From positions 1 through 60,979 of IMG/VR virus record IMGVR_UViG_3300023174_000178: a stretch of 60,979 nt of DNA; one strand, given 5' to 3'. Both the position numbers and the translations under genes were made by a program. This document shows, piece by piece, positions 1-60,979 of this stretch; positions within the stretch are counted from its first letter, which is position 1, and each line of letters opens with the position of its first letter. The notes under the pieces are model-generated. The model was not told the origin of the DNA. It saw only the letters and a program-made list of their open reading frames with translations, and searched no databases. The stretch is from a virus. Its lineage: Duplodnaviria > Caudoviricetes.

Positions 1-911
1 GGTTTTCTTCCGTTTTTAAGATTATTGTTATTCATATTCGCGCCACCAAAAGAGTCGCGATTGACGATGAGATTTAACCACTCTTCAAAGTATTCTACAA
101 CTAAAGCATTCTTATCGACGATGAATTGTAGAGTAAAATCTCCGACGTTTACACCATATGCCACGTTCTCGACTGGGCCAAATCCATATCTTCGAATGTT
201 TTGTTCTTGTAAAAGATTCACAGAAGGAAGAACCACGTTATCGCATCTCATCGTAAGAAGCGAGTCGAGATTCTGAGCACTAAATTTTGATCTTGTCCAT
301 ATCATCGGAGCAAAGACTACTAAGAAGCTGTGAGTAGGCAGTACACTGTCGGCGCCAGAAACTTCGGCCCTAAATCGACCGATATTAAATGTTCCAGCTG
401 TACGCGCACCAGTACTAAAAGCAGAATCAGAAGTTCTAGCTTTAGATATATTAGTAAGATTACCTTCAGAATCTCTTTCGAATAATTCTAAATTAGTATT
501 AACACCTTCTCCTCTTAAACGCTCATCAATTACTGTTTTTGGAGCAGCTGTTGCTGCAACTCCTTGTGCACCGGTTGCAGTTCCCGCCGCGCCAGAAGAA
601 CGCTTATCTACTTCTTGGCGTGGAGGTAAAATAGGCAAAACATTAGTACTTGTGTTTATAGAACCAAGTTTACGTGTTTGAATAAAACCTCGAGCAGCTT
701 CATCTGTAATTCGCTGCGGAGGATTTACGCCGTCATTAAGTTCAAAGAATCCGACAGTTTTCCCTCCGCCGACTCCGCGTGTAGCGACATATCTTACCTG
801 AGGATTTTCAGGACTGACAGGAGCTGTCTTGCTTTTACCAAAAATTGTGCCGCTTTGTATTTGCTGCGGAGCCTTTGTAGTAAAATCAAATTCTTGTTTA
901 CTTCCTGACAT
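1..911 (-). CDS. Partial (runs off left edge) tail-tube-like baseplate protein, gp54/gp19 family, with a long N-terminal extension
   Basis: Not in the ORF track because it has no stop inside the window. ATG at 911-909 overlaps the gp2 stop (TAATG). My translation is open to position 1: MSGSKQEFDF...FNIGRFRAEVSGADSVLPTHSFLVVFAP...LTMRCDNVVLPSVNL...RRYGFGPVENVAYGVNVGDFTLQFIVDKNALVVEYFEEWLNLI, a tail-tube-fold pattern. Confidence 0.7.
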   Translation of the reverse strand, partial: MSGSKQEFDFTTKAPQQIQSGTIFGKSKTAPVSPENPQVRYVATRGVGGGKTVGFFELNDGVNPPQRITDEAARGFIQTRKLGSINTSTNVLPILPPRQEVDKRSSGAAGTATGAQGVAATAAPKTVIDERLRGEGVNTNLELFERDSEGNLTNISKARTSDSAFSTGARTAGTFNIGRFRAEVSGADSVLPTHSFLVVFAPMIWTRSKFSAQNLDSLLTMRCDNVVLPSVNLLQEQNIRRYGFGPVENVAYGVNVGDFTLQFIVDKNALVVEYFEEWLNLIVNRDSFGGANMNNNNLKNGRK

Positions 912-1510
912 TACTTAGTAACTCCTAGCATTCTTTTCGTGTCCATCCAAACTTGATTCTTTCTTGCTTTGACGAAACGTTCTGTTGGTAAGAAGAGCGC
1001 GATATCCCATTCCGATGGATAAACGTACATAAACTTTGACTGTACGTGCGAAGTCAAGTAGTGTTTAATGCATGGAGCATACCATCTTAGCTTTGCGGCC
1101 TGTGTCATGAGTTCGTAGCTAAGTTTGAGGCGAGTCGACTCGTCGTAACGAGTGTTGTTTGCAAAGTCATATAAGCCGTCCATCAACTTCGCTCTGAGTT
1201 GCAACGGCAAGTAGTGTAAGTTGAGTCCCATAAATCCTCCTTTGACTTTCTTATATGGAAAGATCAAAGGAAATCTGTCGTAATATGGAAGCTCTTCTTT
1301 GTGTTTTGGATCATAGTAGAACATGTACATCGAGCCGAGCAGAGGCTGAGTAGTCATCCGCGTCGTATCACCCTTCATCATCTCACGCTCATTGATACGA
1401 TTCATTTTACCGGCAGTATCTCTGAACCATTCACGCGCAGAGTTCGTGCGTGCAGGAATCTGTCCTGAACGAACACCTTGTGTGATGATAGTATCAAATA
1501 CGATTGCCAT
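911..1510 (-). CDS. gp2: DNA end protector protein
   Basis: Motifs MYMFYYDPKHKEELPYYDRFPL and GLNLHYLP; next to gp4 on the minus strand as in T4-like phages. Confidence 0.92.
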   Translation of the reverse strand: MAIVFDTIITQGVRSGQIPARTNSAREWFRDTAGKMNRINEREMMKGDTTRMTTQPLLGSMYMFYYDPKHKEELPYYDRFPLIFPYKKVKGGFMGLNLHYLPLQLRAKLMDGLYDFANNTRYDESTRLKLSYELMTQAAKLRWYAPCIKHYLTSHVQSKFMYVYPSEWDIALFLPTERFVKARKNQVWMDTKRMLGVTK

Positions 1511-1950
1511 TAAAACTTAATTCCTAATTCTTTTTCGGTGAGTATCTCGAACTTCCAAGCACGGTCATTGCAGTACACTGCAGCTGCTCTCCACTTGGCT
1601 TCGTTGACACCCCATGTCATGACTTCATTAATATAACGCTTATTAGGCTTATTTATCACTACTGGAGGCCGCGTCTGCGCATGAGGTTTTATTTCAACCA
1701 CTACAGTATCGATCTTGCCTTCTGGTGTTTTCTTCTTGACAATGAAGTCTGGAAAGTATCGATGTACTCGATTGTCGATAGGAGAACGATACGGGATGAC
1801 GAGTTCTTCACTTCCCCATTGCACGACATTCGGATGAGAATCTAAGTACATCATGAACTTTAATTCCCATCGACTACGATATACGATATTGTTCGAATCC
1901 CCAAGATACTTCTTCGTATTCTTTGGTCGAAACTTTCCCTGATAAGCCAT
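1510..1950 (-). CDS. gp4: Head completion nuclease
   Basis: MAYQGKFRPKN..KY.GD...IVYRSRWE, WGSEE, HRYFPDF, VEIKP, NEAKW motifs. Confidence 0.93.
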   Translation of the reverse strand: MAYQGKFRPKNTKKYLGDSNNIVYRSRWELKFMMYLDSHPNVVQWGSEELVIPYRSPIDNRVHRYFPDFIVKKKTPEGKIDTVVVEIKPHAQTRPPVVINKPNKRYINEVMTWGVNEAKWRAAAVYCNDRAWKFEILTEKELGIKF

Positions 1951-1955
1951 GATTC

Positions 1956-1967
1956 TATTTATAAATA
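1956..1967. promoter_or_regulatory. Overlapping divergent T4-type late promoters (palindrome TATTTATAAATA)
   Basis: TATAAATA on + at 1960-1967 and on - at 1963-1956, in the short gap between divergent gp4 and gp48. Confidence 0.8.
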
Positions 1968-1997
1968 AGATGATAGCCTTTTAATTTGAGAGATAAC

Positions 1998-3263
1998 ATG
2001 GCCGGAAGAGATAATCGACTAGTAAATTTAGATAGTCTTAAGAGAGACGCGGGTGGTCTGTTAAACAGAGCCGTGAAGAATTTTACTAATAAACTCGAAG
2101 ACAAACTTGAAAACGCAGTCGAGGATCTTTTTGCTAAAGCATTAAAGAAGGTAGGATTTTCTGATAGACTTGCGTCAGAGCTTTCGGCACGATTCGGAGA
2201 TTCTTTAACTGCTGGACTCGAAGACAAGTATTTCCAAACTTTTACGAGCGAGATGAAGCGCGCTTCTTGTGCCGACATTCGTAACAACTTCAATCCGCAG
2301 AACGGTAATCTTATCGGAGCTTCTCCTAACGCTGAAACATATGTCGATGCTATTCAAAGAGCTTCGAATAAGATCGATGTCGATAACGTGCCTACGATAC
2401 AGTTTCCTGATCATATCAGTGAGAAGTATTACATGGCATTTAAGTTTAAGAGATATCAACGACCTTCTCCTCAAACTGCAGCAACACTTAATTTTGTGCA
2501 AGCGTTTGCTCTTCCTTTGCCGAAAGGAATAAGAGAAAGTTTCGATATTGAAGTTGGCCAAGAATCACAGGGCTTGGCAGGTGGTATTGCGGATGCTGCT
2601 CAATTATATTTGGCTTCTTCGGATGGTGCAGGTAAAACTCAAGCATTAAAAAATGCCGCAGCCGCTCTAGCTTATGGTCAATTGGTGCAAGCAGCCGAAA
2701 AGATAGGTGGTAGCACGATAGGCCAAGCAGTCGGTGCTGTTCCAAATCCTCACATTCAAGCGCTGTTTAGTGGTGTTCCTCTTCGTACACATCGATTCGA
2801 ATGGACTTTTGCACCTCGAAATGAGAAAGAAAGCCAGCAGCTGATGGATCTGCTAAAAGCTATGAAAGCTTATGCGCTACCATCATACAGTAGCTTAGGT
2901 ACTGCTGCGTTAGCTTATCCGTTCTTATGCCAACCGGAACTGAAGATTGCCGGCAGTGCACAGTTAATTAAATTCCAACCGTGTTTGATCCAATCAATTG
3001 AACTTAACTATTCTCCTCAAGGAATTCCTGCATTCTTCGAAGGCACAAGCCATCCTGCGTTTATCGAAGTTTCAATCTCAATGCTTGAAACTCAAATTCA
3101 AACATCACGAGATTACGGAAGAGAAGGCGGTGATCGTCTTAGCGCAACGTGGGAAACACTGAAAGATCAGTTACAAAAAGGCCTTGATAAGGCTGAGATA
3201 CCTTTCAATATCGATGAAAAGATGAACGAAGGAACAGACGCCATAAGAAACGCTTTAAACTAA
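1998..3263 (+). CDS. gp48: Baseplate tail-tube cap
   Basis: LPLP...GAVPNPHIQALFSGVPLRTHRFEWTFAPRNEKES...CLIQSIELNYSP motif; precedes gp53; ATG at 1998 preferred over TTG at 1986. Confidence 0.8.
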   Translation: MAGRDNRLVNLDSLKRDAGGLLNRAVKNFTNKLEDKLENAVEDLFAKALKKVGFSDRLASELSARFGDSLTAGLEDKYFQTFTSEMKRASCADIRNNFNPQNGNLIGASPNAETYVDAIQRASNKIDVDNVPTIQFPDHISEKYYMAFKFKRYQRPSPQTAATLNFVQAFALPLPKGIRESFDIEVGQESQGLAGGIADAAQLYLASSDGAGKTQALKNAAAALAYGQLVQAAEKIGGSTIGQAVGAVPNPHIQALFSGVPLRTHRFEWTFAPRNEKESQQLMDLLKAMKAYALPSYSSLGTAALAYPFLCQPELKIAGSAQLIKFQPCLIQSIELNYSPQGIPAFFEGTSHPAFIEVSISMLETQIQTSRDYGREGGDRLSATWETLKDQLQKGLDKAEIPFNIDEKMNEGTDAIRNALN

Positions 3264-3275
3264 GAGGAAACTAAG

Positions 3276-4118
3276 ATGGCAAGATATTTTGATAGATTTC
3301 CTATTGTAGACTATGATGGAAGCGTTGCCAAGAACATCTTGGCACGAGTAGACTTTACTGAAAAGACGAAGAGAGATATTTACTCTACCTTCCAATTTAC
3401 GCTTGAAGAAGGCTTCGAGAGACCAGATCTTTTGTCTTATAACTATTATGGATCTTCGAAGTTTGACTGGATGATCTATCTTACGAATAACATCGTGGAT
3501 CCTTATTATGACTATTATAAGTCTGCTGACGATTTTAAAAATTATATGGAAACAAAGTATGGATCCAATTCTAATGCTCGATCGATTACTCTCTTCTATC
3601 GATTAAACTGGCACGAAGACGAAAGACTTATCACTATTCAGCAGTATGAATCTCTTGCTGCAGATGAAATTTCCAATGCTAGAAAATATTGGAAGCCAAA
3701 GCTTACAAATACTGGAGCAGTAATCGGCTACGAAAGAATCAAAGAAGAGTGGACAGTATCTACAAATAAAGTATTATCATTGTCTCTGACTGTTACCCCA
3801 ACTGGATTCGAAGTTGGAGACAGAGTATCTCAGACGAGTACTGGAGCATTTGCTACCATCGACTACATTGATCTTGAAAATAATCGCCTGACTGTAAAAC
3901 ATGTAAATGGGACTTTTGCCGTAAGTGCAGCCGAAGGAATAAGTGAAATCACAGTATTAAGTCAAAATATACCAGAAGCCGAAGCCGAATATTGGTATGC
4001 AGTAAACGCATATGACGACGAGAAAGAAGCAAACGAACTCAAAAGAAATGTAGTTGTGTTAAAGTCTTCTTATTTGGCAGAAGTAGAAAAACAATTCATT
4101 CAACAAATAAGCACATAA
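3276..4118 (+). CDS. gp53: Baseplate wedge subunit
   Basis: YFDRFP..DY, ERPDLLSYNYYGSSKFDWMIYLTNNIVDPY, C-terminal E.EANELKR.V..LK. Confidence 0.88.
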   Translation: MARYFDRFPIVDYDGSVAKNILARVDFTEKTKRDIYSTFQFTLEEGFERPDLLSYNYYGSSKFDWMIYLTNNIVDPYYDYYKSADDFKNYMETKYGSNSNARSITLFYRLNWHEDERLITIQQYESLAADEISNARKYWKPKLTNTGAVIGYERIKEEWTVSTNKVLSLSLTVTPTGFEVGDRVSQTSTGAFATIDYIDLENNRLTVKHVNGTFAVSAAEGISEITVLSQNIPEAEAEYWYAVNAYDDEKEANELKRNVVVLKSSYLAEVEKQFIQQIST

Positions 4119-4119
4119 T

Positions 4120-5409
4120 ATGACTTCGATTAGAGACGGACAGTTTAAACTCAACGAGTTTTTAATGATTGATGCCACAGCTAAAACTGTTGATTGTGGC
4201 AAAGCACTCGATTTGACTCCTGTCTGTGTGCAAGCAAACATATATGAATCTGTACTTAATCCGACAGTGCTCGCAGAGTTTGAATTCTATGATGCAAAGG
4301 GAATGTTCAATCACTTTGTTTTCACAGATAAAAGAATTGTAATTGATTTTACAACGGACGAAGAGAATCCAAAGTCTTCTATTCGATACGAGCTTTATAT
4401 CGTAGCAGTTGACTCTGTTATTCCTACTAACGATGACAAAGCTGTTGTCTATAAGCTTTCGTGCGTGACATATGAAGTATGGAAATCAGCCACTATTCGT
4501 AACTTACCGCTTGTCAGAAAAAAGATAGAATGTGAAAAGATGGTGAAAGCATATCTGCAAGCCATCGATTCTGCCAAGCCGTTGTTCGCCGAAAAAACGC
4601 GTGGACTACATGCTTTCAACTTTACTGAAAAGACTCCGATCGAGTGTATCGATCAGATTCGATTAGAATATGCCATGTCTCAAGAATTCCAAGGACATGC
4701 ATTTTACTTCTTTGAGAATAAGTACGGCTTTGTTTTTAAGAGCATGGAAATGTTAATCAAAGAAGGCAAAGAGAATATCGGCGATAAGTGTTTCATGCAA
4801 TCTGGATTAACAAATTTGAACGTATCTGGTTCAAAGTGGAGAAACATTCTAGCTACGAAGCTCATTCAAAACGGTAATCAAGGCATTGCCAGAAGAATTG
4901 GTGCAGGAAGCAATTTAGTCAAGCTGAAGAACAGTGTTACTGGAGAAATTGTTAATTTCCAAACTAACCCAAAAAACTTAGAATTTGAGACTCTGAATGA
5001 AAAATCTGTTTCTTCAAGTCTCAGAACTCAAGATGAAATAGGTAAAGACGAAGGAAACATTCAGATTGTTCCTTTTGATCCAAGAACAGAAAACGCAGAG
5101 CGAGCCGAAAAGAAAAACCAACTACCATATTATATGGCGCATTTCTTAACTACAATTACTCACATTACAATCTATGGTGACAGTGCTATTTCTGCTGGTG
5201 ATGTCATTAAATGCCAATTTCCTGAACCGAGCGGTATTACAAGAGGAGAAACATCTCCGATTAACGAAGACAGCACGATGACAACCGGTAATTACATCAT
5301 TACGAAGTGCCGACATATTCTGACTTTCAACGAAAAAGCAGAGTACATGCAAGCTTTCGAGCTTGTGAAAGATGGCATCGGTGGATTGCCGCAAACACAT
5401 ACAAACTGA
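4120..5409 (+). CDS. Probable baseplate hub protein (gp27-like)
   Basis: IYES, FYFFENKYGFVFKSME and GDSAISAGDVI...TGNYIITKCRH motifs; lies between gp53 and gp5. Confidence 0.6.
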   Translation: MTSIRDGQFKLNEFLMIDATAKTVDCGKALDLTPVCVQANIYESVLNPTVLAEFEFYDAKGMFNHFVFTDKRIVIDFTTDEENPKSSIRYELYIVAVDSVIPTNDDKAVVYKLSCVTYEVWKSATIRNLPLVRKKIECEKMVKAYLQAIDSAKPLFAEKTRGLHAFNFTEKTPIECIDQIRLEYAMSQEFQGHAFYFFENKYGFVFKSMEMLIKEGKENIGDKCFMQSGLTNLNVSGSKWRNILATKLIQNGNQGIARRIGAGSNLVKLKNSVTGEIVNFQTNPKNLEFETLNEKSVSSSLRTQDEIGKDEGNIQIVPFDPRTENAERAEKKNQLPYYMAHFLTTITHITIYGDSAISAGDVIKCQFPEPSGITRGETSPINEDSTMTTGNYIITKCRHILTFNEKAEYMQAFELVKDGIGGLPQTHTN

Positions 5410-5418
5410 GGATGATAG

Positions 5419-6228
5419 ATGCAAAACCTAAGAGTTTTTGAAGGCATAGTAGCTGAAGATCCAACTTCGGATCTGGGATTAGAAGCCGATGAACCACAAA
5501 CAGGCAGAGTATTAGTCAGAGAAATCTTAGGACATTCCGACAGAGTGAGTTCCGAAGATCTTTTGCCGGCTTACATTATGATGCCTACTAATAGCGCAGG
5601 CGTTTCAGGAATTGGATTGAGCCCGACAGGTCTTCTAAAGGGATCTCGTGTCATGTGCATGGAACTCCCTGGGCAAGCAGCCGTGTATATTTTTGGAGTA
5701 TTAAATTATGCTCCTGAAGATAACCATAGCGTATCATCTTATGCTCGAGGTCAAGGCGAACCAGAAGAAAAAACGCGCAATCGTATTAAAAAGAGTGACG
5801 GCTTTGATATTGAGCCGGCATCGAAATACAAAGCGAAATATCCTTATAATAGTACTATGACTACTCGTAGTGGCCATATCTTAGAGTTCGATGATACTCC
5901 AGGTTCAGAACGCGTACAGGTTTATCATAAGTCTGGATCTTATCTCGAGATTTTGCCAGATGGTACGATTGTGACAAAGTCGGTAAAAGATTATGTTCAA
6001 TTGGCAACTGGTAATATGACAATCTTCAATGTCGGAGACGAGAAGGGCGATAAGAATATCGAGATTACTTGTAACCAAGGTAAGATTATTATCACTGCCC
6101 AATCAGATGTCGACATCTATGCAAATGAAGGCAATGTAGGAATCTATGCAAACAATGGTAGCGTACAGGTTGTATCACAATCGGGCGCGGTGGATATTAA
6201 AGCTGCAATTGTTGGAATCAATGCATGA
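5419..6228 (+). CDS. gp5: Baseplate central spike, short form without lysozyme domain
   Basis: N-terminal OB-fold-like segment (DP...GRVLVR..GH) and YPYN...TRSGHILEFDDTPGSERVQVYHKSGSYLEILPDG followed by beta-helix repeats; only 269 aa. Confidence 0.82.
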   Translation: MQNLRVFEGIVAEDPTSDLGLEADEPQTGRVLVREILGHSDRVSSEDLLPAYIMMPTNSAGVSGIGLSPTGLLKGSRVMCMELPGQAAVYIFGVLNYAPEDNHSVSSYARGQGEPEEKTRNRIKKSDGFDIEPASKYKAKYPYNSTMTTRSGHILEFDDTPGSERVQVYHKSGSYLEILPDGTIVTKSVKDYVQLATGNMTIFNVGDEKGDKNIEITCNQGKIIITAQSDVDIYANEGNVGIYANNGSVQVVSQSGAVDIKAAIVGINA

Positions 6229-7556
6229 GACCGATAGTCTATGTTCCGGAAGTTCCTAACTTAGAATGCGGTCCTAACGGGCAAATATCTTTCCGTCAAA
6301 TGGAAGACTATTTCGTCGGCATTTCAAAGATCATTAGTCAACTGAAGTTACAAGCAAAATTTATTCAAGACGAGTGCGGTAAAGAACTCATCGAAGCTAT
6401 TCGAGACATGGAAAAGCTAGTCGATGATATTACCGGCATTCTGATGACTGACGTCTTTAAGAAGATCAAGTCAAAAGAACAAGAGATGAAGTATAAGGTT
6501 CGCGAGTTTCTGAAAGAGATCGACGTATGGTTTCAGAAAAAGATCGTTGAAGCCTTAATCAAGATTATCAACATTCTTGGTATTCCTGATGTATTGCAAA
6601 CGCCAATTCCATTCGTCACAGCTGTCACCCTATTAGACGAAGCTGGTAATCCTGTTCGTTATCAACCGGTAATCAAGGATTTGTTTACGAAGGAAGGTAA
6701 AATCAAGATCAAAGCTGCCATGGCAGAAGACGTCGAATCGATTCGAAAGTTTTTTGGTGATGGCAAATATGATGGAACATTTGGAATTAAAAGCCCTGAG
6801 CATGAAGCCGAAGAATTTTGGCAGAAAGCTTTGGCATGGATGAAAGAACTGCTGAGCGATTTCATTGCCGCATGCATCAATGCAATGATCAAGTTACTTA
6901 CTAAGATTCCTATCATTGGACCGCTTATTGAAAAGATTGGTACGTTCATCGATCCTACGAAGCCTATCAAAGCTCAATTAAAACTGAAGTATGAAGATTT
7001 TAAGAAACGTATTAAGAAGGCGAAAGAAGACGTCTTATCGGGTAAAGCTATCGAAGATTTTGGAGAGAAACTGCTCCAAGAACTCATAGACTTTGTCTTG
7101 AACTTGCCGATCCCACTCTTCGGAACCTTAGGCAATTTAATTGGATTTGATAACGAAGAACGTAAGAAGAAAGAAACGATTCATTCGAAAGAAGAGTTGT
7201 GGCATCGAATTGAAGATGCGTTCGAAGATGCCATGGAAAAGATTAAGAAGTTCTTTCAGACAGATTTCATTGCCAAGATACATGATATCATACTTAAAGC
7301 TCCAGGCTGGATTCTACAGCAGTTTCCGATCGTCGACAAGATCATTAAAGCGATTAAGTTGATCATCGACATCTGTCGCGGTAAAGTATCAATTTGCATG
7401 GTTTTAAATATCATTTTAAAACCGATATTTGGTATTCCAGATGCAATCTTAAAATTCATTCCAAATTGTATCGAGGTGCGTAGAACGAAGTACGGACTAG
7501 AACCGAATCCAGACAACCTACCAAAGTGGGCTCAACCCGCTTCTGCTGCTGTGTGA
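6225..7556 (+). CDS. Hypothetical amphipathic alpha-helical protein with internal repeats
   Basis: 443 aa ORF translationally coupled to gp5 (ATGA); rich in I/K/E/F; recurring I(K/H)SxE and (I/L/F)P(I/D) segments. Confidence 0.75.
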   Translation: MRPIVYVPEVPNLECGPNGQISFRQMEDYFVGISKIISQLKLQAKFIQDECGKELIEAIRDMEKLVDDITGILMTDVFKKIKSKEQEMKYKVREFLKEIDVWFQKKIVEALIKIINILGIPDVLQTPIPFVTAVTLLDEAGNPVRYQPVIKDLFTKEGKIKIKAAMAEDVESIRKFFGDGKYDGTFGIKSPEHEAEEFWQKALAWMKELLSDFIAACINAMIKLLTKIPIIGPLIEKIGTFIDPTKPIKAQLKLKYEDFKKRIKKAKEDVLSGKAIEDFGEKLLQELIDFVLNLPIPLFGTLGNLIGFDNEERKKKETIHSKEELWHRIEDAFEDAMEKIKKFFQTDFIAKIHDIILKAPGWILQQFPIVDKIIKAIKLIIDICRGKVSICMVLNIILKPIFGIPDAILKFIPNCIEVRRTKYGLEPNPDNLPKWAQPASAAV

Positions 7557-7572
7557 GGTGGATTAGGCTAAC

Positions 7573-8148
7573 ATGTTAGATCAATATTCAGTATCAGAAA
7601 ATGGATATTTCTTTTCAGATGTTAGCGAACCGACTGTTCCGACAGTTTCTTATGGGGATCTCAGCCCGCCCGTTCCAATTCGCTTTACTGTACCAGAACC
7701 TGGAGTCACCACGGTTGAAATTGATGGTTGGTATATGCCGACTTTCGTACGCTGCGAACAGAATTGCGTTGATGATCTATTGTTATGTGCAGTTTATGTG
7801 TTTGCGGAAGGACACGATGTCGCAGTCGACGATTGGTATCCTTTCCGTCATGAAGTGAATGATACGTTTGAAGTTGGAAAGGTTGTTTCTTACGAAGATT
7901 GTGATATGATTCTGACTGATTTTGTGTATGATGGCAGCAACAAGCTTCTTTCTTACATTGAAACGAACAAATCTACATTTGTGATGATACGATATGACTT
8001 TACTCGTTCGGCTGGTCCAGGATTAGATGCGATTGGTAGCAACGAAGATTATCAAAACTTTGCCTTTACTGGCCAAGTAGATCTTCTCTCTGACGATGTT
8101 GCAAATGTCGATATCGAAAACTATGAGATACTAGAAACCATCATATAA
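7573..8148 (+). CDS. Hypothetical acidic protein
   Basis: 191 aa ORF filling the gap between the 443 aa ORF and gp25; no recognisable family. Confidence 0.65.
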   Translation: MLDQYSVSENGYFFSDVSEPTVPTVSYGDLSPPVPIRFTVPEPGVTTVEIDGWYMPTFVRCEQNCVDDLLLCAVYVFAEGHDVAVDDWYPFRHEVNDTFEVGKVVSYEDCDMILTDFVYDGSNKLLSYIETNKSTFVMIRYDFTRSAGPGLDAIGSNEDYQNFAFTGQVDLLSDDVANVDIENYEILETII

Positions 8149-8152
8149 TCAT

Positions 8153-8160
8153 TATAAATA
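8153..8160 (+). promoter_or_regulatory. T4-type late promoter
   Basis: TATAAATA, intergenic, 20 nt upstream of gp25. Confidence 0.8.
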
Positions 8161-8180
8161 AGATAAAGTAGTAGGGTAAT

Positions 8181-8609
8181 ATGACAGATAGAATAGATGC
8201 ACTGACAACAAGGAAAACAACACAGCGTGATCCTGTGTTCACTGACTTCTATAACAATTTCAATATTCATCCTCAGAACAAGAGACTCGCTCTTCATACT
8301 GACGAACAAGCTGTCAGAAGATCGATGCGTAACATTCTATCGACCAATACAAAAGAACGTCTATTTAATCCAGAATTTGGAGGCGGACTCAGAAGATTCT
8401 TATTCGAAGATATCTCTGTTATGACGGCGGATTTGATTAAAGATGCTGTCAAAGATTCTATTACCAAATATGAACCGCGCGCCAGAATCATCGACGTCTT
8501 AGTGATATCAAACGAGTTTGCGCATTCTTATGAAGTATCAGTCTATTATGAGATAATAAATAATGCTAATCCGCAGACACTTCAACTCACCCTTTATAGA
8601 GTAAGATAA
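8181..8609 (+). CDS. gp25: Baseplate wedge subunit / sheath initiator
   Basis: AVRRSMRNILST...ERLFNPEFG...LFE...I.KYEPR motif. Confidence 0.92.
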   Translation: MTDRIDALTTRKTTQRDPVFTDFYNNFNIHPQNKRLALHTDEQAVRRSMRNILSTNTKERLFNPEFGGGLRRFLFEDISVMTADLIKDAVKDSITKYEPRARIIDVLVISNEFAHSYEVSVYYEIINNANPQTLQLTLYRVR

Positions 8610-10489
8610 TGGCAGCAAATTCCAGTATAGTCCTTACACAGTTAGACTTTGATTCCTATAAGGATTCGTTGAAGACTTTTCTCAAATCTCAGGACAGATT
8701 TAAAGATTACGATTTTGACGGAAGTAACCTTTCGGTTCTTCTTGACGTGCTTTCATATAACACTTATCAGAACGCGTTCTACCTGAATATGATCAGCAAC
8801 GAGATGTTTCTCGATTCTGCTAAGCTGCGTGATAGCGTTGTTTCACATGCCAAAGAATTAAACTATCTTCCAAGATCTTTTAGATCATCGTCGGCTGTGA
8901 TTAAACTTGTTATCACTTCTTCAGATACTGCAAAGAGATCAATCGTCATTCCGAAGGGCACAACGTTTACTTCTCGCGTTGATGACTTTACTTATAACTT
9001 TAGTACTACTGAAAACTATGTAATTACGAAAAGAACACCAGTAGGAACAAATTTAGTATATGAGAGTGAAGCTATTCGAGTATACGAAGGCAACTATCTC
9101 AGCGATACCTATACTGTAAACTATGATAGGCCGCTTATCTATAAGATTAGTAACAAAAGAGTGGATCTTGAAAGCTTGTTAGTTACAGTCTTCGAAGATA
9201 ACGGTACGACTGTTCAAACTTACAAGAGAGCGACATCGCTATTCGGTCATGACGGAAATTCAAAAGTATTTTTCTTGCAACCAGGGCTTGGAGATGCATA
9301 TGAAGTTGTTTTCGGCGATGGAGTTGTTGGAAGAAAGCCAAAGAACAACTCTGCAGTAATTATCGAATATCGCGTATGTACTGGCGAACTTCCGAATGGT
9401 GCATTCAAGTTTATCAACACTGCGCGTATCGACAATGAGCCAAATGTTGTCATTGAAACTATTACTGCGGCCGCAGACGGTGCAGTTGCAGAAGATCTTA
9501 GCTCGATTAAGTATAATGCTCCTCGCGCATTCACTACACAAGAACGTGCAGTCACTTCAGAAGATTATGAGAACCTGCTCAAAGCAAACTTCCCTGAAAT
9601 TAACGCAGTAGTTGCATATGGCGGAGAAGATGCCAATCCTCCTCAATACGGCAGAATCTTTCTGTCGATCGATCTCGATGAGATCGACGGTCTACCAAAG
9701 ATTAAAGAAGCTGAATATAAAAAGTTTTTAAGATCGCGATCTTCTGTTGCTATCGAACCGCTCTTTGTTTCTCCTGATTACACGTATCTGTATGTCAATA
9801 CAAAGATCAAATACAATATCAACCTGACAGGTTTGAATCCAGAAGATATTCGCACAAACGTTATCGATTCTATTCTAAACCACGCTTCTGTCAATCTCAA
9901 TAATTTTGGCCGTACACTACGCTACTCAAGATTTATTCGTGATGTCGATGCTGCGGAAAATAGTATCATTAGTAACGAAACTCAGGTTGAACTCGTTAAA
10001 TATCTGACTCCTGTGCTAAGTACGACAGTGACTTCTACTCCTACATCAACGTCTGGTTCACTCGTATCATTGGCAACTTCGGGTGTAATTTCTTCTGGTC
10101 AGAATGTAACGATTGACTTTAAAAATCCTTTAAGAAACGATATTCCAGGAAAAAGCGCGGAACACCTTATCGGCGATATTCATGTCGTAAGTTCTTCGAC
10201 ATTCACGTATAACGGATTGCCAAACTGTCGACTTGAAGATAACGGCGATGGCATCATGCGTATTATCAATACATCTGGAACACAGCACAGAACCATTCTT
10301 GATATTGGTACTGTTGACTATGAAACTGGTATCGTCAGAATCAACAATTTTAATATTACTAATTACACTGGCACTTCTCTTAAAATCTATGCCAAACCAC
10401 GTAATCTTGACATTACTTCTTCACAGAACGTAATACTCAATATTCTTGAAAATGACGTCGACGTCACAATTGAACAGATCAGAGAATAA
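8609..10489 (+). CDS. gp6: Baseplate wedge subunit
   Basis: LDFD...F.DYDFDGSNLSVLLDVLSYNT...NEMFLDSA..R.SVVSHAK; FGDGVVG; IKYNAP..F.TQERAVT.EDY. Confidence 0.95.
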   Translation: MAANSSIVLTQLDFDSYKDSLKTFLKSQDRFKDYDFDGSNLSVLLDVLSYNTYQNAFYLNMISNEMFLDSAKLRDSVVSHAKELNYLPRSFRSSSAVIKLVITSSDTAKRSIVIPKGTTFTSRVDDFTYNFSTTENYVITKRTPVGTNLVYESEAIRVYEGNYLSDTYTVNYDRPLIYKISNKRVDLESLLVTVFEDNGTTVQTYKRATSLFGHDGNSKVFFLQPGLGDAYEVVFGDGVVGRKPKNNSAVIIEYRVCTGELPNGAFKFINTARIDNEPNVVIETITAAADGAVAEDLSSIKYNAPRAFTTQERAVTSEDYENLLKANFPEINAVVAYGGEDANPPQYGRIFLSIDLDEIDGLPKIKEAEYKKFLRSRSSVAIEPLFVSPDYTYLYVNTKIKYNINLTGLNPEDIRTNVIDSILNHASVNLNNFGRTLRYSRFIRDVDAAENSIISNETQVELVKYLTPVLSTTVTSTPTSTSGSLVSLATSGVISSGQNVTIDFKNPLRNDIPGKSAEHLIGDIHVVSSSTFTYNGLPNCRLEDNGDGIMRIINTSGTQHRTILDIGTVDYETGIVRINNFNITNYTGTSLKIYAKPRNLDITSSQNVILNILENDVDVTIEQIRE

Positions 10490-13400
10490 TGAAGAATATA
10501 GAAAAAAGAATATCTCCGTTAATTCAGAGTCAATTTCCTTCTTTTTACCAAGAAGAGGGAGAGAACTTCATTGCGTTTACTCGAGCTTATTACGAGTGGT
10601 TAGAATCGACTAACAATCCTTTATATCATTCTCGTCGACTGCCGAGTTACAGAGATATTGACGAGACTACAGACGACTTTATCGTTCACTTCAAAGAGAA
10701 GTATCTGAAGAACATTCAGTTCGATACTGCCACAAATAAGAAGCTTCTTGTCAAGAACTCACTCGATCTGTATCGAGCAAAGGGCACAGAACGTTCCATT
10801 GATCTCTTCTTTAAACTTGTATATGGTACAGCTGCTGAAGTACAATATCCCGCAGAAAAGATCTTTCGTCTTTCAGATGGTGTGTACGAGAAACCAGAAT
10901 ATCTTGAAATCGGATACTCGATTTATAATATCGACTATGTCGGTAAGCAAGTTATAGGTCAACTTTCAGGTGCGAAAGCTTTCGTTGAGAAGTACATTCG
11001 CAGAAGAGTCGGCAAAGGTTTCGTTAACCTACTTTATATTTCTGGAAGACAAGGTGAATTTCGCAACGGCGAAGTCATCGGTCTGAATATCAATAATGAA
11101 CCCGTATTCGATATTACCAAAAGATCAAAACTCGTAGGATCTGTAAAAAGAGTTACAGTTCAGACACGCGGCCGAGATTTTAATGTTGGAGACATCGTAA
11201 GATTTACGAACAGTGATCGCGGCCTCGGTGGTTTAGCACGAGTAGAATCTACGAATTCGGCAGCTGGTCTCGTAGATTTCATTTTTGTAGACGGCGGATA
11301 TGGATATACTCTTAATGCCGAATCGATCGTCTCTGAGAAAGTATTAAACCTGAATGAAGTGACGGCTGATTTTACTGCTGAAAACTATTACCGACTGTTC
11401 GAACGTGGTGTTCAACCTGTAGTCAATATCGGATACAGTGCGGCCACATCAAACGTTTCAGTTGGCAACACAGTATACCGTTATGCAGCAAATGGTATGC
11501 TTGCTGCACAAGGAAGAGTACTCGAAGTTGCTCCTTCTTCAAATACAAATGGTTTTATCTCGGTATCACATACTTCAGGTGTATTCGTTCCGTCTGCCAC
11601 CTATTATACTGGAACGAATAATACAGGAATAAGCTTTACGGCAAGTACACTGACAGACAAGTCAATGTCTGGTAAGTTTATGAATGTGCCTACGGATTAT
11701 GCTGTTATTATTACTGCACCTTCTTCTACATTTATGGTAGGTGATATAGTACAGCAACAGAATGCAGGATATATTACTGCTTCTGGTACAGTGGCAAATG
11801 TGATCCAGCTAGAAGGCGAAGTACAACTTACTCTTACCAATGCTCGCGGTGCTTTCAAGAACAGTAAGCGCATGGCGGATTGGGATTACAAGGTTGGAAC
11901 AGGCACAATCACTACAACTACTACTAGCAACGTAGTCACTGGAACATCTACTGCTTTTAATAATAACTACATTAACTCTACGCTTTATGTCACAGGCAAC
12001 GTGGCGATTGGTAACGTAGTCAGTGTAACAAATTCAACTTCTCTTGTGCTTTCGACAAATGCTTCGACCGCTGTCACTGGCAGTGCTCATAACTACGGTT
12101 TAACTTATAAGCTTATTAATCAAACCAACAATCAAATCTTTGCGAATGTCAGTTACGTAAATCTGAACGCTGGTTTATATGACATCAAGAAGCAAGTTCA
12201 TGTCATACAGTTTGATACTTGCTCTTCGAATAACATTACCTTTGCGAATAACATCTACATCTACAATAGCGCGAATGCGATTGTTGCTGAAGGTACGGTG
12301 ATCACTGCTAACTATGCTTCAGGATCAAACAGCGGAACGTTAACGTTCCTTTCTCGTAAAGGATACTGGAACGAAACCGATACGGTATACACTACTGCAA
12401 ACGCAGACAACTTTAAGATTACATCTTATTCGCTCGACATTACCGGTGGCGACTACGTTCGTTCATTCCCTTCGAAGATCGTCGCTCCGCTTTCAAATAC
12501 TACATCAAATGTCTCATCGATTAGTTTTGGTACAGGCGCAGGTTTTGGTGTAGGTACGATTGGCGAAACAGAAGTAATCTTTGTTGGTACAGATCTGATT
12601 GCTGCGAATAGCCAAGATACACTCGACTATAGTCGACTACAACTCTCTGTGACAGCGAACACTGGATTCGATGAAGGCCAAAGAGTATATCAACAGATCC
12701 GCAAGGTTTCATTCAATCCTTCGACTGCTGCAAATGCAACGACAGGATTTATTACTATTACAAATGCTAATACTTACTATGTTGCAGGTGATCGTGTTAC
12801 GTATGAAGTTGCCGCAGGAAATACAGTAATCACCGCTCTCGAAAGCGGCAAATCTTATTATGTTGCATTCTCAAATACCAGCGGATTAATTCTTTCGAGT
12901 CCTGCAAACAAATATATTCATATTAATAGCACGAGTTTCCCTGGAGAAACCTTCGCTAATACTTCATTCAATATTCCTGCGTTTGCTGCGACCAGAGTCA
13001 ACGAGTCCGGACACTTCTTATACAAGACTGCACACGGAACACTCTATGATGTGACAGGAACGAATCTATTAATCAAGGATCCTATTCGCGACTTTGGTTT
13101 CACAAACAATACTTCGACTCCTGCAAATAGCAATATCATTGTCTATGGTAATAATCTTGTGAATACTGCAATTACTGCAGTGACAGAATTATCTACGATT
13201 GCACAAGCGAATCAGGTGTTTGCTTCAGAGTTTATCTCTTCAGATGCTTTTGGATTTCCAAAGAATCCACAAGGCAACTTACTCGATAATCTGTATGCAT
13301 GTCTGACGTTTGGTAGATTTGAGATCGGGATTATTGGATCACTCAATCAGATCAATCCAGGTGAAGACTATAACGTCGATCCATTTGTTCTTGCACATCA

Positions 13401-16020
13401 GCCATACATTTCAGGTTTCGATCGTAAAGACTTTGTAATTACGTTTGAAAATGCAACAAGAAACTTTGTTGCTGGAGAAATAGTAAATCAATCTCAAGCA
13501 AATCTCAAGTTCTACGATCTGAAGGTTTCTTCTGGTGCATACAGCAACACGTATGATGCCAAGACATTTAGTTTGCAATCTCAGTACGAAGCCAACAGCG
13601 CATCGGAATTTATCTTCTATCGTAACATCACATCATCATTTAATCCTACGGACGAAGTCAATTCGAATACAGATTTTATTACAATCACTGGTAATGAGTT
13701 TGCAGCGAATGATCTTGTTCGTTACTTTACTGACACTGGAAATACTGCCGTAACAGGCCTATCAAACAACAGTTTCTACTACGTATTAACTTCTAACTCT
13801 ACGGGTGTTACTCTCACGACTCAAGCAGCGAATACACTTGCAAAAGTAAATATTACACAGAGTTCGAATGTCGCAGAGTTTAACTCAAATACTAACGTAC
13901 AGAACAGTAATAACTTCATTAACATTGCGACTGCGAATACACTATTTGCAAATGGCGGTCAAGTTAGATATGTCGTGACAGACGGCGTTGCAGCAGTTGA
14001 CGGTCTCGAAGCGAATGCTCTGTATTATGTTCGATATGCGAATAGCACTGGCTTAGCGCTTTCGGCTACAGCCGGTGGAGCCAACGTAGATTTGACAGCA
14101 GCAAATCCTGGAGGTGTTGGCCACTTCCTCAGAAGTTATAATCCTGACTTGATTGGTCATCAACTACGTAGCTATACAAACGAGTTCGCCAATGGTCAAA
14201 TTGTTCAGTATACAATTCCAAATGGTAACACTGCTATCAGCGGTTTGACAGCGAATGCTGTTTACTATGTTGTTGCTGCTAACAACGTAGGATTTAAGTT
14301 AGCTTCTACTTTAGATGGATCTGCAATTAACATCACTGCCAACTCGACAGGCGGAGAATCACATGTGATCGCAACTCTTCCAGGCTACCTACCAAAAGAT
14401 AAGTTGTTCCAGAATGTTGGAGGAAACATTGTCAATGCGACTGTTTCTTCAGTCTTCTCCAACACTCATGAAAGTGTCGTGCGTAATTATGTCAGAGTGA
14501 CTGGAAACACTGCGCCTATTACAAATAACGCTTTGCTATATTCTTATACAGTACCTACAGCAAACGGACTTATCTCGAGTGTAAGTCTTTTCGAAATTGT
14601 TTCGACTGCGAAAGCGGTTGTAAAATCGAGTAACAGTTCTCAGATGCTTGCCAAGAGAATCACGTTCGAAAACACTTGGTTGCCGAATGAACCAATGATC
14701 GGTGAAGTTTCTGGTGCCGAAGCCGACGTAATAGGTGTGACTGAAGATATCACAGAATTATATCCTATCGGATTAAATGCAGATATCACAGCAAACGTTG
14801 TGACGTCAAATGGCGAAGTCACCGCCCTTCAAGTCATCGATTCAGGTTTTGCATATTCAAATGCTGAAATCGTTGACTTTGTATCAGAAGATAATCTCAG
14901 AGCTGGTACTGCAAAGATGATTCTTGACGGCCATGGCCTTGGAATCGGATATTACAGAAGTTCGAAAGGATTCTTGTCTGACGATATCTACGTGCACGAC
15001 GGAGACTATTACCAAGAATATTCATATGAGATTCTATCGAAAATCTCGGTAGATAGATATGCTGACATGTTTAAGAAGGTCATGCACACTGCTGGAACGA
15101 AGTTCTTTGGATCTGCATTGATCGTAGAAGAAGCGGATGCTGCGCTCGCATTGTCGAGCATTTCTACTGGTCAAGAAATTCAATTTAACTCGAATGATGA
15201 CGTTTCGACTCTGAATGATACTATTCAGACAGACATCGAAGATGTTAGTTTCAAGTTTAAGGTAATGGATGTCAACAATGATACTGATCTGATATCGTTA
15301 GGGACTAATCCTTATTATACCACATTCCCACTAAATGTACATGATTATTTACAGTATACTACGTCGGAAGCGCAAACACTTGGTGTAGGAACTTCTTCAA
15401 GTCTATCGAACAACGACTACTATTACGTAGTGTTCGCGAATACAACAGGTATCAAGATCTCTGAAACAAGAGGAGGAGATGCGCTGAATCTCAATACTGT
15501 TGCAATCAGTAATACTCTGGCATTGCATACATTGACTAAGATTGTTAATCCGTTTGCAAATGGCGACTTGGTTCTTTACACCACATCGAATACGGCTGTG
15601 CAAGCAAACGTGTCTCTATCGTTTGTAACAAATGCAATTACTTCAAATACTATTAGCGTAGCAAACAATCTGTTTAGAATAGGTGATGTTGTTAAGTATA
15701 CAAAGAATGGTGGATCTGTTGCTGTCGGTCTTACAGAAGGTAACGAATATTTCATTCGAAGCGCAAACGCTACTTCAATAAAGCTTGCGAACTCTATTGG
15801 TAAAGCGGTTAGCATTTATTCTAACTCAACGGCAGAAACACACATTCTTAGAATTGAAAAACTAGCTAATAATCAAAACTATTATATTGTAAATACTACT
15901 CCAAATACGGTGAAACTATCGTTAACCGCGAATGGAAGTCCTATAAATATAACAGCAAATGGCAGCACTAGCGGAGACATCAACGCTGGTCACTTCTTGA
16001 CAAAGACGATAGAGGAATAA
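10489..16020 (+). CDS. gp7: Very large baseplate wedge initiator (gp7-like) with many inserted repeat domains
   Basis: Follows gp6; N-terminal I.SQFP.FY.E...F..F..AYYEW and DLY.AKGT.RS..LFFKL.YG; near the C-terminus GFLSDD..HDGDYYQEYSYEI...VMHTAGTK.FG. Confidence 0.75.
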   Translation: MKNIEKRISPLIQSQFPSFYQEEGENFIAFTRAYYEWLESTNNPLYHSRRLPSYRDIDETTDDFIVHFKEKYLKNIQFDTATNKKLLVKNSLDLYRAKGTERSIDLFFKLVYGTAAEVQYPAEKIFRLSDGVYEKPEYLEIGYSIYNIDYVGKQVIGQLSGAKAFVEKYIRRRVGKGFVNLLYISGRQGEFRNGEVIGLNINNEPVFDITKRSKLVGSVKRVTVQTRGRDFNVGDIVRFTNSDRGLGGLARVESTNSAAGLVDFIFVDGGYGYTLNAESIVSEKVLNLNEVTADFTAENYYRLFERGVQPVVNIGYSAATSNVSVGNTVYRYAANGMLAAQGRVLEVAPSSNTNGFISVSHTSGVFVPSATYYTGTNNTGISFTASTLTDKSMSGKFMNVPTDYAVIITAPSSTFMVGDIVQQQNAGYITASGTVANVIQLEGEVQLTLTNARGAFKNSKRMADWDYKVGTGTITTTTTSNVVTGTSTAFNNNYINSTLYVTGNVAIGNVVSVTNSTSLVLSTNASTAVTGSAHNYGLTYKLINQTNNQIFANVSYVNLNAGLYDIKKQVHVIQFDTCSSNNITFANNIYIYNSANAIVAEGTVITANYASGSNSGTLTFLSRKGYWNETDTVYTTANADNFKITSYSLDITGGDYVRSFPSKIVAPLSNTTSNVSSISFGTGAGFGVGTIGETEVIFVGTDLIAANSQDTLDYSRLQLSVTANTGFDEGQRVYQQIRKVSFNPSTAANATTGFITITNANTYYVAGDRVTYEVAAGNTVITALESGKSYYVAFSNTSGLILSSPANKYIHINSTSFPGETFANTSFNIPAFAATRVNESGHFLYKTAHGTLYDVTGTNLLIKDPIRDFGFTNNTSTPANSNIIVYGNNLVNTAITAVTELSTIAQANQVFASEFISSDAFGFPKNPQGNLLDNLYACLTFGRFEIGIIGSLNQINPGEDYNVDPFVLAHQPYISGFDRKDFVITFENATRNFVAGEIVNQSQANLKFYDLKVSSGAYSNTYDAKTFSLQSQYEANSASEFIFYRNITSSFNPTDEVNSNTDFITITGNEFAANDLVRYFTDTGNTAVTGLSNNSFYYVLTSNSTGVTLTTQAANTLAKVNITQSSNVAEFNSNTNVQNSNNFINIATANTLFANGGQVRYVVTDGVAAVDGLEANALYYVRYANSTGLALSATAGGANVDLTAANPGGVGHFLRSYNPDLIGHQLRSYTNEFANGQIVQYTIPNGNTAISGLTANAVYYVVAANNVGFKLASTLDGSAINITANSTGGESHVIATLPGYLPKDKLFQNVGGNIVNATVSSVFSNTHESVVRNYVRVTGNTAPITNNALLYSYTVPTANGLISSVSLFEIVSTAKAVVKSSNSSQMLAKRITFENTWLPNEPMIGEVSGAEADVIGVTEDITELYPIGLNADITANVVTSNGEVTALQVIDSGFAYSNAEIVDFVSEDNLRAGTAKMILDGHGLGIGYYRSSKGFLSDDIYVHDGDYYQEYSYEILSKISVDRYADMFKKVMHTAGTKFFGSALIVEEADAALALSSISTGQEIQFNSNDDVSTLNDTIQTDIEDVSFKFKVMDVNNDTDLISLGTNPYYTTFPLNVHDYLQYTTSEAQTLGVGTSSSLSNNDYYYVVFANTTGIKISETRGGDALNLNTVAISNTLALHTLTKIVNPFANGDLVLYTTSNTAVQANVSLSFVTNAITSNTISVANNLFRIGDVVKYTKNGGSVAVGLTEGNEYFIRSANATSIKLANSIGKAVSIYSNSTAETHILRIEKLANNQNYYIVNTTPNTVKLSLTANGSPINITANGSTSGDINAGHFLTKTIEE
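12706..16017 (+). repeat. About seven copies of a 70-90 aa domain in gp7, several nested inside each other
   Basis: Consensus F.....N....FI...N.FANGD.V.Y.......I.GL.....YYV..AN.TG..L..T.GG..IN.T......H.L, seen near 12706-13026, 13560-14370 (three copies) and 15175-16017 (three copies). Confidence 0.75.
15942..15949 (+). promoter_or_regulatory. Possible late promoter for gp8, inside the gp7 3' end
   Basis: Exact TATAAATA about 70 nt upstream of the gp8 start, but within coding sequence. Confidence 0.45.
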
Positions 16021-18450
16021 ATGGCAGTAACACAAAAACTCATTACGAGTAGTTTTAATGTAGCGGCAGCTGCAAACTTCATTAATAGCTTTGCTAACAA
16101 TGATTACTTTGTGTATGCCGCTCGTCATATTCCTTATGCTGGTAGTGACACGATTATTCCTGTTCCGAACAATAGTGTAAGTGATACAGATACAAATGTC
16201 TATGACAATATGATCTTCGCGAAGAGAATTTCTTCGGGTGATGTAGTTCATATGGCGAAAAAGAATTTGTGGGAATCAAATACGCACTATGCAATGTATG
16301 ATCATCTTGACGGAGATCTTGAAAATAAAAACTTCTTTATCACTGTCGACGACGATACAGAATACAATGTTTGGAAGTGCTTGTTCAACAAAAGTACTGA
16401 TACTATCAATGTAAATTCGACTGTTGCGCCTTCTCGTGTAGGCAGCGCCGCCGATCTCAATCCTGTCGAAACAGGCGATGGGTATGTATGGAAATACATG
16501 TACACCATCACAAAATCCCAGTATGAAAAGTTTGCTACTTCGCAGTACGTTCCTATCATTGCCAACACAGCTGTGATCGATGGTGCTACTCGAGGAACGA
16601 TTGAAGTCATTAAGGTGGAAGATCCTGGTGCAGGCTATGACAACTATATTGCCAGCGCCACACTCTTAACTTCAGATATTACTGTTCAAGGTATTCCTAC
16701 ATTTTATGGCGCACCTGCAACCGCAGTATCGATCGATGATTACTATCAAGGTTGTGTCATGAAAATGACTTCTGGTCTTGCTATCGGAGAATATCGTAGA
16801 ATCGTTAACTACGAAGGTACTGCTGCACAGAAGAAATTCATTCTTGATTCCTCGTTTATTAATACTCCTTCTGCTGGAGACACTTATGAAGTATATCCAT
16901 ACGCATTCGTTTGGGGAGATGGAGAAGAATCGACTCCAGCCGAAGGTATCGTATATGTCGATCCAGCTTCAACAAATTCTATCAGTAGAGTCGAGCTGCT
17001 TGCGGTAGGTGAAAACTATCGAAAGGCTGAATCATATGTTTCTGAACAGCCTGTTACTATTCCTCCGTCAATTTTCGATGAAACGTTTATTCAACTTCCA
17101 CCGGTCGTATCAAGCTCTACGTACTTTGCACCCGCATCATTGCGCCCAATCGTTTCTCCAAAGAATGGTCACGGTTCAGATCCTTACAATGAACTCTTTG
17201 CAAAAAGAATATGCATCAGCGCTAAGTTTAATAACAGCGAGAGCGGTATCATTTCAACAGAAAATGACTTTAGACAAGTAGGCGTAATTAAGAATCCGAC
17301 CTTTACAAAGGTTGATATGAATATCAATAATGTAATTGGCCCAGGTTTTTCGATTGGCGAGAAAGTCTATCAATACAGAAAACTTAAACTACACGGCAAC
17401 GTATCAATTACTTCTGCAAGCACAACTATTCAAAAGACAAACTTTGGTCTCCTTTCGACTACTGCTACTATCGTAAGCGGTGGAACAGGATACAATAGCG
17501 TTGCAAACAACCAACTCGTCTTCAACAACTCCGGAACCGATGGAACAGGAGCAGCTGGAACATTTGCAAATAACGGTTCCGGAGTTATTACATCTGTTAC
17601 AATTACGAATGCCGGTTCTGGATATACTTCAGCTCCTCTCATTACAATCAACGGAGATGCAAGCGTATCAGGATCAAACGGAGTTATTACTGTAGCTCTT
17701 AGAAATCCAGATGCTCCTACTTACAAAGATGCCTTTGAAGTTGGCGACTATGTTCTTGTTACAGACGGTTCGAACAACTATATCTCGACCGTAGCCAATG
17801 TTCCACAAGACTATCGTATTACGACTGCAAATACAAACAGCTCGTTTACGGCAGATAATTGTGAAGTATCAGCTATCGTTGTAGAAGCGAGCGGAACAGT
17901 TGCTTTCTCTGGCCCAAGTCAGATTGAATTGTCAAATGTCGCAGGAGTGTTTACTTCTGGAAGTCGTATCATCGGAGTCGGTGGTATGTCAGGAGATACA
18001 GTAGTTCCTGTGTCGGGTACGACAGCAACTATTACTGGAACGATTGAAATCAATGACAGAAATGCGAGTGCCTTCAACTACTCTCGTCAGCTAACTCGCC
18101 TTATTGGCACATTTAGTACTGGCGGTGTACCGTTCCTCGAAGACGAAGAGATTAAACAAGAAAGTTTGATTTCATACGCGCAACCTCGCGGTAGAGTCCA
18201 CCATCTCGATGAGATCGATGGTTCTGACATACTATGGATTAGTAACAAGTCAGGTATCTTCAATCTTGATCCTCGTGGAGTTAGAGATATCGCAGGCGTA
18301 GTATCTTCTGCAGAGCTTTCCCCATTATTGAATAAATACAGCGGAGACTTTGTAGTCGGTAGCGGCGAGGTTCTTTACTTAGAGAATCTTGATCCTATCG
18401 CTCGTAACGATAACAAATCAGAAATTATAAAGATAGTATTGGAGTTTTAA
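16021..18450 (+). CDS. gp8: Baseplate wedge subunit, enlarged
   Basis: MIFAKRI, YNVWKCLFN, TGDGYVWKYMYTI, GHGSDP..EL, NDFRQVG.IKNP, SGEVLYLEN..PI.R...KSE.IKIVLEF. Confidence 0.88.
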   Translation: MAVTQKLITSSFNVAAAANFINSFANNDYFVYAARHIPYAGSDTIIPVPNNSVSDTDTNVYDNMIFAKRISSGDVVHMAKKNLWESNTHYAMYDHLDGDLENKNFFITVDDDTEYNVWKCLFNKSTDTINVNSTVAPSRVGSAADLNPVETGDGYVWKYMYTITKSQYEKFATSQYVPIIANTAVIDGATRGTIEVIKVEDPGAGYDNYIASATLLTSDITVQGIPTFYGAPATAVSIDDYYQGCVMKMTSGLAIGEYRRIVNYEGTAAQKKFILDSSFINTPSAGDTYEVYPYAFVWGDGEESTPAEGIVYVDPASTNSISRVELLAVGENYRKAESYVSEQPVTIPPSIFDETFIQLPPVVSSSTYFAPASLRPIVSPKNGHGSDPYNELFAKRICISAKFNNSESGIISTENDFRQVGVIKNPTFTKVDMNINNVIGPGFSIGEKVYQYRKLKLHGNVSITSASTTIQKTNFGLLSTTATIVSGGTGYNSVANNQLVFNNSGTDGTGAAGTFANNGSGVITSVTITNAGSGYTSAPLITINGDASVSGSNGVITVALRNPDAPTYKDAFEVGDYVLVTDGSNNYISTVANVPQDYRITTANTNSSFTADNCEVSAIVVEASGTVAFSGPSQIELSNVAGVFTSGSRIIGVGGMSGDTVVPVSGTTATITGTIEINDRNASAFNYSRQLTRLIGTFSTGGVPFLEDEEIKQESLISYAQPRGRVHHLDEIDGSDILWISNKSGIFNLDPRGVRDIAGVVSSAELSPLLNKYSGDFVVGSGEVLYLENLDPIARNDNKSEIIKIVLEF

Positions 18451-18454
18451 TTAA

Positions 18455-21400
18455 ATGGCTCTGGAAACCAACCTAAACGTATCTCCTTATTTTGATGACT
18501 TCGACGTCAAGAAGGACTTCTATAAAGTCCTGTTCCAGCCTGGTGTCGCAGTCCAAGCTCGTGAGCTTAACCAGCTCCAGTCCATCTTGCAAAATCAAAT
18601 TGAGAAGTTTGGTGACAACGTATTCAAGCGTGGCACAATCATTGATGGTTGTACGATTACGAAGCATGATAAAGTTCCTTATATCAAGATCAACGACTTA
18701 ACGACAGATGGTCTACAAGTCGATGTCAATCTTTATAACAACTTGTATGTAAGAAACGCAAGCAACGTAGAAGCCCACATCAAGAAAACAGTTTCTGGTC
18801 TGCAATCTCGTGCGCCTGATCTTAATACTCTGTTTGTAAATTATATTAGTTCGGGAACAGATTTCGAAACAGATTCATTTGCTGCAGATGAAACTCTTAC
18901 AGTCTTCGACAAATCTTATCCTATCTTCAATATCAAAGTAAACGATGGCGCTTCGAAGTTTAGTAATAGCGACACTGTTGTAGTGATGTCGGCACTTGCT
19001 GTACAAAATAGTACTGGCGGTGCTCCTCCTGCTGCAAGCTTTGCAACCGGATCTGTAATTCAGAACGGCGTTGCAAATGCCGTGATTATCGAAGCTAACA
19101 CAACTGCAAATAGCTCTGCTCTTATCTTGAAGGTGAGACCGGAGTATTCTGACCTTATTTCTGCAAATACGATTAAATTCCGATTTGCAGCTGGCGAACA
19201 GATTCGTAACTTCGGATCTGGTGTATCTGCTAACGTAGTTGCAATTGTTGGTTCAGGAGCAGTCGGCTCACTTACAACAGATAGTCTAGGTAAAGTTACT
19301 GCTGTTCAGATCATTGGACAAGGTTCAGGTTACTACGTAGAACCGCATGTTACCATCGCAAATAACTCGACCACTTCTACATTTACTGCTACCGAATTAG
19401 GCGAGCTCGAACTTGCAGCAGAAACTTTCCTTGCTACGATTCAAGTAGCAAACGCAACTGCCGTTCCTATCGGAACTGGTTACGGTGTTACGATCGGCGA
19501 AGGCACAATCTATCAGAAGGGTTTCTTCTCGAGAGTTGCTTCTCAGTTTGAGGTTGTAAACAAGTATTCGAATACTGGCTTTGATAAGTCTGTTGGTTTC
19601 TATACAAACGAAAGCATCGTCAACTCGAATCAAGATCAGTCACTTCTTGACAATGCCACTGGCACTTATAACTATGCGGCTCCAGGCGCAGATCGTCTAA
19701 AGCTGACACCAGTCATCAGCGTACTGACAAAAGCACAAGCCGATGCAAACTCAGAATTCCTTCCAATCATCGAGTTCACAGATGGTCGTCCGTATCGTGT
19801 AAACCAAGACACTGTCTATAATGTCATTGGTCGTCAGTTAGCAGCAAGAACCTACGAAGAATCTGGCAACTATGTCATCGATCAGTTCCTTACACTGACG
19901 AAAGATTCTGGAACGTTCTCAGATACTGCAAGTCTTGTGAAGATGAACATCGATCCAGGTAAAGCTTATATCAATGGTATTCGTATTGAAACTATCGACA
20001 ACTATAAGCAAAACATGAATAAGGGTACGACGAAGCTAAATGATCCTGCTTCGCAAACTCGTCTCGGTTACGGTAACTACTTCGAAGTCGACGAACTTGC
20101 TGGTTCGTTCAACTTTGACATTGGTGGTCAAGTAGATCTTTATGGATCTCCTGCAAATTATATTAGTACTGGCTCTACCACAATTTCCCCAGTCGGAACG
20201 AAGATTGGTACAGCAAGACTTCGTACTTTTGCTTATCAGAGTGGAGATGTGGGCAATGCGAATGCCGTATACAGAATGTATCTCTTTGACATTAAGATGA
20301 ATGCCGGTAAGAATACTAAGGACGTAAGAAGCATCTATTATGGCAGCGGCAACAAAGCAATTGCTGACGTAGTAGTTGATGCTACTCTCGGCGCAGTGCT
20401 TCAAGATACACTTGATTCATCGCTTCTTTTCAAGCTGAAGAACGCTACGTCGAACGTATCGAACATCACATATCAATACAGAACCATCAACACAACTGAA
20501 ACTTCTAATTCTGAAGGTTATGTTGTTTTAAATCTTTCATCAAATGAATATTTCCCGTACACAGAAGAGCTGAATACATCTGAGAAGCGAGATCTGATTG
20601 TAATTCCTAACGGAAACTTTAAGTCTCAAATTCCTGCTACTGGATCAGTACAGGTTTTCGGAAATACTCTTGTCACTGGAACAGGCACGTTGCTTTCCGC
20701 AGAATTTTCGGCTGGTGATTGGGTATTGATTTCGAATACAACTGGTGGAAATTCGACAATCAATCAGATTTCTTCGATCGCGAATAGCACTTCGTTGACA
20801 CTTGCTACTGCATCTTCGAAGACATATTCTGGCGGACATATTCGACTGTACTATCCTCAGAATATTCCGATCTCACTGACAAACAAAGCTACGAAGTGGG
20901 CAAACGTAGATAGTTCAAATAGTCAGATTATGACGATCTACTTCGGTAATAATGTAGCGAATGCTACTTCAAATGCCGCTGCATCGATGCCAGTTTCTGT
21001 AGTGTATAATGCGCAAAGAAACAACGTGAGCTCAGCTGCAAAGACATCAAATCGCGGTAACTATGCAAGAATCCGTATTGCAAATAACAACAGCGCAGGC
21101 ATTCAAGGACCATGGCCTCTCGGTGTATCTGATGCATATCGTCTGCGCGGAGTATGGAAGAAAGACGCCACTGTTCAAGACATCACGTTTAACGTGGCTA
21201 CAAATATTACGGGGTCAGGAACAGCTAACGCGTTTATTACTATCACGAATAACCCATTCGCGAATGGTGATTCTCTTGTATATTCGAATACGGCAGGAGT
21301 CGGAGTACTCGGCGGTTTAACCAACGGTGACACATATTTTGCGGTGTATGCGAATACATCTGGATTTGCACTCTCTGCTACTCGCGGTGGAGCAAATCTT

Positions 21401-23836
21401 ACACTCACTTCAAACAGTACTTCTGTGCATAAGTTCACCGGTAATACGATGTACTTCACCGAGAATACATTCGGTGTTACAGACGTCACGAACCAGTTTT
21501 ACATTGATAGCGGTCAAAATGAAGATTTCCTTGATATTTCGAAGCTTGTAAGAAAACCAAGATACGATGCTCTTGCTGCGAATGATATTCTTCTTGTTAA
21601 GTTTGATGCTTTCCAATCTGCGTCAGGTGTCAAGACAATCTCTTCTTACACTATTAATGACAGCGCAAATCTTGCTTCTCTAGTAAGCGACGTAAGCATT
21701 AATACGATGGAACTTCCAGAATTTCAAGGAAGTACAGGAATTTATTATGACGTAAGAGATTGTGTAGATCTTCGCCCATCTGCTGCAAATACAATCAACT
21801 ATGTGACTGATATTTCTTCGGTTGCAGCCGGAGCAAATGCCGCTTCGATTATCAATCCTACACTACCTTCGAATGCAAATTACTTCTCTTCGGCTAGCGC
21901 ATTTTTCCCTGTGCCTAACTCTACATTGTCTGCAAATGTAAGTTCTTATCTTGGAAGAGTTGATCGAGTTATTATCAATTCGAATGGCGGTTTTGAAATC
22001 AGAAACGGTGAACCAGGAATTTCTCCTGTTCTGCCACCAGCACAAGACAGTTCTCTTACTCTGCAAATATACAACATTCCACCATATCCTTCTCTTCCAG
22101 AAGTGCTTTCGGCTGAGATGATTGCTATCACAGATACAAAAGTGGCGAGCTCCATTTCTGGAAAAAGAAAGAGTACTTATACTATCAAGCCTTCAATCAG
22201 CGCTTCTCAAAGAACTCGCATTCAACAACGTCGTTATACGATGGCTGATATCGGCAGTCTTGATAAGAGAATTAAAGATCTTGAGTATTACGTATCGTTT
22301 ACTCTTGCTGAAGCGCTCGCAAAGGCAAGATTTATTCCGAGTAGCCTCGACGCGGCACTTGATAGATTTAAGTTTGGATTCTTCGTAGATCCATTCACTG
22401 ACTATGTTTATGCAGATGTTGGCAATCCAGAATTTTATGCTACTATTAAAAACGACCAGCTTGGCCCATATCTGAGAGAGTTAAATCTTCAGTTTAAGCC
22501 AGATGGAACCGGGCAAGAAGATGGCATTCTGACACTTCCATATAATGAGTTTGTGATTGGAGAACAGAGCGCTGCGACTGCAGGTCCTCTTCCAGTTGCA
22601 AATACCGCCGCGAATACTGTTGCAAATACAACTGGAAATGTGGTTGTTACTACTGTTACTCAAAGAATAGAATCAACAGTAGCGAGAGAAAGAAGCACCA
22701 GCGTTTCTGATTCTGGCACAGTGTTCGAAGAATTTGTTTATCGATTCAGCAGTCTTTCTGGACCAGCCGAACTTTATGTGGTTGCACGAGACAATACTGT
22801 TTCAGCAACTGTCTATCAGGGCGCTTCAGAAAATGGACCATGGACAGCCACTCAAACTTCTGCTTCTGCGACTTCTATTACCAGTGCTGATATTTCCAGA
22901 CTCTATCAAATAAACCAACTCAATGATGGTCGTGGAGTCGAGCATGTTGGAAGCATTGAGCGTAAGTCATATCCAACCGGTATCGATTCTGGTACTTTCC
23001 TTGAAGATCAATTTAAGATCACATGGACGCATGATCCTGCTGCAGGCCAATATGCAAAAGTGAGAATATACAAGGGTAAGAAACGCGGAGGTCTATTTGG
23101 TGGACAAGGCAGAACAGGAACTTATGGTTACCTTCTGCAATATCCTACAGATTCTGTAACAACTTCGACAATTACGGTATCGAATCCAAATACCTTCGAG
23201 TATAATGGTGCAGTACATAACGTAAACCCGAGTTCATTTACAATTACCAATTCACTGTTTAATTATTTCGACTTAGACAGAGGAGTAGAACAGTCTTATA
23301 TTGCAGATTCTCAGAAGTTTGTAATTTCTGTATCTGGCTTGAAGCCGAATACGAATCATACGTTTACGTTTGATGGAGAAAACAGAACTTCGAAGTGTTC
23401 ACAAGTAAGAACATCTACGACGAATACTACTGGGCTTCGAAGCGATGAAAACGGCATCATGACATTCGATTTTTATTATGATGCTGGTCTCGATGAAGCA
23501 GCAACCGATGCTACGGCACAAAATCGTATCATCTCTAATATTGCTGGACAAAAACGATTTGTAATTGAAAACACTGATGGAACTTCGAGAGCGGCAGGCG
23601 CAATTACTCTTGCTTACTATTCTAATCTTCCTGTTACAAATACTGACTACTTGAATGTTGCTCCTTCAACAACCGCTACTTCAGTTGCACAAGGTGACGC
23701 CACAACAAATACTCCGCGTGGTGGAAATGCAACCGAATCAGCAGTTGATACATTCATTGATCCAAGTGGTACTTACAACGTGCTCAGACTCGATCTTCGA
23801 AACTTTGAAACACAGATAAATTTCAATATACCATAA
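18455..23836 (+). CDS. Large virion structural protein, VrlC/DUF4815-like (N-terminal part)
   Basis: TNLNVSPYFDDFD..K.FYKVLF.PG..VQARELNQLQSILQNQIEKFG; APGADRLK; RTYEESGNY; RYTMADIG.L.KRI..LEYY; RFK.GFFVD.F. Confidence 0.85.
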   Translation: MALETNLNVSPYFDDFDVKKDFYKVLFQPGVAVQARELNQLQSILQNQIEKFGDNVFKRGTIIDGCTITKHDKVPYIKINDLTTDGLQVDVNLYNNLYVRNASNVEAHIKKTVSGLQSRAPDLNTLFVNYISSGTDFETDSFAADETLTVFDKSYPIFNIKVNDGASKFSNSDTVVVMSALAVQNSTGGAPPAASFATGSVIQNGVANAVIIEANTTANSSALILKVRPEYSDLISANTIKFRFAAGEQIRNFGSGVSANVVAIVGSGAVGSLTTDSLGKVTAVQIIGQGSGYYVEPHVTIANNSTTSTFTATELGELELAAETFLATIQVANATAVPIGTGYGVTIGEGTIYQKGFFSRVASQFEVVNKYSNTGFDKSVGFYTNESIVNSNQDQSLLDNATGTYNYAAPGADRLKLTPVISVLTKAQADANSEFLPIIEFTDGRPYRVNQDTVYNVIGRQLAARTYEESGNYVIDQFLTLTKDSGTFSDTASLVKMNIDPGKAYINGIRIETIDNYKQNMNKGTTKLNDPASQTRLGYGNYFEVDELAGSFNFDIGGQVDLYGSPANYISTGSTTISPVGTKIGTARLRTFAYQSGDVGNANAVYRMYLFDIKMNAGKNTKDVRSIYYGSGNKAIADVVVDATLGAVLQDTLDSSLLFKLKNATSNVSNITYQYRTINTTETSNSEGYVVLNLSSNEYFPYTEELNTSEKRDLIVIPNGNFKSQIPATGSVQVFGNTLVTGTGTLLSAEFSAGDWVLISNTTGGNSTINQISSIANSTSLTLATASSKTYSGGHIRLYYPQNIPISLTNKATKWANVDSSNSQIMTIYFGNNVANATSNAAASMPVSVVYNAQRNNVSSAAKTSNRGNYARIRIANNNSAGIQGPWPLGVSDAYRLRGVWKKDATVQDITFNVATNITGSGTANAFITITNNPFANGDSLVYSNTAGVGVLGGLTNGDTYFAVYANTSGFALSATRGGANLTLTSNSTSVHKFTGNTMYFTENTFGVTDVTNQFYIDSGQNEDFLDISKLVRKPRYDALAANDILLVKFDAFQSASGVKTISSYTINDSANLASLVSDVSINTMELPEFQGSTGIYYDVRDCVDLRPSAANTINYVTDISSVAAGANAASIINPTLPSNANYFSSASAFFPVPNSTLSANVSSYLGRVDRVIINSNGGFEIRNGEPGISPVLPPAQDSSLTLQIYNIPPYPSLPEVLSAEMIAITDTKVASSISGKRKSTYTIKPSISASQRTRIQQRRYTMADIGSLDKRIKDLEYYVSFTLAEALAKARFIPSSLDAALDRFKFGFFVDPFTDYVYADVGNPEFYATIKNDQLGPYLRELNLQFKPDGTGQEDGILTLPYNEFVIGEQSAATAGPLPVANTAANTVANTTGNVVVTTVTQRIESTVARERSTSVSDSGTVFEEFVYRFSSLSGPAELYVVARDNTVSATVYQGASENGPWTATQTSASATSITSADISRLYQINQLNDGRGVEHVGSIERKSYPTGIDSGTFLEDQFKITWTHDPAAGQYAKVRIYKGKKRGGLFGGQGRTGTYGYLLQYPTDSVTTSTITVSNPNTFEYNGAVHNVNPSSFTITNSLFNYFDLDRGVEQSYIADSQKFVISVSGLKPNTNHTFTFDGENRTSKCSQVRTSTTNTTGLRSDENGIMTFDFYYDAGLDEAATDATAQNRIISNIAGQKRFVIENTDGTSRAAGAITLAYYSNLPVTNTDYLNVAPSTTATSVAQGDATTNTPRGGNATESAVDTFIDPSGTYNVLRLDLRNFETQINFNIP

Positions 23837-23852
23837 GATCAATAGAGTAGTA

Positions 23853-23860
23853 GATAAATA
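23853..23860 (+). promoter_or_regulatory. Variant late promoter (GATAAATA)
   Basis: One mismatch to TATAAATA in an AT-rich gap, followed by an AGAGG ribosome-binding site. Confidence 0.5.
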
Positions 23861-23882
23861 ATAAAAATAAAAGAGGAAATGC

Positions 23883-25997
23883 ATGTCTGGCTTTAACTAT
23901 ATTCAAACCTTTTACGTGAATCCGCAAACAGTAGCTAACGCTCCTGAAGTCATGCTCACATCCATCGACGTGTTCTTTAAAGCTAAGCCTGTGCGTGGAG
24001 CCACCGTTTCAGGCGCGGTCGCTCCTCCAGTCATCGCATGGATTTGCGAGGTAGAAAACGATTCTCCTTTTGAGACGCGTCAACTTCGAAACTCTATGAC
24101 TCTTATTCAGTATGATTTGATTAATACTTCTCAAGATGCTTCGGCGGCAACAGCAATCGGATTTAAAGATCCTGTTCGTTTGGCGACTGGAAAGTATTAC
24201 GGTTTAGTTCTTCAATTTACTGATCCTGGATTCGACGTATGGCAAAACGTGCTCGGAGATAGACTCGTAACCGACGGTCAGATTACTAACACCTTGTCTG
24301 TAGGTTCAAGAGGAACACACGGCGGTAAGCTATATGTTCCTACGAACACTTCTGCTCATCGTTCACTGAGCGACAGAGATCTGAAGTTTAAAGTGAAGGT
24401 GGCCAGATACACTGCCAATAACATTACAATCAGTCTTGTAAATAAAGATTATGAATTCTTTACGATCGACAATACTAACACTGGTGCTTTCATCGGCGGA
24501 GAGTACATCTATCAAGACATCGCGAATGCCAGCGGCACTGTCACAGTTTCTACGAACAGTTTAAACGTAGTTGGTATTGCAACCACATTTACTAATCTTT
24601 TTGGCGGAGCTAAAATTTTAGTTCAGAGCGGCGGTGCGAAACAGATTCTATCTGTCAATGCTATCACGAATGCCACACATATGACAATTGAAAGCTTGCC
24701 ATCTTTCTCTGCTTCTGGAATCGGCTATAAAGTTCCGCCTGTAGGTTTAGCTTATAACATAGATTATCCAAAAAATAAACTAATTTTAGTCGACTCTTCA
24801 GCAAATGCTACAAATAAATTTGCTGTGAGCGGCGGCAGAATTATAGGAGAAAGATCAGGAGCAACTGCAAACATTGCTTCTATCGATAGCTATCCTGTTG
24901 ATAACTTCAAGCCTTCGTTCTTGATCGGTAATCCTTCTGGATCTACGTTCACTCTTAACTATAAGATTGCTAACTCTGCGAATCAGTTGTCTTCTACATC
25001 AACAAATATTAATCTTCTTCAAATGAATGATACGTCATCGACAGGATATATCTTATCTCGCTCAGTCGAAGTTGATACTTCAAAGAGCTCGAATCTTTTT
25101 GGAGACAGAAGAAAATCAGTTGTCGCGAATCTGAATATTGTTGTGAGCAGTGCCGAAATCGACCGCTTCAGTGTTCCTTATGCAACGACACGCGAACTTG
25201 ATTTCTACTTCTATCAAAATGACATCAACAACGTTTACACAGAGACAAGAACAGTAGGACTTAGCAGCATTGCTAGTTATGACACTGAAACTGGTGCAAA
25301 CGGTCTCGCTAAATCGAAGTATCTTTCAAAAGTTATTAAATTTGCTGAAGACAAATATGCAGAAGATATCGTAGTATATCTGACAGGCTATCGTCCTGCT
25401 GGAACAGAAATCAAAGTCTATGCAAAAGTTCATAACGCGGCAGACAGAGAATCATTCCAAAGCAAAGCGTGGACTCCGCTTGTATTGAAAGATAATATCG
25501 ATCGCTTTAGCTCGACAGATCCAAATGACATGTACGAATTTACATATGGATTTGATACGGCTCCTGAACTTCAAGCCGCTCTTCCTGGAACTGGATCAAT
25601 TACTTACGGTTCGAATGCCATTACTACAACGAGTAATCATTCTGCGACAGTCACTGCTGGCGACTTGATTCGAATCAAAGATCAAGACTTTGGTAATCAT
25701 GAAGTGTTTGTCGTCTCGGCAGCAAATACTACTGCGATCAGCACATATCGAAACATTACAACTTCAAGTCTCGTGTCGGCCGGAGTTACAAGATCAGATA
25801 TTGTTATCGATAAACTGAAGTACAGAAATATTGCATGGAACAATGTTGAAAATGATAACACTGTAAGATATGTCAACTCAGAATATGTAGAGTTCGATCG
25901 CTATACATCGATGCAAATTAAGATCGTTCTTCTTGCAACTCAATCTCACATTGTTCCAAAGGTAGAGTCTATTCAAGTTATCGGAGTTTCGGCATAA
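23883..25997 (+). CDS. Virion structural protein resembling the C-terminal part of VrlC/DUF4815-like proteins
   Basis: QTFYV...LTSIDVFFKAKP, F.DPV.L..GKYY.LVL, DLKFKV, SKYLSK.I, RP.GTEIKVYAK, C-terminal IKIVL......VPKV. Confidence 0.75.
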   Translation: MSGFNYIQTFYVNPQTVANAPEVMLTSIDVFFKAKPVRGATVSGAVAPPVIAWICEVENDSPFETRQLRNSMTLIQYDLINTSQDASAATAIGFKDPVRLATGKYYGLVLQFTDPGFDVWQNVLGDRLVTDGQITNTLSVGSRGTHGGKLYVPTNTSAHRSLSDRDLKFKVKVARYTANNITISLVNKDYEFFTIDNTNTGAFIGGEYIYQDIANASGTVTVSTNSLNVVGIATTFTNLFGGAKILVQSGGAKQILSVNAITNATHMTIESLPSFSASGIGYKVPPVGLAYNIDYPKNKLILVDSSANATNKFAVSGGRIIGERSGATANIASIDSYPVDNFKPSFLIGNPSGSTFTLNYKIANSANQLSSTSTNINLLQMNDTSSTGYILSRSVEVDTSKSSNLFGDRRKSVVANLNIVVSSAEIDRFSVPYATTRELDFYFYQNDINNVYTETRTVGLSSIASYDTETGANGLAKSKYLSKVIKFAEDKYAEDIVVYLTGYRPAGTEIKVYAKVHNAADRESFQSKAWTPLVLKDNIDRFSSTDPNDMYEFTYGFDTAPELQAALPGTGSITYGSNAITTTSNHSATVTAGDLIRIKDQDFGNHEVFVVSAANTTAISTYRNITTSSLVSAGVTRSDIVIDKLKYRNIAWNNVENDNTVRYVNSEYVEFDRYTSMQIKIVLLATQSHIVPKVESIQVIGVSA

Positions 25998-26206
25998 TGT
26001 TAGTGAAGACTGAAGCCGATGGATTCATGAAAGATACTTCTACTGGAGCTTTCATAAATACAGATAATGCATCTTATGCAAAGTTTGTAGCAGAGAGATC
26101 AAAAGTGAAGAATAGCAAAGATCTGTCAAATAGAATAAGTGCAGTCGAAGACGATCTCAAAGAAATTAAAACTCTACTCTTACAAGTAGTGAATGGAAGA
26201 AATTAA
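25997..26206 (+). CDS. Small conserved coiled-coil protein of T4-like phages
   Basis: KD.STGAFINTD followed by heptad-like RISAVEDDLKEIKTLL; coupled to both neighbours. Confidence 0.75.
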   Translation: MLVKTEADGFMKDTSTGAFINTDNASYAKFVAERSKVKNSKDLSNRISAVEDDLKEIKTLLLQVVNGRN

Positions 26207-28260
26207 TGTCAAGACCAGTAGCTAATGTTGATGTAATTACCGACTCATTTGAGATTTGGCTCCTCGAGACCAATGAACTTCTCAACGCGCTCTCGACAGA
26301 AATCATTACTGCAAACAGTACGTATGCAAACACGGGTAACACCGCGTTTCCAAGAACAGCTCAGCTATACGGAACATTTGGCGCTAACAATCTCGTTGTT
26401 ACAAACTGGATGAAGGGCGGAAACGTTAACGGTTCGTTTGCCAATCTGATGATCAGCACGAACACTGTTCTGAGCAATGTTAACTCGACCGAGATTCGTC
26501 TCGAAGTTGCCAACGGTTCTTCGAACACATTCATGTGGCAGTATGGTCTACATGCTGGTTTGACAGGTGCAAATCTTGTCGCCAACACGACAAAGCTGAC
26601 GGTTCAGTCCAACTCGACCACAAATACAACAGCAACCGCATTCGCTGTCGTTGCTGCAAATAGTACTAACACTGCTACAATGAATCCAATTAGCTTTAGC
26701 ACTGGGCTCTTCGTAGCGAACACGATTCAAATTACATTGGGTGCCAACGTCACTGCCAATGCCACGAATGGTGGTACGATCCAAGTCACAGGATCAGGTG
26801 CAGTAGGTAACAGTGTATCAAATAGCAGCGGTCTATATGTAGGCAACACTGTTACAAATAGCCAGATGACGAGCGTTCGATTCTTTGCATCAGAAGGTAG
26901 CAATACTGTACTCGCAAACAACCAGCTTATCAGCATTGCAAATAGCACTTCATCTGCAAATATTGATCCTATCAGTTTCACGACTGGCATTTTTACAGCT
27001 AACACTATTCAAGTTTCGCTTGGTGCCAACGTGACTGCAAATGCTACCAACGGTGGCACGATTCAAGTAACAGGAACTGGCACAGTCGGTAACACTGTTG
27101 CAAATAGCAGCGGTCTATATGTAGGTAATACTTTAAACTCTTCGCAAGTAACTGCAGTTCGATTCCTTGCATCTGAAGGTTCAAATACAACTCTTGCAAA
27201 TACTCGAATCATTAGCATCGCTAACTCGAGTGCCACTGCAAACATCGAACCGAACGCATTCAAAACTGGCATCTTTACTGCGAATACTATTCAGATCTCG
27301 CTAGGCGCCAATGTCACTGCTAATGCCACAAATGGTGGTACAGTTCAAGTAACTGGATCTGCTACGGTTGGTAATACAGTAGCGAATAGCAGCGGAGTGT
27401 TTGTAGGTAATAGTCTCAACTCTGCTGAACATACTGCTGTCAGATTCTATGCAGCCGAAGGTTCGAATACCACGCTTGCTAACACAAGAATCATCAGCAT
27501 TGCCAATACAACATCGACATCTAACGTTACACCTACAGGATTCTCTGCTGGTATCGTCACTGCCAACCAAACAGTTGTTGCAGTCGGTGCGAATGTCTTT
27601 GCAAATGCTACTACTGTACTTGTAGGTAACGCAACGTTTAACACAGTAGTTGGTAATGGATCGATCACTGCATCTGCGAATCTAACGGTAACTCCGACAA
27701 GTCATCTTGTGGTTGTAGGTGCTGCGACAGTCAGTTCGAACGTTGCTCTTGCAAATACGCTTGCTGTAACAGGAAATACTAATCTTTCGAATACGCTCAC
27801 TGTAACTGGAGCTACATCGCTTTCAAATACTCTTGGAGTAACAGGAGCAACCGCTCTAGCGAATACGCTCGCAGTGACTGGTCCTGCTACACATGCAAAC
27901 ATCGTGACTTTCAAGACTGAACATGTAGTTGATGTTTTTGCAAACGGAAACCTTGGAGCTACGACCGGTTCAGATCTTCTGGTCTTCGAATATCCAAAAG
28001 CAGATTATAGTACAGCCAAACTTCTCATTCAATTGAAAAACGCAGGTAATACACAGATCTCTGAAGTACTACTTGCTCATGATAATTCGACTGCGCAGCT
28101 CACAACATACGGTACAGTTTCTTCACCGGTTTCTGCTAATTCTGGAGTCAGCTTACTTGGTACTTTCTCTGCGAACGTGGCTACTGCAAACGTAAGAGTA
28201 TATGTCAATCAAACAAGATCTAGCACTGCTGCAAAAGTTGTTGCTCAATTCATTAAGTAA
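26206..28260 (+). CDS. Baseplate-attached fibre/adaptor protein with three 94 aa tandem repeats
   Basis: N-terminal DSFE.W...TNEL anchor-like motif; T/S/A/N-rich beta repeats; C-terminal YSTAKLLIQ...EVLLAHD....TTYGTV domain. Confidence 0.75.
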   Translation: MSRPVANVDVITDSFEIWLLETNELLNALSTEIITANSTYANTGNTAFPRTAQLYGTFGANNLVVTNWMKGGNVNGSFANLMISTNTVLSNVNSTEIRLEVANGSSNTFMWQYGLHAGLTGANLVANTTKLTVQSNSTTNTTATAFAVVAANSTNTATMNPISFSTGLFVANTIQITLGANVTANATNGGTIQVTGSGAVGNSVSNSSGLYVGNTVTNSQMTSVRFFASEGSNTVLANNQLISIANSTSSANIDPISFTTGIFTANTIQVSLGANVTANATNGGTIQVTGTGTVGNTVANSSGLYVGNTLNSSQVTAVRFLASEGSNTTLANTRIISIANSSATANIEPNAFKTGIFTANTIQISLGANVTANATNGGTVQVTGSATVGNTVANSSGVFVGNSLNSAEHTAVRFYAAEGSNTTLANTRIISIANTTSTSNVTPTGFSAGIVTANQTVVAVGANVFANATTVLVGNATFNTVVGNGSITASANLTVTPTSHLVVVGAATVSSNVALANTLAVTGNTNLSNTLTVTGATSLSNTLGVTGATALANTLAVTGPATHANIVTFKTEHVVDVFANGNLGATTGSDLLVFEYPKADYSTAKLLIQLKNAGNTQISEVLLAHDNSTAQLTTYGTVSSPVSANSGVSLLGTFSANVATANVRVYVNQTRSSTAAKVVAQFIK
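26680..27530 (+). repeat. Three tandem 282 nt (94 aa) repeats
   Basis: P..F.TG.F.ANTIQ..LGANVTANATNGGT.QVTG...GN...NSSG..VGN....T.VRF.A.EGSNT.LAN...ISIAN starting near 26680, 26962 and 27244. Confidence 0.9.
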
Positions 28261-28268
28261 GGTAAAAT

Positions 28269-29993
28269 ATGTCAGGCGCAAATAATAGATTTAAGGTTGA
28301 TAACGGTCTAGTTGCTTCTGGCAACGCGATCTTCTATGATCGTGTCGACGTAGAAGCCAACGCGCACTTTAAAAACGACTTGTTCGTTGTATCTGGTAAC
28401 CTTGTAGTGAATGGATCTCTTGTATATGCTAACGTTACCATCGGTCAAGGTGGTGTTCTTCTCGTAGCAGATCAACAACCACTCGGTAATACTTCAAATC
28501 GTTTTAACGCTTTCGTATTTAATACGACGTCTTACGGAACGTTACGACCAGATGCAAACGGTGGAGCTCTTGGTACTACGACTGCTCGCTTCGACGTCTT
28601 TGCAAATAATATTACTGTTACGAATACAGTCAACTTCGGAAGTGGTGCAGGCGTTAACTCGACTCTCTATACTGGCACAGCAAGCAACGCTAACACCGTA
28701 TACAATATCTCGGCGAATGGTATCGTGGTGAGAACCGGTACAGGAACCGGCACGACAGTATCGATTGCTTCCACGAACGGCATAAGCGTAACAAACGGTA
28801 ATGGTGTTTCTGGAAATCCTACGATTGGATTCGTAGCGAATGCTGGTTTAACAGTGAATGCTGCAGGTGTGTTTGTTGATGCATCTGCTATTACTGTCGG
28901 TACACTTCCAGTGAATCGCGGTGGTACTGCAGGAAATGTTAATAATCTTTTACCTACGCAATCGGCTGGCGTAAAGGGTTACGTACTCTCGTCAAATGGT
29001 GCTGACGGCGTTCTTTATTGGTCTGCACTTGCTGGACCTCAAGGTGTGCAAGGTGCAACTGGTGCTCAAGGCGCTCAAGGCGCAACTGGTTCGCAAGGAC
29101 CAGTCGGTGCTCAAGGTGCTGCTTCGACTGTTCCTGGTCCACAAGGAGCACAAGGTATAACTGGAGCCCAAGGTGCTCAAGGAACAACCGGTTCTCAAGG
29201 ACCACAAGGACCTTCGGTTCAAGGACCAACTGGACCTCAAGGTGCTCAAGGTATTACAGGTGCACAAGGACCGCAAGGAACAACTGGTGCACAAGGCGCT
29301 GCTTCGACAGTTCCTGGCCCTCAAGGTGCTCAAGGTATTACAGGTGCACAAGGACCACAGGGGCCGCAAGGTCTTACAGGTGCACAAGGTGCTGCTTCGA
29401 CGGTTGCTGGTCCTCAAGGTTCTCAAGGTGCAACCGGTGCTCAAGGCGCAACCGGACCACAAGGTGCACAAGGTGTAACTGGCGCACAGGGCGCAACCGG
29501 TGCTCAAGGTGCAGCAGGCACAAGTATAACGGGTGCTCAAGGTGCAACTGGACCACAAGGTGCACAAGGAAGTGCAGCTTCAGCCGCTGCGCCTATTCTC
29601 AGACACGTCACTTCAGGATTTACAAGTGGCGGTCAAGTTTTTGTAACAGGGACTCAACCTACTGCTTCTGCAGCTGGTGATATCTGGATCGACACAGCTG
29701 GAACTACTGGATATACACAAAGTCTCTCGTCAAATGGATGGACTAAGTTGCCAAACGGAGCAATTATTCAGTGGGGAACGGTATCTATTACTCCGAATAA
29801 TACAGGATCTGGAACCTTCCCAACATCATTTACTACAGTCGGTCGAGCAGTAATGAACGGCGTAGGAGATCTGGGTGTATTTGGACAAGCTTCGAAAGGT
29901 GCAACCATTTATAGTGTATCGACAACTGGTTTCAGTTGGTTTAATGGAGATGAAACTTCTCACACTGGTTACTGGTTAGCAATGGGATATTAA
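28269..29993 (+). CDS. Collagen-like tail fibre
   Basis: About 180 aa of G-X-Y (GPQ/GAQ/GAT) repeats; C-terminal [16 protein letters not shown] tail-fibre tip motif; followed by a chaperone gene. Confidence 0.88.
29032..29575 (+). repeat. Collagen G-X-Y repeat tract
   Basis: [12 protein letters not shown] triplets with recurring GAASTV(P/A) interruptions. Confidence 0.95.
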
Positions 29994-29997
29994 TAAA

Positions 29998-30369
29998 ATG
30001 ACAATTTACTACAGCCCAACAACAAAAGGTTTTTACGATACTGATTTTGGGTATCCGTCATTGCCGCAAGATATTATTGAAATTACCAAAGAGAAACACG
30101 AGCAGTTTCTCCATGGTATGAATATGCAAAATAAAGAATTGGTTTTATCACAAGGAAAACTTGTTTTGCAAGATCGAGTCGTGGTAATTACTTGGGAACA
30201 AATTAAATCGAAAAGAAATAATCTTCTAGCTTTATCTGACTATACTCAAATGGCAGATTGGCCTGGAGATAAAACCGCTTGGGCTACGTATCGTCAAGCA
30301 CTCAGAGATCTTACTCAGACTTATACAAATGCCGCAGATGTCATTTGGCCAACTGCACCAGGAGCATAA
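29998..30369 (+). CDS. Tail fibre assembly chaperone (Tfa-like)
   Basis: YYSP...GFY N-terminus and W..I...RN.LL..SD.TQ..D.P.....W..YRQALRD.......WP..P C-terminus. Confidence 0.85.
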   Translation: MTIYYSPTTKGFYDTDFGYPSLPQDIIEITKEKHEQFLHGMNMQNKELVLSQGKLVLQDRVVVITWEQIKSKRNNLLALSDYTQMADWPGDKTAWATYRQALRDLTQTYTNAADVIWPTAPGA

Positions 30370-30372
30370 TAA

Positions 30373-30816
30373 GTGCCTCTAGCTTTTTCGACCGCCAAAG
30401 CAGTTAAATATTGGAACGGCTCATCATGGGTCGGGAGTCAAGATTTTGGCGCGGTTAAAATGTGGAATGGATCTGCGTGGCAATATGTAGGTATTCGTCC
30501 TTACGCAGATATACCATTAGTCACTTTTTCTCCTGATGGTGGAACAAGCGGATCGCCGACCTATCTTTCTGATAATCAGTATACCGCGGATGCAGTGGTT
30601 ACTATTAATGCTTCTTCGAGTGTAGTATGGACTTATACTGGAGGAGATGGATTTAATGGATATGCTAACTTCGGAAGTGGAGGTAGCGGTTCATCGATTA
30701 CATTCCGTGCAGTATATACAGGCGGTTATAATAATCAGCAATTTAATGTGTCGGCGTCTGATGGCGCAACAACTAAATATTGGTTTATAGATTTAACATC
30801 AGATAGTTTTTCATAA
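30373..30816 (+). CDS. Hypothetical virion/fibre-associated protein
   Basis: GTG start after GGAG; duplicated AVK(Y/M)WNGS.W motif; G/S/T-rich beta-type sequence. Confidence 0.65.
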   Translation: MPLAFSTAKAVKYWNGSSWVGSQDFGAVKMWNGSAWQYVGIRPYADIPLVTFSPDGGTSGSPTYLSDNQYTADAVVTINASSSVVWTYTGGDGFNGYANFGSGGSGSSITFRAVYTGGYNNQQFNVSASDGATTKYWFIDLTSDSFS

Positions 30817-30832
30817 CACGGTAGAAGAATAA

Positions 30833-31162
30833 ATGGCACTGAAAGCAAACATAGTAATAGATCAAGGCACTTCATTTGCTACGTCTATTGATGTGACTGA
30901 TGAAAATGGTAACATCGTAAATCTTACAGGATTTACAGGTGCTGCTCAGATGCGTAAGCACTATACTTCTTCTGCTCAGACTGCATTTACAGTTTCGATT
31001 ACTGCCGTGACCGGTGTAGTTTCTCTTTCGATGTCGGCAAATACCACAAATGGTCTTACAGCAGGAAGATACGTATACGACTGCGAGCTAACCGATGGCA
31101 GCGGAACAGTTTCTCGTCTTGTTGAAGGTATCGTCACAGTTACACCAGGAGTTACAAGATAA
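30833..31162 (+). CDS. Small conserved virion protein (Ig-like adaptor)
   Basis: ANIVIDQGT.F...NLTG.T..AQMRKHY...GRYVYD.E......R.VEGIVTV.PGVT, a pattern common in T4-like fibre regions. Confidence 0.75.
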   Translation: MALKANIVIDQGTSFATSIDVTDENGNIVNLTGFTGAAQMRKHYTSSAQTAFTVSITAVTGVVSLSMSANTTNGLTAGRYVYDCELTDGSGTVSRLVEGIVTVTPGVTR

Positions 31163-31407
31163 TGGCAGGTGCATCTCGTTTAGTTGCTACAATCACAAAT
31201 AACAACGGCAGATTGTCTTCTGCTGGACCTATAACTCTGAAGAATCAAATTCAGGAAATAAGAAGTATTGAAAACATTACGGACGTTAAAACTGTTGACG
31301 TCACGAATGGAGCTACATTAGTGTACAATTCTCAAAATGATAAATATGAGGTGAGACAATTACAAATCGCAGATCTCAATCTGGATCTCGATGGCGGATC
31401 ATTTTAA
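31162..31407 (+). CDS. Small fibre-associated protein
   Basis: DV......GATLVYN....KY and terminal LDGGSF; coupled to upstream gene. Confidence 0.7.
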   Translation: MAGASRLVATITNNNGRLSSAGPITLKNQIQEIRSIENITDVKTVDVTNGATLVYNSQNDKYEVRQLQIADLNLDLDGGSF

Positions 31408-31424
31408 CCTAAAGGAATAAAGCT

Positions 31425-33443
31425 ATGGCCACGGATGGCACTTTAATTCAAATTAAAAGGTCGTTAACGACAGCTGATGCGCCAACATTAGCTAACGGTG
31501 AATTAGCGTTTACAGCAAATGGCGATCACTTATTTATTGGTTCGAATGGTGCGTCAATCACCATTGCCGGTAAGTTTAATCCTGGTATACTGACCGCCAA
31601 CCAAGCACTCGTTGCTAACGGCACCGGTTATCTCGATGCTGTAAAAACTGCAAACCTTACCGTTCAGTCGATTACTGCTAACGGTACATCAACACCTGGC
31701 GCTGGCTATATGCTGGCAACCGATGCTGGCGGTAATGTTTTCTGGCAAGCGGCCGGTGCAGTATCTACCAATGCTGCTGCGACCTACGCTTGGACAAACA
31801 CACACAGCTTTGCTAACGTTGTCACATTCAATGGCGGTATTGTTGCTAACAGTGCACTGACAGCGAATGGCACGACCGGTTCTGCAGGACAAGTTCTTGC
31901 ATCGAACGGCACATCGGTATATTGGGTAACACCAACTGCCGCTGATATCACAGAAGTTACGGCTGGTGCCGGTCTAACAGGTGGTGGCACGTCAGGTGCT
32001 GTCACTCTTGATGTTGGCGCTGGTAACGGTATCAACGTTTATGCAGACAGTATCGAAGTGCTTGGCGCTAACGGTATTTCTGTTACTGCTGGTGGTGTTA
32101 ACGTTCTTGCTGGCACAAACGGCGGTCTTGTTGCAAATGCGACTGGCGTACACGTAAAAGCTGGTAGTACTCTTGTAAGTAACTCTATCGGTCTGCATGT
32201 TAATACAGCCAACCTTTCGATTGCTACATCTCAGCTAACTGGTGATGTTGCTCTTGGTTCAGGTACATCTGGCAACTACGTTGCTACTATCACATCTGGC
32301 AACGGTCTTTCTGGAAATGCTGCATCTGAAAGTAATGCGGTAACGCTTGCTGTTGTTGCTGGTAGCGGTATTGCTTCAAACTCGACAGGCGTACACGTTG
32401 TAGCTGGTAACAATACTCTTGTTTCGAATGCAACAGGTGTTTATGTTAACGCTGCTGCACTCTCAATTGCCACATCGCAACTAACAGGCGACGTTGCTCT
32501 TGGTTCGGGTACATCAGGCGACTACGTACAGAGCATCACTGCTGGTGCAGGTATTTCTGGTACAATTTCACAAGAAAGTGCCGCGGCAACCATTGCTGTC
32601 GTAGCAAATAATGGTATTACAGCTAACGCATCGGGCGTCTTTGCTGCGGCTGCGAATGGTATTTCTGTTGATGCAGCAGGTATCAACGTAGTAGGTGGTG
32701 CTGGCCTTGTAGCTAACTCGACAGGCGTTCATGTTGGTGCTGCTAACGGTATTAATGTCACTGCAGATGCAGTTGGTCTTACAACCGGTTCGACACTCAC
32801 AGTTAACTCTGCTGGTTTACATGTTAATACAACACTCAGCCTAACAAGCCTTTCAACATCCGGTAATATGGAAGTTGGCGGTAACCTTGTTGTTCTCGGA
32901 GATCTGCTTACAATCAACGTTGCTACGTTGGCTGTCGAAGACTCTCTGATCCAACTTGCTGCTAATAACACCGCATCTGATCTTCTTGACATTGGTTTCT
33001 ACGGAAACTACGAAGCTGGAGATTCTGGTGCGCATGAGCATACAGGTTTCTTCAGAGACGCTTCAGATAATGGCATCTATAAGATCTTTGTCGGTCTTGA
33101 AACTGCGCCAACAACAACTGTTGATACATCAGGCACAGGCTACGAAACAGGTACTCTCCAAGCGTATCTGAAATCAGGTGGCTTAATTTCGAATGCTACT
33201 AACGTTACTATTACTGCAAACTCTACGCTTGCGGTTGGTATCACTGCTAATACTCTTACTCTCTCGACTCCGCTTGCTGTGGGTTCAGGTGGTCTTGGTC
33301 TTAGCTCAATTACCTCTGGTGCAATTCTTGTAGGTAACGGCGCTGGAACAGCTACCGTTCTTACTGCTGGCACAAACGGTAAAATTCTACAATCAAACGG
33401 AACATCCGTAGTATACGGAAATCTTGATGGAGGCACGTTCTAA
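31425..33443 (+). CDS. Tail fibre protein with Mtd-N-like N-terminus
   Basis: IQIKRS....PTLANGELAF.....LFIG; G/A/T/V-rich shaft with duplicated LSIATSQLTGDVALGSGTSG.YV; terminal LDGGTF. Confidence 0.78.
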   Translation: MATDGTLIQIKRSLTTADAPTLANGELAFTANGDHLFIGSNGASITIAGKFNPGILTANQALVANGTGYLDAVKTANLTVQSITANGTSTPGAGYMLATDAGGNVFWQAAGAVSTNAAATYAWTNTHSFANVVTFNGGIVANSALTANGTTGSAGQVLASNGTSVYWVTPTAADITEVTAGAGLTGGGTSGAVTLDVGAGNGINVYADSIEVLGANGISVTAGGVNVLAGTNGGLVANATGVHVKAGSTLVSNSIGLHVNTANLSIATSQLTGDVALGSGTSGNYVATITSGNGLSGNAASESNAVTLAVVAGSGIASNSTGVHVVAGNNTLVSNATGVYVNAAALSIATSQLTGDVALGSGTSGDYVQSITAGAGISGTISQESAAATIAVVANNGITANASGVFAAAANGISVDAAGINVVGGAGLVANSTGVHVGAANGINVTADAVGLTTGSTLTVNSAGLHVNTTLSLTSLSTSGNMEVGGNLVVLGDLLTINVATLAVEDSLIQLAANNTASDLLDIGFYGNYEAGDSGAHEHTGFFRDASDNGIYKIFVGLETAPTTTVDTSGTGYETGTLQAYLKSGGLISNATNVTITANSTLAVGITANTLTLSTPLAVGSGGLGLSSITSGAILVGNGAGTATVLTAGTNGKILQSNGTSVVYGNLDGGTF

Positions 33444-33446
33444 TTT

Positions 33447-33638
33447 ATGGAAGCTGAATTTGTAAATGAGTATATCAATCGATTACTCGCGAGTGTACAT
33501 GATCTTACAAGTAAGAACGTAATGCTAGAAACGAAACTGGTCATGGCTGATAAAGCCATGGCCAGTCTTCAAGCAAAAATTGTTGATCTCGAGAAGCTTG
33601 GAAATAAAAACAAAAAAGCTGAAGATACTTCTGTATAA
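33447..33638 (+). CDS. Small coiled-coil protein
   Basis: 63 aa with heptad pattern, between fibre genes. Confidence 0.65.
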   Translation: MEAEFVNEYINRLLASVHDLTSKNVMLETKLVMADKAMASLQAKIVDLEKLGNKNKKAEDTSV

Positions 33639-33641
33639 ATA
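33634..33641 (+). promoter_or_regulatory. T4-type late promoter
   Basis: TATAAATA overlapping the upstream stop codon. Confidence 0.75.
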
Positions 33642-33692
33642 GAATATTAGAGGTTTACATAACCGCTTAGTTACTCTATATAGAGGTTGAGA

Positions 33693-34538
33693 ATGGCAAA
33701 TAAGTTTCAATTCAAGCGCACGACAGTCGCTGGTCGTACAGCTAATACTACTGACGTAGCAAACTCGGCCTTTATTGATAAGGGCGAATTCGCGGTCAAC
33801 TTAACTGACCGTAAAGTATTCTCTTCAGATGCAGCCAATGCCATCTTCGAAGTTGGATCAAATCTTTCTTCTCTCGCTGTCACTACAGTTGTCGCCAACG
33901 GTTCTTCAGGCACCGCGGGACAAGTTCTCACGTCAAACGGATCCGGCGTTTATTGGGGAGTAGGAGGCGGTGGAGGCAATACATATGCAAGTATTGCAAC
34001 TTACACCTACACTATCGCTTCGAATACTACCGTTATTACTGGCGCAGATGATAATACAGATGTTCTTTCGTATACCGCTGGACTCGAAAGCGTATACCTG
34101 AACGGTTCGAAACAAGTTCTTACAACAGATTACTTGACAACAAACTCTGGTGCTATTACATTTACTTCAAACGTATTTGCTGCTGACGTCGTAGAAATTG
34201 TTTCTGTAACTCCTCAGCTTTCTGTTTTAGTCGCAGATTCAAACACTCGAACAACAAACACCACATCAAATACGACAGTCGATTCTTTTAGTGCCGCTAA
34301 TTATCGATCTGCTAAATATTATGTACAAATCACTTCGGGTACTGACTATCACGTGACAGAAGTTTTGCTTATTCATGATGGTACAGAAGTTTATATTACT
34401 GAATACGGCACAGTTTATTCAAACACATCACTCGGCAACGTAAGTGCAAATATTAATACTGGTTATGTAGAGTTGCTCGTCGCTCCTTCCAATTCAGCGA
34501 GTACAGTAAAAACTCGTCGTCTTGCGATAGAAGTATAA
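33693..34538 (+). CDS. Short fibre/adaptor protein
   Basis: FQFKRT...GEFAVNLTDRKVF N-terminus; C-terminal YRSAKYYVQ...EVLLIHDG....TEYGTV domain shared with ORF 26206. Confidence 0.75.
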   Translation: MANKFQFKRTTVAGRTANTTDVANSAFIDKGEFAVNLTDRKVFSSDAANAIFEVGSNLSSLAVTTVVANGSSGTAGQVLTSNGSGVYWGVGGGGGNTYASIATYTYTIASNTTVITGADDNTDVLSYTAGLESVYLNGSKQVLTTDYLTTNSGAITFTSNVFAADVVEIVSVTPQLSVLVADSNTRTTNTTSNTTVDSFSAANYRSAKYYVQITSGTDYHVTEVLLIHDGTEVYITEYGTVYSNTSLGNVSANINTGYVELLVAPSNSASTVKTRRLAIEV

Positions 34539-34541
34539 ATA
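34534..34541 (+). promoter_or_regulatory. T4-type late promoter
   Basis: TATAAATA overlapping the upstream stop, 30 nt before ORF 34571. Confidence 0.78.
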
Positions 34542-34570
34542 AAGATAAAATCTGAGGGATAGGGAACCAG

Positions 34571-37500
34571 ATGGCAACTCCAAATAATTTTCGCGTTAAG
34601 AACGGCTTAACTGCCGCAAATGGTGTAACGGTTACTACAGGAAACGTAGTAATTTCGAACGGTCAGCTCATAATTAATGGGACTGCCATTAACTCGACCA
34701 GCATCAGTCAATCTGCAAACAATGCATACGCTAACGCAGTCAACTATGCAGACGGTAAAGCAGCAGATGCCTATGGTAATGCCGTAGCAGTCGCGACCGG
34801 TTCTTCAACCAATGCATATAATAATGCAGTTGCTTTTGCTGCGAATGCTAGCAATCTCACGACTGGAACACTTTCTCTGAATCGCCTTCCTGCGACAGTC
34901 AACGTATCTCTTGCTCTAAATGTTACAAATACTGTTAACATTTCAACGAGTAATTTAACAGTTTCTCAGGCAAATGATGTTGCCACTCTTACAGGAACTG
35001 TACTTTCATTTACAGATAGCCTGACAGAATCTACCAACACATATTACGCTGCAGTTAGTCATGATAAACTGATTACTTCAAAAAATTATGCTGTTGCTAA
35101 CGTACTCTATTCAGACTACGGTGAAATTTCTCGAACTGGAATGTTTGCGGTTGTAGGTATAGACACAACGAATAGCTCGATCTATGTTCGAGGCGTGACT
35201 GTCAATACCTCGGTGATCGCAATCGGAAATACTACAGTATCCAGCTTCATCAACTCGACTGCCTTTTCTGGTAATGGTGCATCGCTTACTTCTGTGAATG
35301 CCGCGACAGTTGGTGGAAACTCTGCTTCAGATCTTCGAACATATGCAGAAACGTATGCATCGAATGCTACCAATCTCGCATCTGGTACTGTGAATTCTGC
35401 ACGTCTTCCATCAGCGAATGATACGACAGCAGGCGCAGTCATTCTTGTTAACTCAGTAACAAACACTTCTATTACCGCAGCAGCTTCTGCCAACTCGGTA
35501 AAAACTGCTTATGATGCTGCGATCGCAGCGAATACGGCTGGAGGAACTGCAGCAGCAACTGCTTATAGTAACGGTGTAACGTATACTGATAATAAGGCAG
35601 CAAACGCATACTCGAACGCTATTGCAATTGCAGCGAATGCCACGAATCTGACTTCTGGTACAGTAAACATTTCTCGTATTCCAACAGTCGACGCAGTCAA
35701 TAACACTTCGATTACACTGATTCCAGTGGCTAATAATGTGAAGACTGCTTATGACGCTGCTATTACTGCAAATACAAATGCCGCTTCTGCTCTTGCAAAT
35801 GCTGCCACAGCATATACGAATGCTATCGCAATTGCTGCGAATGCAACCAATCTGACTTCTGGTACAGTTAACGCCGCTCGTCTTCCATCAGCAAATGCTA
35901 CTGTAGCAGGCGCAACACTTCTTGTCGATTCAGTATCGAATACTTCGCCGACTGCAGCAGCTTCTGCCAACTCTGTAAAGACTGCTTATGATGCGGCCAT
36001 AGCTGCTAATACGCTTGCCAATACTGCAGCAACTTCAGCAACTTCAGCATATTCAAACGCGGTGACTTACACAGATACGAAGATCGGAACAGCAAATACG
36101 GCAATGGTCGCGAATGCTGGAGCTGCATATACCAATGCAATTACGATCGCAGCAAATGCAACGAATCTGGCTTCTGGTACAGTAGCATTCGCTCGTCTTC
36201 CTTCTGTCGACTCGATTAGCAATACTTCGGTCGCGTTAGTGCCAGTTGCTAACAATGTGAAGACTGCATATGATGCGGCTATCACTGCCAATACAAACGC
36301 TCAAACAGCACTCACTGCCGCAGGAGCTGCTTATACCAATGCTGTATCTTATACAGACACAAAAATAGGTACAGCTAACACCGCCATGGCAGCGAATGCC
36401 GCGGCTGCTTACACGAATGCTATCGCATTTGCAGCGAATGCTTCGAATGCAAACAACGGTACTCTTGCTGAAGCTCGTCTTCCATACCGTATGAATCAAG
36501 ATCTGAGAACAACAGATTCTCCAACTTTTGCAAACGGCACATTTAATGGTTCTGTTTCAGTCGGTGGAAGCCTTACAATTACTGGTAACTTGATTTCAAC
36601 TAACGTACAAACTCTTTCTGTTGCCGATCCTCTGATTAAATTAGCTGTGAATAACCCGAGCGACTTGCTTTGGATTGGATTCACTGGTCACTATAGTGGA
36701 TCAGGTAATACAACAAACCATGCTGGTCTTGTTCGTAGTCCAGATACAAAAGAATTCATCCTCATGTCGACATATGGAGATGAAACGGCTGTTGCAAATA
36801 ATAATACGATCAACGTCGCCGACGCATCGTTTTCGTATGCAAACTTGCAAGTCAGCTTATTAAAGGCAGGAAACTCTACGGTATTCTCTACGATCAATTC
36901 TACGGCATTCAGTCAAACTGCTAACAATGCGACGAATCTTGGTGGACAAGCTGCAGCTTATTATACCAATGCGACAAATATCAGTACAGGCACACTTCCT
37001 TTTGCAAGATTGCCTTCGTTGTTTATTGGAACAACTACAATTCAGTCTACGAGTGCCGCCCAAGCAGTAAGCGGTATCACTACACTTGCCGCAGGTAACA
37101 CTACGATTACTGGATTTGTCAATGCTACTTCTTCGGTTAACTCGGCTATCTTAGCAGTCGGAACAAACTTTGTTGCAAATACTACACAAACAACACTAGC
37201 AACAAATATGCTTTTGAATAATGATAAACAATTAAGATTCCAAACAGCTAATACATCATCATATGCTTACTTTGTACAGCAAAGCGATGATAATTTTGTA
37301 TTGTATAGTTCAAATACCGCTGGCGGTGCAAGACCTATTTGGAGTGTTTTTGCTAATAGTATAACATCAAGTTTTAGCTTATCGGTTCCGACATCTATGA
37401 GTGCAAACCTTGTGATGGCCAACAACAACATCACTCGACCAATTCTGACAGGTTACACTGAGCACGAAGTTGCTAATACGGCAGCGACTGGATCATATAG

Positions 37501-37786
37501 CCTCGATTGCGGCGCAGCCAACTTCTGGGATCTTACACTCACTGGTAATATTACAATTGCTCCGACTAACGTCCCACCAGCCACGAGAATGTGGGCAGGA
37601 ACGATCGCCGCGAAGCAAGATGCAACAGGAGGTCGTACGATCACGTGGCCTACTGGCAGTAAATATCCAGGCGGAGTCGCTCCTCCTGCAACAACAACCG
37701 CGAATGCTCTCGATATCTGGTCGCTGATGACTTATGATGCTGGTACTTCTTGGATTGTTTCTCTGACGGTGAAGGGCGCCGCATAA
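34571..37786 (+). CDS. Long tail fibre protein with alternating repeats
   Basis: AY.NA...AANATNL.SGTV...RLP units and tail-fibre-repeat-like G...L..S....S...AA.ANSVK.AYD; C-terminal LTLTGNIT...QDATGGRTITWP...YPGG..P domain. Confidence 0.8.
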   Translation: MATPNNFRVKNGLTAANGVTVTTGNVVISNGQLIINGTAINSTSISQSANNAYANAVNYADGKAADAYGNAVAVATGSSTNAYNNAVAFAANASNLTTGTLSLNRLPATVNVSLALNVTNTVNISTSNLTVSQANDVATLTGTVLSFTDSLTESTNTYYAAVSHDKLITSKNYAVANVLYSDYGEISRTGMFAVVGIDTTNSSIYVRGVTVNTSVIAIGNTTVSSFINSTAFSGNGASLTSVNAATVGGNSASDLRTYAETYASNATNLASGTVNSARLPSANDTTAGAVILVNSVTNTSITAAASANSVKTAYDAAIAANTAGGTAAATAYSNGVTYTDNKAANAYSNAIAIAANATNLTSGTVNISRIPTVDAVNNTSITLIPVANNVKTAYDAAITANTNAASALANAATAYTNAIAIAANATNLTSGTVNAARLPSANATVAGATLLVDSVSNTSPTAAASANSVKTAYDAAIAANTLANTAATSATSAYSNAVTYTDTKIGTANTAMVANAGAAYTNAITIAANATNLASGTVAFARLPSVDSISNTSVALVPVANNVKTAYDAAITANTNAQTALTAAGAAYTNAVSYTDTKIGTANTAMAANAAAAYTNAIAFAANASNANNGTLAEARLPYRMNQDLRTTDSPTFANGTFNGSVSVGGSLTITGNLISTNVQTLSVADPLIKLAVNNPSDLLWIGFTGHYSGSGNTTNHAGLVRSPDTKEFILMSTYGDETAVANNNTINVADASFSYANLQVSLLKAGNSTVFSTINSTAFSQTANNATNLGGQAAAYYTNATNISTGTLPFARLPSLFIGTTTIQSTSAAQAVSGITTLAAGNTTITGFVNATSSVNSAILAVGTNFVANTTQTTLATNMLLNNDKQLRFQTANTSSYAYFVQQSDDNFVLYSSNTAGGARPIWSVFANSITSSFSLSVPTSMSANLVMANNNITRPILTGYTEHEVANTAATGSYSLDCGAANFWDLTLTGNITIAPTNVPPATRMWAGTIAAKQDATGGRTITWPTGSKYPGGVAPPATTTANALDIWSLMTYDAGTSWIVSLTVKGAA
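35350..36490 (+). repeat. ABAB repeat array in the fibre shaft
   Basis: A = SAN.T.AGA..LV.SV.NTS.TAAASANSVKTAYDAA (near 35410, 35890); B = VD...NTS..L.PVANNVKTAYDAAITANTNA (near 35680, 36200). Confidence 0.85.
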
Positions 37787-39681
37787 TGAGTATCGGTGGT
37801 GGTTCAAAGTTTACATTAGAGAAAACGTGGCGTGGAGCTGGAACTGGAACGACCAAGTTTAACAGTCCAGGAAACATCGCGATTCCTTATGGCAGAAACA
37901 GCGTTCTTGTTTCTGGTCGAGGTGGCACAGGAACTGCACTCGTTCCTGGCCCCGGAACTGGAACATTTAATATCGTTGCCGGTAATGCCACTGGAACTTA
38001 TAACGTAATTCCTGGCAATGCCACTGGAACTTTCAACATCGTTCCTGGTAATGCGACTGGTACATTCAACATCGTACCAGGAAATATTGCCAACTACAAC
38101 ATTATTTTCCCAGGAACTGGCACGTTTAATATCTTAAATCCTGGAACCGGCGTGTATAACATCATTCCTGGCCCAGGAACTGGTACTTTTAATATCGTTC
38201 CAGGAAATTCGACTGGTACTTTTAATATCGTTCCAGGAAATGCAACCGGTACGTTTAATAAAGTTCCAGGTACTGGTTCAACTTTTAACATCGTCCCAGG
38301 AACAGGAACTGGCACGTTTAACATCGTTGCTGGAACAGGAACAGGTACTTTCAACATCGTACCAGGAAATATTGCCAACTACAACATTATTTTCCCAGGA
38401 ACCGGCACGTTTAACAAAGTTCCAGGTAATATTTCTGGCTATAACATTATTTTCCCAGGAACTGGCACGTTTAACATTGTTGCTGGAACAGGAACAGGTA
38501 CGTTTAACAAAGTTCCTGGTCCAGTAGCCAATTACAACATCGTTCCAGGAAATTCCACTGGTACGTTTAACGTCGTTCCAGGTAACGTGTCAGGTTATAA
38601 CATCGTTCCAGGTAACGTGTCAGGTTATAACGTAAATCCAGGCAACGTGGTAGGATATAACGTCGTTCCAGGAAATGCGACCGGTACTTATAACGTAGTT
38701 CCAGGCATACCGGGCAATAAAGCTACAAATGCATTTATCAGTCCAAAATTTGGATATACACCGGCTTTTTATAATGCTCCTGGTCCTCCATCTCCAGGTC
38801 CGCAAAACTTTAATGCGCCTTCGAATGGCCCTGCAAACTATAACTCTCCTTCAAACGGGCCAGCAAACTTTAATGCAGCGAGCAATGGTCCTGCAAACTT
38901 TAACGCTGCTTCAAATGGGCCAGCAAACTTTAACCCTGCTACCAATGGTCCTGCAAACTTCAATGCACCGACTAATGGCCCCCAAAACTTTAACCCTGCA
39001 ACCAATGGTCCTCAGAACTTCAACGTAGCGAATGGTCCTGCAAACTTCAATGCACCCACTAACGGGCCTCAGAACTTCAACGTAGCCAATGGTCCTGCTA
39101 ACTACAATGCTCCGACTGGAGGTCCTCAAAACTTTAACGCGCCGACAAATGGTCCTCAGAATTTTAACCCTGCAACGAATGGCCCGCAAAACTTCAACCC
39201 TGCAACGAATGGTCCTCAGAATTTTAACCCTGCAACCAACGGTCCTGCAAACTTTAATCCAGCGACAAATGGCCCACAAAACTTCAACGCGCCTACCAAT
39301 GGCCCGCAAAACTTTAACGTAGCCAATGGTCCACAAAACTTTAACGTAGCAAATGGCCCTGCAAACTACAACGCGCCAACCAATGGGCCTCAGAATTTCA
39401 ATCCTGCGACTAACGGACCGCAGAATTTCAACCCAGCGACAAACGGTCCACAGAACTTTAATCCAGCAACAAATGGTCCACAAAACTTTAATACGCCAAC
39501 TCCAGCTGTTCCAGGAAATCCATCGAATGCTCTAGGCATTACTTTCCCAGGATCAAATGCCGGAGGTACACCTGCTCCTGTAATAAATAGTCAGACGGCA
39601 AGCTACTATTCTTATCCGGATGGTCAATCACATTCGGTAACTGTAGCTCCTGGAGGATATATAGATATTACTATTGAATAA
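37786..39681 (+). CDS. Gly/Pro/Asn-rich protein: glycine-rich adhesin-like frame with a mirror-symmetric 24+24 repeat insert
   Basis: ATG overlaps the upstream stop (TAATG). Termini FNSPGNIAIPYGRNSVLVSGRGG ... PGNPSNALG..FPG..AGG ... GGYIDITIE resemble glycine-rich fibre tip domains; the middle is (GTFNIVPGNAT)-type x24 then (NGPQNFNPAT)-type x24. Confidence 0.85.
   Translation: MSIGGGSKFTLEKTWRGAGTGTTKFNSPGNIAIPYGRNSVLVSGRGGTGTALVPGPGTGTFNIVAGNATGTYNVIPGNATGTFNIVPGNATGTFNIVPGNIANYNIIFPGTGTFNILNPGTGVYNIIPGPGTGTFNIVPGNSTGTFNIVPGNATGTFNKVPGTGSTFNIVPGTGTGTFNIVAGTGTGTFNIVPGNIANYNIIFPGTGTFNKVPGNISGYNIIFPGTGTFNIVAGTGTGTFNKVPGPVANYNIVPGNSTGTFNVVPGNVSGYNIVPGNVSGYNVNPGNVVGYNVVPGNATGTYNVVPGIPGNKATNAFISPKFGYTPAFYNAPGPPSPGPQNFNAPSNGPANYNSPSNGPANFNAASNGPANFNAASNGPANFNPATNGPANFNAPTNGPQNFNPATNGPQNFNVANGPANFNAPTNGPQNFNVANGPANYNAPTGGPQNFNAPTNGPQNFNPATNGPQNFNPATNGPQNFNPATNGPANFNPATNGPQNFNAPTNGPQNFNVANGPQNFNVANGPANYNAPTNGPQNFNPATNGPQNFNPATNGPQNFNPATNGPQNFNTPTPAVPGNPSNALGITFPGSNAGGTPAPVINSQTASYYSYPDGQSHSVTVAPGGYIDITIE
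37960..38706 (+). repeat. Outgoing arm: 24 units of 10-11 aa, consensus GT(F/Y)NIVPGNAT
   Basis: Counted from the translation; includes an exact 53 bp DNA duplication at 38065 and 38350. Confidence 0.92.
38797..39501 (+). repeat. Return arm: 24 units of 9-10 aa, consensus NGP(Q/A)N(F/Y)NPAT
   Basis: Counted from the translation; four short NGPQNFNVA units. Confidence 0.92.
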
Positions 39682-39686
39682 GTGAT

Positions 39687-39714
39687 TTGACAAGGATTTA
39701 CTATGCCATATAAT
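39687..39714 (+). promoter_or_regulatory. Consensus sigma70-type promoter
   Basis: TTGACA (39687-39692), 16 nt spacer, TATAAT (39709-39714); straddles the ATG at 39703. Confidence 0.45.
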
Positions 39715-40296
39715 ATCCCTAAGTATGGGAAACAATTGAACTGCTTTGCTGTATGGACAGGAGGATTTACTCCTGAAGAAGTCGATAAAATCATCGACCT
39801 CGAAAAACTTCAAGAGTTTGAAAAAGGTAAAGTCGGGCTAGAGAAGAATGCTCCGGCCCCAGTCGAAACGCGTGATTCAGATATCTCATGGATCCATCAT
39901 GATCAACACAGCGACTGGTTATTTCAGAGAATGTCTGGAATTATATCAGTAGTCAACTACGACAACTTTATGTATGACATTGAAGGTGTCGAGGCGTTTC
40001 AATATACCAAATATGGACCAAACCAACATTATACTTGGCACTGGGATGTCGAGTTCGGTTGGCAGAAATATATAAGAAAGATATCTGCATCTCTACTTCT
40101 TTCAGATCCTTCTGAATATGAAGGTGGAGAATTAGAGATCGTAAATACTGGAAATTTTGAAAGCAAAGTCTCATTTAAACCGAATAAAGGTGACATCGTA
40201 TTTTTCGCTTCGTGGATGCCGCATCGCGTGGCACCAGTCACTTCTGGTTTTCGTAGAAGTCTTGTAGCATGGGTAATGGGTGAAAGAGAATGTTAA
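39703..40296 (+). CDS. 2OG-Fe(II) oxygenase, prolyl-4-hydroxylase/PKHD-like
   Basis: HWD (HxD), RKIS...LLSDPSEYEGGEL, HRVAPVTSG.RRSLVAW (distal H and RxS). Confidence 0.92.
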   Translation: MPYNIPKYGKQLNCFAVWTGGFTPEEVDKIIDLEKLQEFEKGKVGLEKNAPAPVETRDSDISWIHHDQHSDWLFQRMSGIISVVNYDNFMYDIEGVEAFQYTKYGPNQHYTWHWDVEFGWQKYIRKISASLLLSDPSEYEGGELEIVNTGNFESKVSFKPNKGDIVFFASWMPHRVAPVTSGFRRSLVAWVMGEREC

Positions 40297-41027
40297 GTTG
40301 GAATCCTTTTAAGAAGAAACCTATCATTGAGTTTTATTGCCATCGTGATGACGTAGCCAGTTTACCACACCCAAAACCTGCAGCTAAACATATACCCGAG
40401 TGGTATAAGAGAATTCCTCCGCTCATTACAGATGGGCGAGATGATCGTGACTGGACTGGATCACATAGTTTCACTGCAAAAAAATGTATGCCAATGATCG
40501 ATGCTATGTCGTTGGGTTATGTTATTCCTCTTATCGGCGACTTGACAGTTAGATCAAATCATGACTGCAGTACGATTGAAGTCACGTCTTCTCCACAAAT
40601 CAACGTATGCGAGTTTCATGACATTCGACAATTGGGAGAAAGAAATGCGCCAGGTTTTCCTGCGCCTCCTTTAAAGTTTGTCAATCCATGGATCGTAAAA
40701 ACAGCTCCAGGTTGGTCGACTCTTTTTATAGCTCCGATTAATAACTTTGAAAGTCATTTCACATGTCTGTCAGGATTAGTCGATACTGATACATATCCAA
40801 AAGAAGTCAATTTTCCTGCAATATGGCATACACCAAATGCTGATGTGCTTTTGCTAGCAGGAACTCCTTTGGTAATTGCAATTCCAATTAAGCGTGATGC
40901 CGTTCCATCAAAACCTACTATCAGGAACATGAAAGATGACGAGCAACGCCTGGTTAATATCATAACGAAGATGCAAAACACACGTAGAAGTGTATATACG
41001 AAAGAACTGAGAGTGCCAAGAAAATGA
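40290..41027 (+). CDS. Conserved hypothetical protein, paralog A (DUF6065-like)
   Basis: IPEWYK...KKCMP..DAM..GY.IP, KF.NPW..KT.PGWS.LF..P, G.VDTD, NFP, GTPL...IP; family often seen next to phage oxygenases. Confidence 0.7.
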   Translation: MLSWNPFKKKPIIEFYCHRDDVASLPHPKPAAKHIPEWYKRIPPLITDGRDDRDWTGSHSFTAKKCMPMIDAMSLGYVIPLIGDLTVRSNHDCSTIEVTSSPQINVCEFHDIRQLGERNAPGFPAPPLKFVNPWIVKTAPGWSTLFIAPINNFESHFTCLSGLVDTDTYPKEVNFPAIWHTPNADVLLLAGTPLVIAIPIKRDAVPSKPTIRNMKDDEQRLVNIITKMQNTRRSVYTKELRVPRK

Positions 41028-41764
41028 AAGAGATGTTTTCTTTTTTGAAACCAAAGAAAGATATTCAATTCGTAGACACGAAGAAGTTGTCTTATCATAA
41101 CTTTTCTGTTGAACGAGCCGTCGATGTTCCAACAAATACTCGTAAAGTCCAACAAGACAAGTATGGTAAGCATCTCATGCCATACTGCCCGGGAATTTTA
41201 GACTATGCTCAGTTTGGATATATCATTCCTGCATGGGTAGATATTCATATCATGGCAAATAAAGCTGGCACTTCATGGTATCTCGGAGATAAGGGCTCAA
41301 GAGGAGATCGTGGATTTGATAATGGGGTCCCAATGGAAGAAAAGTTTGTAGATGGTGCTTTTACACCAGTTGGAATTAATCCTGCTGCCATTCTATTTCC
41401 ATCTCCTTGGAAAATTTTTACTCAAAAAAATATCAGCGCGCTGCTAATGCCGGCGTTCTATCACTCTACCTTTCTTGATGATCTATACGTGACTCCAGGT
41501 TTGGTAGATTATAAAAACTTTCATGTCACCAACTTTATTTGCATGCCAAAAAGAGAATGTAATGTTCACATCAAAGCCGGAGAACCTTTAATACATGTAA
41601 TTCCTTTCCTCAACAAGGATATTACTGCTTCTGTTGGTCCTGCTACTGATGAGATGATAGATAAAACTACAAATCTCATTCCTGGTGACGATAAGCAATA
41701 CTATCGAAAGTTTATGGGAGTGAAAAAGAAATTTAATATGCAAAAAGAAGAGATTAAACAATGA
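41024..41764 (+). CDS. Conserved hypothetical protein, paralog B (DUF6065-like)
   Basis: CPGILDY...GYIIPAW.D, SPW, PGLVD, GEPLIHVIP aligning with the upstream paralog. Confidence 0.7.
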   Translation: MKEMFSFLKPKKDIQFVDTKKLSYHNFSVERAVDVPTNTRKVQQDKYGKHLMPYCPGILDYAQFGYIIPAWVDIHIMANKAGTSWYLGDKGSRGDRGFDNGVPMEEKFVDGAFTPVGINPAAILFPSPWKIFTQKNISALLMPAFYHSTFLDDLYVTPGLVDYKNFHVTNFICMPKRECNVHIKAGEPLIHVIPFLNKDITASVGPATDEMIDKTTNLIPGDDKQYYRKFMGVKKKFNMQKEEIKQ

Positions 41765-42783
41765 ATATTTTTGTTTCAGTATGCTCGTACCAAGATCCTT
41801 TACTTCCTCATACCATTAAGAGTATGATGCAAACCAAATCAAATAGAAACAACGTAGTCTATTCGATTTTTGAACAAACTCGTTATGAAGATTCATTGGC
41901 ATGTACAGAACCAGTGCTCGTAAGTCGAGATGATGTCATCTATAAAAGAATCGATCCAGAATATTCTGACGGATGTGTTTGGGCAAGATATATTAATATG
42001 CTAAACTTGACAACAGAGTATGACTTCATCTATCAAGTCGACTCTCATATGTTACACGATCTCAATTGGGATCGTTCTCTAGTTGAAGATTATAAGAGAG
42101 CGATGGATATTGCTGGAACAAATAAAGTTATCATTACTGGATCATGCAAATCATTTTCAATCGAAGAAGTAGATGGAGAGATTAAAACTTATCCTCGACA
42201 TGATGAACATGATGCTTGCAAAGTAAAATACTATACTATCGATCCTCATAATTTTATTCCAGATGTTCATGGAGATCAGATTCCATCAACTGACATGCCG
42301 CAACCGGCGTTTCATATTATGGCTGGAAACTTTTTTACGCATACTGACTGGATCGATGAAGTCGGTTTAGATCCAAAGATCTTCTTCCGCGGAGAAGAAA
42401 TCATGATGACGATGATGTCATATGCTGCTGGATATAAGATGTTTCATCATAGTAAGATAGTATCATATCATCTTGAGAACACCGGAAATTGGCATACGAA
42501 GACTCCTCCCGAAGATGCGAAGGCAGCTCGAAGAAGAGAAATACTTGCTGAAATTGGAGTGTGGAGATGGAAGCAATATCTCGAAGCATGCAGAGAAGAT
42601 CTTCTTGTTCAGTTTCATGAAGAATTTGGAATTGACTTTATTAATCTCGTCATCGAAGATCGCGCCCGAACTTATAGTCTTGATGCGATTCCTGGTAAAG
42701 TTGATGTCCTTGCCATTTCGAAGAAACAAAAGAAGAAAGTCAAGTTGCCTAAAACTCTTTTTATGAGTGAAGATGAAGAATGA
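41761..42783 (+). CDS. Glycosyltransferase resembling Skp1-hydroxyproline GlcNAc transferase (GT60/Gnt1-like)
   Basis: IFVSVCSYQDP...TI, GCVWAR, QVDSH....NWD, AGNFF, DP.IFF.GEE, GY..FH....YH. Confidence 0.82.
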   Translation: MNIFVSVCSYQDPLLPHTIKSMMQTKSNRNNVVYSIFEQTRYEDSLACTEPVLVSRDDVIYKRIDPEYSDGCVWARYINMLNLTTEYDFIYQVDSHMLHDLNWDRSLVEDYKRAMDIAGTNKVIITGSCKSFSIEEVDGEIKTYPRHDEHDACKVKYYTIDPHNFIPDVHGDQIPSTDMPQPAFHIMAGNFFTHTDWIDEVGLDPKIFFRGEEIMMTMMSYAAGYKMFHHSKIVSYHLENTGNWHTKTPPEDAKAARRREILAEIGVWRWKQYLEACREDLLVQFHEEFGIDFINLVIEDRARTYSLDAIPGKVDVLAISKKQKKKVKLPKTLFMSEDEE

Positions 42784-43313
42784 TAGTATGTTCTCTCCCA
42801 CGTTGCGGAGCCACGAAGTTTTGTCTTGATCTTCAAGAAAAAATAGGTATGCCGTTTGTTGGAGAGTTACATCCTATTCATATTGGGAATACACGTAAAG
42901 CAGATGCGCACGAAACTCACCATCAAGAGAACTTTACTCCGGAAAGATTTGCCGATCTTCTAAGTTATAATAAAGATAATATCATTCTTATCAATCAACA
43001 TTCATATCTTAAGATTAATCAGGCGTCGTTCGTAGTGCTACGAAAGAATATGAGAGATGCATACCTAAGCTTTGCAAACTTTTTATTAAAAATGTATCCT
43101 GAATTAAAACCTAATGCTATTAAACATCAAGTCGACTTAATGCATAATGATTATTTGGCGATAAGAGCTTACTTAGATAAATACCCTAGAGAAATAGTTT
43201 GGTACGAAGAATACTTCGAAGTATCAGGGACCAGAACTCCTCTCTTGGATGCATATCCAGGAAAAGAAGCCATCATAAAACAAATAGACGGGTATCATGG
43301 GACACACATTTGA
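42780..43313 (+). CDS. Short sulfotransferase-like protein
   Basis: N-terminal SLPRCGAT (5'-PSB-like loop), GEL, VLRKN.RDAYLS (3'-PB-like), WYEE. Confidence 0.55.
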   Translation: MIVCSLPRCGATKFCLDLQEKIGMPFVGELHPIHIGNTRKADAHETHHQENFTPERFADLLSYNKDNIILINQHSYLKINQASFVVLRKNMRDAYLSFANFLLKMYPELKPNAIKHQVDLMHNDYLAIRAYLDKYPREIVWYEEYFEVSGTRTPLLDAYPGKEAIIKQIDGYHGTHI

Positions 43314-44028
43314 TAGAAGATATGTTCTTACATTCGTGCAGCTTACATGCCCGATTATTGCAGCGTGGGCAATATACACCTATGCCACTCTTCCGTGGCT
43401 GATTGCTGCAGTTGCTATGTTCTTCTTAATGAGAACTGTTGGCGGGGTCATCACGTATCATCGGATTCATAGCCATCGCACTCATACCATGAATCCTATT
43501 ATGGAATTCATAGGCACTGCTCTCGGTTTTTATGGATCCTTTACTTCGCCTGTCGAGTTTTGCGCTACACATAATAATCACCACAAATATGTAGACTCTC
43601 ACAAGGATCCTCATCCTCATACAATTATCGGATGGAGAACGTTGTTTCCTTTATTGTGGAACGAGAGCGGAATTAAAGATGGAGACATTCGCACCGTTGT
43701 TCGTCTTCGTAAGAATAAGATCACTAATCTGTTCTACGAACACTTCTGGTTAATGCTAACACTTCCATTCCTTCTATTACTTGTTTCAGTTCAAGCATAC
43801 TTCTTCTTGTACTTCATACCTTTCACATTTTCTATTTGGTCGGCGGCATTCTCTACGTTTAATCACGATGAGAATGGGCCGAAGAACATGGGATTTTGGT
43901 ATGGGATCATGAGTGGAGGAGAACATTGGCATAAGTGGCATCATGATCATCCTTACGATACGAGCGGAGAAGGATGGCTAAATACTGTAGCAGATTTTAT
44001 AGCCACAAAGAGAGTTGTTAAGAGATGA
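43297..44028 (+). CDS. Membrane-bound fatty acid desaturase-like di-iron enzyme
   Basis: Three His boxes HRIHSH, HNNHH (then D...DPH) and GEHWHKWHH, with hydrophobic helices between them. Confidence 0.88.
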   Translation: MGHTFDRRYVLTFVQLTCPIIAAWAIYTYATLPWLIAAVAMFFLMRTVGGVITYHRIHSHRTHTMNPIMEFIGTALGFYGSFTSPVEFCATHNNHHKYVDSHKDPHPHTIIGWRTLFPLLWNESGIKDGDIRTVVRLRKNKITNLFYEHFWLMLTLPFLLLLVSVQAYFFLYFIPFTFSIWSAAFSTFNHDENGPKNMGFWYGIMSGGEHWHKWHHDHPYDTSGEGWLNTVADFIATKRVVKR

Positions 44029-44573
44029 ATATCAATCATGTAATAATTCATAGTCTAGATGAAGTCGATTTTGACGGCATCTATGATGGTAGTTTAGATT
44101 CTATCGAAAAGAACTGGCCAACAAATAATAGTCTTCAAGGAACAGAAATAAAAAATCGCGTCAGAGATATAATTCAAAGTGCACTTGATAATGAATGGCC
44201 CGGATTAAATCCACGTACGCCGCATGATGCGCATATTTTATTTAAGCACGTTGATTTAGATACAGGAATTGACATGGGACTGGTGAGTGCCTATATTACT
44301 TCAGATGGAACCTTAGACGGCAGACATTCTTTTTCTCGAGCCACCTCAGATGGTTCTCGTAATTATTTGTATTTGGCAGAAACTGTCGAAAATCGTAATC
44401 AATTTTATAGAGATATCGGTATAACAAAAATAAAATACAACCTTCCAAAAGATTCCCATTTATACAAATTTTTAAAGTACAAGGCAGGATCTGGGAATTA
44501 TGAAATCCTCGAAGATTTTGAAAATCCTGAAATGGCCGGTTTTAGAATAGTAATTACCGCCCCAGCTTTATGA
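44025..44573 (+). CDS. Hypothetical protein
   Basis: 182 aa, coupled by ATGA overlaps on both sides; no family recognised. Confidence 0.7.
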   Translation: MNINHVIIHSLDEVDFDGIYDGSLDSIEKNWPTNNSLQGTEIKNRVRDIIQSALDNEWPGLNPRTPHDAHILFKHVDLDTGIDMGLVSAYITSDGTLDGRHSFSRATSDGSRNYLYLAETVENRNQFYRDIGITKIKYNLPKDSHLYKFLKYKAGSGNYEILEDFENPEMAGFRIVITAPAL

Positions 44574-45274
44574 AGTTTCTATTAAATGTGGGTGCCGAGA
44601 AAGCTGGCACCTCTTGGCTATATCATTATTTTCGAAACCATCCAGAATTCTATGATATGGGAAAAGAACTGAATATCATTCAGAGAGATGATTTGGTTCC
44701 TATCCTAGAGGATGTAGACGAATATAGAAAAGACGTAGAGTCTTTCTTTCGAGCAGTTTCAAATGTAAATCAGGTAACAGGCGACTTCACACACTATGAA
44801 GGCTCGAGCGAGAACGTCTTTCGACTCATAAAGAACGGCTTACTGAAGCACGATATCGAAGTAGTGCCGGTCTATATTATGAGAGATCCTATCCAAAGAG
44901 CGTGGTCTGCTTGGAATTGTCTAGGAGGAGGTAAGATTTTAGCTAAATCTCCCGCTTCACAGTTTGTGATGACTAATTTTATGTCATGCAAATACAGAGA
45001 AACGATAGAAGCTTTAGATAGTGTTTTCCCAAATCCTTTGTATTTCTTCTATGAGGATTTTTTTACTCAAGACAATATCAATAAGATATGCGATGAGTTA
45101 CAGATTTCTCATCATCCGGCAAAATGCGAAACTAGAATCAACGCTTCTTCTTATAAGAAAATGTCAAGCATCTTCTTAAAAACTTTTGGCAAATCTCAGA
45201 AGAATAAAACAGCCGCTAAATATATTTTTGAAAGATTTGAAAATGTACCATGGAAACTCGAGGATTATTCGTAG
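44570..45274 (+). CDS. Sulfotransferase family protein
   Basis: NVGAEKAGTSWLY.Y...HP (5'-PSB), KE, GDFT..Y, IMRDPIQRAWS (3'-PB), FYED. Confidence 0.85.
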   Translation: MKFLLNVGAEKAGTSWLYHYFRNHPEFYDMGKELNIIQRDDLVPILEDVDEYRKDVESFFRAVSNVNQVTGDFTHYEGSSENVFRLIKNGLLKHDIEVVPVYIMRDPIQRAWSAWNCLGGGKILAKSPASQFVMTNFMSCKYRETIEALDSVFPNPLYFFYEDFFTQDNINKICDELQISHHPAKCETRINASSYKKMSSIFLKTFGKSQKNKTAAKYIFERFENVPWKLEDYS

Positions 45275-45836
45275 ATCTACTCTTGACGAAGATCTTCGCC
45301 TAAGATTGCTTGAAGGTTTAAAAAGCCCAGTACACATGCACTACTTCCATCGTAACGAGGCTACAAACGCGACAGATGAAGCTGTACTCGAGTTTCTCGA
45401 CAGAGAACAGTTTAACTGCAATAAAACCCATATCGAATATTGGTATCAATCTCAAGAAGGTTCTGGAGATTTATGGCCTCATGTGGATTTTAATGAGAAA
45501 CTTCGAGATAGAATTAATGCTGGGGAAAAACTAAAACCAGAAGAACTGATGTCTCCAATTACCATCGCGTGTTATTTAGAGGTAACCGACCTTGAAGGTG
45601 GAGAATTCTGTATCTCTGAAAGAAGTTGGCTCGACTATAAAAAAGAACAAAGTCTTCCGGAAGGTTTAAAAGAAGAGTTGCTCAAATATACTCACGAGTC
45701 TTTTCAGCCTTTCGAAGGCGCAGTCTTATACTTCGAAGGCAGCAGATATTACCATTGGATCAACGAGGTCAAGCGAGGATCTCGTAAGAGCATACTGATC
45801 AATTTCTGGGACGATTGCAGCCTTAAGTCCACTTAG
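45243..45836 (+). CDS. 2OG-Fe(II) oxygenase
   Basis: WPHVD (HxD), CYL....LEGGEF, YYHWINEV..G.R.SILINFW; ATG at 45243 preferred over TTG at 45186. Confidence 0.8.
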   Translation: MYHGNSRIIRRSTLDEDLRLRLLEGLKSPVHMHYFHRNEATNATDEAVLEFLDREQFNCNKTHIEYWYQSQEGSGDLWPHVDFNEKLRDRINAGEKLKPEELMSPITIACYLEVTDLEGGEFCISERSWLDYKKEQSLPEGLKEELLKYTHESFQPFEGAVLYFEGSRYYHWINEVKRGSRKSILINFWDDCSLKST

Positions 45837-46575
45837 TTCCATGTTTTGAGCTATATTTCGTTTCAGGATCGTATGCAGCAAAGTCTTCGTAGCGAGGATC
45901 TCCTGGTTCAGCTCTCTTGCCGATGCTGTATTCGCCGATATGATTGACGATGTTATAGCCTTCTTCAGTCTTTAGCTTGCATGTCTGCATACCAAGTTGC
46001 TGCAATGATTTTGCTACAACATACTCGCTTAAGTTCTTTTCGCCTACTGATTCGGCATGAGGAAGATCTACTATGGCACGCGGAAAAACACTTGCCAAAC
46101 TCCAAAAATATGCTTCAGAAAGCTCGCCACGGTATTTTCCGAGTGTAATGTCTGTTTCATAAGCCTGTGTTTCCTCTTCAAAGTCATACCATTTCTGTCG
46201 TGTCAAACATACTTGAGAAACGTTACGATAGTCATGAAGAATCTGAGTCATGTCGAGCATTCGAATAGGACAGTTGAACGTCACATCATCTTCAGATAGG
46301 TATACGTAATCATAATCTCGTTCTCTCAGTAGTTCGAAGGTTCGATTCCATACATATGGCAAACCCATATTCTGTTGATGTAGGAAGATCTCAGTAAATC
46401 CAAAATTCTTGGCCAACTCGAACATCGTGCCGTCATGCCGACCTTTTGGCATGTCATCGATAAAGATGCCTTCGACTTGACATCCACTCATGTCTAACAT
46501 ATCTCGCTGAGATTTCAGTGTTGGAATCAAATACTCAAGACGATTCGTCGACCATATGATCTTACAAACTTTCAT
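45823..46575 (-). CDS. GT-A fold (GT2-like) glycosyltransferase
   Basis: R.EYL..TL.S, IFIDD, N.G, YVYLSEDD (DxD-like), HIG. Confidence 0.75.
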   Translation of the reverse strand: MKVCKIIWSTNRLEYLIPTLKSQRDMLDMSGCQVEGIFIDDMPKGRHDGTMFELAKNFGFTEIFLHQQNMGLPYVWNRTFELLRERDYDYVYLSEDDVTFNCPIRMLDMTQILHDYRNVSQVCLTRQKWYDFEEETQAYETDITLGKYRGELSEAYFWSLASVFPRAIVDLPHAESVGEKNLSEYVVAKSLQQLGMQTCKLKTEEGYNIVNHIGEYSIGKRAEPGDPRYEDFAAYDPETKYSSKHGTKWT

Positions 46576-47123
46576 CGCGATGACTCCGTATCAAAGAAGA
46601 ATGTTTGAAAGAGTCGACCATCATATAGATCTTTGCCAAAGTAATCTAAACTGGCATGGAAGAGGTCGCCGCTATAGAGAACTAATCGATTGTATTTGTT
46701 ACCTACAATATCGATCCGATCCCACTTGGTATAATCATATGCCTCGTGCTCGTTTGTTGGAGCTCGATACTCACCTGTTTCTTTGTGTCGAAACAGACCA
46801 GTGCCTGCAGTATGCGGTGCATCAGGCGTGAGGTAGCATACACCAGCCCACATACTCGTATGATCGCAATGGATCCACGTTCTATCTGAAGCAGTAGCGT
46901 ATTGAAAAGCGCCAGTATATCCCGAATCTTCGTGCCAATTGGTAATCTTTCCAATTGGATTCATCCAATGTTGAATGCAATCCTTGACATCTTGAGTCAT
47001 GAAAGAAGGCGTTCGTTTTCCTGGATAGTTGCCTGTGACACTAAAGTCTTGAGTCAAAGCAAAGGCTCTGACTGCATCTGGATTGATATAAAAGTTATCG
47101 ATAATCATCAAGTCTAAATTCAT
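46572..47123 (-). CDS. 2OG-Fe(II) oxygenase-like protein (DUF6445-like)
   Basis: IIDNFY.NPD.VR..AL, YPG.RT, WIHCD, WAGVCYLTP....GT, NKYNRLVLY....FH, RLFQTFF. Confidence 0.8.
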   Translation of the reverse strand: MNLDLMIIDNFYINPDAVRAFALTQDFSVTGNYPGKRTPSFMTQDVKDCIQHWMNPIGKITNWHEDSGYTGAFQYATASDRTWIHCDHTSMWAGVCYLTPDAPHTAGTGLFRHKETGEYRAPTNEHEAYDYTKWDRIDIVGNKYNRLVLYSGDLFHASLDYFGKDLYDGRLFQTFFFDTESSR

Positions 47124-47154
47124 AATATTTCAAGTCTCCATGCTGTACTAGTTG

Positions 47155-47162
47155 TATTTATA
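47155..47162 (-). promoter_or_regulatory. T4-type late promoter driving the minus-strand oxygenase/GT pair
   Basis: TATTTATA on + (TATAAATA on -), about 30 nt upstream of the 47123 start. Confidence 0.75.
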
Positions 47163-47167
47163 CGGCT

Positions 47168-47175
47168 TATAAATA
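47168..47175 (+). promoter_or_regulatory. T4-type late promoter for neck genes
   Basis: TATAAATA upstream of gp13, with a CATAAATA variant at 47184-47191. Confidence 0.8.
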
Positions 47176-47208
47176 GCCAGACACATAAATATAATAAAGA
47201 GGTATTCG

Positions 47209-47952
47209 ATGGCCACTCCTACTACAAAAGCAACATTTAAAGAGTATTGCCTTCGTAAGCTCGGCAAACCAGTAATCGAGATTAACGTTGATGATGATCA
47301 GGTAGATGATCGCATCGATGAAGCAATTCGCTACTGGTATGACTATCACTTCGATGGTTCAGAAAGAGTGTACTATAAGCATGCTATCACGTCAACTGAC
47401 GTAACAAACAAGTATATCACTCTTCCAGAGAATATCATTGGTGCTGTCAGCATCTTCTCGATGGGTGATCCTTCGATTCGCTCTGACGACCTCTTTAATA
47501 TTCGCTATCAGATCGCGCTGAACGACCTCTATACTCTGACTAACGTGTCTCTTGTTCCATACTACATGGTGATGGAACATCTTGCACTCATGACAGAACT
47601 TTTGGTTGGTAAACAGCCGATTCGTTATTCTCGTCACAAAGATCGTCTTTATGTTGATATGGATTGGAACACTGTTGCTATCGGAGAATTTTTGCTCGTC
47701 GAAGCTTATGAAGTCGTTGATCCAGAAACATGGACAGATGCTTATAACGATCGCTGGCTTCAAAACTATGCTACGACTCTGATCAAAGAACAGTGGGGTT
47801 CTAACCTTACAAAGTTTACTGGAATGTCTTTACCTGGTGGAGTGCAGTTTAACGGAGAGAAAATCTATGATGATGCTGTGGCCGAAAGAAGAAAACTCGA
47901 AGACGAGATGATTTCTTCTTATTCTCTGCCGGTTCTCGATATGATTGGATAA
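47209..47952 (+). CDS. gp13: Neck protein
   Basis: EYCLRKLGKPVIEINVDDDQVDDRIDEA; WLQNYAT.LIKEQWG.NL.KF.G..LPGGV.FNG. Confidence 0.95.
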   Translation: MATPTTKATFKEYCLRKLGKPVIEINVDDDQVDDRIDEAIRYWYDYHFDGSERVYYKHAITSTDVTNKYITLPENIIGAVSIFSMGDPSIRSDDLFNIRYQIALNDLYTLTNVSLVPYYMVMEHLALMTELLVGKQPIRYSRHKDRLYVDMDWNTVAIGEFLLVEAYEVVDPETWTDAYNDRWLQNYATTLIKEQWGSNLTKFTGMSLPGGVQFNGEKIYDDAVAERRKLEDEMISSYSLPVLDMIG

Positions 47953-47955
47953 TAC

Positions 47956-48684
47956 ATGTCGACCAACTTCTATTTTAACAACTTTACAAATAGCCAAGAG
48001 CAGATCTTAATTGAAGATCTGGTTCTCGAGTCTATTAAAATTTATGGTCACGATGTATTCTACTGTCCTCGTACACTCGTTGAAAAAGACGAAATCTACG
48101 AAGAAGATGCATTATCACAGTACAACAGTAATTATTTAATTGACATGTATATTCGTAGCTATGAGAGCTATGAAGGTGACGGGCAATTCTTATCAAAGTT
48201 TGGTCTTGAAATTCGAGATCAGGTCACGTTCACGGTATCCGTTCGTAACTTTATGAATGAGATCGGTTTAGTGGAAATGCTTGATCGTCCGCAAGAAGGT
48301 GATCTCATCTATCTGCCGATGGCAGATCGTCTGATGTACATCAAATACGTCAATAAAACTCCTGTCTTCTATCAGATGGGCGCTATTCAGATGTATGATC
48401 TCGTTTGCGAGATGTTTGAATATAGCAGCGAGCAGTTAAATACTGGCATTGAAGCCATTGATAGTATTGAGAAAAATAGCAGCCTCAGTCTCGACGAGTT
48501 TGGAATCTTGACGAATGACGGTTTACTTCTGGTTACTCAAGAAGGAAATCCAATCATACAAGGTAGCTATGATTTTGGCACACAAGCCGGAGATGCATTC
48601 GAAGATAATATGGAGTTCGAAACAGGTGGGGACAGCATCCTTGACTGGACGCAAATCGATCCGTTTAGTGAGGGACAAGTATAA
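47956..48684 (+). CDS. gp14: Neck protein / head closure
   Basis: EQ.LIEDLV.ESIKIYG.DV.Y.PR; SKFGLEIRD; RPQEGDLIY.P; FYQ.G; DPFSE. Confidence 0.94.
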   Translation: MSTNFYFNNFTNSQEQILIEDLVLESIKIYGHDVFYCPRTLVEKDEIYEEDALSQYNSNYLIDMYIRSYESYEGDGQFLSKFGLEIRDQVTFTVSVRNFMNEIGLVEMLDRPQEGDLIYLPMADRLMYIKYVNKTPVFYQMGAIQMYDLVCEMFEYSSEQLNTGIEAIDSIEKNSSLSLDEFGILTNDGLLLVTQEGNPIIQGSYDFGTQAGDAFEDNMEFETGGDSILDWTQIDPFSEGQV

Positions 48685-49514
48685 TGTTTGGAAGAACATG
48701 GAATCATGACAGTCTAAGAAAATACATCATCGTATTCGGAACTGTCTTTAATGACATCTATATCAATCGCTTGAGCAATGCCGGAGAAGTACTTCAGACT
48801 CTCAAAGTTCCTTTGACATACGGTCCAAAAGACAAAGTGCTTTCAAGACTCGAGCAAAATCCGAAGATGGATAATCAAGTTGGTATCATTCTTCCTCGTA
48901 TTTCTTTCGAAATGACGACCATGGAGTATGATTCTACTCGTAAGTTGAATACTCTGAATAAGCTGACAAAGCAATCTACTAATGCAGGCACAGACGACGA
49001 AGTCAAATATCAGTATCAACCTGTTCCTTATGACATGCAGTTCGAGATGAACATCTTAGTCAACAATGCTGAAGATGGTACTCGCATCGTAGAGCAAATT
49101 GTTCCGTACTTTACACCTGACTTTACGGTGAGTGTCAATCTTGTTCCTGAAGTCGATGGCCCTCGAGATATTCCTATCATTCTAAATAGCATCTCTTCTC
49201 AAGATCAATATGAAGGTAGCTTCGAACAAAGAAGAGCACTGATCTGGACACTTAACTTTACGATGAAGGGTTACTTATACGGACCAACGAAGAAATCAAA
49301 ATTAATCAAACTCGCAGAAACAACGTTCAGACTTCCAGAAGATGTCGAGACAGGAAACACCGATAATACCGCCAATACGATAGTCGTGGCTTCGAGACCT
49401 GGACTTACTGCGAATGGACAACCTACTACCAATACTGCTTTAAGTATCTCATATGAAGATATTAAGAGCACAGATAACTATAGCATTATCAATACAATTA
49501 CTGAGAATATCTAA
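48684..49514 (+). CDS. gp15: Tail sheath stabiliser / tail terminator
   Basis: RKYI..FGT.FNDI; KVPL.YGPK.K; LPRISFE; PVPY; EQI.PYF.P; RR..IWTL.F..K.YLYGP. Confidence 0.94.
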   Translation: MFGRTWNHDSLRKYIIVFGTVFNDIYINRLSNAGEVLQTLKVPLTYGPKDKVLSRLEQNPKMDNQVGIILPRISFEMTTMEYDSTRKLNTLNKLTKQSTNAGTDDEVKYQYQPVPYDMQFEMNILVNNAEDGTRIVEQIVPYFTPDFTVSVNLVPEVDGPRDIPIILNSISSQDQYEGSFEQRRALIWTLNFTMKGYLYGPTKKSKLIKLAETTFRLPEDVETGNTDNTANTIVVASRPGLTANGQPTTNTALSISYEDIKSTDNYSIINTITENI

Positions 49515-49903
49515 TGAGCAATGAACTTGATAAATTTTTAAACATCGCCTCAGGCGATAACTTACCAGCTGTGATCGAAAAGAAGATGAGTACGCAAGTC
49601 TCAGCTGACTTTGAGTATGCTCGCGAGAACATGATGGAAGTTATCAATAAGGGACAAGAAGCACTCTTTGATTTGATGGATGTGGCCAAACAAAGCCAAC
49701 ACCCTCGAGCATATGAAGTCTTAGCCACCATGATGAGCACGATGGTAGGAGCGAGTAAAGACTTGCTTGATCTTCAGGCCAAAAAGAAGAAGATCATGGA
49801 AGACGATCCTTCGGCTTCTCCTCAGCAAGTCACAAACAATCTTTTCGTAGGTTCGACAGCAGAGTTACAGAAATATCTGAAGCAGCACAAAGATGGCGAG
49901 TGA
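49514..49903 (+). CDS. gp16: Terminase small subunit
   Basis: DFEYAREN, A..SQHPRAYEV, TNNLFVGST.ELQK. Confidence 0.92.
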   Translation: MSNELDKFLNIASGDNLPAVIEKKMSTQVSADFEYARENMMEVINKGQEALFDLMDVAKQSQHPRAYEVLATMMSTMVGASKDLLDLQAKKKKIMEDDPSASPQQVTNNLFVGSTAELQKYLKQHKDGE

Positions 49904-51566
49904 AAACTATCTCGGGAATCCGAGGCTCAAGAGAGCAGACACAAAGGTCGAGTATACTCCCGAGCAAGTCGCAGAGTACATTAAGTGCTCTGAGGATCCG
50001 ATCTACTTTATCTTAACTTACTGTAAGATTGTCAATATTGACAAGGGTTTGATCATGTTCCCGCTCTGGGAATTCCAGAAGGAAATGATCCTCGCTTTTG
50101 AAGACAATCGATTTGTAATCTGTAAGATGCCTCGTCAGGTCGGTAAGACGACTACGGTTGCCGCTTACTTACTTTGGAAGATCGTATTCAACGAAGAATA
50201 TTCGATCGCTATCTTGGCCAACAAAGACAGACAAGCCCGAGAAATTCTTGGTCGTATTCAGTTGATGTTCGAACATCTTCCGAAGTGGCTTCAGATGGGT
50301 GTTACCGAATGGAATAAAGGTAACATTAAGCTTGAGAATGGATCTGAAATCCTTGCTTCTGCTACTTCGTCTTCTGCGATTCGTGGTACTTCACAGAACA
50401 TGGTTTATCTCGACGAGTTTGCCTTCGTTCCTACCAATATTCAAGACGAGTTCTTCGCTTCGGTATATCCTACCATTTCATCTGGGCAAAGTTCGAAGGT
50501 TCTTGTGACTTCGACTCCAAACGGTATGAACATGTTCTATCGTATTTGGACAGAGTCTGAAGAAGGTAGAAATGCTTATGCTCGTGTCGACGTTCACTGG
50601 TCACAGATTCCTGGCCGTGACGAAGCATGGAAAGAACAGACGATCAGCAACACGTCTGAAGAACAATTCAGACAAGAATATGAGTGCGAGTTCCTTGGAT
50701 CTTCGAACACTCTGATCCATCCTACTAAACTTCGTAATATGGTCTATAAGCATCCGATTGCACAGGCAGACGGTGGGCTCAAGATCTATGAAGAGCCAGA
50801 ACCAGATACAATCTATGCTATCGTAGTTGATACATCTCGAGGAGCAGGAGCTGACTATTCTGCTTTTATTGTCGTGAATGTGTCTACGATGCCATATCGA
50901 CAGGTTGCAGCATATCGAAATAACCTGATATCGCCAATGATCTATCCAAACATCATCTATAATGCGGCCATCAAATATAACGACGCTCTTGTTCTTGTCG
51001 AAACAAACGACATCGGTCAGCAGGTAGCTGACATCTTACATTACGATCTTGAGTATGACGGAGTTCTCGTCACTGCAAATAACGGCAGAACAGGTCAAAG
51101 TCTGTCAGGTGGATTTGCTACGACGACTCACTACGGTGTCAAGACTACGAAGCAAGTCAAGAGAGTTGGCTGCGCCACACTCAAGACTCTTGTCGAGTCT
51201 GATAAGTTCTTGATCTATGATTATGACACTATCTATGAGTTGACACGTTTCTCACTCAAGAATAGTTTAAAAGGCAACCAGTCATACGAAGCAGAAGACG
51301 GTAACGATGACATGGCCATGTGTTGTGTTCTCTTTGCTTGGTTAACGACTCAACCGTATCTGAAAGAGATTACAAATATCGATATTCGTATGCAAATATA
51401 TGAACAAAACGAGAAGATGCTCGAGCAACAGATGCTTCCATTTGGACTCATGAGCACAGGAGACGATGAACATGACGAAGAAGTCAATGAACCACTCTTC
51501 GAAGGTGGATTAAAAGATGATTTCTGGGTTAGCAAGAAGATGGGATTCTTCGAAGGAAACTTTTGA
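49893..51566 (+). CDS. gp17: Terminase large subunit
   Basis: YLGNP.LK, Walker A RQVGKTT, YLDEFAF, STPNG, FRQEYECEF, nuclease VDTSRG...DYS, DD.AM. Confidence 0.97.
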   Translation: MASENYLGNPRLKRADTKVEYTPEQVAEYIKCSEDPIYFILTYCKIVNIDKGLIMFPLWEFQKEMILAFEDNRFVICKMPRQVGKTTTVAAYLLWKIVFNEEYSIAILANKDRQAREILGRIQLMFEHLPKWLQMGVTEWNKGNIKLENGSEILASATSSSAIRGTSQNMVYLDEFAFVPTNIQDEFFASVYPTISSGQSSKVLVTSTPNGMNMFYRIWTESEEGRNAYARVDVHWSQIPGRDEAWKEQTISNTSEEQFRQEYECEFLGSSNTLIHPTKLRNMVYKHPIAQADGGLKIYEEPEPDTIYAIVVDTSRGAGADYSAFIVVNVSTMPYRQVAAYRNNLISPMIYPNIIYNAAIKYNDALVLVETNDIGQQVADILHYDLEYDGVLVTANNGRTGQSLSGGFATTTHYGVKTTKQVKRVGCATLKTLVESDKFLIYDYDTIYELTRFSLKNSLKGNQSYEAEDGNDDMAMCCVLFAWLTTQPYLKEITNIDIRMQIYEQNEKMLEQQMLPFGLMSTGDDEHDEEVNEPLFEGGLKDDFWVSKKMGFFEGNF

Positions 51567-51567
51567 T

Positions 51568-52257
51568 ATGAAAGACGAGTATAAACTTGATTTTAGAAAA
51601 GTCTATAATGCCATGAAGAGAGCGTTCGTTCAGAACGAAAAGAGCTTAATCTTTATTTCTCAAGTCGTAAGATATGGTAGCGGGCCTTCATTGAAATATA
51701 CATATAAAAAAATGTTAGAATCTTCTTCCGGTGGAGAAATGGCTTATAAATCTGAAGAGATTTCAGATTATATTTCATCTTTATCAGATAGGCCGTTGGA
51801 TTCTGTTGGCAGAGAATGCTACGCTGTGTTTAAAGAAAATCAGACCAAAGTAGTAAAAGTGAGCAGAAGAAAATCTAACGATGAATGGATCGAAGCAAAG
51901 CATCCATACAGCTGGATGGCAAGAAGGTATCGAGATACGCACGATATATGGCACATTCTTACTGATTATCCAACGACTGTAAACGGAGAAATGTGCCTTA
52001 CCATGTTTTCTTTCGCGCAAACTCGTTCTCTTGGGTGGTTGACAATCAGCTTAAGCATATTCTTTGCGCACAAATTAGACCTTAGAAAATTCAAGATGGT
52101 ATACGAAGCATACAAAAACGGTAAAAAAGCCAAGTTCCTCTTGGCAGAAGATTATGATAAACTACTATCTGAAAACTTACAAGATGCTAGGGAAAGATTA
52201 AATATCAGAAGTCCGCGCTTCTTTATAGATAAATCCCCTAATTTAATGAAGTTATAA
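51568..52257 (+). CDS. Coq4-family (HDxxH) protein
   Basis: RYRDTHDIWHILTDYPTTVNGE matches HDxxH-x11-E; L...P.DSVG..Y, F.FAQ, AY..GKKA..L...Y..LL...L...RERLNI; ATG at 51568 just after the gp17 stop. Confidence 0.78.
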   Translation: MKDEYKLDFRKVYNAMKRAFVQNEKSLIFISQVVRYGSGPSLKYTYKKMLESSSGGEMAYKSEEISDYISSLSDRPLDSVGRECYAVFKENQTKVVKVSRRKSNDEWIEAKHPYSWMARRYRDTHDIWHILTDYPTTVNGEMCLTMFSFAQTRSLGWLTISLSIFFAHKLDLRKFKMVYEAYKNGKKAKFLLAEDYDKLLSENLQDARERLNIRSPRFFIDKSPNLMKL

Positions 52258-52260
52258 ATA
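52253..52260 (+). promoter_or_regulatory. T4-type late promoter for gp18
   Basis: TATAAATA overlapping the upstream stop. Confidence 0.8.
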
Positions 52261-52304
52261 AAGCAAATGCAACTTATATGACTAACCTTTAAAGGGAGAT
52301 AACA

Positions 52305-54914
52305 ATGGCGTTTCAAGTCAGCCCAGGAATTAATGTTTCTGAAATTGATCTTACAACAACTGTTCCGGCACTTGCGACTACGGTCGGTGGTTTCGGCGGA
52401 GTATTTCGTTGGGGACCAGTAGGAAAGTTTGTTCTTGTAGATTCAGAAAATACACTCGCAAATCGCTTCGGTAAACCGACCTCGGACAACTACGAAACGT
52501 TTTATACAGCTGCAAACTTCCTTTCGTATGGAAATGCTCTGTATGTTTCGCGTGCTGCGACCACAACAGGTTTTGCAAACACTTCAACTATTACTCTTGA
52601 CAGTGACACTTCGCTTGCTGCGAACGGCACGGCGCTCGGTCTGACAGCTGGACTTCGCGTACAAGGTGACAACATTGCCGATGACACCTTCGTCACTGCA
52701 GTAACTAACAGCGCTATTACGATCTCGAGAGCCGCGACAGCAAATGCTTCAGCTCTGATTTCGTTCTTTGCGAACACTACAACTCTTTCTGCTTATGCTG
52801 GTGATACAGCTACAGTCGTTGCATCAAACGTAGTTATTCGCAACTCAGAAGAGTTTGAAAACAAAGGCGCGACCAACTCAGTATTCACAGGGACAGAGTT
52901 CGTAGCTCGTTATCCTGGCTCGCTCGGTAACTCTCTTAAGGTTTCAATGTGCGATAGTGCTGCGCAATATGCAGAAACAATTGTATTCGAAACTAATACT
53001 ACTTGGGGTTCAACCACTGCAAACGCATATGCTCTTGCAGATCTTACATCGGCTAATGTATCGATCTCGGTCGGCAGTAACACTGCTAATGTTGTATTCG
53101 TATGGTCTAACGACGATTTCGCAGATCGTGTAGCCGCTTCTGCAACAGCGCGCGCAGTTGGATCGAACGGTGTATCAGCTAACTTTATCTCTCTTGCTAC
53201 CGCAAATACGCTGTTTACAAATGGTGATGCAGTATGGTATGCAAAGGGCTCTTCTTCGACCGCGAATAGCATTCAAGGTTTATCAGAAGGCACAACATAC
53301 TTCGTTACTGGAGCGAATACGTCTGGCTTTACTCTATCGTTAACATCAGGCGGTGCAAACGTTGCTATTTCGAATGGTGCTGCTAACTCGGTTGTTTATT
53401 TTACAAAACAATCAGCGACTGATCTTGGTCTTACTCTTGCACAAGCGCGTCTTGCAGTCACAGCACTCAAAGATAAGATCACTATAGGTGACTACATTGA
53501 AGTTGGTAATACAACAATCGGTAAGCAAAACATGAAGGTCACTTCAGAAGGCGCACAAGCCGACGACGGTACGAACATCTTCTTCAACATTGGTTTTGAT
53601 TCGACTTGGAACAAGTCAACCAACTTCAGCGGTACTTCACTGAAGCGTCAGTGGGAATACTTCAACGTTGTCGAGTCTGCCCCTGGTGTATCTTCATCGA
53701 TGACAAACGCCGGTCGCACTATTACAGACGAAGTTTCAGTAGTTGTAGTTGACGAAGACGGTCTGATCAGCGGAACACCTGGTCAAGTTCTTGAAATCTA
53801 CCAAAACCTTTCACGTGCAACAAACGCGAAGAAAGATGACGGTACGACCAACTACTATAAGACTGCTATCAACGACTTCTCACGTTGGGTTTGGGCAACA
53901 AACGATCGTGCTGGTGCAGCTTCTAATACTCTGTCAAACGTTGCTAACTCTACTAACACGACAACTTACACACGTTCGTTCGTTCGTGGTACAGACGGAG
54001 CTAACGAAAGCACAGTATCGATGGCAGCTCTTGGTTCTGCATACGATCTCTTTGCAGATGCAAGCACGGTCGATGTTTCTCTTATTCTTCAAGGTAAGGC
54101 AATCGGAACTAACGACGTTCAGCTAGCCAACTATCTGATCGATAACATTGCAGAAGTTCGTAAGGATTGCGTAGTATTCGTTTCTCCAGCATACTCTGAT
54201 GTTGTAGGTATTAACGTAGAAAACCAACAAGCACAGAACATCGTAGATTTTAGAAACGCTCTGCGTAATACTTCATATGCATTCCTCGATTCTGGTTACA
54301 AGTATCAGTACGACAAGTATGCAGACGTATATCGCTACATTCCACTCAACGGTGACATTGCCGGCTTGACAGCTCGCAGTGATAGCCTGAAAGATCCTTG
54401 GTTCTCTCCAGCTGGATTTACTCGCGGTCAAATCAAAAATCTTGTGAAGCTTGCATTCAGCCCTGGAAAAACAGAAAGAGATCTTCTTTATAAGAACGAT
54501 GTCAATCCAGTTGTCACATTCCCAGGTCAAGGCACAGTACTTTACGGAGATAAGACTCTCCTCGGTCGTACAAGTGCATTCGATCGTATTAACGTACGTC
54601 GTCTGTTCATCGTTCTTGAAAAAGCGATCGCTACAGCTTCAAACTCTACTCTGTTCGAATTCAACGACGAATTCACAAGATCACAGTTTGTTAATCTGGT
54701 TGAGCCATATCTTCGCGACGTTCAAGGTCGTCGTGGAATCTTTGACTTCCGTGTGGTTTGCGACGAGACGAATAATACTGCTGAAGTAATCGATAGCAAC
54801 CGCTTTGTTGGAGATATCTACATCAAGCCTGCTAAGTCGATCAACTTCATCCAGCTAAACTTCGTCGCCGTAAGATCTGGTGTCGAGTTCAACGAAATCG
54901 CTGGCCAGTTCTAA
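52305..54914 (+). CDS. gp18: Tail sheath protein with insertions
   Basis: MAFQVSPGINVSEIDLT, FRWGP, ARYPGSLGN, PWFSPAG..RG, FDRINVRRLF, FEFNDEFTR, IKPAKSINFIQLNFVA. Confidence 0.97.
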   Translation: MAFQVSPGINVSEIDLTTTVPALATTVGGFGGVFRWGPVGKFVLVDSENTLANRFGKPTSDNYETFYTAANFLSYGNALYVSRAATTTGFANTSTITLDSDTSLAANGTALGLTAGLRVQGDNIADDTFVTAVTNSAITISRAATANASALISFFANTTTLSAYAGDTATVVASNVVIRNSEEFENKGATNSVFTGTEFVARYPGSLGNSLKVSMCDSAAQYAETIVFETNTTWGSTTANAYALADLTSANVSISVGSNTANVVFVWSNDDFADRVAASATARAVGSNGVSANFISLATANTLFTNGDAVWYAKGSSSTANSIQGLSEGTTYFVTGANTSGFTLSLTSGGANVAISNGAANSVVYFTKQSATDLGLTLAQARLAVTALKDKITIGDYIEVGNTTIGKQNMKVTSEGAQADDGTNIFFNIGFDSTWNKSTNFSGTSLKRQWEYFNVVESAPGVSSSMTNAGRTITDEVSVVVVDEDGLISGTPGQVLEIYQNLSRATNAKKDDGTTNYYKTAINDFSRWVWATNDRAGAASNTLSNVANSTNTTTYTRSFVRGTDGANESTVSMAALGSAYDLFADASTVDVSLILQGKAIGTNDVQLANYLIDNIAEVRKDCVVFVSPAYSDVVGINVENQQAQNIVDFRNALRNTSYAFLDSGYKYQYDKYADVYRYIPLNGDIAGLTARSDSLKDPWFSPAGFTRGQIKNLVKLAFSPGKTERDLLYKNDVNPVVTFPGQGTVLYGDKTLLGRTSAFDRINVRRLFIVLEKAIATASNSTLFEFNDEFTRSQFVNLVEPYLRDVQGRRGIFDFRVVCDETNNTAEVIDSNRFVGDIYIKPAKSINFIQLNFVAVRSGVEFNEIAGQF

Positions 54915-54943
54915 TAAATAAGATAAACCTAGGAGGAAAGTAA

Positions 54944-55486
54944 ATGGCTTTTAATATCAATGAAATGAGAAGCCAACTAGCTTTTGGCGGTGCAAGACAA
55001 AACCTGTTCCAAGTGGATATTTTTAATCCTGCGAACAACTCAGGGGATGCAAAAACAAGATTCATGTGTCAGGCAGCTCAGCTGCCTGGCTCTGACCTTG
55101 GAGTCATTCCAGTGTTTTACTTCGGTCGTCAAATGAAGTTAGCTGGTGACAGAACGTTCGCCGAATGGACAGTAACAATCATCAACGATGAAGACTTCCT
55201 GATCCGTAATGCAATGGAAGAATGGTCGAATAGAATCAATCGTCTTCAACGCAACGTCAGAGAAATTGGCCCTGGATACAAGTCACAGGCTACAGTTACT
55301 CAGTTTGGTAAAGATGGTTCAAAAATCCGTACTTATGATTTTAACGGAATCTTCCCAAGTAATATTAGCCCAATCGAACTCGATTGGTCTACAACCGATC
55401 AAATCGAACTGTTCCAGGTAACGTTCCAATATGACTACTGGTCAGTTGGTCGTACTGGATCGACAGGTCGCGCCGGCGGTGATTAA
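54944..55486 (+). CDS. gp19: Tail tube protein
   Basis: GGAR.NLF.V, F.C.AA.LPGS, GR..KLAGDRTF.EWTVT..NDEDF..R...E.W, F.VTF.YDYW; AATAAATA at 54913-54920 upstream. Confidence 0.96.
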   Translation: MAFNINEMRSQLAFGGARQNLFQVDIFNPANNSGDAKTRFMCQAAQLPGSDLGVIPVFYFGRQMKLAGDRTFAEWTVTIINDEDFLIRNAMEEWSNRINRLQRNVREIGPGYKSQATVTQFGKDGSKIRTYDFNGIFPSNISPIELDWSTTDQIELFQVTFQYDYWSVGRTGSTGRAGGD

Positions 55487-55487
55487 T

Positions 55488-55518
55488 AAGTAAAGGGTAA
55501 TCATTCCCCTTACTTTTT
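55488..55518 (+). terminator. Probable intrinsic terminator after gp19
   Basis: AAGTAAAGGG-loop-CCCCTTACTT stem (one mismatch) running into a T-tract. Confidence 0.55.
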
Positions 55519-55540
55519 CGTTATTTAAATTGGAGAACCC

Positions 55541-57184
55541 ATGGCCGAGTTATTTGGTTTTGAAATTAAAAGAAAGCAAGAAGAAAAAGAGCTTCCATCA
55601 TTTGCCCCCAAACAGGACGATGATGGAGCTCTTGTTCTTGCCGAAGGTGGAGCTTATGGCCAGTATGTTGATATGGAAGGTGCCATTCGCACCGAGTCAG
55701 AGCTCGTCTCGAAGTATAGAGAGATGGCTCAGCATCCAGATATCGAACTTGCTGTCGATGATATTATCAACGAAGCCGTTGTTATCGATCCCAAAAAAGA
55801 AGTAGTTACTCTGAACCTTGATGATCTGGAACAACCAGAAAAGGTGAAGAAACTTATTCTCGAAGAGTTTGATAAAGTACTCGAGCTGCTCGAGTTTAAT
55901 CAGCACGCCTATGAAATTTTCCGCAAGTGGTATGTCGACGGTAGAATATTCTATCACTTGATGATCGACGAGAAGGCTCCTCGTGAAGGCATCCAAGAAC
56001 TGCGCTACGTAGATCCTCGAAAGCTTCGTAAAGTCAAAACTTACAAGAAAAGAAAAGCTGCCAAGGATTCGAACGTCATTATTCCTGCGACGGGCGAAGA
56101 GTTCTATATCTACAATGAGAATGGTTTCGGTAAAGTACCAACTCAGCCTAACTATCAAGATCCTACTACACAAGGCATTAAGATAGCAGTCGATTCCATT
56201 ATCAACGTATCTTCTGGCCTTGTCAACGTAAAAGGTGATATGGTTCTTGGTTATCTACAAAAGGCTATTAAGCCACTCAACCAGTTAAAGGCGATGGAAG
56301 ACTCATTGGTCATCTATCGTATCTCTCGTGCACCTGAACGTCGTATCTTCTACATCGACGTTGGTAATCTACCTAAAATGAAAGCTGAGCAGTATCTTCG
56401 TGATGTCATGACTCGCTTCAAGAACAAGGTAGTATACGATGCCGGCACAGGCGAGATCAGAGACGATCGCAAGCACATGACAATGCTCGAGGATTTCTGG
56501 CTACCACGCCGTGAAGGTGGTAAGGGTACAGAAATCACTACTCTTCCAGGCGGTCAGAATCTTGGTCAGATCGACGATATCGTTTACTTCCAACGCAAGC
56601 TCTATAAAGCTCTGAACGTTCCTATCTCTCGTTTGGATCCTGAACAGGCATTCAACTTCGGGAGAGCCACAGAAGTCACTCGCGACGAAGTCAAATTTTC
56701 CAAATTCATTACACGTCTTCGTGCTCGATTCTCTGATGTTTTCAGCAAGATCCTCGAGAAGCAACTCATCTTAAAGGGTATTATCACCTCTGAAGATTGG
56801 GCAGAATTCAAGTCCAACTTCAAATATGAGTTCACAGAAGATAACCATTTCGCCGAGCTGAAGAACACTGAGATTCTTCGTGATCGTATCTCCATGCTTC
56901 GTGACGTTGACGACTATGCAGGCAAGTACTACTCGCATGAATGGATTCGTCGTAACGTTCTTTATCAGACAGAAGAAGACATGAAAGAGATTGACAAGCA
57001 GATTGCTGAAGAACTTGACAATCCTCAGTATGCACCACCAGAAATGGGTCCAGACGGCCAGCCACTTCCTCCTGGAGATGTAGGCACACCACCTACTGAG
57101 AACGATGCTACTCCTCCGGCACCCGGTAAACCGAAAACGAAAGCTACTCCTATTCCAAACGTACCAGATTTGGTAGGAAAATAA
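55541..57184 (+). CDS. gp20: Portal protein
   Basis: YREMAQHP, WYVDGR, NQLKAMEDSLVIYRISRAPERRIFYIDVGNLPKMKAEQY, EDFWLPRREGGKGTEITTLPGGQNLG. Confidence 0.98.
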   Translation: MAELFGFEIKRKQEEKELPSFAPKQDDDGALVLAEGGAYGQYVDMEGAIRTESELVSKYREMAQHPDIELAVDDIINEAVVIDPKKEVVTLNLDDLEQPEKVKKLILEEFDKVLELLEFNQHAYEIFRKWYVDGRIFYHLMIDEKAPREGIQELRYVDPRKLRKVKTYKKRKAAKDSNVIIPATGEEFYIYNENGFGKVPTQPNYQDPTTQGIKIAVDSIINVSSGLVNVKGDMVLGYLQKAIKPLNQLKAMEDSLVIYRISRAPERRIFYIDVGNLPKMKAEQYLRDVMTRFKNKVVYDAGTGEIRDDRKHMTMLEDFWLPRREGGKGTEITTLPGGQNLGQIDDIVYFQRKLYKALNVPISRLDPEQAFNFGRATEVTRDEVKFSKFITRLRARFSDVFSKILEKQLILKGIITSEDWAEFKSNFKYEFTEDNHFAELKNTEILRDRISMLRDVDDYAGKYYSHEWIRRNVLYQTEEDMKEIDKQIAEELDNPQYAPPEMGPDGQPLPPGDVGTPPTENDATPPAPGKPKTKATPIPNVPDLVGK

Positions 57185-57190
57185 ATACAT

Positions 57191-57198
57191 TATAAATA
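57191..57198 (+). promoter_or_regulatory. T4-type late promoter
   Basis: TATAAATA, intergenic after gp20. Confidence 0.8.
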
Positions 57199-57222
57199 GT
57201 AAAAGAATTTTGGAGAATTTAT

Positions 57223-57534
57223 ATGGACATTGACGAACTAATTGGAGCCGCTGTCGACCAGCAGCCAACTCGCTTTGCTGCAACATTCGATGATCTCATG
57301 GGTCAAAAGATCGCAGCGAGATTAGAAGACGAGCATACCACATATGCTCAACAAATGTTTGCTTCTGACGAACCTGAAGATGCCGATGAAGAAGAATTCG
57401 AAGATGATTTGGATTTTGACATCGACGACGAAGAGTTCGAAGATGAATTCGAAGACGAAGAATTTGATATAGAAGATCTCGACCTAGAAGATTTAGACAC
57501 AGAGGAAGAAGACGACGATGGCGAAGACGCTTAA
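57223..57534 (+). CDS. Prohead core protein, gp67-like, with very acidic C-terminus
   Basis: Small, directly after the portal gene, D/E-rich tail. Confidence 0.6.
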   Translation: MDIDELIGAAVDQQPTRFAATFDDLMGQKIAARLEDEHTTYAQQMFASDEPEDADEEEFEDDLDFDIDDEEFEDEFEDEEFDIEDLDLEDLDTEEEDDDGEDA

Positions 57535-58738
57535 AGATTTCTTAAATGAAAGACAGCTTGGGCCGATGGTCGTCAAGAATCCTGACGAGCAGAAGTTCAT
57601 CGACAAGCACGTAGTTGCAAAGACTGACGATCGCAACGGCAATGACGACGAGCTTTTCAAAGGTTCGAAGGTCAAGATGGCTGATCGCAAGAAAGATCGC
57701 AAAGGATATAATCCTGGAGAAGACGAAGAAGTATATGAAGAGCTGAAGGGCAATCAGCACAAGATCGATGCCAACAAGAATGGCAAGGTCGATGCGCATG
57801 ACTTTAAACTTCTTCGTGGTAAGAAGAAAGTTGCTGAAGAAGCTGAAGAGCTAGAAGAGCTTTCAGACACAACTCTGGATAACTATAAAGAAAAAGCTGC
57901 AAAAGAAATCCGCGATGCAGATGATAATGATGATAACCGTCATTATAATAAGAGAATGCATGGATACACTTCGGCATTGAAAGCTGGTCAGCGCAATAAT
58001 AAGAAAACCACTAAGGAAGAAGTTGAACAGATGGACGAGCTTTCGAAAGAAACTGTTCGCACCTATTACAACAAGGCTGGAGAGCAAGGCAAGAAGATTG
58101 CTGATAAGATGAAGATGGGTGGCGGTGATTGGTCAAACGACGGATCAGATACTAAGACTCTGAAGAAGCGTGCGGCTGGCCGTACGATGGCTTTGAAGCG
58201 TCGCAGCGGCGAAATCAAGATGTCTGAAGATGCTGAACAGATCGACGAGATCTCGGCCGAAAAGAAAGATGCATACGCTCAAAAAGCTGGCAAGCAACTT
58301 CCAGGTTTGTTTGCAAAAAGCAGCAGTGCTGATGGAGCTCGCAAATACTACAATCGTAAGAACGCTGTTCGTAAGATTGCCAATGAAGAAGCTGAATCTG
58401 TTGAAGAAAAACTAGACATGAAGAAAGCGTCGATGGGAACCGTAATCAAGGATTTCCAAAAGTCTGATGCTCCTCAGTTTATGGGTAAGTCACAGAAGAA
58501 GCGCCAAGTGATGGCGATCGCCGCTAAGCTCTCAGCAGAGCGCGGGGGAAAACCACTAAATAAAGAAGAGCGTCTGCTTGCCAAGCTTGCTGACATTTCA
58601 GAAACACATAAGAGAACGATGGTATCGGTCTTCGATAAACTCAACGAAGATAACCAACGTGAGTTCATGCTAGCCTGCGATACAGCAGAAGGTATCGAGC
58701 AGATGTTGGACTTCTCTATTCAACACAGGGGTGAATAA
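57518..58738 (+). CDS. Prohead core / internal head protein with repeated acidic linkers
   Basis: Located between gp20 and gp21; basic modules separated by EE.E..(D/E)E(L/I)S linkers; contains DANKNGKVDAHDF. Confidence 0.65.
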   Translation: MAKTLKDFLNERQLGPMVVKNPDEQKFIDKHVVAKTDDRNGNDDELFKGSKVKMADRKKDRKGYNPGEDEEVYEELKGNQHKIDANKNGKVDAHDFKLLRGKKKVAEEAEELEELSDTTLDNYKEKAAKEIRDADDNDDNRHYNKRMHGYTSALKAGQRNNKKTTKEEVEQMDELSKETVRTYYNKAGEQGKKIADKMKMGGGDWSNDGSDTKTLKKRAAGRTMALKRRSGEIKMSEDAEQIDEISAEKKDAYAQKAGKQLPGLFAKSSSADGARKYYNRKNAVRKIANEEAESVEEKLDMKKASMGTVIKDFQKSDAPQFMGKSQKKRQVMAIAAKLSAERGGKPLNKEERLLAKLADISETHKRTMVSVFDKLNEDNQREFMLACDTAEGIEQMLDFSIQHRGE

Positions 58739-59130
58739 TGGCCGTAACAGTTTCGAATAGAAAAAATACATCGTTCGTTCTTCACGTCTCTGCTGCGAAT
58801 TCGGGCAACGTAGTTGTTTCTGGTAACAGTACGACGACTAACGTTGCCGGAACATCTACATGTATTGCTACTGGCGACGAAGTTATCTCAGGTGCATACA
58901 TCACTCAAGTTGTATGGGGTTCTGACGGCGCCGGTTCTATCCAAGTTCTTAGAGGTTCAACTCTCGTAGCAGTATACGATTCTACCGGTCAGAAGGATTA
59001 TGCAGGTTGCGGAATTCCGCTCAATGTAAATCCTACTGCAAACCTAGTAGTTAACTTCATTGGTTCATCTAACGCTTACTGCATTCTTGAGCTGCAGAAA
59101 CTAGGCACCACTTCAGAATATTTGAGATAA
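58738..59130 (+). CDS. Hypothetical virion protein
   Basis: 130 aa beta-rich ORF coupled to the upstream gene, before gp21. Confidence 0.7.
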   Translation: MAVTVSNRKNTSFVLHVSAANSGNVVVSGNSTTTNVAGTSTCIATGDEVISGAYITQVVWGSDGAGSIQVLRGSTLVAVYDSTGQKDYAGCGIPLNVNPTANLVVNFIGSSNAYCILELQKLGTTSEYLR

Positions 59131-59139
59131 GGTACTAAC

Positions 59140-59817
59140 ATGAAGCTAATCACAGAAGTTGTAGAAGATCTCAGATGTATTACAGAAGCTCGTGAAGACG
59201 GGAAGAAGAACGTATACATCGAAGGTATCTTTTTACAAGGAGGCATTAAGAACCGTAACGGTCGTATGTATCCTGTAGAAACCCTTGAAAAAGAAGTTAA
59301 TCGTTACGACGAAACTTACATTCAGAAAGGCAGAGCTCTTGGCGAGTTAGGTCATCCTGATGGTCCGTCCATTAACCTCGATCGTGTATCTCACATGATC
59401 ACTTCTTTGAAGAAAGAGGGATCCAACTTTGTAGGTCGTGCTAAGTTGATGGATACTCCAATGGGTAACATCGCCAAAGGCCTTATCGGAGAAGGCGTAA
59501 AGCTCGGTGTATCGTCCAGAGGTATGGGTTCGTTGAAGCTAAATAGAGAAGGCATCAACGAAGTTCAAGACGATTTCTATTTGGCCACAGCTGCAGATAT
59601 CGTAGCCGATCCATCTGCTCCAGATGCATTTGTTAACGGGATTATGGAAGGTGTAGAATGGATTTGGCAAGATGATCTGCTAGTTGCAAAGAAAAATGCA
59701 GCTGCAGTACTCGAGCAAACTGTACAGACCATTGAAAAAGCATCTTCTTCAAGACAGCTTCAAGCTAAACAGTTTGAAATTTTTGAGAACTTCCTCAATA
59801 AAATTTCTAAAATCTAA
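59140..59817 (+). CDS. gp21: Prohead protease
   Basis: MKLITE, YIEGIFLQ...KNRNGRMYP, ALGELGHP, LGVSSRGMGS, DIVADPSAPDAFV.GIME. Confidence 0.97.
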   Translation: MKLITEVVEDLRCITEAREDGKKNVYIEGIFLQGGIKNRNGRMYPVETLEKEVNRYDETYIQKGRALGELGHPDGPSINLDRVSHMITSLKKEGSNFVGRAKLMDTPMGNIAKGLIGEGVKLGVSSRGMGSLKLNREGINEVQDDFYLATAADIVADPSAPDAFVNGIMEGVEWIWQDDLLVAKKNAAAVLEQTVQTIEKASSSRQLQAKQFEIFENFLNKISKI

Positions 59818-59854
59818 CTTAGAATAAATAAATAAAATCTACAAGGAGTCAAAA

Positions 59855-60853
59855 ATGTCAAATAAAGATACGAATGAAATCGTTCAAGACGAATTTCATG
59901 AAGATGGTCTCGAAGAGTCTGCTGGTTCGGAAACGCTAAAGCCAAACCCAACACGTGCAGAGATGCTGGCTACTTTCAGCCAACTTCTTTCGCAGTTGAA
60001 GGGCGAAGATCTTTCGCACTTCTTCAATGACTCTATCCAGAAGTATAGCGCAGACGGCGTTCCTTCAGCGACTGCACCAGGTGGTGCTCCAGCTATTGGT
60101 AAGATGCCAATGCCTACGCTGAACGCAGTTAAGGAAGATATCGCAGAAGTATTCTCTGGCGAAGATCTAACTGAAGAAGCAAAAGAAAAGTTTTCAACAA
60201 TCTTCGAAGCAGCTGTATCAGCTCGCGTTTCGATCGAAGAAGCTCGTCTCGAAGAAGAGTTCGAAGCTAAGCTCGACGAAGCAGTAGAAGAAGTTAAAGA
60301 AGAGATCACTACAAAAGTCGATCAGTATCTCGACTATGTAGTAGAATCGTGGATGGAAGATAACAAGCTTGCTATCGAATCCACAGTCCGCGCCGATATT
60401 GCAGAGAACTTCATGGAAGGCCTCTACAATCTGTTTGCTGAATCTTACATCACAGTGCCAGAAGAAAAGCTTGATGTAGTTGGTGAACTGAAGGCACAAC
60501 TCGAAGAGCTAGAAGCCAAGCTCGACGAGTCTGTAAACAAGCAACTAGAACTGCAGTCAGTAATCGACGAAGCTACAATGGAAGCAACGTTCGACGAAGT
60601 GACTGAAGGTCTTGCTGCTACACAAGTAGAAAAGCTTCGCACGCTTGCAGAAGGTATTGAATTCACAGATAGCGAGTCTTATGCAAAGAAACTCGACATT
60701 CTGAAGGGCAAGTACTTCTCTGAAAAGAAAGAAGTTAACACTGGTGTTATTTCGGAAGAAGCAACAGAAGGTCTTAACGAAGAAACTAAGGCTGTAGCAG
60801 TTGGCGAAATGGCAAACTATGTCAGCGCGATTTCGAGAACCAAAAAGTTTTAA
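59855..60853 (+). CDS. gp22: Prohead core scaffold protein
   Basis: Acidic coiled coil; L.EE.KEK..TIFEAAV, VD.YLDYVVE.WM..N.LAIE, F.EGL..LF.E.YI.VPEEK; AATAAATA at 59823-59830 upstream. Confidence 0.93.
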   Translation: MSNKDTNEIVQDEFHEDGLEESAGSETLKPNPTRAEMLATFSQLLSQLKGEDLSHFFNDSIQKYSADGVPSATAPGGAPAIGKMPMPTLNAVKEDIAEVFSGEDLTEEAKEKFSTIFEAAVSARVSIEEARLEEEFEAKLDEAVEEVKEEITTKVDQYLDYVVESWMEDNKLAIESTVRADIAENFMEGLYNLFAESYITVPEEKLDVVGELKAQLEELEAKLDESVNKQLELQSVIDEATMEATFDEVTEGLAATQVEKLRTLAEGIEFTDSESYAKKLDILKGKYFSEKKEVNTGVISEEATEGLNEETKAVAVGEMANYVSAISRTKKF

Positions 60854-60897
60854 TTTGATAAATAATAAACAAATCCTAAGGATAAAGGGAGAATAAA

Positions 60898-60979
60898 ATG
60901 TTAGCTGAGGAACTAAATACCAAGTGGAAGCCAGTGCTCGAGCACTCGGATCTTCCAGAAATTACAGATGCTCACAAGC
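60898..60979 (+). CDS. gp23: Major capsid protein, N-terminal fragment (runs off right edge)
   Basis: MLAEELNTKWKPVLEHSDLPEITDAHK after a GGGAG RBS and GATAAATA at 60857-60864; follows gp22. Confidence 0.88.
   Translation, partial: MLAEELNTKWKPVLEHSDLPEITDAHK

What the first reader, a model, noticed from the sequence alone, without database searches (positions are those of the whole stretch)
37786..39681. Mirror-symmetric repeat protein: 24 outgoing and 24 returning units co-vary in reverse order, implying a long antiparallel hairpin needle
Seen in sequence: arm 1 has 24 units around (F/Y)N (consensus GTFNIVPGNAT), then a turn IPGNKATNAFISPKFGYTPAFYNAPGPPSP, then arm 2 with 24 different units (NGPQNFNPAT). 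Pairing unit i of arm 1 with unit 25-i of arm 2, all four irregular arm-1 spacers (IIFPGT after units 5, 14, 16 and ILNPGT after unit 6) fall opposite the only four shortened arm-2 spacers (NFNVA). All seven arm-1 units preceded by NI/NV/PV (5, 14, 16, 19, 21, 22, 23) face GPA rather than GPQ units; only two other GPA units exist. ANYN at units 5 and 14 faces ANYN. Inference: the two arms zip together register by register into a long two-stranded stalk projecting from a glycine-rich adhesin-like base formed by the N- and C-termini, with the short turn as the tip. I do not recognise this architecture from described phage fibres.
Basis: partly seen in the sequence, partly recalled or inferred. 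Interest (0 to 1): 0.92.

Follow-up and report, generated by a model that had tools for sequence, protein, structure and literature searches.

The report
Paired-arm repeat stalk on phage fibre
A phage tail-fibre gene encodes a protein whose two long repeat arms match each other unit for unit in reverse order, which points to an undescribed out-and-back stalk whose length changes by matched gain or loss of units.

Summary
Window 37786-39681 (+) encodes a 631-aa protein with 24 + 24 [FY]N units. A scan of 26 registers with no chosen features puts the mirror zero-shift register far on top (z 8.3, against 3.2 for the best direct register). No DNA inverted repeat explains it.

The protein belongs to a family with no Pfam, PHROG or PDB sequence match. 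It has 209 representatives at E<=1e-3, and two tblastn searches of cultured-phage records found none. About 50 N-terminal and 62 C-terminal residues fold together into one beta-sandwich base. The insertion between them ranges from 22 to 541 aa.

The two arms co-vary in length across relatives (r 0.94, n 43; sister-pair differences r 0.81, n 21). Ten-residue units face 11-residue units in 56 of 62 rungs. One relative, L002, is an exact 17/17 mirror.

The gene is translationally coupled to a fibre gene behind a T4-type late promoter motif. This pairing holds in 17 of 18 related loci.

The stalk's 3D fold was not obtained: AlphaFold2 gave arm pLDDT below 50. T4 gp37's collar and needle is a known out-and-back analogue. 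The scan has not noted this family on other DNA.

The parts
34534..34541 (+). T4-type late promoter motif TATAAATA ahead of the fibre gene. There is no further copy on the + strand until 47168.
   Evidence: 10 matches in the window against 3.1 expected; 0 of 100 shuffles reach 10.
34571..37786 (+). Upstream tail-fibre gene (1071 aa). Its stop overlaps the ATG of the repeat gene.
   Evidence: PHROG phrog_9017 'tail fiber protein' on aa 929-1069, E 1.2e-13.
37358..37783 (+). C-terminal ~140-aa domain of the fibre protein (aa ~930-1071). It always accompanies the repeat gene and is the inferred docking partner of the base.
   Evidence: In 17 of 18 related loci the ORF just upstream ends with this domain (32-76% identity), although those ORFs range from 157 to 1136 aa.
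37786..39681 (+). Repeat-stalk gene, 631 aa (P0001).
37786..37944 (+). N-terminal half of the split base domain (aa 1-53).
   Evidence: HMM envelope 1-53. pLDDT 86-96 for aa 21-50.
37945..38694 (+). Arm 1 (aa 54-303): 24 [FY]N units of 10-11 aa, consensus IVPGNATGTFN.
   Evidence: DNA tandem repeats of period 30, 33, 60, 96 and 153 nt.
38695..38793 (+). Distal turn (aa 304-336). It has no Cys knob, unlike most relatives.
   Evidence: Relatives' knobs are seen.
38794..39492 (+). Arm 2 (aa 337-569): 24 [FY]N units of 9-10 aa, consensus PATNGPQNFN.
   Evidence: DNA repeats of period 27, 30, 57, 60, 90, 174 and 234 nt.
39493..39681 (+). C-terminal half of the split base domain (aa 570-631) plus the stop codon.
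   Evidence: HMM envelope 569-631. pLDDT 83-96 for aa 571-631.
39703..42783 (+). Conserved downstream cassette of four genes: a 2OG-Fe(II) oxygenase (39703-40296), DUF6065 (40290-41027), a conserved unknown (41024-41764) and a PF11397 GlcNAc-type glycosyltransferase (41761-42783). These are possible modifiers of fibre proteins; the link to this gene rests on neighbourhood only.
   Evidence: Pfam hits. Homologues sit downstream of the family gene in 15, 15, 14 and 11 of 18 loci respectively.

Best explanation
The gene encodes a late, fibre-associated virion protein of an uncultured T4-like myovirus. Its gp6-like protein is 38% identical to that of Caulobacter phage Cr30 and 34% to that of Pelagibacter phage HTVC008M.

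The protein belongs to an uncharacterised family seen here only in metagenome and viral-contig collections. The first ~50 and last ~62 residues fold together into one small beta-sandwich base. Everything between is an insertion that leaves the base and returns to it as two antiparallel arms. Each arm is a chain of short units ending in aromatic-Asn. The arms hold equal numbers of units, and unit i of the outgoing arm lies beside unit 25-i of the returning arm, so the stalk is a ladder of 24 two-unit rungs. The far end is a 33-aa turn here; most relatives carry a Cys-bearing knob there.

Inferred, not shown:
- The base docks on the conserved C-terminal domain of the fibre protein encoded just upstream.
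- The distal turn or knob contacts the host surface.
- Stalk length is set in evolution by matched gain or loss of units in both arms.

The fine fold and the oligomeric state are open. A ladder with about 4.8 A per rung would be about 12 nm long. A gp37-like needle of extended strands would be several tens of nm.
For: **Register**
- Mirror zero-shift gives z 8.31 against at most 3.2 for any direct register.
- Spacer pairing is 4/4 and GPA pairing is 7/7.

**Split base**
- Searches give confident termini only.
- Searches align both termini to single beta-sandwich domains, best Z 5.5 and 6.2.
- Of the 181 proteins held, 133 have both halves, with inserts of 22-541 aa.

**Arm lengths across relatives**
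- In the 43 unique members with exactly two Cys in the insert, residues before Cys1 against residues after Cys2 give r 0.94. The fraction is 0.58 +/- 0.06.
- In 21 non-overlapping sister pairs, the length differences of the two arms give r 0.81, p 8e-6. Of the 19 pairs that changed by 8 aa or more, 15 changed with the same sign.

**Matched pairs**
- P0048 (3+3 units) and P0042 (6+6 units) are 90% identical.
- P0012 and P0021 differ by one more 11-mer and one more 10-mer.
- P0034 and P0027 differ by +16 and +16 aa.

**Rung complementarity**
- 11-mers of type GGNxAGxN face 10-mers of type PGNAxYN in 56 of 62 tip-anchored rungs. This used 19 of 48 parsed proteins.
- Examples: P0092 ETTTT|EEEET and P0010 ET|ET.

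**Independent mirrors**
- L002 unit lengths are an exact reverse, 17/17, with 8-mers at positions 3, 6, 11 and 16 from the base in both arms.
- P0024/L009 shows 10,8,9,10,10,8,10,8 against 10,8,10,10,10,8,10,8, reading the last N-less unit of arm 2 as 10 (my reading; one search lists the rest).

**Facing duplications in this gene**
- Arm-1 units 14-15 and 16-17 are 83% identical in DNA.
- Arm-2 units 9-10 and 11-12 are 81% identical; their mirrors are arm-1 units 16-13.

**Selection on the peptide**.

**Late fibre operon and conserved pairing with the upstream C-terminal domain**.
Against: - No structural model of the arms exists. AlphaFold2 gave pLDDT below 50 for the arms of both P0001 and the 6+6 relative P0042. 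Pairing is therefore inferred from sequence statistics only.
- Matching is not strict. L005 and L006 are near-identical and differ by one 13-aa unit in arm 2 only. This could be an assembly artefact of repeats. P0029 against P0027 has +16 aa in arm 2 only.
- Of 19 changed sister pairs, 4 changed with opposite signs.
- The feature-free register scan on 12 relatives was mixed. Mirror came top in L002, P0037 and L004, and tied with a direct register in P0017. Direct came top in L012, P0072 and L016. L015 gave nothing clear. Four relatives (L001, L014, P0067, P0002) were mis-parsed.
- A cruder length-flag test passed only 7 proteins: 4 mirror, 1 tie, 2 direct.
- In the two-Cys set the N-side is longer in 38 of the 41 members listed, by up to 57 residues (fraction 0.58).
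- Related sequences are not independent.
- Docking on the upstream fibre, presence in the virion and receptor binding all rest on gene order.
- The related loci come from one broad phage lineage, so their synteny counts as few independent observations.
Confidence: 0.6

Rival explanations
1. Each arm folds on its own as a beta-solenoid, a beta-roll or a meander sheet. The two rods merely lie side by side or hinge at the turn. Equal length follows only from having to return to the base.
For: - Conserved aromatic-Asn at every unit is typical of stacked solenoid coils (general knowledge).
- tblastn matched arm 2 (aa 338-568) to Caulobacter phage 'pentapeptide repeat family protein' genes at 27.5% identity, E 4e-19.
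- AlphaFold2 drew short strands at TFNIV positions of arm 1, at low confidence.
- Single-arm indels exist.
Against: - Unit-by-unit mirror covariation (z 8.3) needs contacts or a shared constraint at each level.
- The 10-mer:11-mer complementarity needs the same.
- So does the exact length mirror in L002.
- Pfam found no pentapeptide family in P0001.
- This rival overlaps the main reading if the two rods pack along their whole length.
Confidence: 0.2
2. The insertion is a flexible, possibly hydroxylated and glycosylated low-complexity loop or brush. It is anchored at both ends in the base and has no defined pairing of the arms.
For: - Arm pLDDT is below 50 in two models.
- The arms are Pro/Gly/Asn/Thr-rich and almost uncharged.
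- A P4H-type 2OG oxygenase and a PF11397 GlcNAc transferase follow the gene. Homologues follow the family gene in 15 and 11 of 18 loci.
Against: - A free loop does not predict a centred knob (fraction 0.58 +/- 0.06).
- It does not predict mirror register, complementary unit types or matched indels.
- Strict conservation of identical peptides despite 10-33% DNA divergence argues for a packed structure.
- The oxygenase could instead serve the collagen-repeat fibre at 28269-29993.
Confidence: 0.1
3. The protein is a fibre assembly factor, as gp38 is in T4 itself, and not part of the virion.
For: - It sits directly downstream of a fibre gene and is translationally coupled to it.
- T4 gp38 is a chaperone for gp37 (PMC6957217, passage read).
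Against: - A chaperone gives no reason for inserts of 22-541 aa with variable distal knobs and matched arms.
- Some phages carry two family genes in tandem (L014-L016).
- No sequence match to any solved chain.
Confidence: 0.1
4. The mirror pattern is chance or a by-product of repeat duplication history.
For: - Units within an arm are duplicated blocks, so there are fewer effective degrees of freedom than the permutations assume.
- Some relatives show direct-order similarity between arms (P0036; L012, P0072 and L016).
Against: - Direct duplication gives the same order, not the reverse order.
- There is no inverted DNA repeat.
- Repeat periods differ between arms: 153 nt in arm 1, against 174 and 234 nt in arm 2.
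- Two different features peak at the same register.
- Independent mirrors exist in L002 and P0024.
Confidence: 0.03

Closest known systems
T4 gp37 distal tip (D10 collar, needle, tip)
   Same: It is the end piece of a tail fibre. The chain runs out to a tip and back, so the collar is made of two separated segments (residues 811-881 and 1010-1026). The tip binds the receptor (PMC6957217, passages read).
   Different: - gp37 is a trimer whose needle holds seven iron atoms bound by His. The arms here contain no His.
- The insertion here is 515 aa of 48 regular units with two different unit types.
- gp37 does not appear among the fold matches listed, and the sequence search of solved chains found nothing.
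- The oligomeric state here is unknown.
Gp38 adhesins of T2/S16-type Straboviridae
   Same: The gene lies at the end of the fibre module. Conserved N- and C-termini flank conserved Gly-rich motifs that alternate with variable segments. The protein sits at the tip of gp37 and binds the receptor (PMC12032242, passages read).
   Different: - Gp38 is monomeric, with an attachment domain, a beta-helix and a three-layer polyglycine-II sandwich of five Gly-rich motifs.
- It has no two-arm mirror and no length series.
- A family profile found no solved chain at E<=1.
Pentapeptide-repeat and other beta-solenoid repeat proteins
   Same: Short tandem units with a conserved hydrophobic/aromatic and Asn position. 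There is a tblastn match of arm 2 to phage genes annotated 'pentapeptide repeat family protein'.
   Different: - Pfam found no pentapeptide family.
- Units are 9-11 aa.
- There are two different arms with reverse-order covariation around a turn, and both ends are fixed in one domain.
PF21722 Gly_rich_2 phage proteins
   Same: A language-model look-alike search listed a viral PF21722 cluster third for relative P0042, score 0.85. The tool rates that as a lead only.
   Different: - No PF21722 hit in 27 members at E<=0.01.
- None in 7 short members at E<=10.
- None in a six-frame search of the window.

Membership tests
T4 gp37-type out-and-back fibre tip | A collar or base domain made of two chain segments that flank the projecting part | tested here: met
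   both termini confident; both termini aligned as one domain; inserts of 22-541 aa. This shows the same topology, not homology.
T4 gp37-type out-and-back fibre tip | His motifs along the needle that bind iron on the trimer axis (PMC6957217) | tested here: not met
   there is no His in aa 54-569. The only His of the protein lies in the C-terminal base.
T4 gp37-type out-and-back fibre tip | Sequence or fold similarity to the gp37/gp12 collar | tested here: inconclusive
   The profile search of solved chains found nothing. Fold searches give only generic beta-sandwiches with Z at most 6.2.
T4 gp37-type out-and-back fibre tip | Homotrimer | not testable with these tools
   No tool result here bears on the oligomeric state.
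Gp38 adhesin (T2/S16 type) | Gene next to the distal fibre gene; the protein attaches to the fibre tip | tested here: inconclusive
   Gene order is met. Attachment was not tested.
Gp38 adhesin (T2/S16 type) | Five Gly-rich motifs forming a polyglycine-II sandwich with four variable loops (PMC12032242) | tested here: not met
   The anatomy differs: 24+24 units in two arms. No sequence match to solved chains.
Pentapeptide repeat (Pfam clan) | Match to the Pfam pentapeptide models | tested here: not met
   the only hit of P0001 at E<=0.01 is DUF3224, 25.3 bits against a cut-off of 25, with no stretch passing on its own.
PF21722 Gly_rich_2 | Match to the family HMM | tested here: not met
   Searches gave no match. 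The only pointer is the weak look-alike.
The new family itself (split base plus two-arm insert) | Both the N-terminal and the C-terminal base halves are present, with the repeat insert between them | tested here: met
   P0001 has N 1-53 and C 569-631. Profile search; own-genome search.

The most novel reading that the evidence does not exclude
The stalk is a protein fold not yet seen. It would be a hetero-paired ladder in which a 10-residue unit of one arm and an 11-residue unit of the other, each ending in aromatic-Asn, form one rung. Phages would lengthen or shorten a receptor probe from 0 to 24 rungs by matched unit changes. The rod may be hydroxylated and glycosylated by the P4H-like oxygenase and GlcNAc-type transferase that travel with the gene.
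Probability: 0.3. Interest if true: 0.85.

Novelty: new variant of a known kind. Interest (0 to 1): 0.68.

Why it matters
Receptor-binding fibres decide which cells a phage can infect. Those of uncultured marine and freshwater T4-like phages are largely unannotated. A paper on pelagimyophages reports a large host-recognition island of fibres and glycosyltransferases in which tail fibre proteins could not be identified (PMC7029224, passages read).

This family gives that island a recognisable, countable module: a conserved base, a stalk whose length can be read from the sequence, and a variable tip.

The rung-by-rung complementarity is a rare case where sequence alone predicts long-range contacts that structure predictors miss. 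That makes it a good target for cryo-EM and a test case for predictors.

If the 10:11 pairing rule holds, it could also serve as a simple design rule for rods of set length.

Tried and rejected
**Structure prediction**
- AlphaFold2 of P0001 with 39 sequences and of the 6+6 relative P0042 with 23 sequences modelled only the base. The arm fold could not be read.
- Complex prediction with three copies of P0048 returned 'no answer' (score 0.00, controls not run). It counts neither for nor against a trimer.

**Fold and look-alike searches**
- Foldseek against the PDB found nothing at E<=0.001.
- VIA-align wide searches gave only generic beta-sandwiches, Z at most 6.2.
- ESM Atlas returned nothing usable for P0001 and only a 0.85 lead for P0042.

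**Family libraries**
- Pfam and PHROGs gave no family for 27 members.
- P0001 alone hits phrog_22415, of unknown function, on arm 2, and is borderline for DUF3224. I treat both as repeat noise.

**Cultured phages and genomes**
- tblastn of P0001, P0042 and P0075 found no family member. BLAST's low-complexity filter and the short base domain limit this search.
- A blastn search of the downstream region found nothing.
- A genome-contig scan with P0001 found no relative. It uses exact peptide patterns, so it sees close relatives only.

**Statistics that lacked power or were mixed**
- Whole-string mutual information.
- The length-flag mirror test.
- The register scan on relatives.

**Ideas dropped**
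- I considered and dropped an inverted DNA duplication as the cause.
- I recalled RTX beta-rolls, snow-flea antifreeze and extensin-like polyproline-II rods as possible analogues. I tested none of them, so they are not claimed.

**Literature**
- Four searches turned up no description of this family. The family has no name to search by, so this is not a claim that it is unpublished.
- Supplements were closed. The protein-cluster tables of PMC7029224 might list it.


Full report
**What is there.** Window 37786-39681 (+) is one open frame of 631 codons. Its ATG shares one base with the TAA stop of the preceding 1071-aa gene (TAATG). That gene's last ~140 residues match a PHROG 'tail fiber protein' family. 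It is preceded at 34534-34541 by TATAAATA, the T4-type late promoter motif, which is enriched in the window: 10 matches against 3.1 expected.

The window is a 60,979-base viral contig, estimated 36% complete. It carries T4-like baseplate genes. The gp6-like protein's best match is 38% identity to Caulobacter phage Cr30, and it is 34% identical to Pelagibacter phage HTVC008M. The position, among fibre genes and followed by oxygenase and glycosyltransferase genes, fits the 'host recognition cluster' described for pelagimyophages and cyanomyophages (PMC7029224, passages read).

**Checking the observation.** Splitting the protein at [FY]N gives 50 motifs. One lies in the N-terminal conserved part. 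Arm 1 holds 24, in units of 10-11 aa. One lies in the turn. Arm 2 holds 24, in units of 9-10 aa.
- The four shifted arm-1 spacers after units 5, 6, 14 and 16 face the only four 7-residue arm-2 spacers, before units 20, 19, 11 and 9.
- All seven NI/NV/PV units face GPA units.
- The two remaining GPA units face the only two NST units. This is my own addition, made after seeing the data.

Permutation gives about 1e-4 for each feature at the fixed register and 1-3e-3 when all shifts and both orientations are allowed. In direct order the best overlaps are 2 of 4 and 4 of 7.

To avoid chosen features, I summed mutual information over all positional features of the two sets of spacers for 26 registers. 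Mirror shift 0 stands alone at z 8.31, and no permutation of 300 reaches it. Its neighbour, mirror +1, has z 4.08. The best direct register has z 3.2 and direct shift 0 has z -0.19. A cruder version with whole strings as categories had no power.

The arms are not inverted repeats in DNA, and their DNA repeat periods differ. In arm 2, 34 pairs of units encode the same peptide with only 67-90% DNA identity. The peptide is therefore kept by selection.

**What it belongs to.** A word-indexed search found 38 relatives. A profile of these, run against 1.84 billion representatives, found 209 at E<=1e-3 and 47 at E<=1e-30. All relatives share an N-terminal stretch (..FxLEKTWR..TFNxPGN..IPYG...V.GRGGTG) and a C-terminal stretch (..LGV.FPGG...AP.V.......YPD..TYPV.VP.GGYV.I), as seen.

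HMMs of the two stretches hit 133 of the 181 proteins held; the rest are fragments. The sequence between them ranges from 22 aa (P0153, 133 aa in all) to 541 aa. P0001 has 515 aa, the second longest insert and the purest repeat.

The family has no match in any reference library searched here.
- No Pfam or PHROG family matches 27 members.
- No solved chain matches a family profile.
- No cultured-phage record was found.
- The scan has not noted it on other DNA.

**The base.** AlphaFold2 models of P0001 and of the 247-aa relative P0042 are confident (pLDDT 83-96) only for residues ~21-50 and the last ~60. Structure alignments of 64-101 residues run from residue ~19 to the last residue onto single beta-sandwich or jelly-roll domains. 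The best Z values are 5.5 and 6.2, below the level at which a specific relative can be named. Together with the natural short members, this shows that the two termini form one domain. The insertion must therefore go out and come back.

**The arms in relatives.** Most relatives carry a knob with a Cys pair between two runs of units.

For the 43 unique members with exactly two Cys in the insert, I compared the number of residues before the first Cys with the number after the second. These correlate with r 0.94 over a range of 16-241 residues, and the knob sits at a fraction of 0.58 +/- 0.06.

To reduce shared ancestry I took 21 non-overlapping sister pairs. The differences in the two arms correlate with r 0.81 (p 8e-6). 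Of the 19 pairs that changed by 8 aa or more, 15 changed with the same sign.

Close pairs show matched changes.
- P0048 has 3+3 units and P0042 has 6+6, at 90% identity.
- P0021 has one more 11-mer and one more 10-mer than P0012.
- P0034 has +16 aa in each arm relative to P0027.

A second rule appears. Gly-rich 11-mers (P.SGGN.AG.N) in one arm face 10-mers (P..PGNA.YN) in the other. This holds for 56 of 62 tip-anchored rungs in the 19 of 48 parsed proteins that had at least two clean units on both sides. Either type can come first, and mosaics exist such as P0092 ETTTT|EEEET and P0010 ET|ET. In P0001 the same holds in lengths: mostly 11 faces 10, and the shifted 10-mers face 9-mers.

Independent exact mirrors exist in relatives.
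- In locus L002 the unit lengths of arm 2 are the exact reverse of arm 1, 17 of 17, with 8-mers at positions 3, 6, 11 and 16 from the base.
- P0024/L009 is similar.
- In L001 I count 14 units in each arm from the sequence printed, although the residue counts differ by about 20. On that count, units rather than residues are what is matched.

**Evidence on the other side.**
- The register scan on 12 relatives was mixed. Mirror came top in L002, P0037 and L004 and tied in P0017. Direct came top in L012, P0072 and L016. L015 gave nothing clear, and four relatives were mis-parsed. Direct-order likeness is expected where arm 2 arose as a copy of arm 1, as in P0036.
- Two near-identical contigs differ by one 13-aa unit in arm 2 only (L005 and L006). 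P0029 has 16 extra residues in arm 2 only.
- Within P0001, arm 1 carries younger DNA copies: units 5 and 14 are 100% identical and several others are 93-97%. Arm 2 reaches at most 90%. The arms therefore do not always change in step.
- Even so, the two-unit tandem copy in arm 1 (units 14-17, 83%) faces one in arm 2 (units 9-12, 81%).

**Surroundings.** I compared 18 related viral loci.
- In 17 of 18, the ORF that ends 0-20 nt before the family gene finishes with a domain 32-76% identical to the last ~110-145 residues of the window's fibre protein. Those ORFs range from 157 to 1136 aa.
- Downstream, homologues of the 2OG-Fe(II) oxygenase, DUF6065, the 41024 ORF and the PF11397 GlcNAc-type transferase follow in 15, 15, 14 and 11 loci respectively.
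- Three loci carry two family-type genes in tandem.
- The loci belong to one broad lineage, so these counts are not independent.
- The oxygenase could equally serve the collagen-repeat fibre at 28269-29993.

**How it most likely works.**
- Shown: there is a split base, an out-and-back insertion and reverse-order covariation of the arms. Arm lengths co-vary across the family. The gene sits in a late fibre operon.
- Inferred: the arms pack unit against unit into a rod, the base sits on the upstream fibre's C-terminal domain, the distal turn or knob meets the host, and length is tuned by matched unit changes.
- Open: the fold and the number of chains. The rod could be a stacked ladder of about 12 nm for 24 rungs at ~4.8 A each, or a needle of extended strands several tens of nm long. 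These figures are my estimates from general geometry.

**Comparison with what is known.** T4 gp37 already shows a fibre tip that runs out and back from a collar built of two segments. The topology is therefore not new. However, gp37's iron-binding His motifs are absent here, and no similarity in sequence or fold was detected. Gp38 adhesins share the gene position and the theme of conserved Gly-rich motifs with variable parts, but they have a different anatomy. Pentapeptide and PF21722 leads failed their HMM tests.

**Verdict.** The hairpin reading is supported in topology and register, but not yet in three dimensions. I rate the family as a new variant of a known kind (out-and-back fibre tips) and unusually well suited to direct test.

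Noticed in passing
window 39687-39714 (+): A perfect 12/12 sigma-70 consensus (TTGACA, 16 nt, TATAAT) begins 6 nt after the stop of the repeat gene. Its -10 element lies inside the first codons of the 2OG oxygenase gene (ATG at 39703).
   Followed up: no
window 28269-29993 (+): A fibre protein with collagen triple-helix repeats (PF01391, E 4e-21) and a gp53-like C-terminus lies about 10 kb upstream of the P4H-type oxygenase. It is an alternative substrate for prolyl hydroxylation.
   Followed up: no
window 39703-42783, and L001, L004-L006, L008-L018: The four-gene cassette of 2OG oxygenase, DUF6065, a conserved unknown and a PF11397 GlcNAc-type transferase follows the family gene in most related loci: 15, 15, 14 and 11 of 18.
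   Followed up: partly
L005:8001-9047 and L006:8001-9008: Two near-identical viral contigs carry family genes built of 13-aa units. They differ by exactly one unit in the returning arm only. This is either a true polymorphism or a repeat collapse in assembly.
   Followed up: partly
L014:3427-7231, L015:7983-11194, L016:7983-11787: Two family-type genes stand in tandem, of 500-584 aa and 554-672 aa, before the oxygenase cassette.
   Followed up: partly
window 37945-39492: Arm 1 holds very recent DNA copies: units 5 and 14 are 100% identical, units 21/22 and 15/17 are 97%. The most similar arm-2 units reach 90%. Identical arm-2 peptides differ by 10-33% in DNA.
   Followed up: yes
P0053 and L010:8010-9581: A branch of the family has Cys-rich arms, with 24 Cys in the insert of P0053. 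The arms may be cross-linked by disulfides.
   Followed up: no
window 1956-1967, 8153, 15942, 33634, 34534, 47155-47175, 52253, 57191: TATAAATA occurs 10 times against 3.1 expected, mostly just ahead of structural genes, as T4-type late promoters would.
   Followed up: partly

What the first reader, a model, noticed from the sequence alone, without database searches (positions are those of the whole stretch)
41761..42783. Skp1-hydroxyproline GlcNAc-transferase-like gene downstream of a prolyl-hydroxylase-like gene
The motif string IFVS..SY.DP, G..WAR, Q.DSH...WD, AG.FF, F.GEE fits the GT60/Gnt1 family, whose characterised members transfer GlcNAc to hydroxyproline or to Thr/Ser of proteins. This is the strongest single clue that the island's substrate is protein rather than DNA.
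Basis: partly seen in the sequence, partly recalled or inferred. Interest (0 to 1): 0.7.

Follow-up and report, generated by a model that had tools for sequence, protein, structure and literature searches.

The report
Phage GT60 glycosyltransferase in fibre-modification cassette
A T4-like water phage carries a sugar-adding enzyme of the family that glycosylates proteins in amoebae and parasites, always beside a proline-hydroxylase-like enzyme and a fast-evolving repeat protein, so the phage probably sugar-coats one of its own fibre-like proteins.

Summary
ORF 41761-42783 (+, 340 aa) matches Pfam PF11397 (E 2.2e-25, 90 bits against a cut-off of 21). PF11397 = CAZy GT60 is my recollection. A confident model (pLDDT 87) is closest to polypeptide GalNAc-transferases (Z 22.4, against 19.8 or less for generic GT-A enzymes).

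The window is a fragment of a T4-like aquatic myovirus. The gene closes a conserved cassette: hypervariable Pro/Asn/Thr-rich repeat protein, P4H-like 2OG oxygenase, two DUF6065 genes, GT60. Of 108 related loci with at least 2.5 kb upstream, 102 keep this order and 5 have an oxygenase paralogue directly before GT60. GT60 domains fused to P4H-like domains recur in metagenomic proteins. The genes sit in a tightly packed unit behind a T4-type late-promoter motif at a fibre gene.

Best reading (about 0.5): cytoplasmic O-glycosylation of the phage's own repeat protein, on hydroxyproline or Thr/Ser.

New complication: DUF6065 has a dUTPase fold, so a nucleotide-directed role is not excluded. Skp1-pathway membership is not supported. 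Donor, acceptor and linkage are untested.

The parts
41761..42783 (+). GT60-family (PF11397) GT-A glycosyltransferase, 340 aa. It appears soluble: the first beta-strand starts at residue 2. DxH motif at D94-S95-H96. The C-terminal tail from about residue 305 is disordered.
39703..40296 (+). P4H-like 2OG-Fe(II) oxygenase (2OG_a), 197 aa. H113-x-D115, H174 and R184 are invariant.
   Evidence: PF13640 E 8.3e-18. PDB sequence hits are PKHD-type hydroxylases at E 5e-7 and a prolyl 4-hydroxylase (5c5t) at E 1.7e-3. Invariant residues.
40290..41027 (+). DUF6065 paralogue a, 245 aa, dUTPase/dCTP-deaminase fold. It keeps a motif-III-like GLVDTDTYPKE.
   Evidence: PF19541 E 1e-12; phrog_7084; model pLDDT 78.6; fold hits
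41024..41764 (+). DUF6065 paralogue b, 246 aa, about 20% identical to paralogue a.
   Evidence: phrog_7084 E 1.6e-20; alignment A2
37786..39681 (+). Hypervariable repeat protein (631 aa from the ATG at 37786). N- and C-terminal segments are conserved. The interior holds 11-residue (TGTFNIVPGNA-like) and 10-residue (NGPQNFNPAT-like) arrays. This is the candidate acceptor.
34571..37786 (+). Tail-fibre-like protein, 1071 aa, first gene of the tightly packed unit.
   Evidence: phrog_9017 tail fiber E 1.2e-13; Phage_fiber_2 repeat, weak
34534..34541 (+). TATAAATA, the T4-type late-promoter motif, 30 nt before the fibre gene.
   Evidence: 10 matches against 3.1 expected, with 0 of 100 shuffles reaching 10..
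42780..43313 (+). 177-aa protein with a sub-threshold sulfotransferase resemblance. It belongs to the variable part of the island.
   Evidence: PF00685 E 0.097, below cut-off. Only 50-65% identical in relatives whose GT60 is 87-98% identical.
43297..44028 (+). Fatty-acid-desaturase-like membrane protein with histidine boxes, 243 aa. Variable part of the island.
   Evidence: PF00487 E 7e-6, 26.4 bits, below the 29.7 cut-off
44025..44573 (+). 182-aa protein with no family assignment. Variable part of the island.
44570..45274 (+). Sulfotransferase-domain protein, 234 aa.
   Evidence: PF00685 E 3.3e-6, 27.1 bits against a cut-off of 22
45186..45836 (+). Second 2OG-oxygenase-like protein (2OG_b). 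The start codon is uncertain.
   Evidence: PF13640 E 8.2e-5, 23.9 bits, below the cut-off of 27
45823..46575 (-). 250-aa protein with a weak glycosyltransferase resemblance. It keeps its place next to gp13 in distant relatives.
   Evidence: phrog_2456 E 1.5e-5
46572..47123 (-). DUF6445 protein, 183 aa, behind a minus-strand TATAAATA at 47155-47162.
   Evidence: PF20043 E 8.2e-15
28269..29993 (+). Collagen-repeat tail-fibre protein, an alternative acceptor. In distant relatives its homologue lies directly after the cassette.
   Evidence: PF01391 E 4e-21 and Gp53-like_C

Best explanation
ORF 41761-42783 encodes a soluble, Mn-dependent-type (DxH) GT-A glycosyltransferase of the PF11397 family (CAZy GT60, recalled). 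It is the last gene of a conserved, apparently late-expressed cassette of aquatic T4-like myoviruses. The cassette runs: hypervariable repeat protein, P4H-like 2OG oxygenase, two dUTPase-fold DUF6065 paralogues, GT60. The most likely mechanism is as follows. During late infection, in the host cytoplasm, the oxygenase hydroxylates residues of the newly made repeat protein, most plausibly proline in recurring x-P-A-T/S units. The GT60 enzyme then transfers a sugar from a UDP-sugar onto that hydroxyl, or directly onto Thr/Ser. By family analogy the sugar would be GlcNAc, alpha-linked. The result would be a glycosylated fibre-like virion protein. Shown here: family, fold, catalytic motifs, synteny, domain fusions and operon structure. 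Inferred: that the acceptor is a protein, which protein it is, the modified residue, the sugar, and virion incorporation. The role of the DUF6065 pair is unknown.
For: (1) Family. PF11397 scores 90 bits against a cut-off of 21. All 109 hits carry PF11397. The nearest Atlas clusters are 100% PF11397 and mostly Uroviricota.
(2) Known members. The characterised GT60 enzymes I could confirm in print all glycosylate polypeptides: Gnt1 on Skp1 hydroxyproline and TcOGNT on mucin threonine (passages in PMC6939170, and PMC9472816).
(3) Fold. The model (pLDDT 87.2, pTM 0.85) matches polypeptide GalNAc-transferases first. These fill all 28 Foldseek rows listed through rank 47. In VIA-align they take ranks 1-28 with Z 22.4-19.9 and 252-284 aligned residues. 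Generic GT-A enzymes follow at Z 19.8-17.9 with 187-248 aligned.
(4) Synteny. I examined 147 loci that carry a GT60 gene, forming 27 clusters at 70% identity. Of 125 with at least 800 bp upstream, 119 have DUF6065 and 5 have a 2OG oxygenase directly upstream. Of 108 with at least 2.5 kb upstream, 102 read 2OG-DUF-DUF-GT60. Of 73 with at least 4.5 kb upstream, 72 have a repeat protein of the same family. This holds down to 38% GT60 identity.
(5) Fusions. Of the best 150 representatives, 54 are 600 aa or longer and most carry tandem GT60 domains. Ten of these hit my 2OG_a profile. Pfam confirms PF13640 above cut-off in P0112, P0114, P0117 and P0130. P0137 joins GT60 to a protein O-fucosyltransferase domain and a PLOD GT domain. 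None carries DUF6065.
(6) Packing. Genes from 34571 to about 45274 overlap by 4-17 nt or are at most 21 nt apart. The only exact TATAAATA before them is at 34534.
(7) No anchor. The model shows no membrane anchor or signal sequence.
(8) Rarity in cells. The subfamily matched only 1 locus in the genome collection of 185,579 species.
Against: No biochemical data exist for any member of this subfamily. The two genes between the oxygenase and GT60 have a dUTPase/dCTP-deaminase fold: the top 22 of 48,161 chains belong to that superfamily, at Z 11.3-6.7. Their homologues in Halorubrum phage HF2 and cyanophage S-RIM4 lie beside ribonucleotide reductase, which points towards nucleotides. Proline is not universal in the repeats: the L144 repeat protein is only 4% Pro, and only [YF]N occurs in all 41 repeat-protein clusters. 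The tandem GT60 arrays in metagenomic proteins show that some GT60-like domains probably extend glycans rather than start them. In the one lineage where an oxygenase directly precedes GT60, that paralogue lacks the distal iron-binding His (8 of 74 unique sequences). The relation to eukaryotic Gnt1 could not be tested, because no eukaryotic GT60 sequence was reachable. The published default reading for glycosyltransferases in this hypervariable region is host LPS modification (PMC7029224 passages).
Confidence: 0.5

Rival explanations
1. Host envelope remodelling. The enzyme adds a sugar to host LPS, O-antigen, capsule or a lipid-linked precursor. This would block superinfection or alter receptors, as is usually assumed for glycosyltransferases in the tail-fibre hypervariable region of marine T4-like phages.
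For: Passages in PMC7029224 give this reading for pelagimyophage and cyanomyophage glycosyltransferases. The island also holds a sulfotransferase, a desaturase-like membrane protein and a second weak glycosyltransferase. GT-A enzymes of polysaccharide synthesis are the next-best structural matches, only about 2.5-3 Z units below.
Against: The confirmed GT60 activities are on polypeptides. The conserved partners are a P4H-like oxygenase and a repeat protein, not sugar-nucleotide or lipid-carrier genes. The sulfotransferase and desaturase part is the variable part and is missing from several relatives. The model shows no membrane segment.
Confidence: 0.15
2. Nucleotide or DNA modification. The oxygenase, the two dUTPase-fold proteins and the transferase build or attach a glycosylated pyrimidine, loosely like base J or glucosyl-hydroxymethylcytosine.
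For: DUF6065 has a dUTPase fold and keeps a motif-III-like G-x-V-D-x-D-x-Y. Its homologues lie next to ribonucleotide reductase in HF2 and S-RIM4. An oxygenase with a GT-A transferase is the logic of base J synthesis (JGT is described as GT-A in PMC9472816).
Against: The oxygenase is P4H/PKHD-like, not Tet/JBP. Neither the window nor a 75%-complete relative (G001) has a Tet_JBP match (controls did not ring). G001 has no thymidylate-synthase/dCMP-hydroxymethylase match and no canonical dUTPase match (controls rang in 10 and 11 of 14). The cassette sits inside the structural-gene unit behind a late-promoter motif. GT60-P4H fusions exist without DUF6065. I could not find dUTPase motifs I, IV and V by eye in alignment A2.
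Confidence: 0.1
3. Protein glycosylation, but of another acceptor or at another step. The target could be the collagen-repeat fibre or a host protein. Alternatively, the enzyme could extend a glycan that another transferase starts.
For: In distant relatives a collagen-repeat fibre gene directly follows the cassette. The window has one at 28269-29993. Tandem GT60 domains in single proteins suggest stepwise glycan assembly. Other transferases lie nearby: 45823-46575 here, and a GT4 gene in L047.
Against: The repeat-protein gene, not the collagen gene, is the neighbour kept in 72 of 73 informative loci. In the window the collagen gene is about 10 kb away. In many loci GT60 is the only transferase within the conserved core.
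Confidence: 0.15

Closest known systems
PhyA-Gnt1 arm of the Skp1 hydroxyproline glycosylation pathway (Dictyostelium, Toxoplasma; CAZy GT60)
   Same: The same Pfam family. A soluble cytoplasmic enzyme. Functionally linked to a P4H-type 2OG oxygenase, here through conserved synteny and domain fusions (PMC6939170 passages).
   Different: There is no Skp1. The candidate acceptor is a repetitive phage protein with many potential sites rather than one proline. Two dUTPase-fold genes are part of the unit. No PgtA or AgtA-type extending enzymes were seen. The phylogenetic relation to Gnt1 was not testable here.
[quoted passage not shown]
   Same: The same family. Their acceptors are Thr residues in repetitive, Pro/Thr-rich mucin-like sequences (PMC9472816 passages). 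The phage repeats likewise carry Thr/Ser next to Pro.
   Different: The trypanosome enzymes are located in the Golgi. The phage protein has no anchor and is paired with an oxygenase.
Polypeptide GalNAc-transferases (GT27)
   Same: The best structural match: Z 22.4, 259-284 aligned residues. DxH motif. The F-x-G-E-E segment looks like the Gal/GalNAc-T motif (that correspondence is recalled, not aligned here).
   Different: Only 11-15% identity. No sequence-level match to any PDB chain. No ricin-type lectin domain.
Virion glycosylation in mycobacteriophages (Freeman et al. 2023)
   Same: Phage-encoded glycosyltransferases next to structural genes modify virion proteins. I saw this paper only as a reference entry and in titles that mention it. 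Its content is recalled.
   Different: A different host group and, as far as I recall, other transferase families. No hydroxylase step and no repeat-protein partner.
Giant-virus collagen hydroxylation and glycosylation (mimivirus L230; chlorovirus prolyl hydroxylase)
   Same: The logic of a virus-encoded hydroxylase plus transferase acting on a repetitive viral structural protein. Viral GTs modifying collagen-like proteins are mentioned in bioRxiv 10.1101/2020.07.30.228163. The L230 details are recalled.
   Different: Eukaryotic viruses. Hydroxylysine-glucose chemistry in L230. Another transferase family.

Membership tests
Pfam PF11397 / CAZy GT60 | Significant match to the family profile over most of its length | tested here: met
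   E 2.2e-25 and 90.3 bits against a cut-off of 21. Profile positions 2-49 and 94-305 of 352 are matched. The equivalence of PF11397 with CAZy GT60 is recalled, not tested.
Pfam PF11397 / CAZy GT60 | GT-A fold with a DxH metal-binding motif and a later conserved His | tested here: met
   The model is GT-A. D94-x-H96 is invariant, and Y236-H237 is invariant. That H237 is the third metal ligand is inference.
Pfam PF11397 / CAZy GT60 | UDP-GlcNAc donor, retaining (alpha) transfer | not testable with these tools
   Needs an enzyme assay.
Pfam PF11397 / CAZy GT60 | Polypeptide acceptor (hydroxyproline or Thr) | not testable with these tools
   Only context bears on this: synteny with the repeat protein and oxygenase, and fusions.
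Pfam PF11397 / CAZy GT60 | Groups with characterised eukaryotic members in a tree | not tested
Skp1 hydroxyproline glycosylation pathway | A Skp1 substrate is present | tested here: inconclusive
   No PF01466 match in the window. However, the record is 36% complete and the control genomes did not ring. Skp1 is a eukaryotic SCF subunit (established knowledge), so none is expected in a phage or its bacterial host.
Skp1 hydroxyproline glycosylation pathway | A PhyA-type prolyl 4-hydroxylase acts first | tested here: inconclusive
   A P4H-superfamily oxygenase with an intact H-x-D...H...R is linked. Orthology to PhyA and proline specificity were not tested.
Trimeric dUTPase superfamily (for the DUF6065 neighbours) | dUTPase beta-barrel fold | tested here: met
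   The top 22 of 48,161 chains are dUTPases or dCTP deaminases, at Z 11.3-6.7. The next match is at Z 5.5.
Trimeric dUTPase superfamily (for the DUF6065 neighbours) | All five conserved dUTPase motifs, and a match to the family profile | tested here: not met
   PF00692 finds nothing in the 75%-complete relative G001, which holds the cassette, while ringing in 11 of 14 controls. Only a motif-III-like segment is visible in alignment A2. The motif definitions are recalled.

The most novel reading that the evidence does not exclude
Aquatic T4-like phages carry a complete hydroxyproline O-glycosylation system: a P4H-like oxygenase, a GT60 transferase and a new dUTPase-fold accessory pair. The system decorates a hypervariable fibre protein at dozens of repeat sites. 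This would give a glycan-coated host-recognition or shielding structure. The phage and bacterial P4H-GT60 pairing, including the fused proteins, would then represent the prokaryotic-world counterpart, and possibly the source, of the eukaryotic PhyA-Gnt1 oxygen-sensing pathway.
Probability: 0.25. Interest if true: 0.85.

Novelty: new variant of a known kind. Interest (0 to 1): 0.6.

Why it matters
GT60 enzymes are known from protists, where one arm couples oxygen-dependent prolyl hydroxylation to glycosylation of Skp1. A large viral subfamily locked to a P4H-like oxygenase would give that eukaryotic pathway a testable prokaryotic-virus relative. It would also assign a concrete job to some of the many unexplained 2OG oxygenases of marine and freshwater T4-like phages. 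It would add a second, mechanistically different case of phage virion glycosylation. The candidate acceptor varies greatly between near-identical phages, so the system could bear on host range and on how phages evade recognition. In seven searches of the paper library I found no description of PF11397/GT60 in phages, and none of DUF6065. Subscription journals and supplements were not searchable.

Tried and rejected
(1) megablast of the island against 50,697 phage records found no match.
(2) PDB sequence searches with the protein and with its profile gave only chance-level hits, E 0.24 or worse. No GT60 structure could therefore be used.
(3) A complex prediction for the oxygenase with GT60 gave no verdict: score 0.00 against a mark of 0.32, and controls were not run. 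This is no evidence either way.
(5) Two word-indexed protein searches returned only the phage-type subfamily. No named eukaryotic GT60 came back, so no tree with Gnt1 or TcOGNT could be built.
(6) The 2461-aa fused protein P0112 was not found in viral contigs, so its context is unknown.
(7) The genome-contig scan gave one 4.4-kb MAG contig only.
(8) Four of five long contigs given as handles were not held and so were not searched.
(9) I considered and rejected reading the collagen repeats as classical X-Pro-Gly hydroxylase sites. Pro there is mostly in G-P-Q, so it is not followed by Gly.
(10) I considered proline as the universal target and downgraded it. One repeat-protein lineage is only 4% Pro.
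(11) I considered a Thaumarchaeota host, because an 87%-identical protein is labelled as a Nitrosarchaeum MAG. I rejected that label as a guide. The flanking genes are T4-like gp13, gp14, gp15, gp17 and gp18, and the terminase is 57% identical to those of Synechococcus phages. The host remains unknown.
Full report
**What the window is.** The window is an IMG/VR virus record of 60,979 bp, estimated 36% complete. Genes at 47209-54914 match T4-type neck, tail-sheath-stabiliser, large terminase and sheath families. Genes at 10489-18450 match baseplate wedge subunits. A collagen-repeat fibre and a 1071-aa fibre lie at 28269-37786. The terminase is at best 57% identical to those of Synechococcus phages. 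This is therefore a distant T4-like aquatic myovirus with an unknown host.

**The observation.** The ORF listing gives ORF 41761..42783 (+), 340 aa. Its start and stop overlap the neighbouring genes by 4 nt. The only slip is that six residues, not three, separate DSH from WD.

Pfam PF11397 'Glycosyltransferase (GlcNAc)' matches at E 2.2e-25 and 90.3 bits, against a cut-off of 21. PHROGs gives a glycosyltransferase family. All 109 homologues from the word-indexed search carry PF11397. A profile of 27 of them finds 3607 representatives at E <= 1e-3 and 226 at E <= 1e-30 among 1.84 billion.

**Fold.** AlphaFold2 on that alignment gives pLDDT 87.2 and pTM 0.85. A beta-strand starts at residue 2 and the tail after about residue 305 is disordered. 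The protein therefore appears soluble.

Foldseek against the PDB lists only polypeptide GalNAc-transferases in the 28 rows shown through rank 47 (best E 6e-12). VIA-align puts them at ranks 1-28 with Z 22.4-19.9, rmsd 3.0-4.7 and 252-284 aligned residues. Generic GT-A enzymes follow at Z 19.8-17.9 with 187-248 aligned. That gap is real but modest. No PDB chain matches at sequence level, so no GT60 structure was available for comparison.

**What GT60 enzymes are known to do.** From passages I read, Gnt1 is the UDP-GlcNAc:hydroxyproline Skp1 alpha-GlcNAc-transferase. It depends on prior action of the prolyl hydroxylase PhyA and belongs to GT60 together with the T. cruzi polypeptide alpha-GlcNAc-transferase (PMC6939170). 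TcOGNT1 makes GlcNAc-alpha-O-Thr on mucin-like proteins (PMC9472816). That PF11397 corresponds to CAZy GT60 is my recollection.

**The cassette.** Upstream of the gene lie three others:
- a P4H-like oxygenase (39703-40296; PF13640, E 8.3e-18);
- DUF6065 paralogue a (40290-41027);
- DUF6065 paralogue b (41024-41764).

The oxygenase keeps H-x-D, a distal His and an Arg. Its nearest solved relatives by sequence are PKHD-type hydroxylases (E 5e-7) and a prolyl 4-hydroxylase (E 1.7e-3). Directly before it lies a 631-aa repeat protein (37786-39681) with 33-nt and 30-nt tandem arrays.

In 44 close viral loci (GT60 72-98% identical), the order repeat protein, oxygenase, DUF6065a, DUF6065b, GT60 is kept wherever the contig reaches. 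The downstream genes are much more diverged or absent: two sulfotransferase-like genes, a desaturase-like gene, an unknown gene and a second oxygenase.

I then fetched distant relatives and scored all loci with local profiles. The window's own loci L001-L002 and the three annotated phage regions L069-L071 were left out.
- 147 loci carry a GT60 gene. Several are the same contig fetched twice. They form 48 clusters at 90% and 27 at 70% GT60 identity.
- Of 125 loci with at least 800 bp upstream, 119 have DUF6065 directly upstream, 5 have an oxygenase, and 1 has neither. That exception is L054, a weak 23%-identical hit inside a 689-aa protein.
- Of 108 loci with at least 2.5 kb upstream, 102 read oxygenase-DUF-DUF-GT60 and 5 have the oxygenase directly upstream.
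- Of 73 loci with at least 4.5 kb upstream, 72 have a repeat protein of the same family.

**The alternative arrangement.** One lineage (L055, L056, L128 and others) has repeat protein, oxygenase paralogue, GT60, repeat protein, oxygenase, DUF, DUF. In this lineage the paralogue next to GT60 has lost the distal His. This applies to 8 of 74 unique oxygenase sequences; the other 66 are intact.

**The repeat proteins.** They share about 50 N-terminal and about 65 C-terminal residues. Their interiors differ completely between lineages. Examples are TGTFNIVPGNA and NGPQNFNPAT here, and TNYNVAYPIANQPATAW, ASYNPRNVAGY and ATYNPPTYPT elsewhere. L056 also has long PPPPPPPE runs.

Across 41 clusters, [YF]N is universal. 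[NQ]-P-A-[ST] occurs three or more times in 28 of 41 clusters, with a median of 5 against 0.2 in shuffles. Repeats inflate such counts and the clusters are related, so this is only a lead for an acceptor motif. One lineage (L144) has only 4% Pro, so proline cannot be the sole conserved feature. The 10-residue array resembles pentapeptide-repeat proteins of Caulobacter phages.

**Domain fusions.** Among the best 150 representatives, 54 are 600 aa or longer, and most of these hold two to four GT60 domains. Ten hit my oxygenase profile. Pfam was run on 15 of the 150:
- PF13640 is above cut-off in P0112, P0114, P0117 and P0130, and below cut-off in P0127 and P0138.
- P0112 and P0117 also carry an AhpC/TSA domain.
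- P0137 joins a protein O-fucosyltransferase domain, two GT60 domains and a PLOD GT domain.
- P0111, P0124, P0129, P0133 and the L057 gene join GT60 to a methyltransferase (for L057).

None has DUF6065 or repeat-protein segments. The hydroxylase-GT60 link is therefore independent of the DUF6065 pair. The fused proteins come from metagenomes, one of them labelled a proteobacterial MAG. Their context could not be fetched.

**Expression context.** The T4 late-promoter consensus TATAAATA (established for T4) occurs 10 times against 3.1 expected, and none of 100 shuffles reached 10. By my reading, nine of these lie within 80 nt upstream of an ORF start on the same strand.
- One site is at 34534, before the 1071-aa fibre gene.
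- The next exact sites are at 47155 (-) and 47168 (+), before the DUF6445 gene and gp13.
- A relaxed AATAAATA sits at 39583.
- From 34571 to about 45274 the genes overlap by 4-17 nt or are at most 21 nt apart.

This fits late co-expression with virion genes. That is inference, not measurement.

**The complication.** A model of DUF6065a (pLDDT 78.6) has the dUTPase/dCTP-deaminase fold. In a search of 48,161 chains that did not depend on Foldseek, the top 22 all belong to that superfamily (Z 11.3-6.7), and the next match is at Z 5.5 (Foldseek agrees). A segment GLVDTDTYPKE resembles dUTPase motif III, and D165 is invariant in both paralogues. I did not see the other motifs, whose definitions I recall rather than tested.

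Homologues at 31-35% identity occur in 52 phage records, mostly haloarchaeal myoviruses, plus three cyanophage records. In HF2 and S-RIM4 they sit beside ribonucleotide reductase. A nucleotide-directed role therefore cannot be dismissed.

Against a DNA-modification reading:
- The oxygenase is not Tet/JBP-like. Neither the window nor G001, a 75%-complete relative, has a Tet_JBP match (controls did not ring).
- G001 has no thymidylate-synthase/dCMP-hydroxymethylase match and no canonical dUTPase match. For those two the controls rang in 10 and 11 of 14 genomes.

Absence from incomplete records is weak evidence.

**Distribution.** Only 4 of 50,697 phage records hold a relative, all Xanthomonas or Stenotrophomonas jumbo phages at 25-27% identity. 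In Xoo-sp13 the gene lies beside a carbamoyltransferase and not far from DNA polymerase. A scan of one genome per 185,579 species with the subfamily's motifs found one 4.4-kb MAG contig. The nearest Atlas clusters are mostly Uroviricota. The subfamily therefore looks essentially viral and uncultured.

**Verdict.** The gene is a genuine GT60-family transferase. It is most plausibly the glycosylating step of a phage cassette that modifies its own hypervariable repeat protein after hydroxylation. I give that reading about 0.5. Hydroxyproline as the linkage is perhaps half of that. Host-glycan modification, a different protein acceptor or glycan extension, and nucleotide/DNA chemistry share most of the rest. 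It is not a member of the Skp1 pathway, although it may work like its first two steps.

Seven searches of the paper library found no description of PF11397/GT60 in phages, and none of DUF6065. The published default for transferases in this genomic region is host LPS modification (PMC7029224 passages).

Noticed in passing
window 40290-41764: The two DUF6065 genes have a dUTPase/dCTP-deaminase fold (Z up to 11.3). They are about 20% identical to each other and occur in tandem in nearly all relatives. Homologues in haloarchaeal myoviruses and cyanophage S-RIM4 sit next to ribonucleotide reductase. DUF6065 appears to have no published function.
   Followed up: partly
window 39687-39714: A perfect sigma-70 consensus (TTGACA, 16 nt, TATAAT; 12 of 12) overlaps the start codon of the oxygenase gene. 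The -10 hexamer lies inside codons 3-4, so it may be a coding coincidence. Conservation in relatives was not checked.
   Followed up: no
L055:3393-3968, L056:7426-8001, L128:7426-8001, L130:4892-5467 and others: In the lineage where an oxygenase paralogue directly precedes GT60, that paralogue has lost the distal iron-binding His (A or S instead). In L130 it has also lost the Asp. It may be a non-catalytic partner.
   Followed up: partly
L056:3763-5691 and L056:5514-6491: Repeat proteins here end in long PPPPPPPE runs followed by poly-Gly. The two ORFs overlap in different frames over the poly-Pro stretch, so there may be a frameshift or an assembly problem.
   Followed up: no
P0112 (2461 aa), P0114, P0117, P0137: Giant metagenomic proteins carry up to four tandem GT60 domains plus GT2-like, AhpC/TSA peroxiredoxin and P4H-like domains. 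P0137 joins a protein O-fucosyltransferase, two GT60 domains and a PLOD-type GT domain. Their organisms and contexts are unknown.
   Followed up: partly
L057:7980-9551; P0111, P0124, P0129, P0133: GT60 is fused to a SAM-dependent or FkbM-type methyltransferase, which hints at methylated sugars in some lineages.
   Followed up: no
window 42780-45836 compared with L003-L046: Mosaicism. Relatives with 98% identical GT60 have only 40-61% identical genes at 42780-44573. Others with 88% identical GT60 have 99-100% identical copies of those genes. This points to recombination between the core cassette and the sulfotransferase/desaturase-like block.
   Followed up: partly
L022-L045 (e.g. L024, L037): A second arrangement of the region. 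Here gp13, DUF6445 and the 250-aa transferase-like gene lie upstream and inverted relative to the cassette. An extra diverged oxygenase-DUF6065 pair (about 40% identity) lies downstream on the other strand.
   Followed up: no
P0005: An 87%-identical protein is deposited as 'GlcNAc-transferase family protein' of a Nitrosarchaeum MAG. Given the T4-like flanks, this is probably a phage contig binned with an archaeal genome.
   Followed up: no
window 37786-39681: The conserved N-terminal segment (F..PG...IPYGR....VSGRGG.G) and the conserved C-terminal segment of the repeat proteins might form one globular domain, with the repeat arrays as an insertion. The 10-residue array resembles pentapeptide-repeat proteins of Caulobacter phages.
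   Followed up: no
window 45823-47123 (- strand): The DUF6445 gene and the 250-aa transferase-like gene form a pair next to gp13 with their own TATAAATA at 47155 (-). The pair keeps its place in distant relatives L047, L051, L053 and L058.
   Followed up: no
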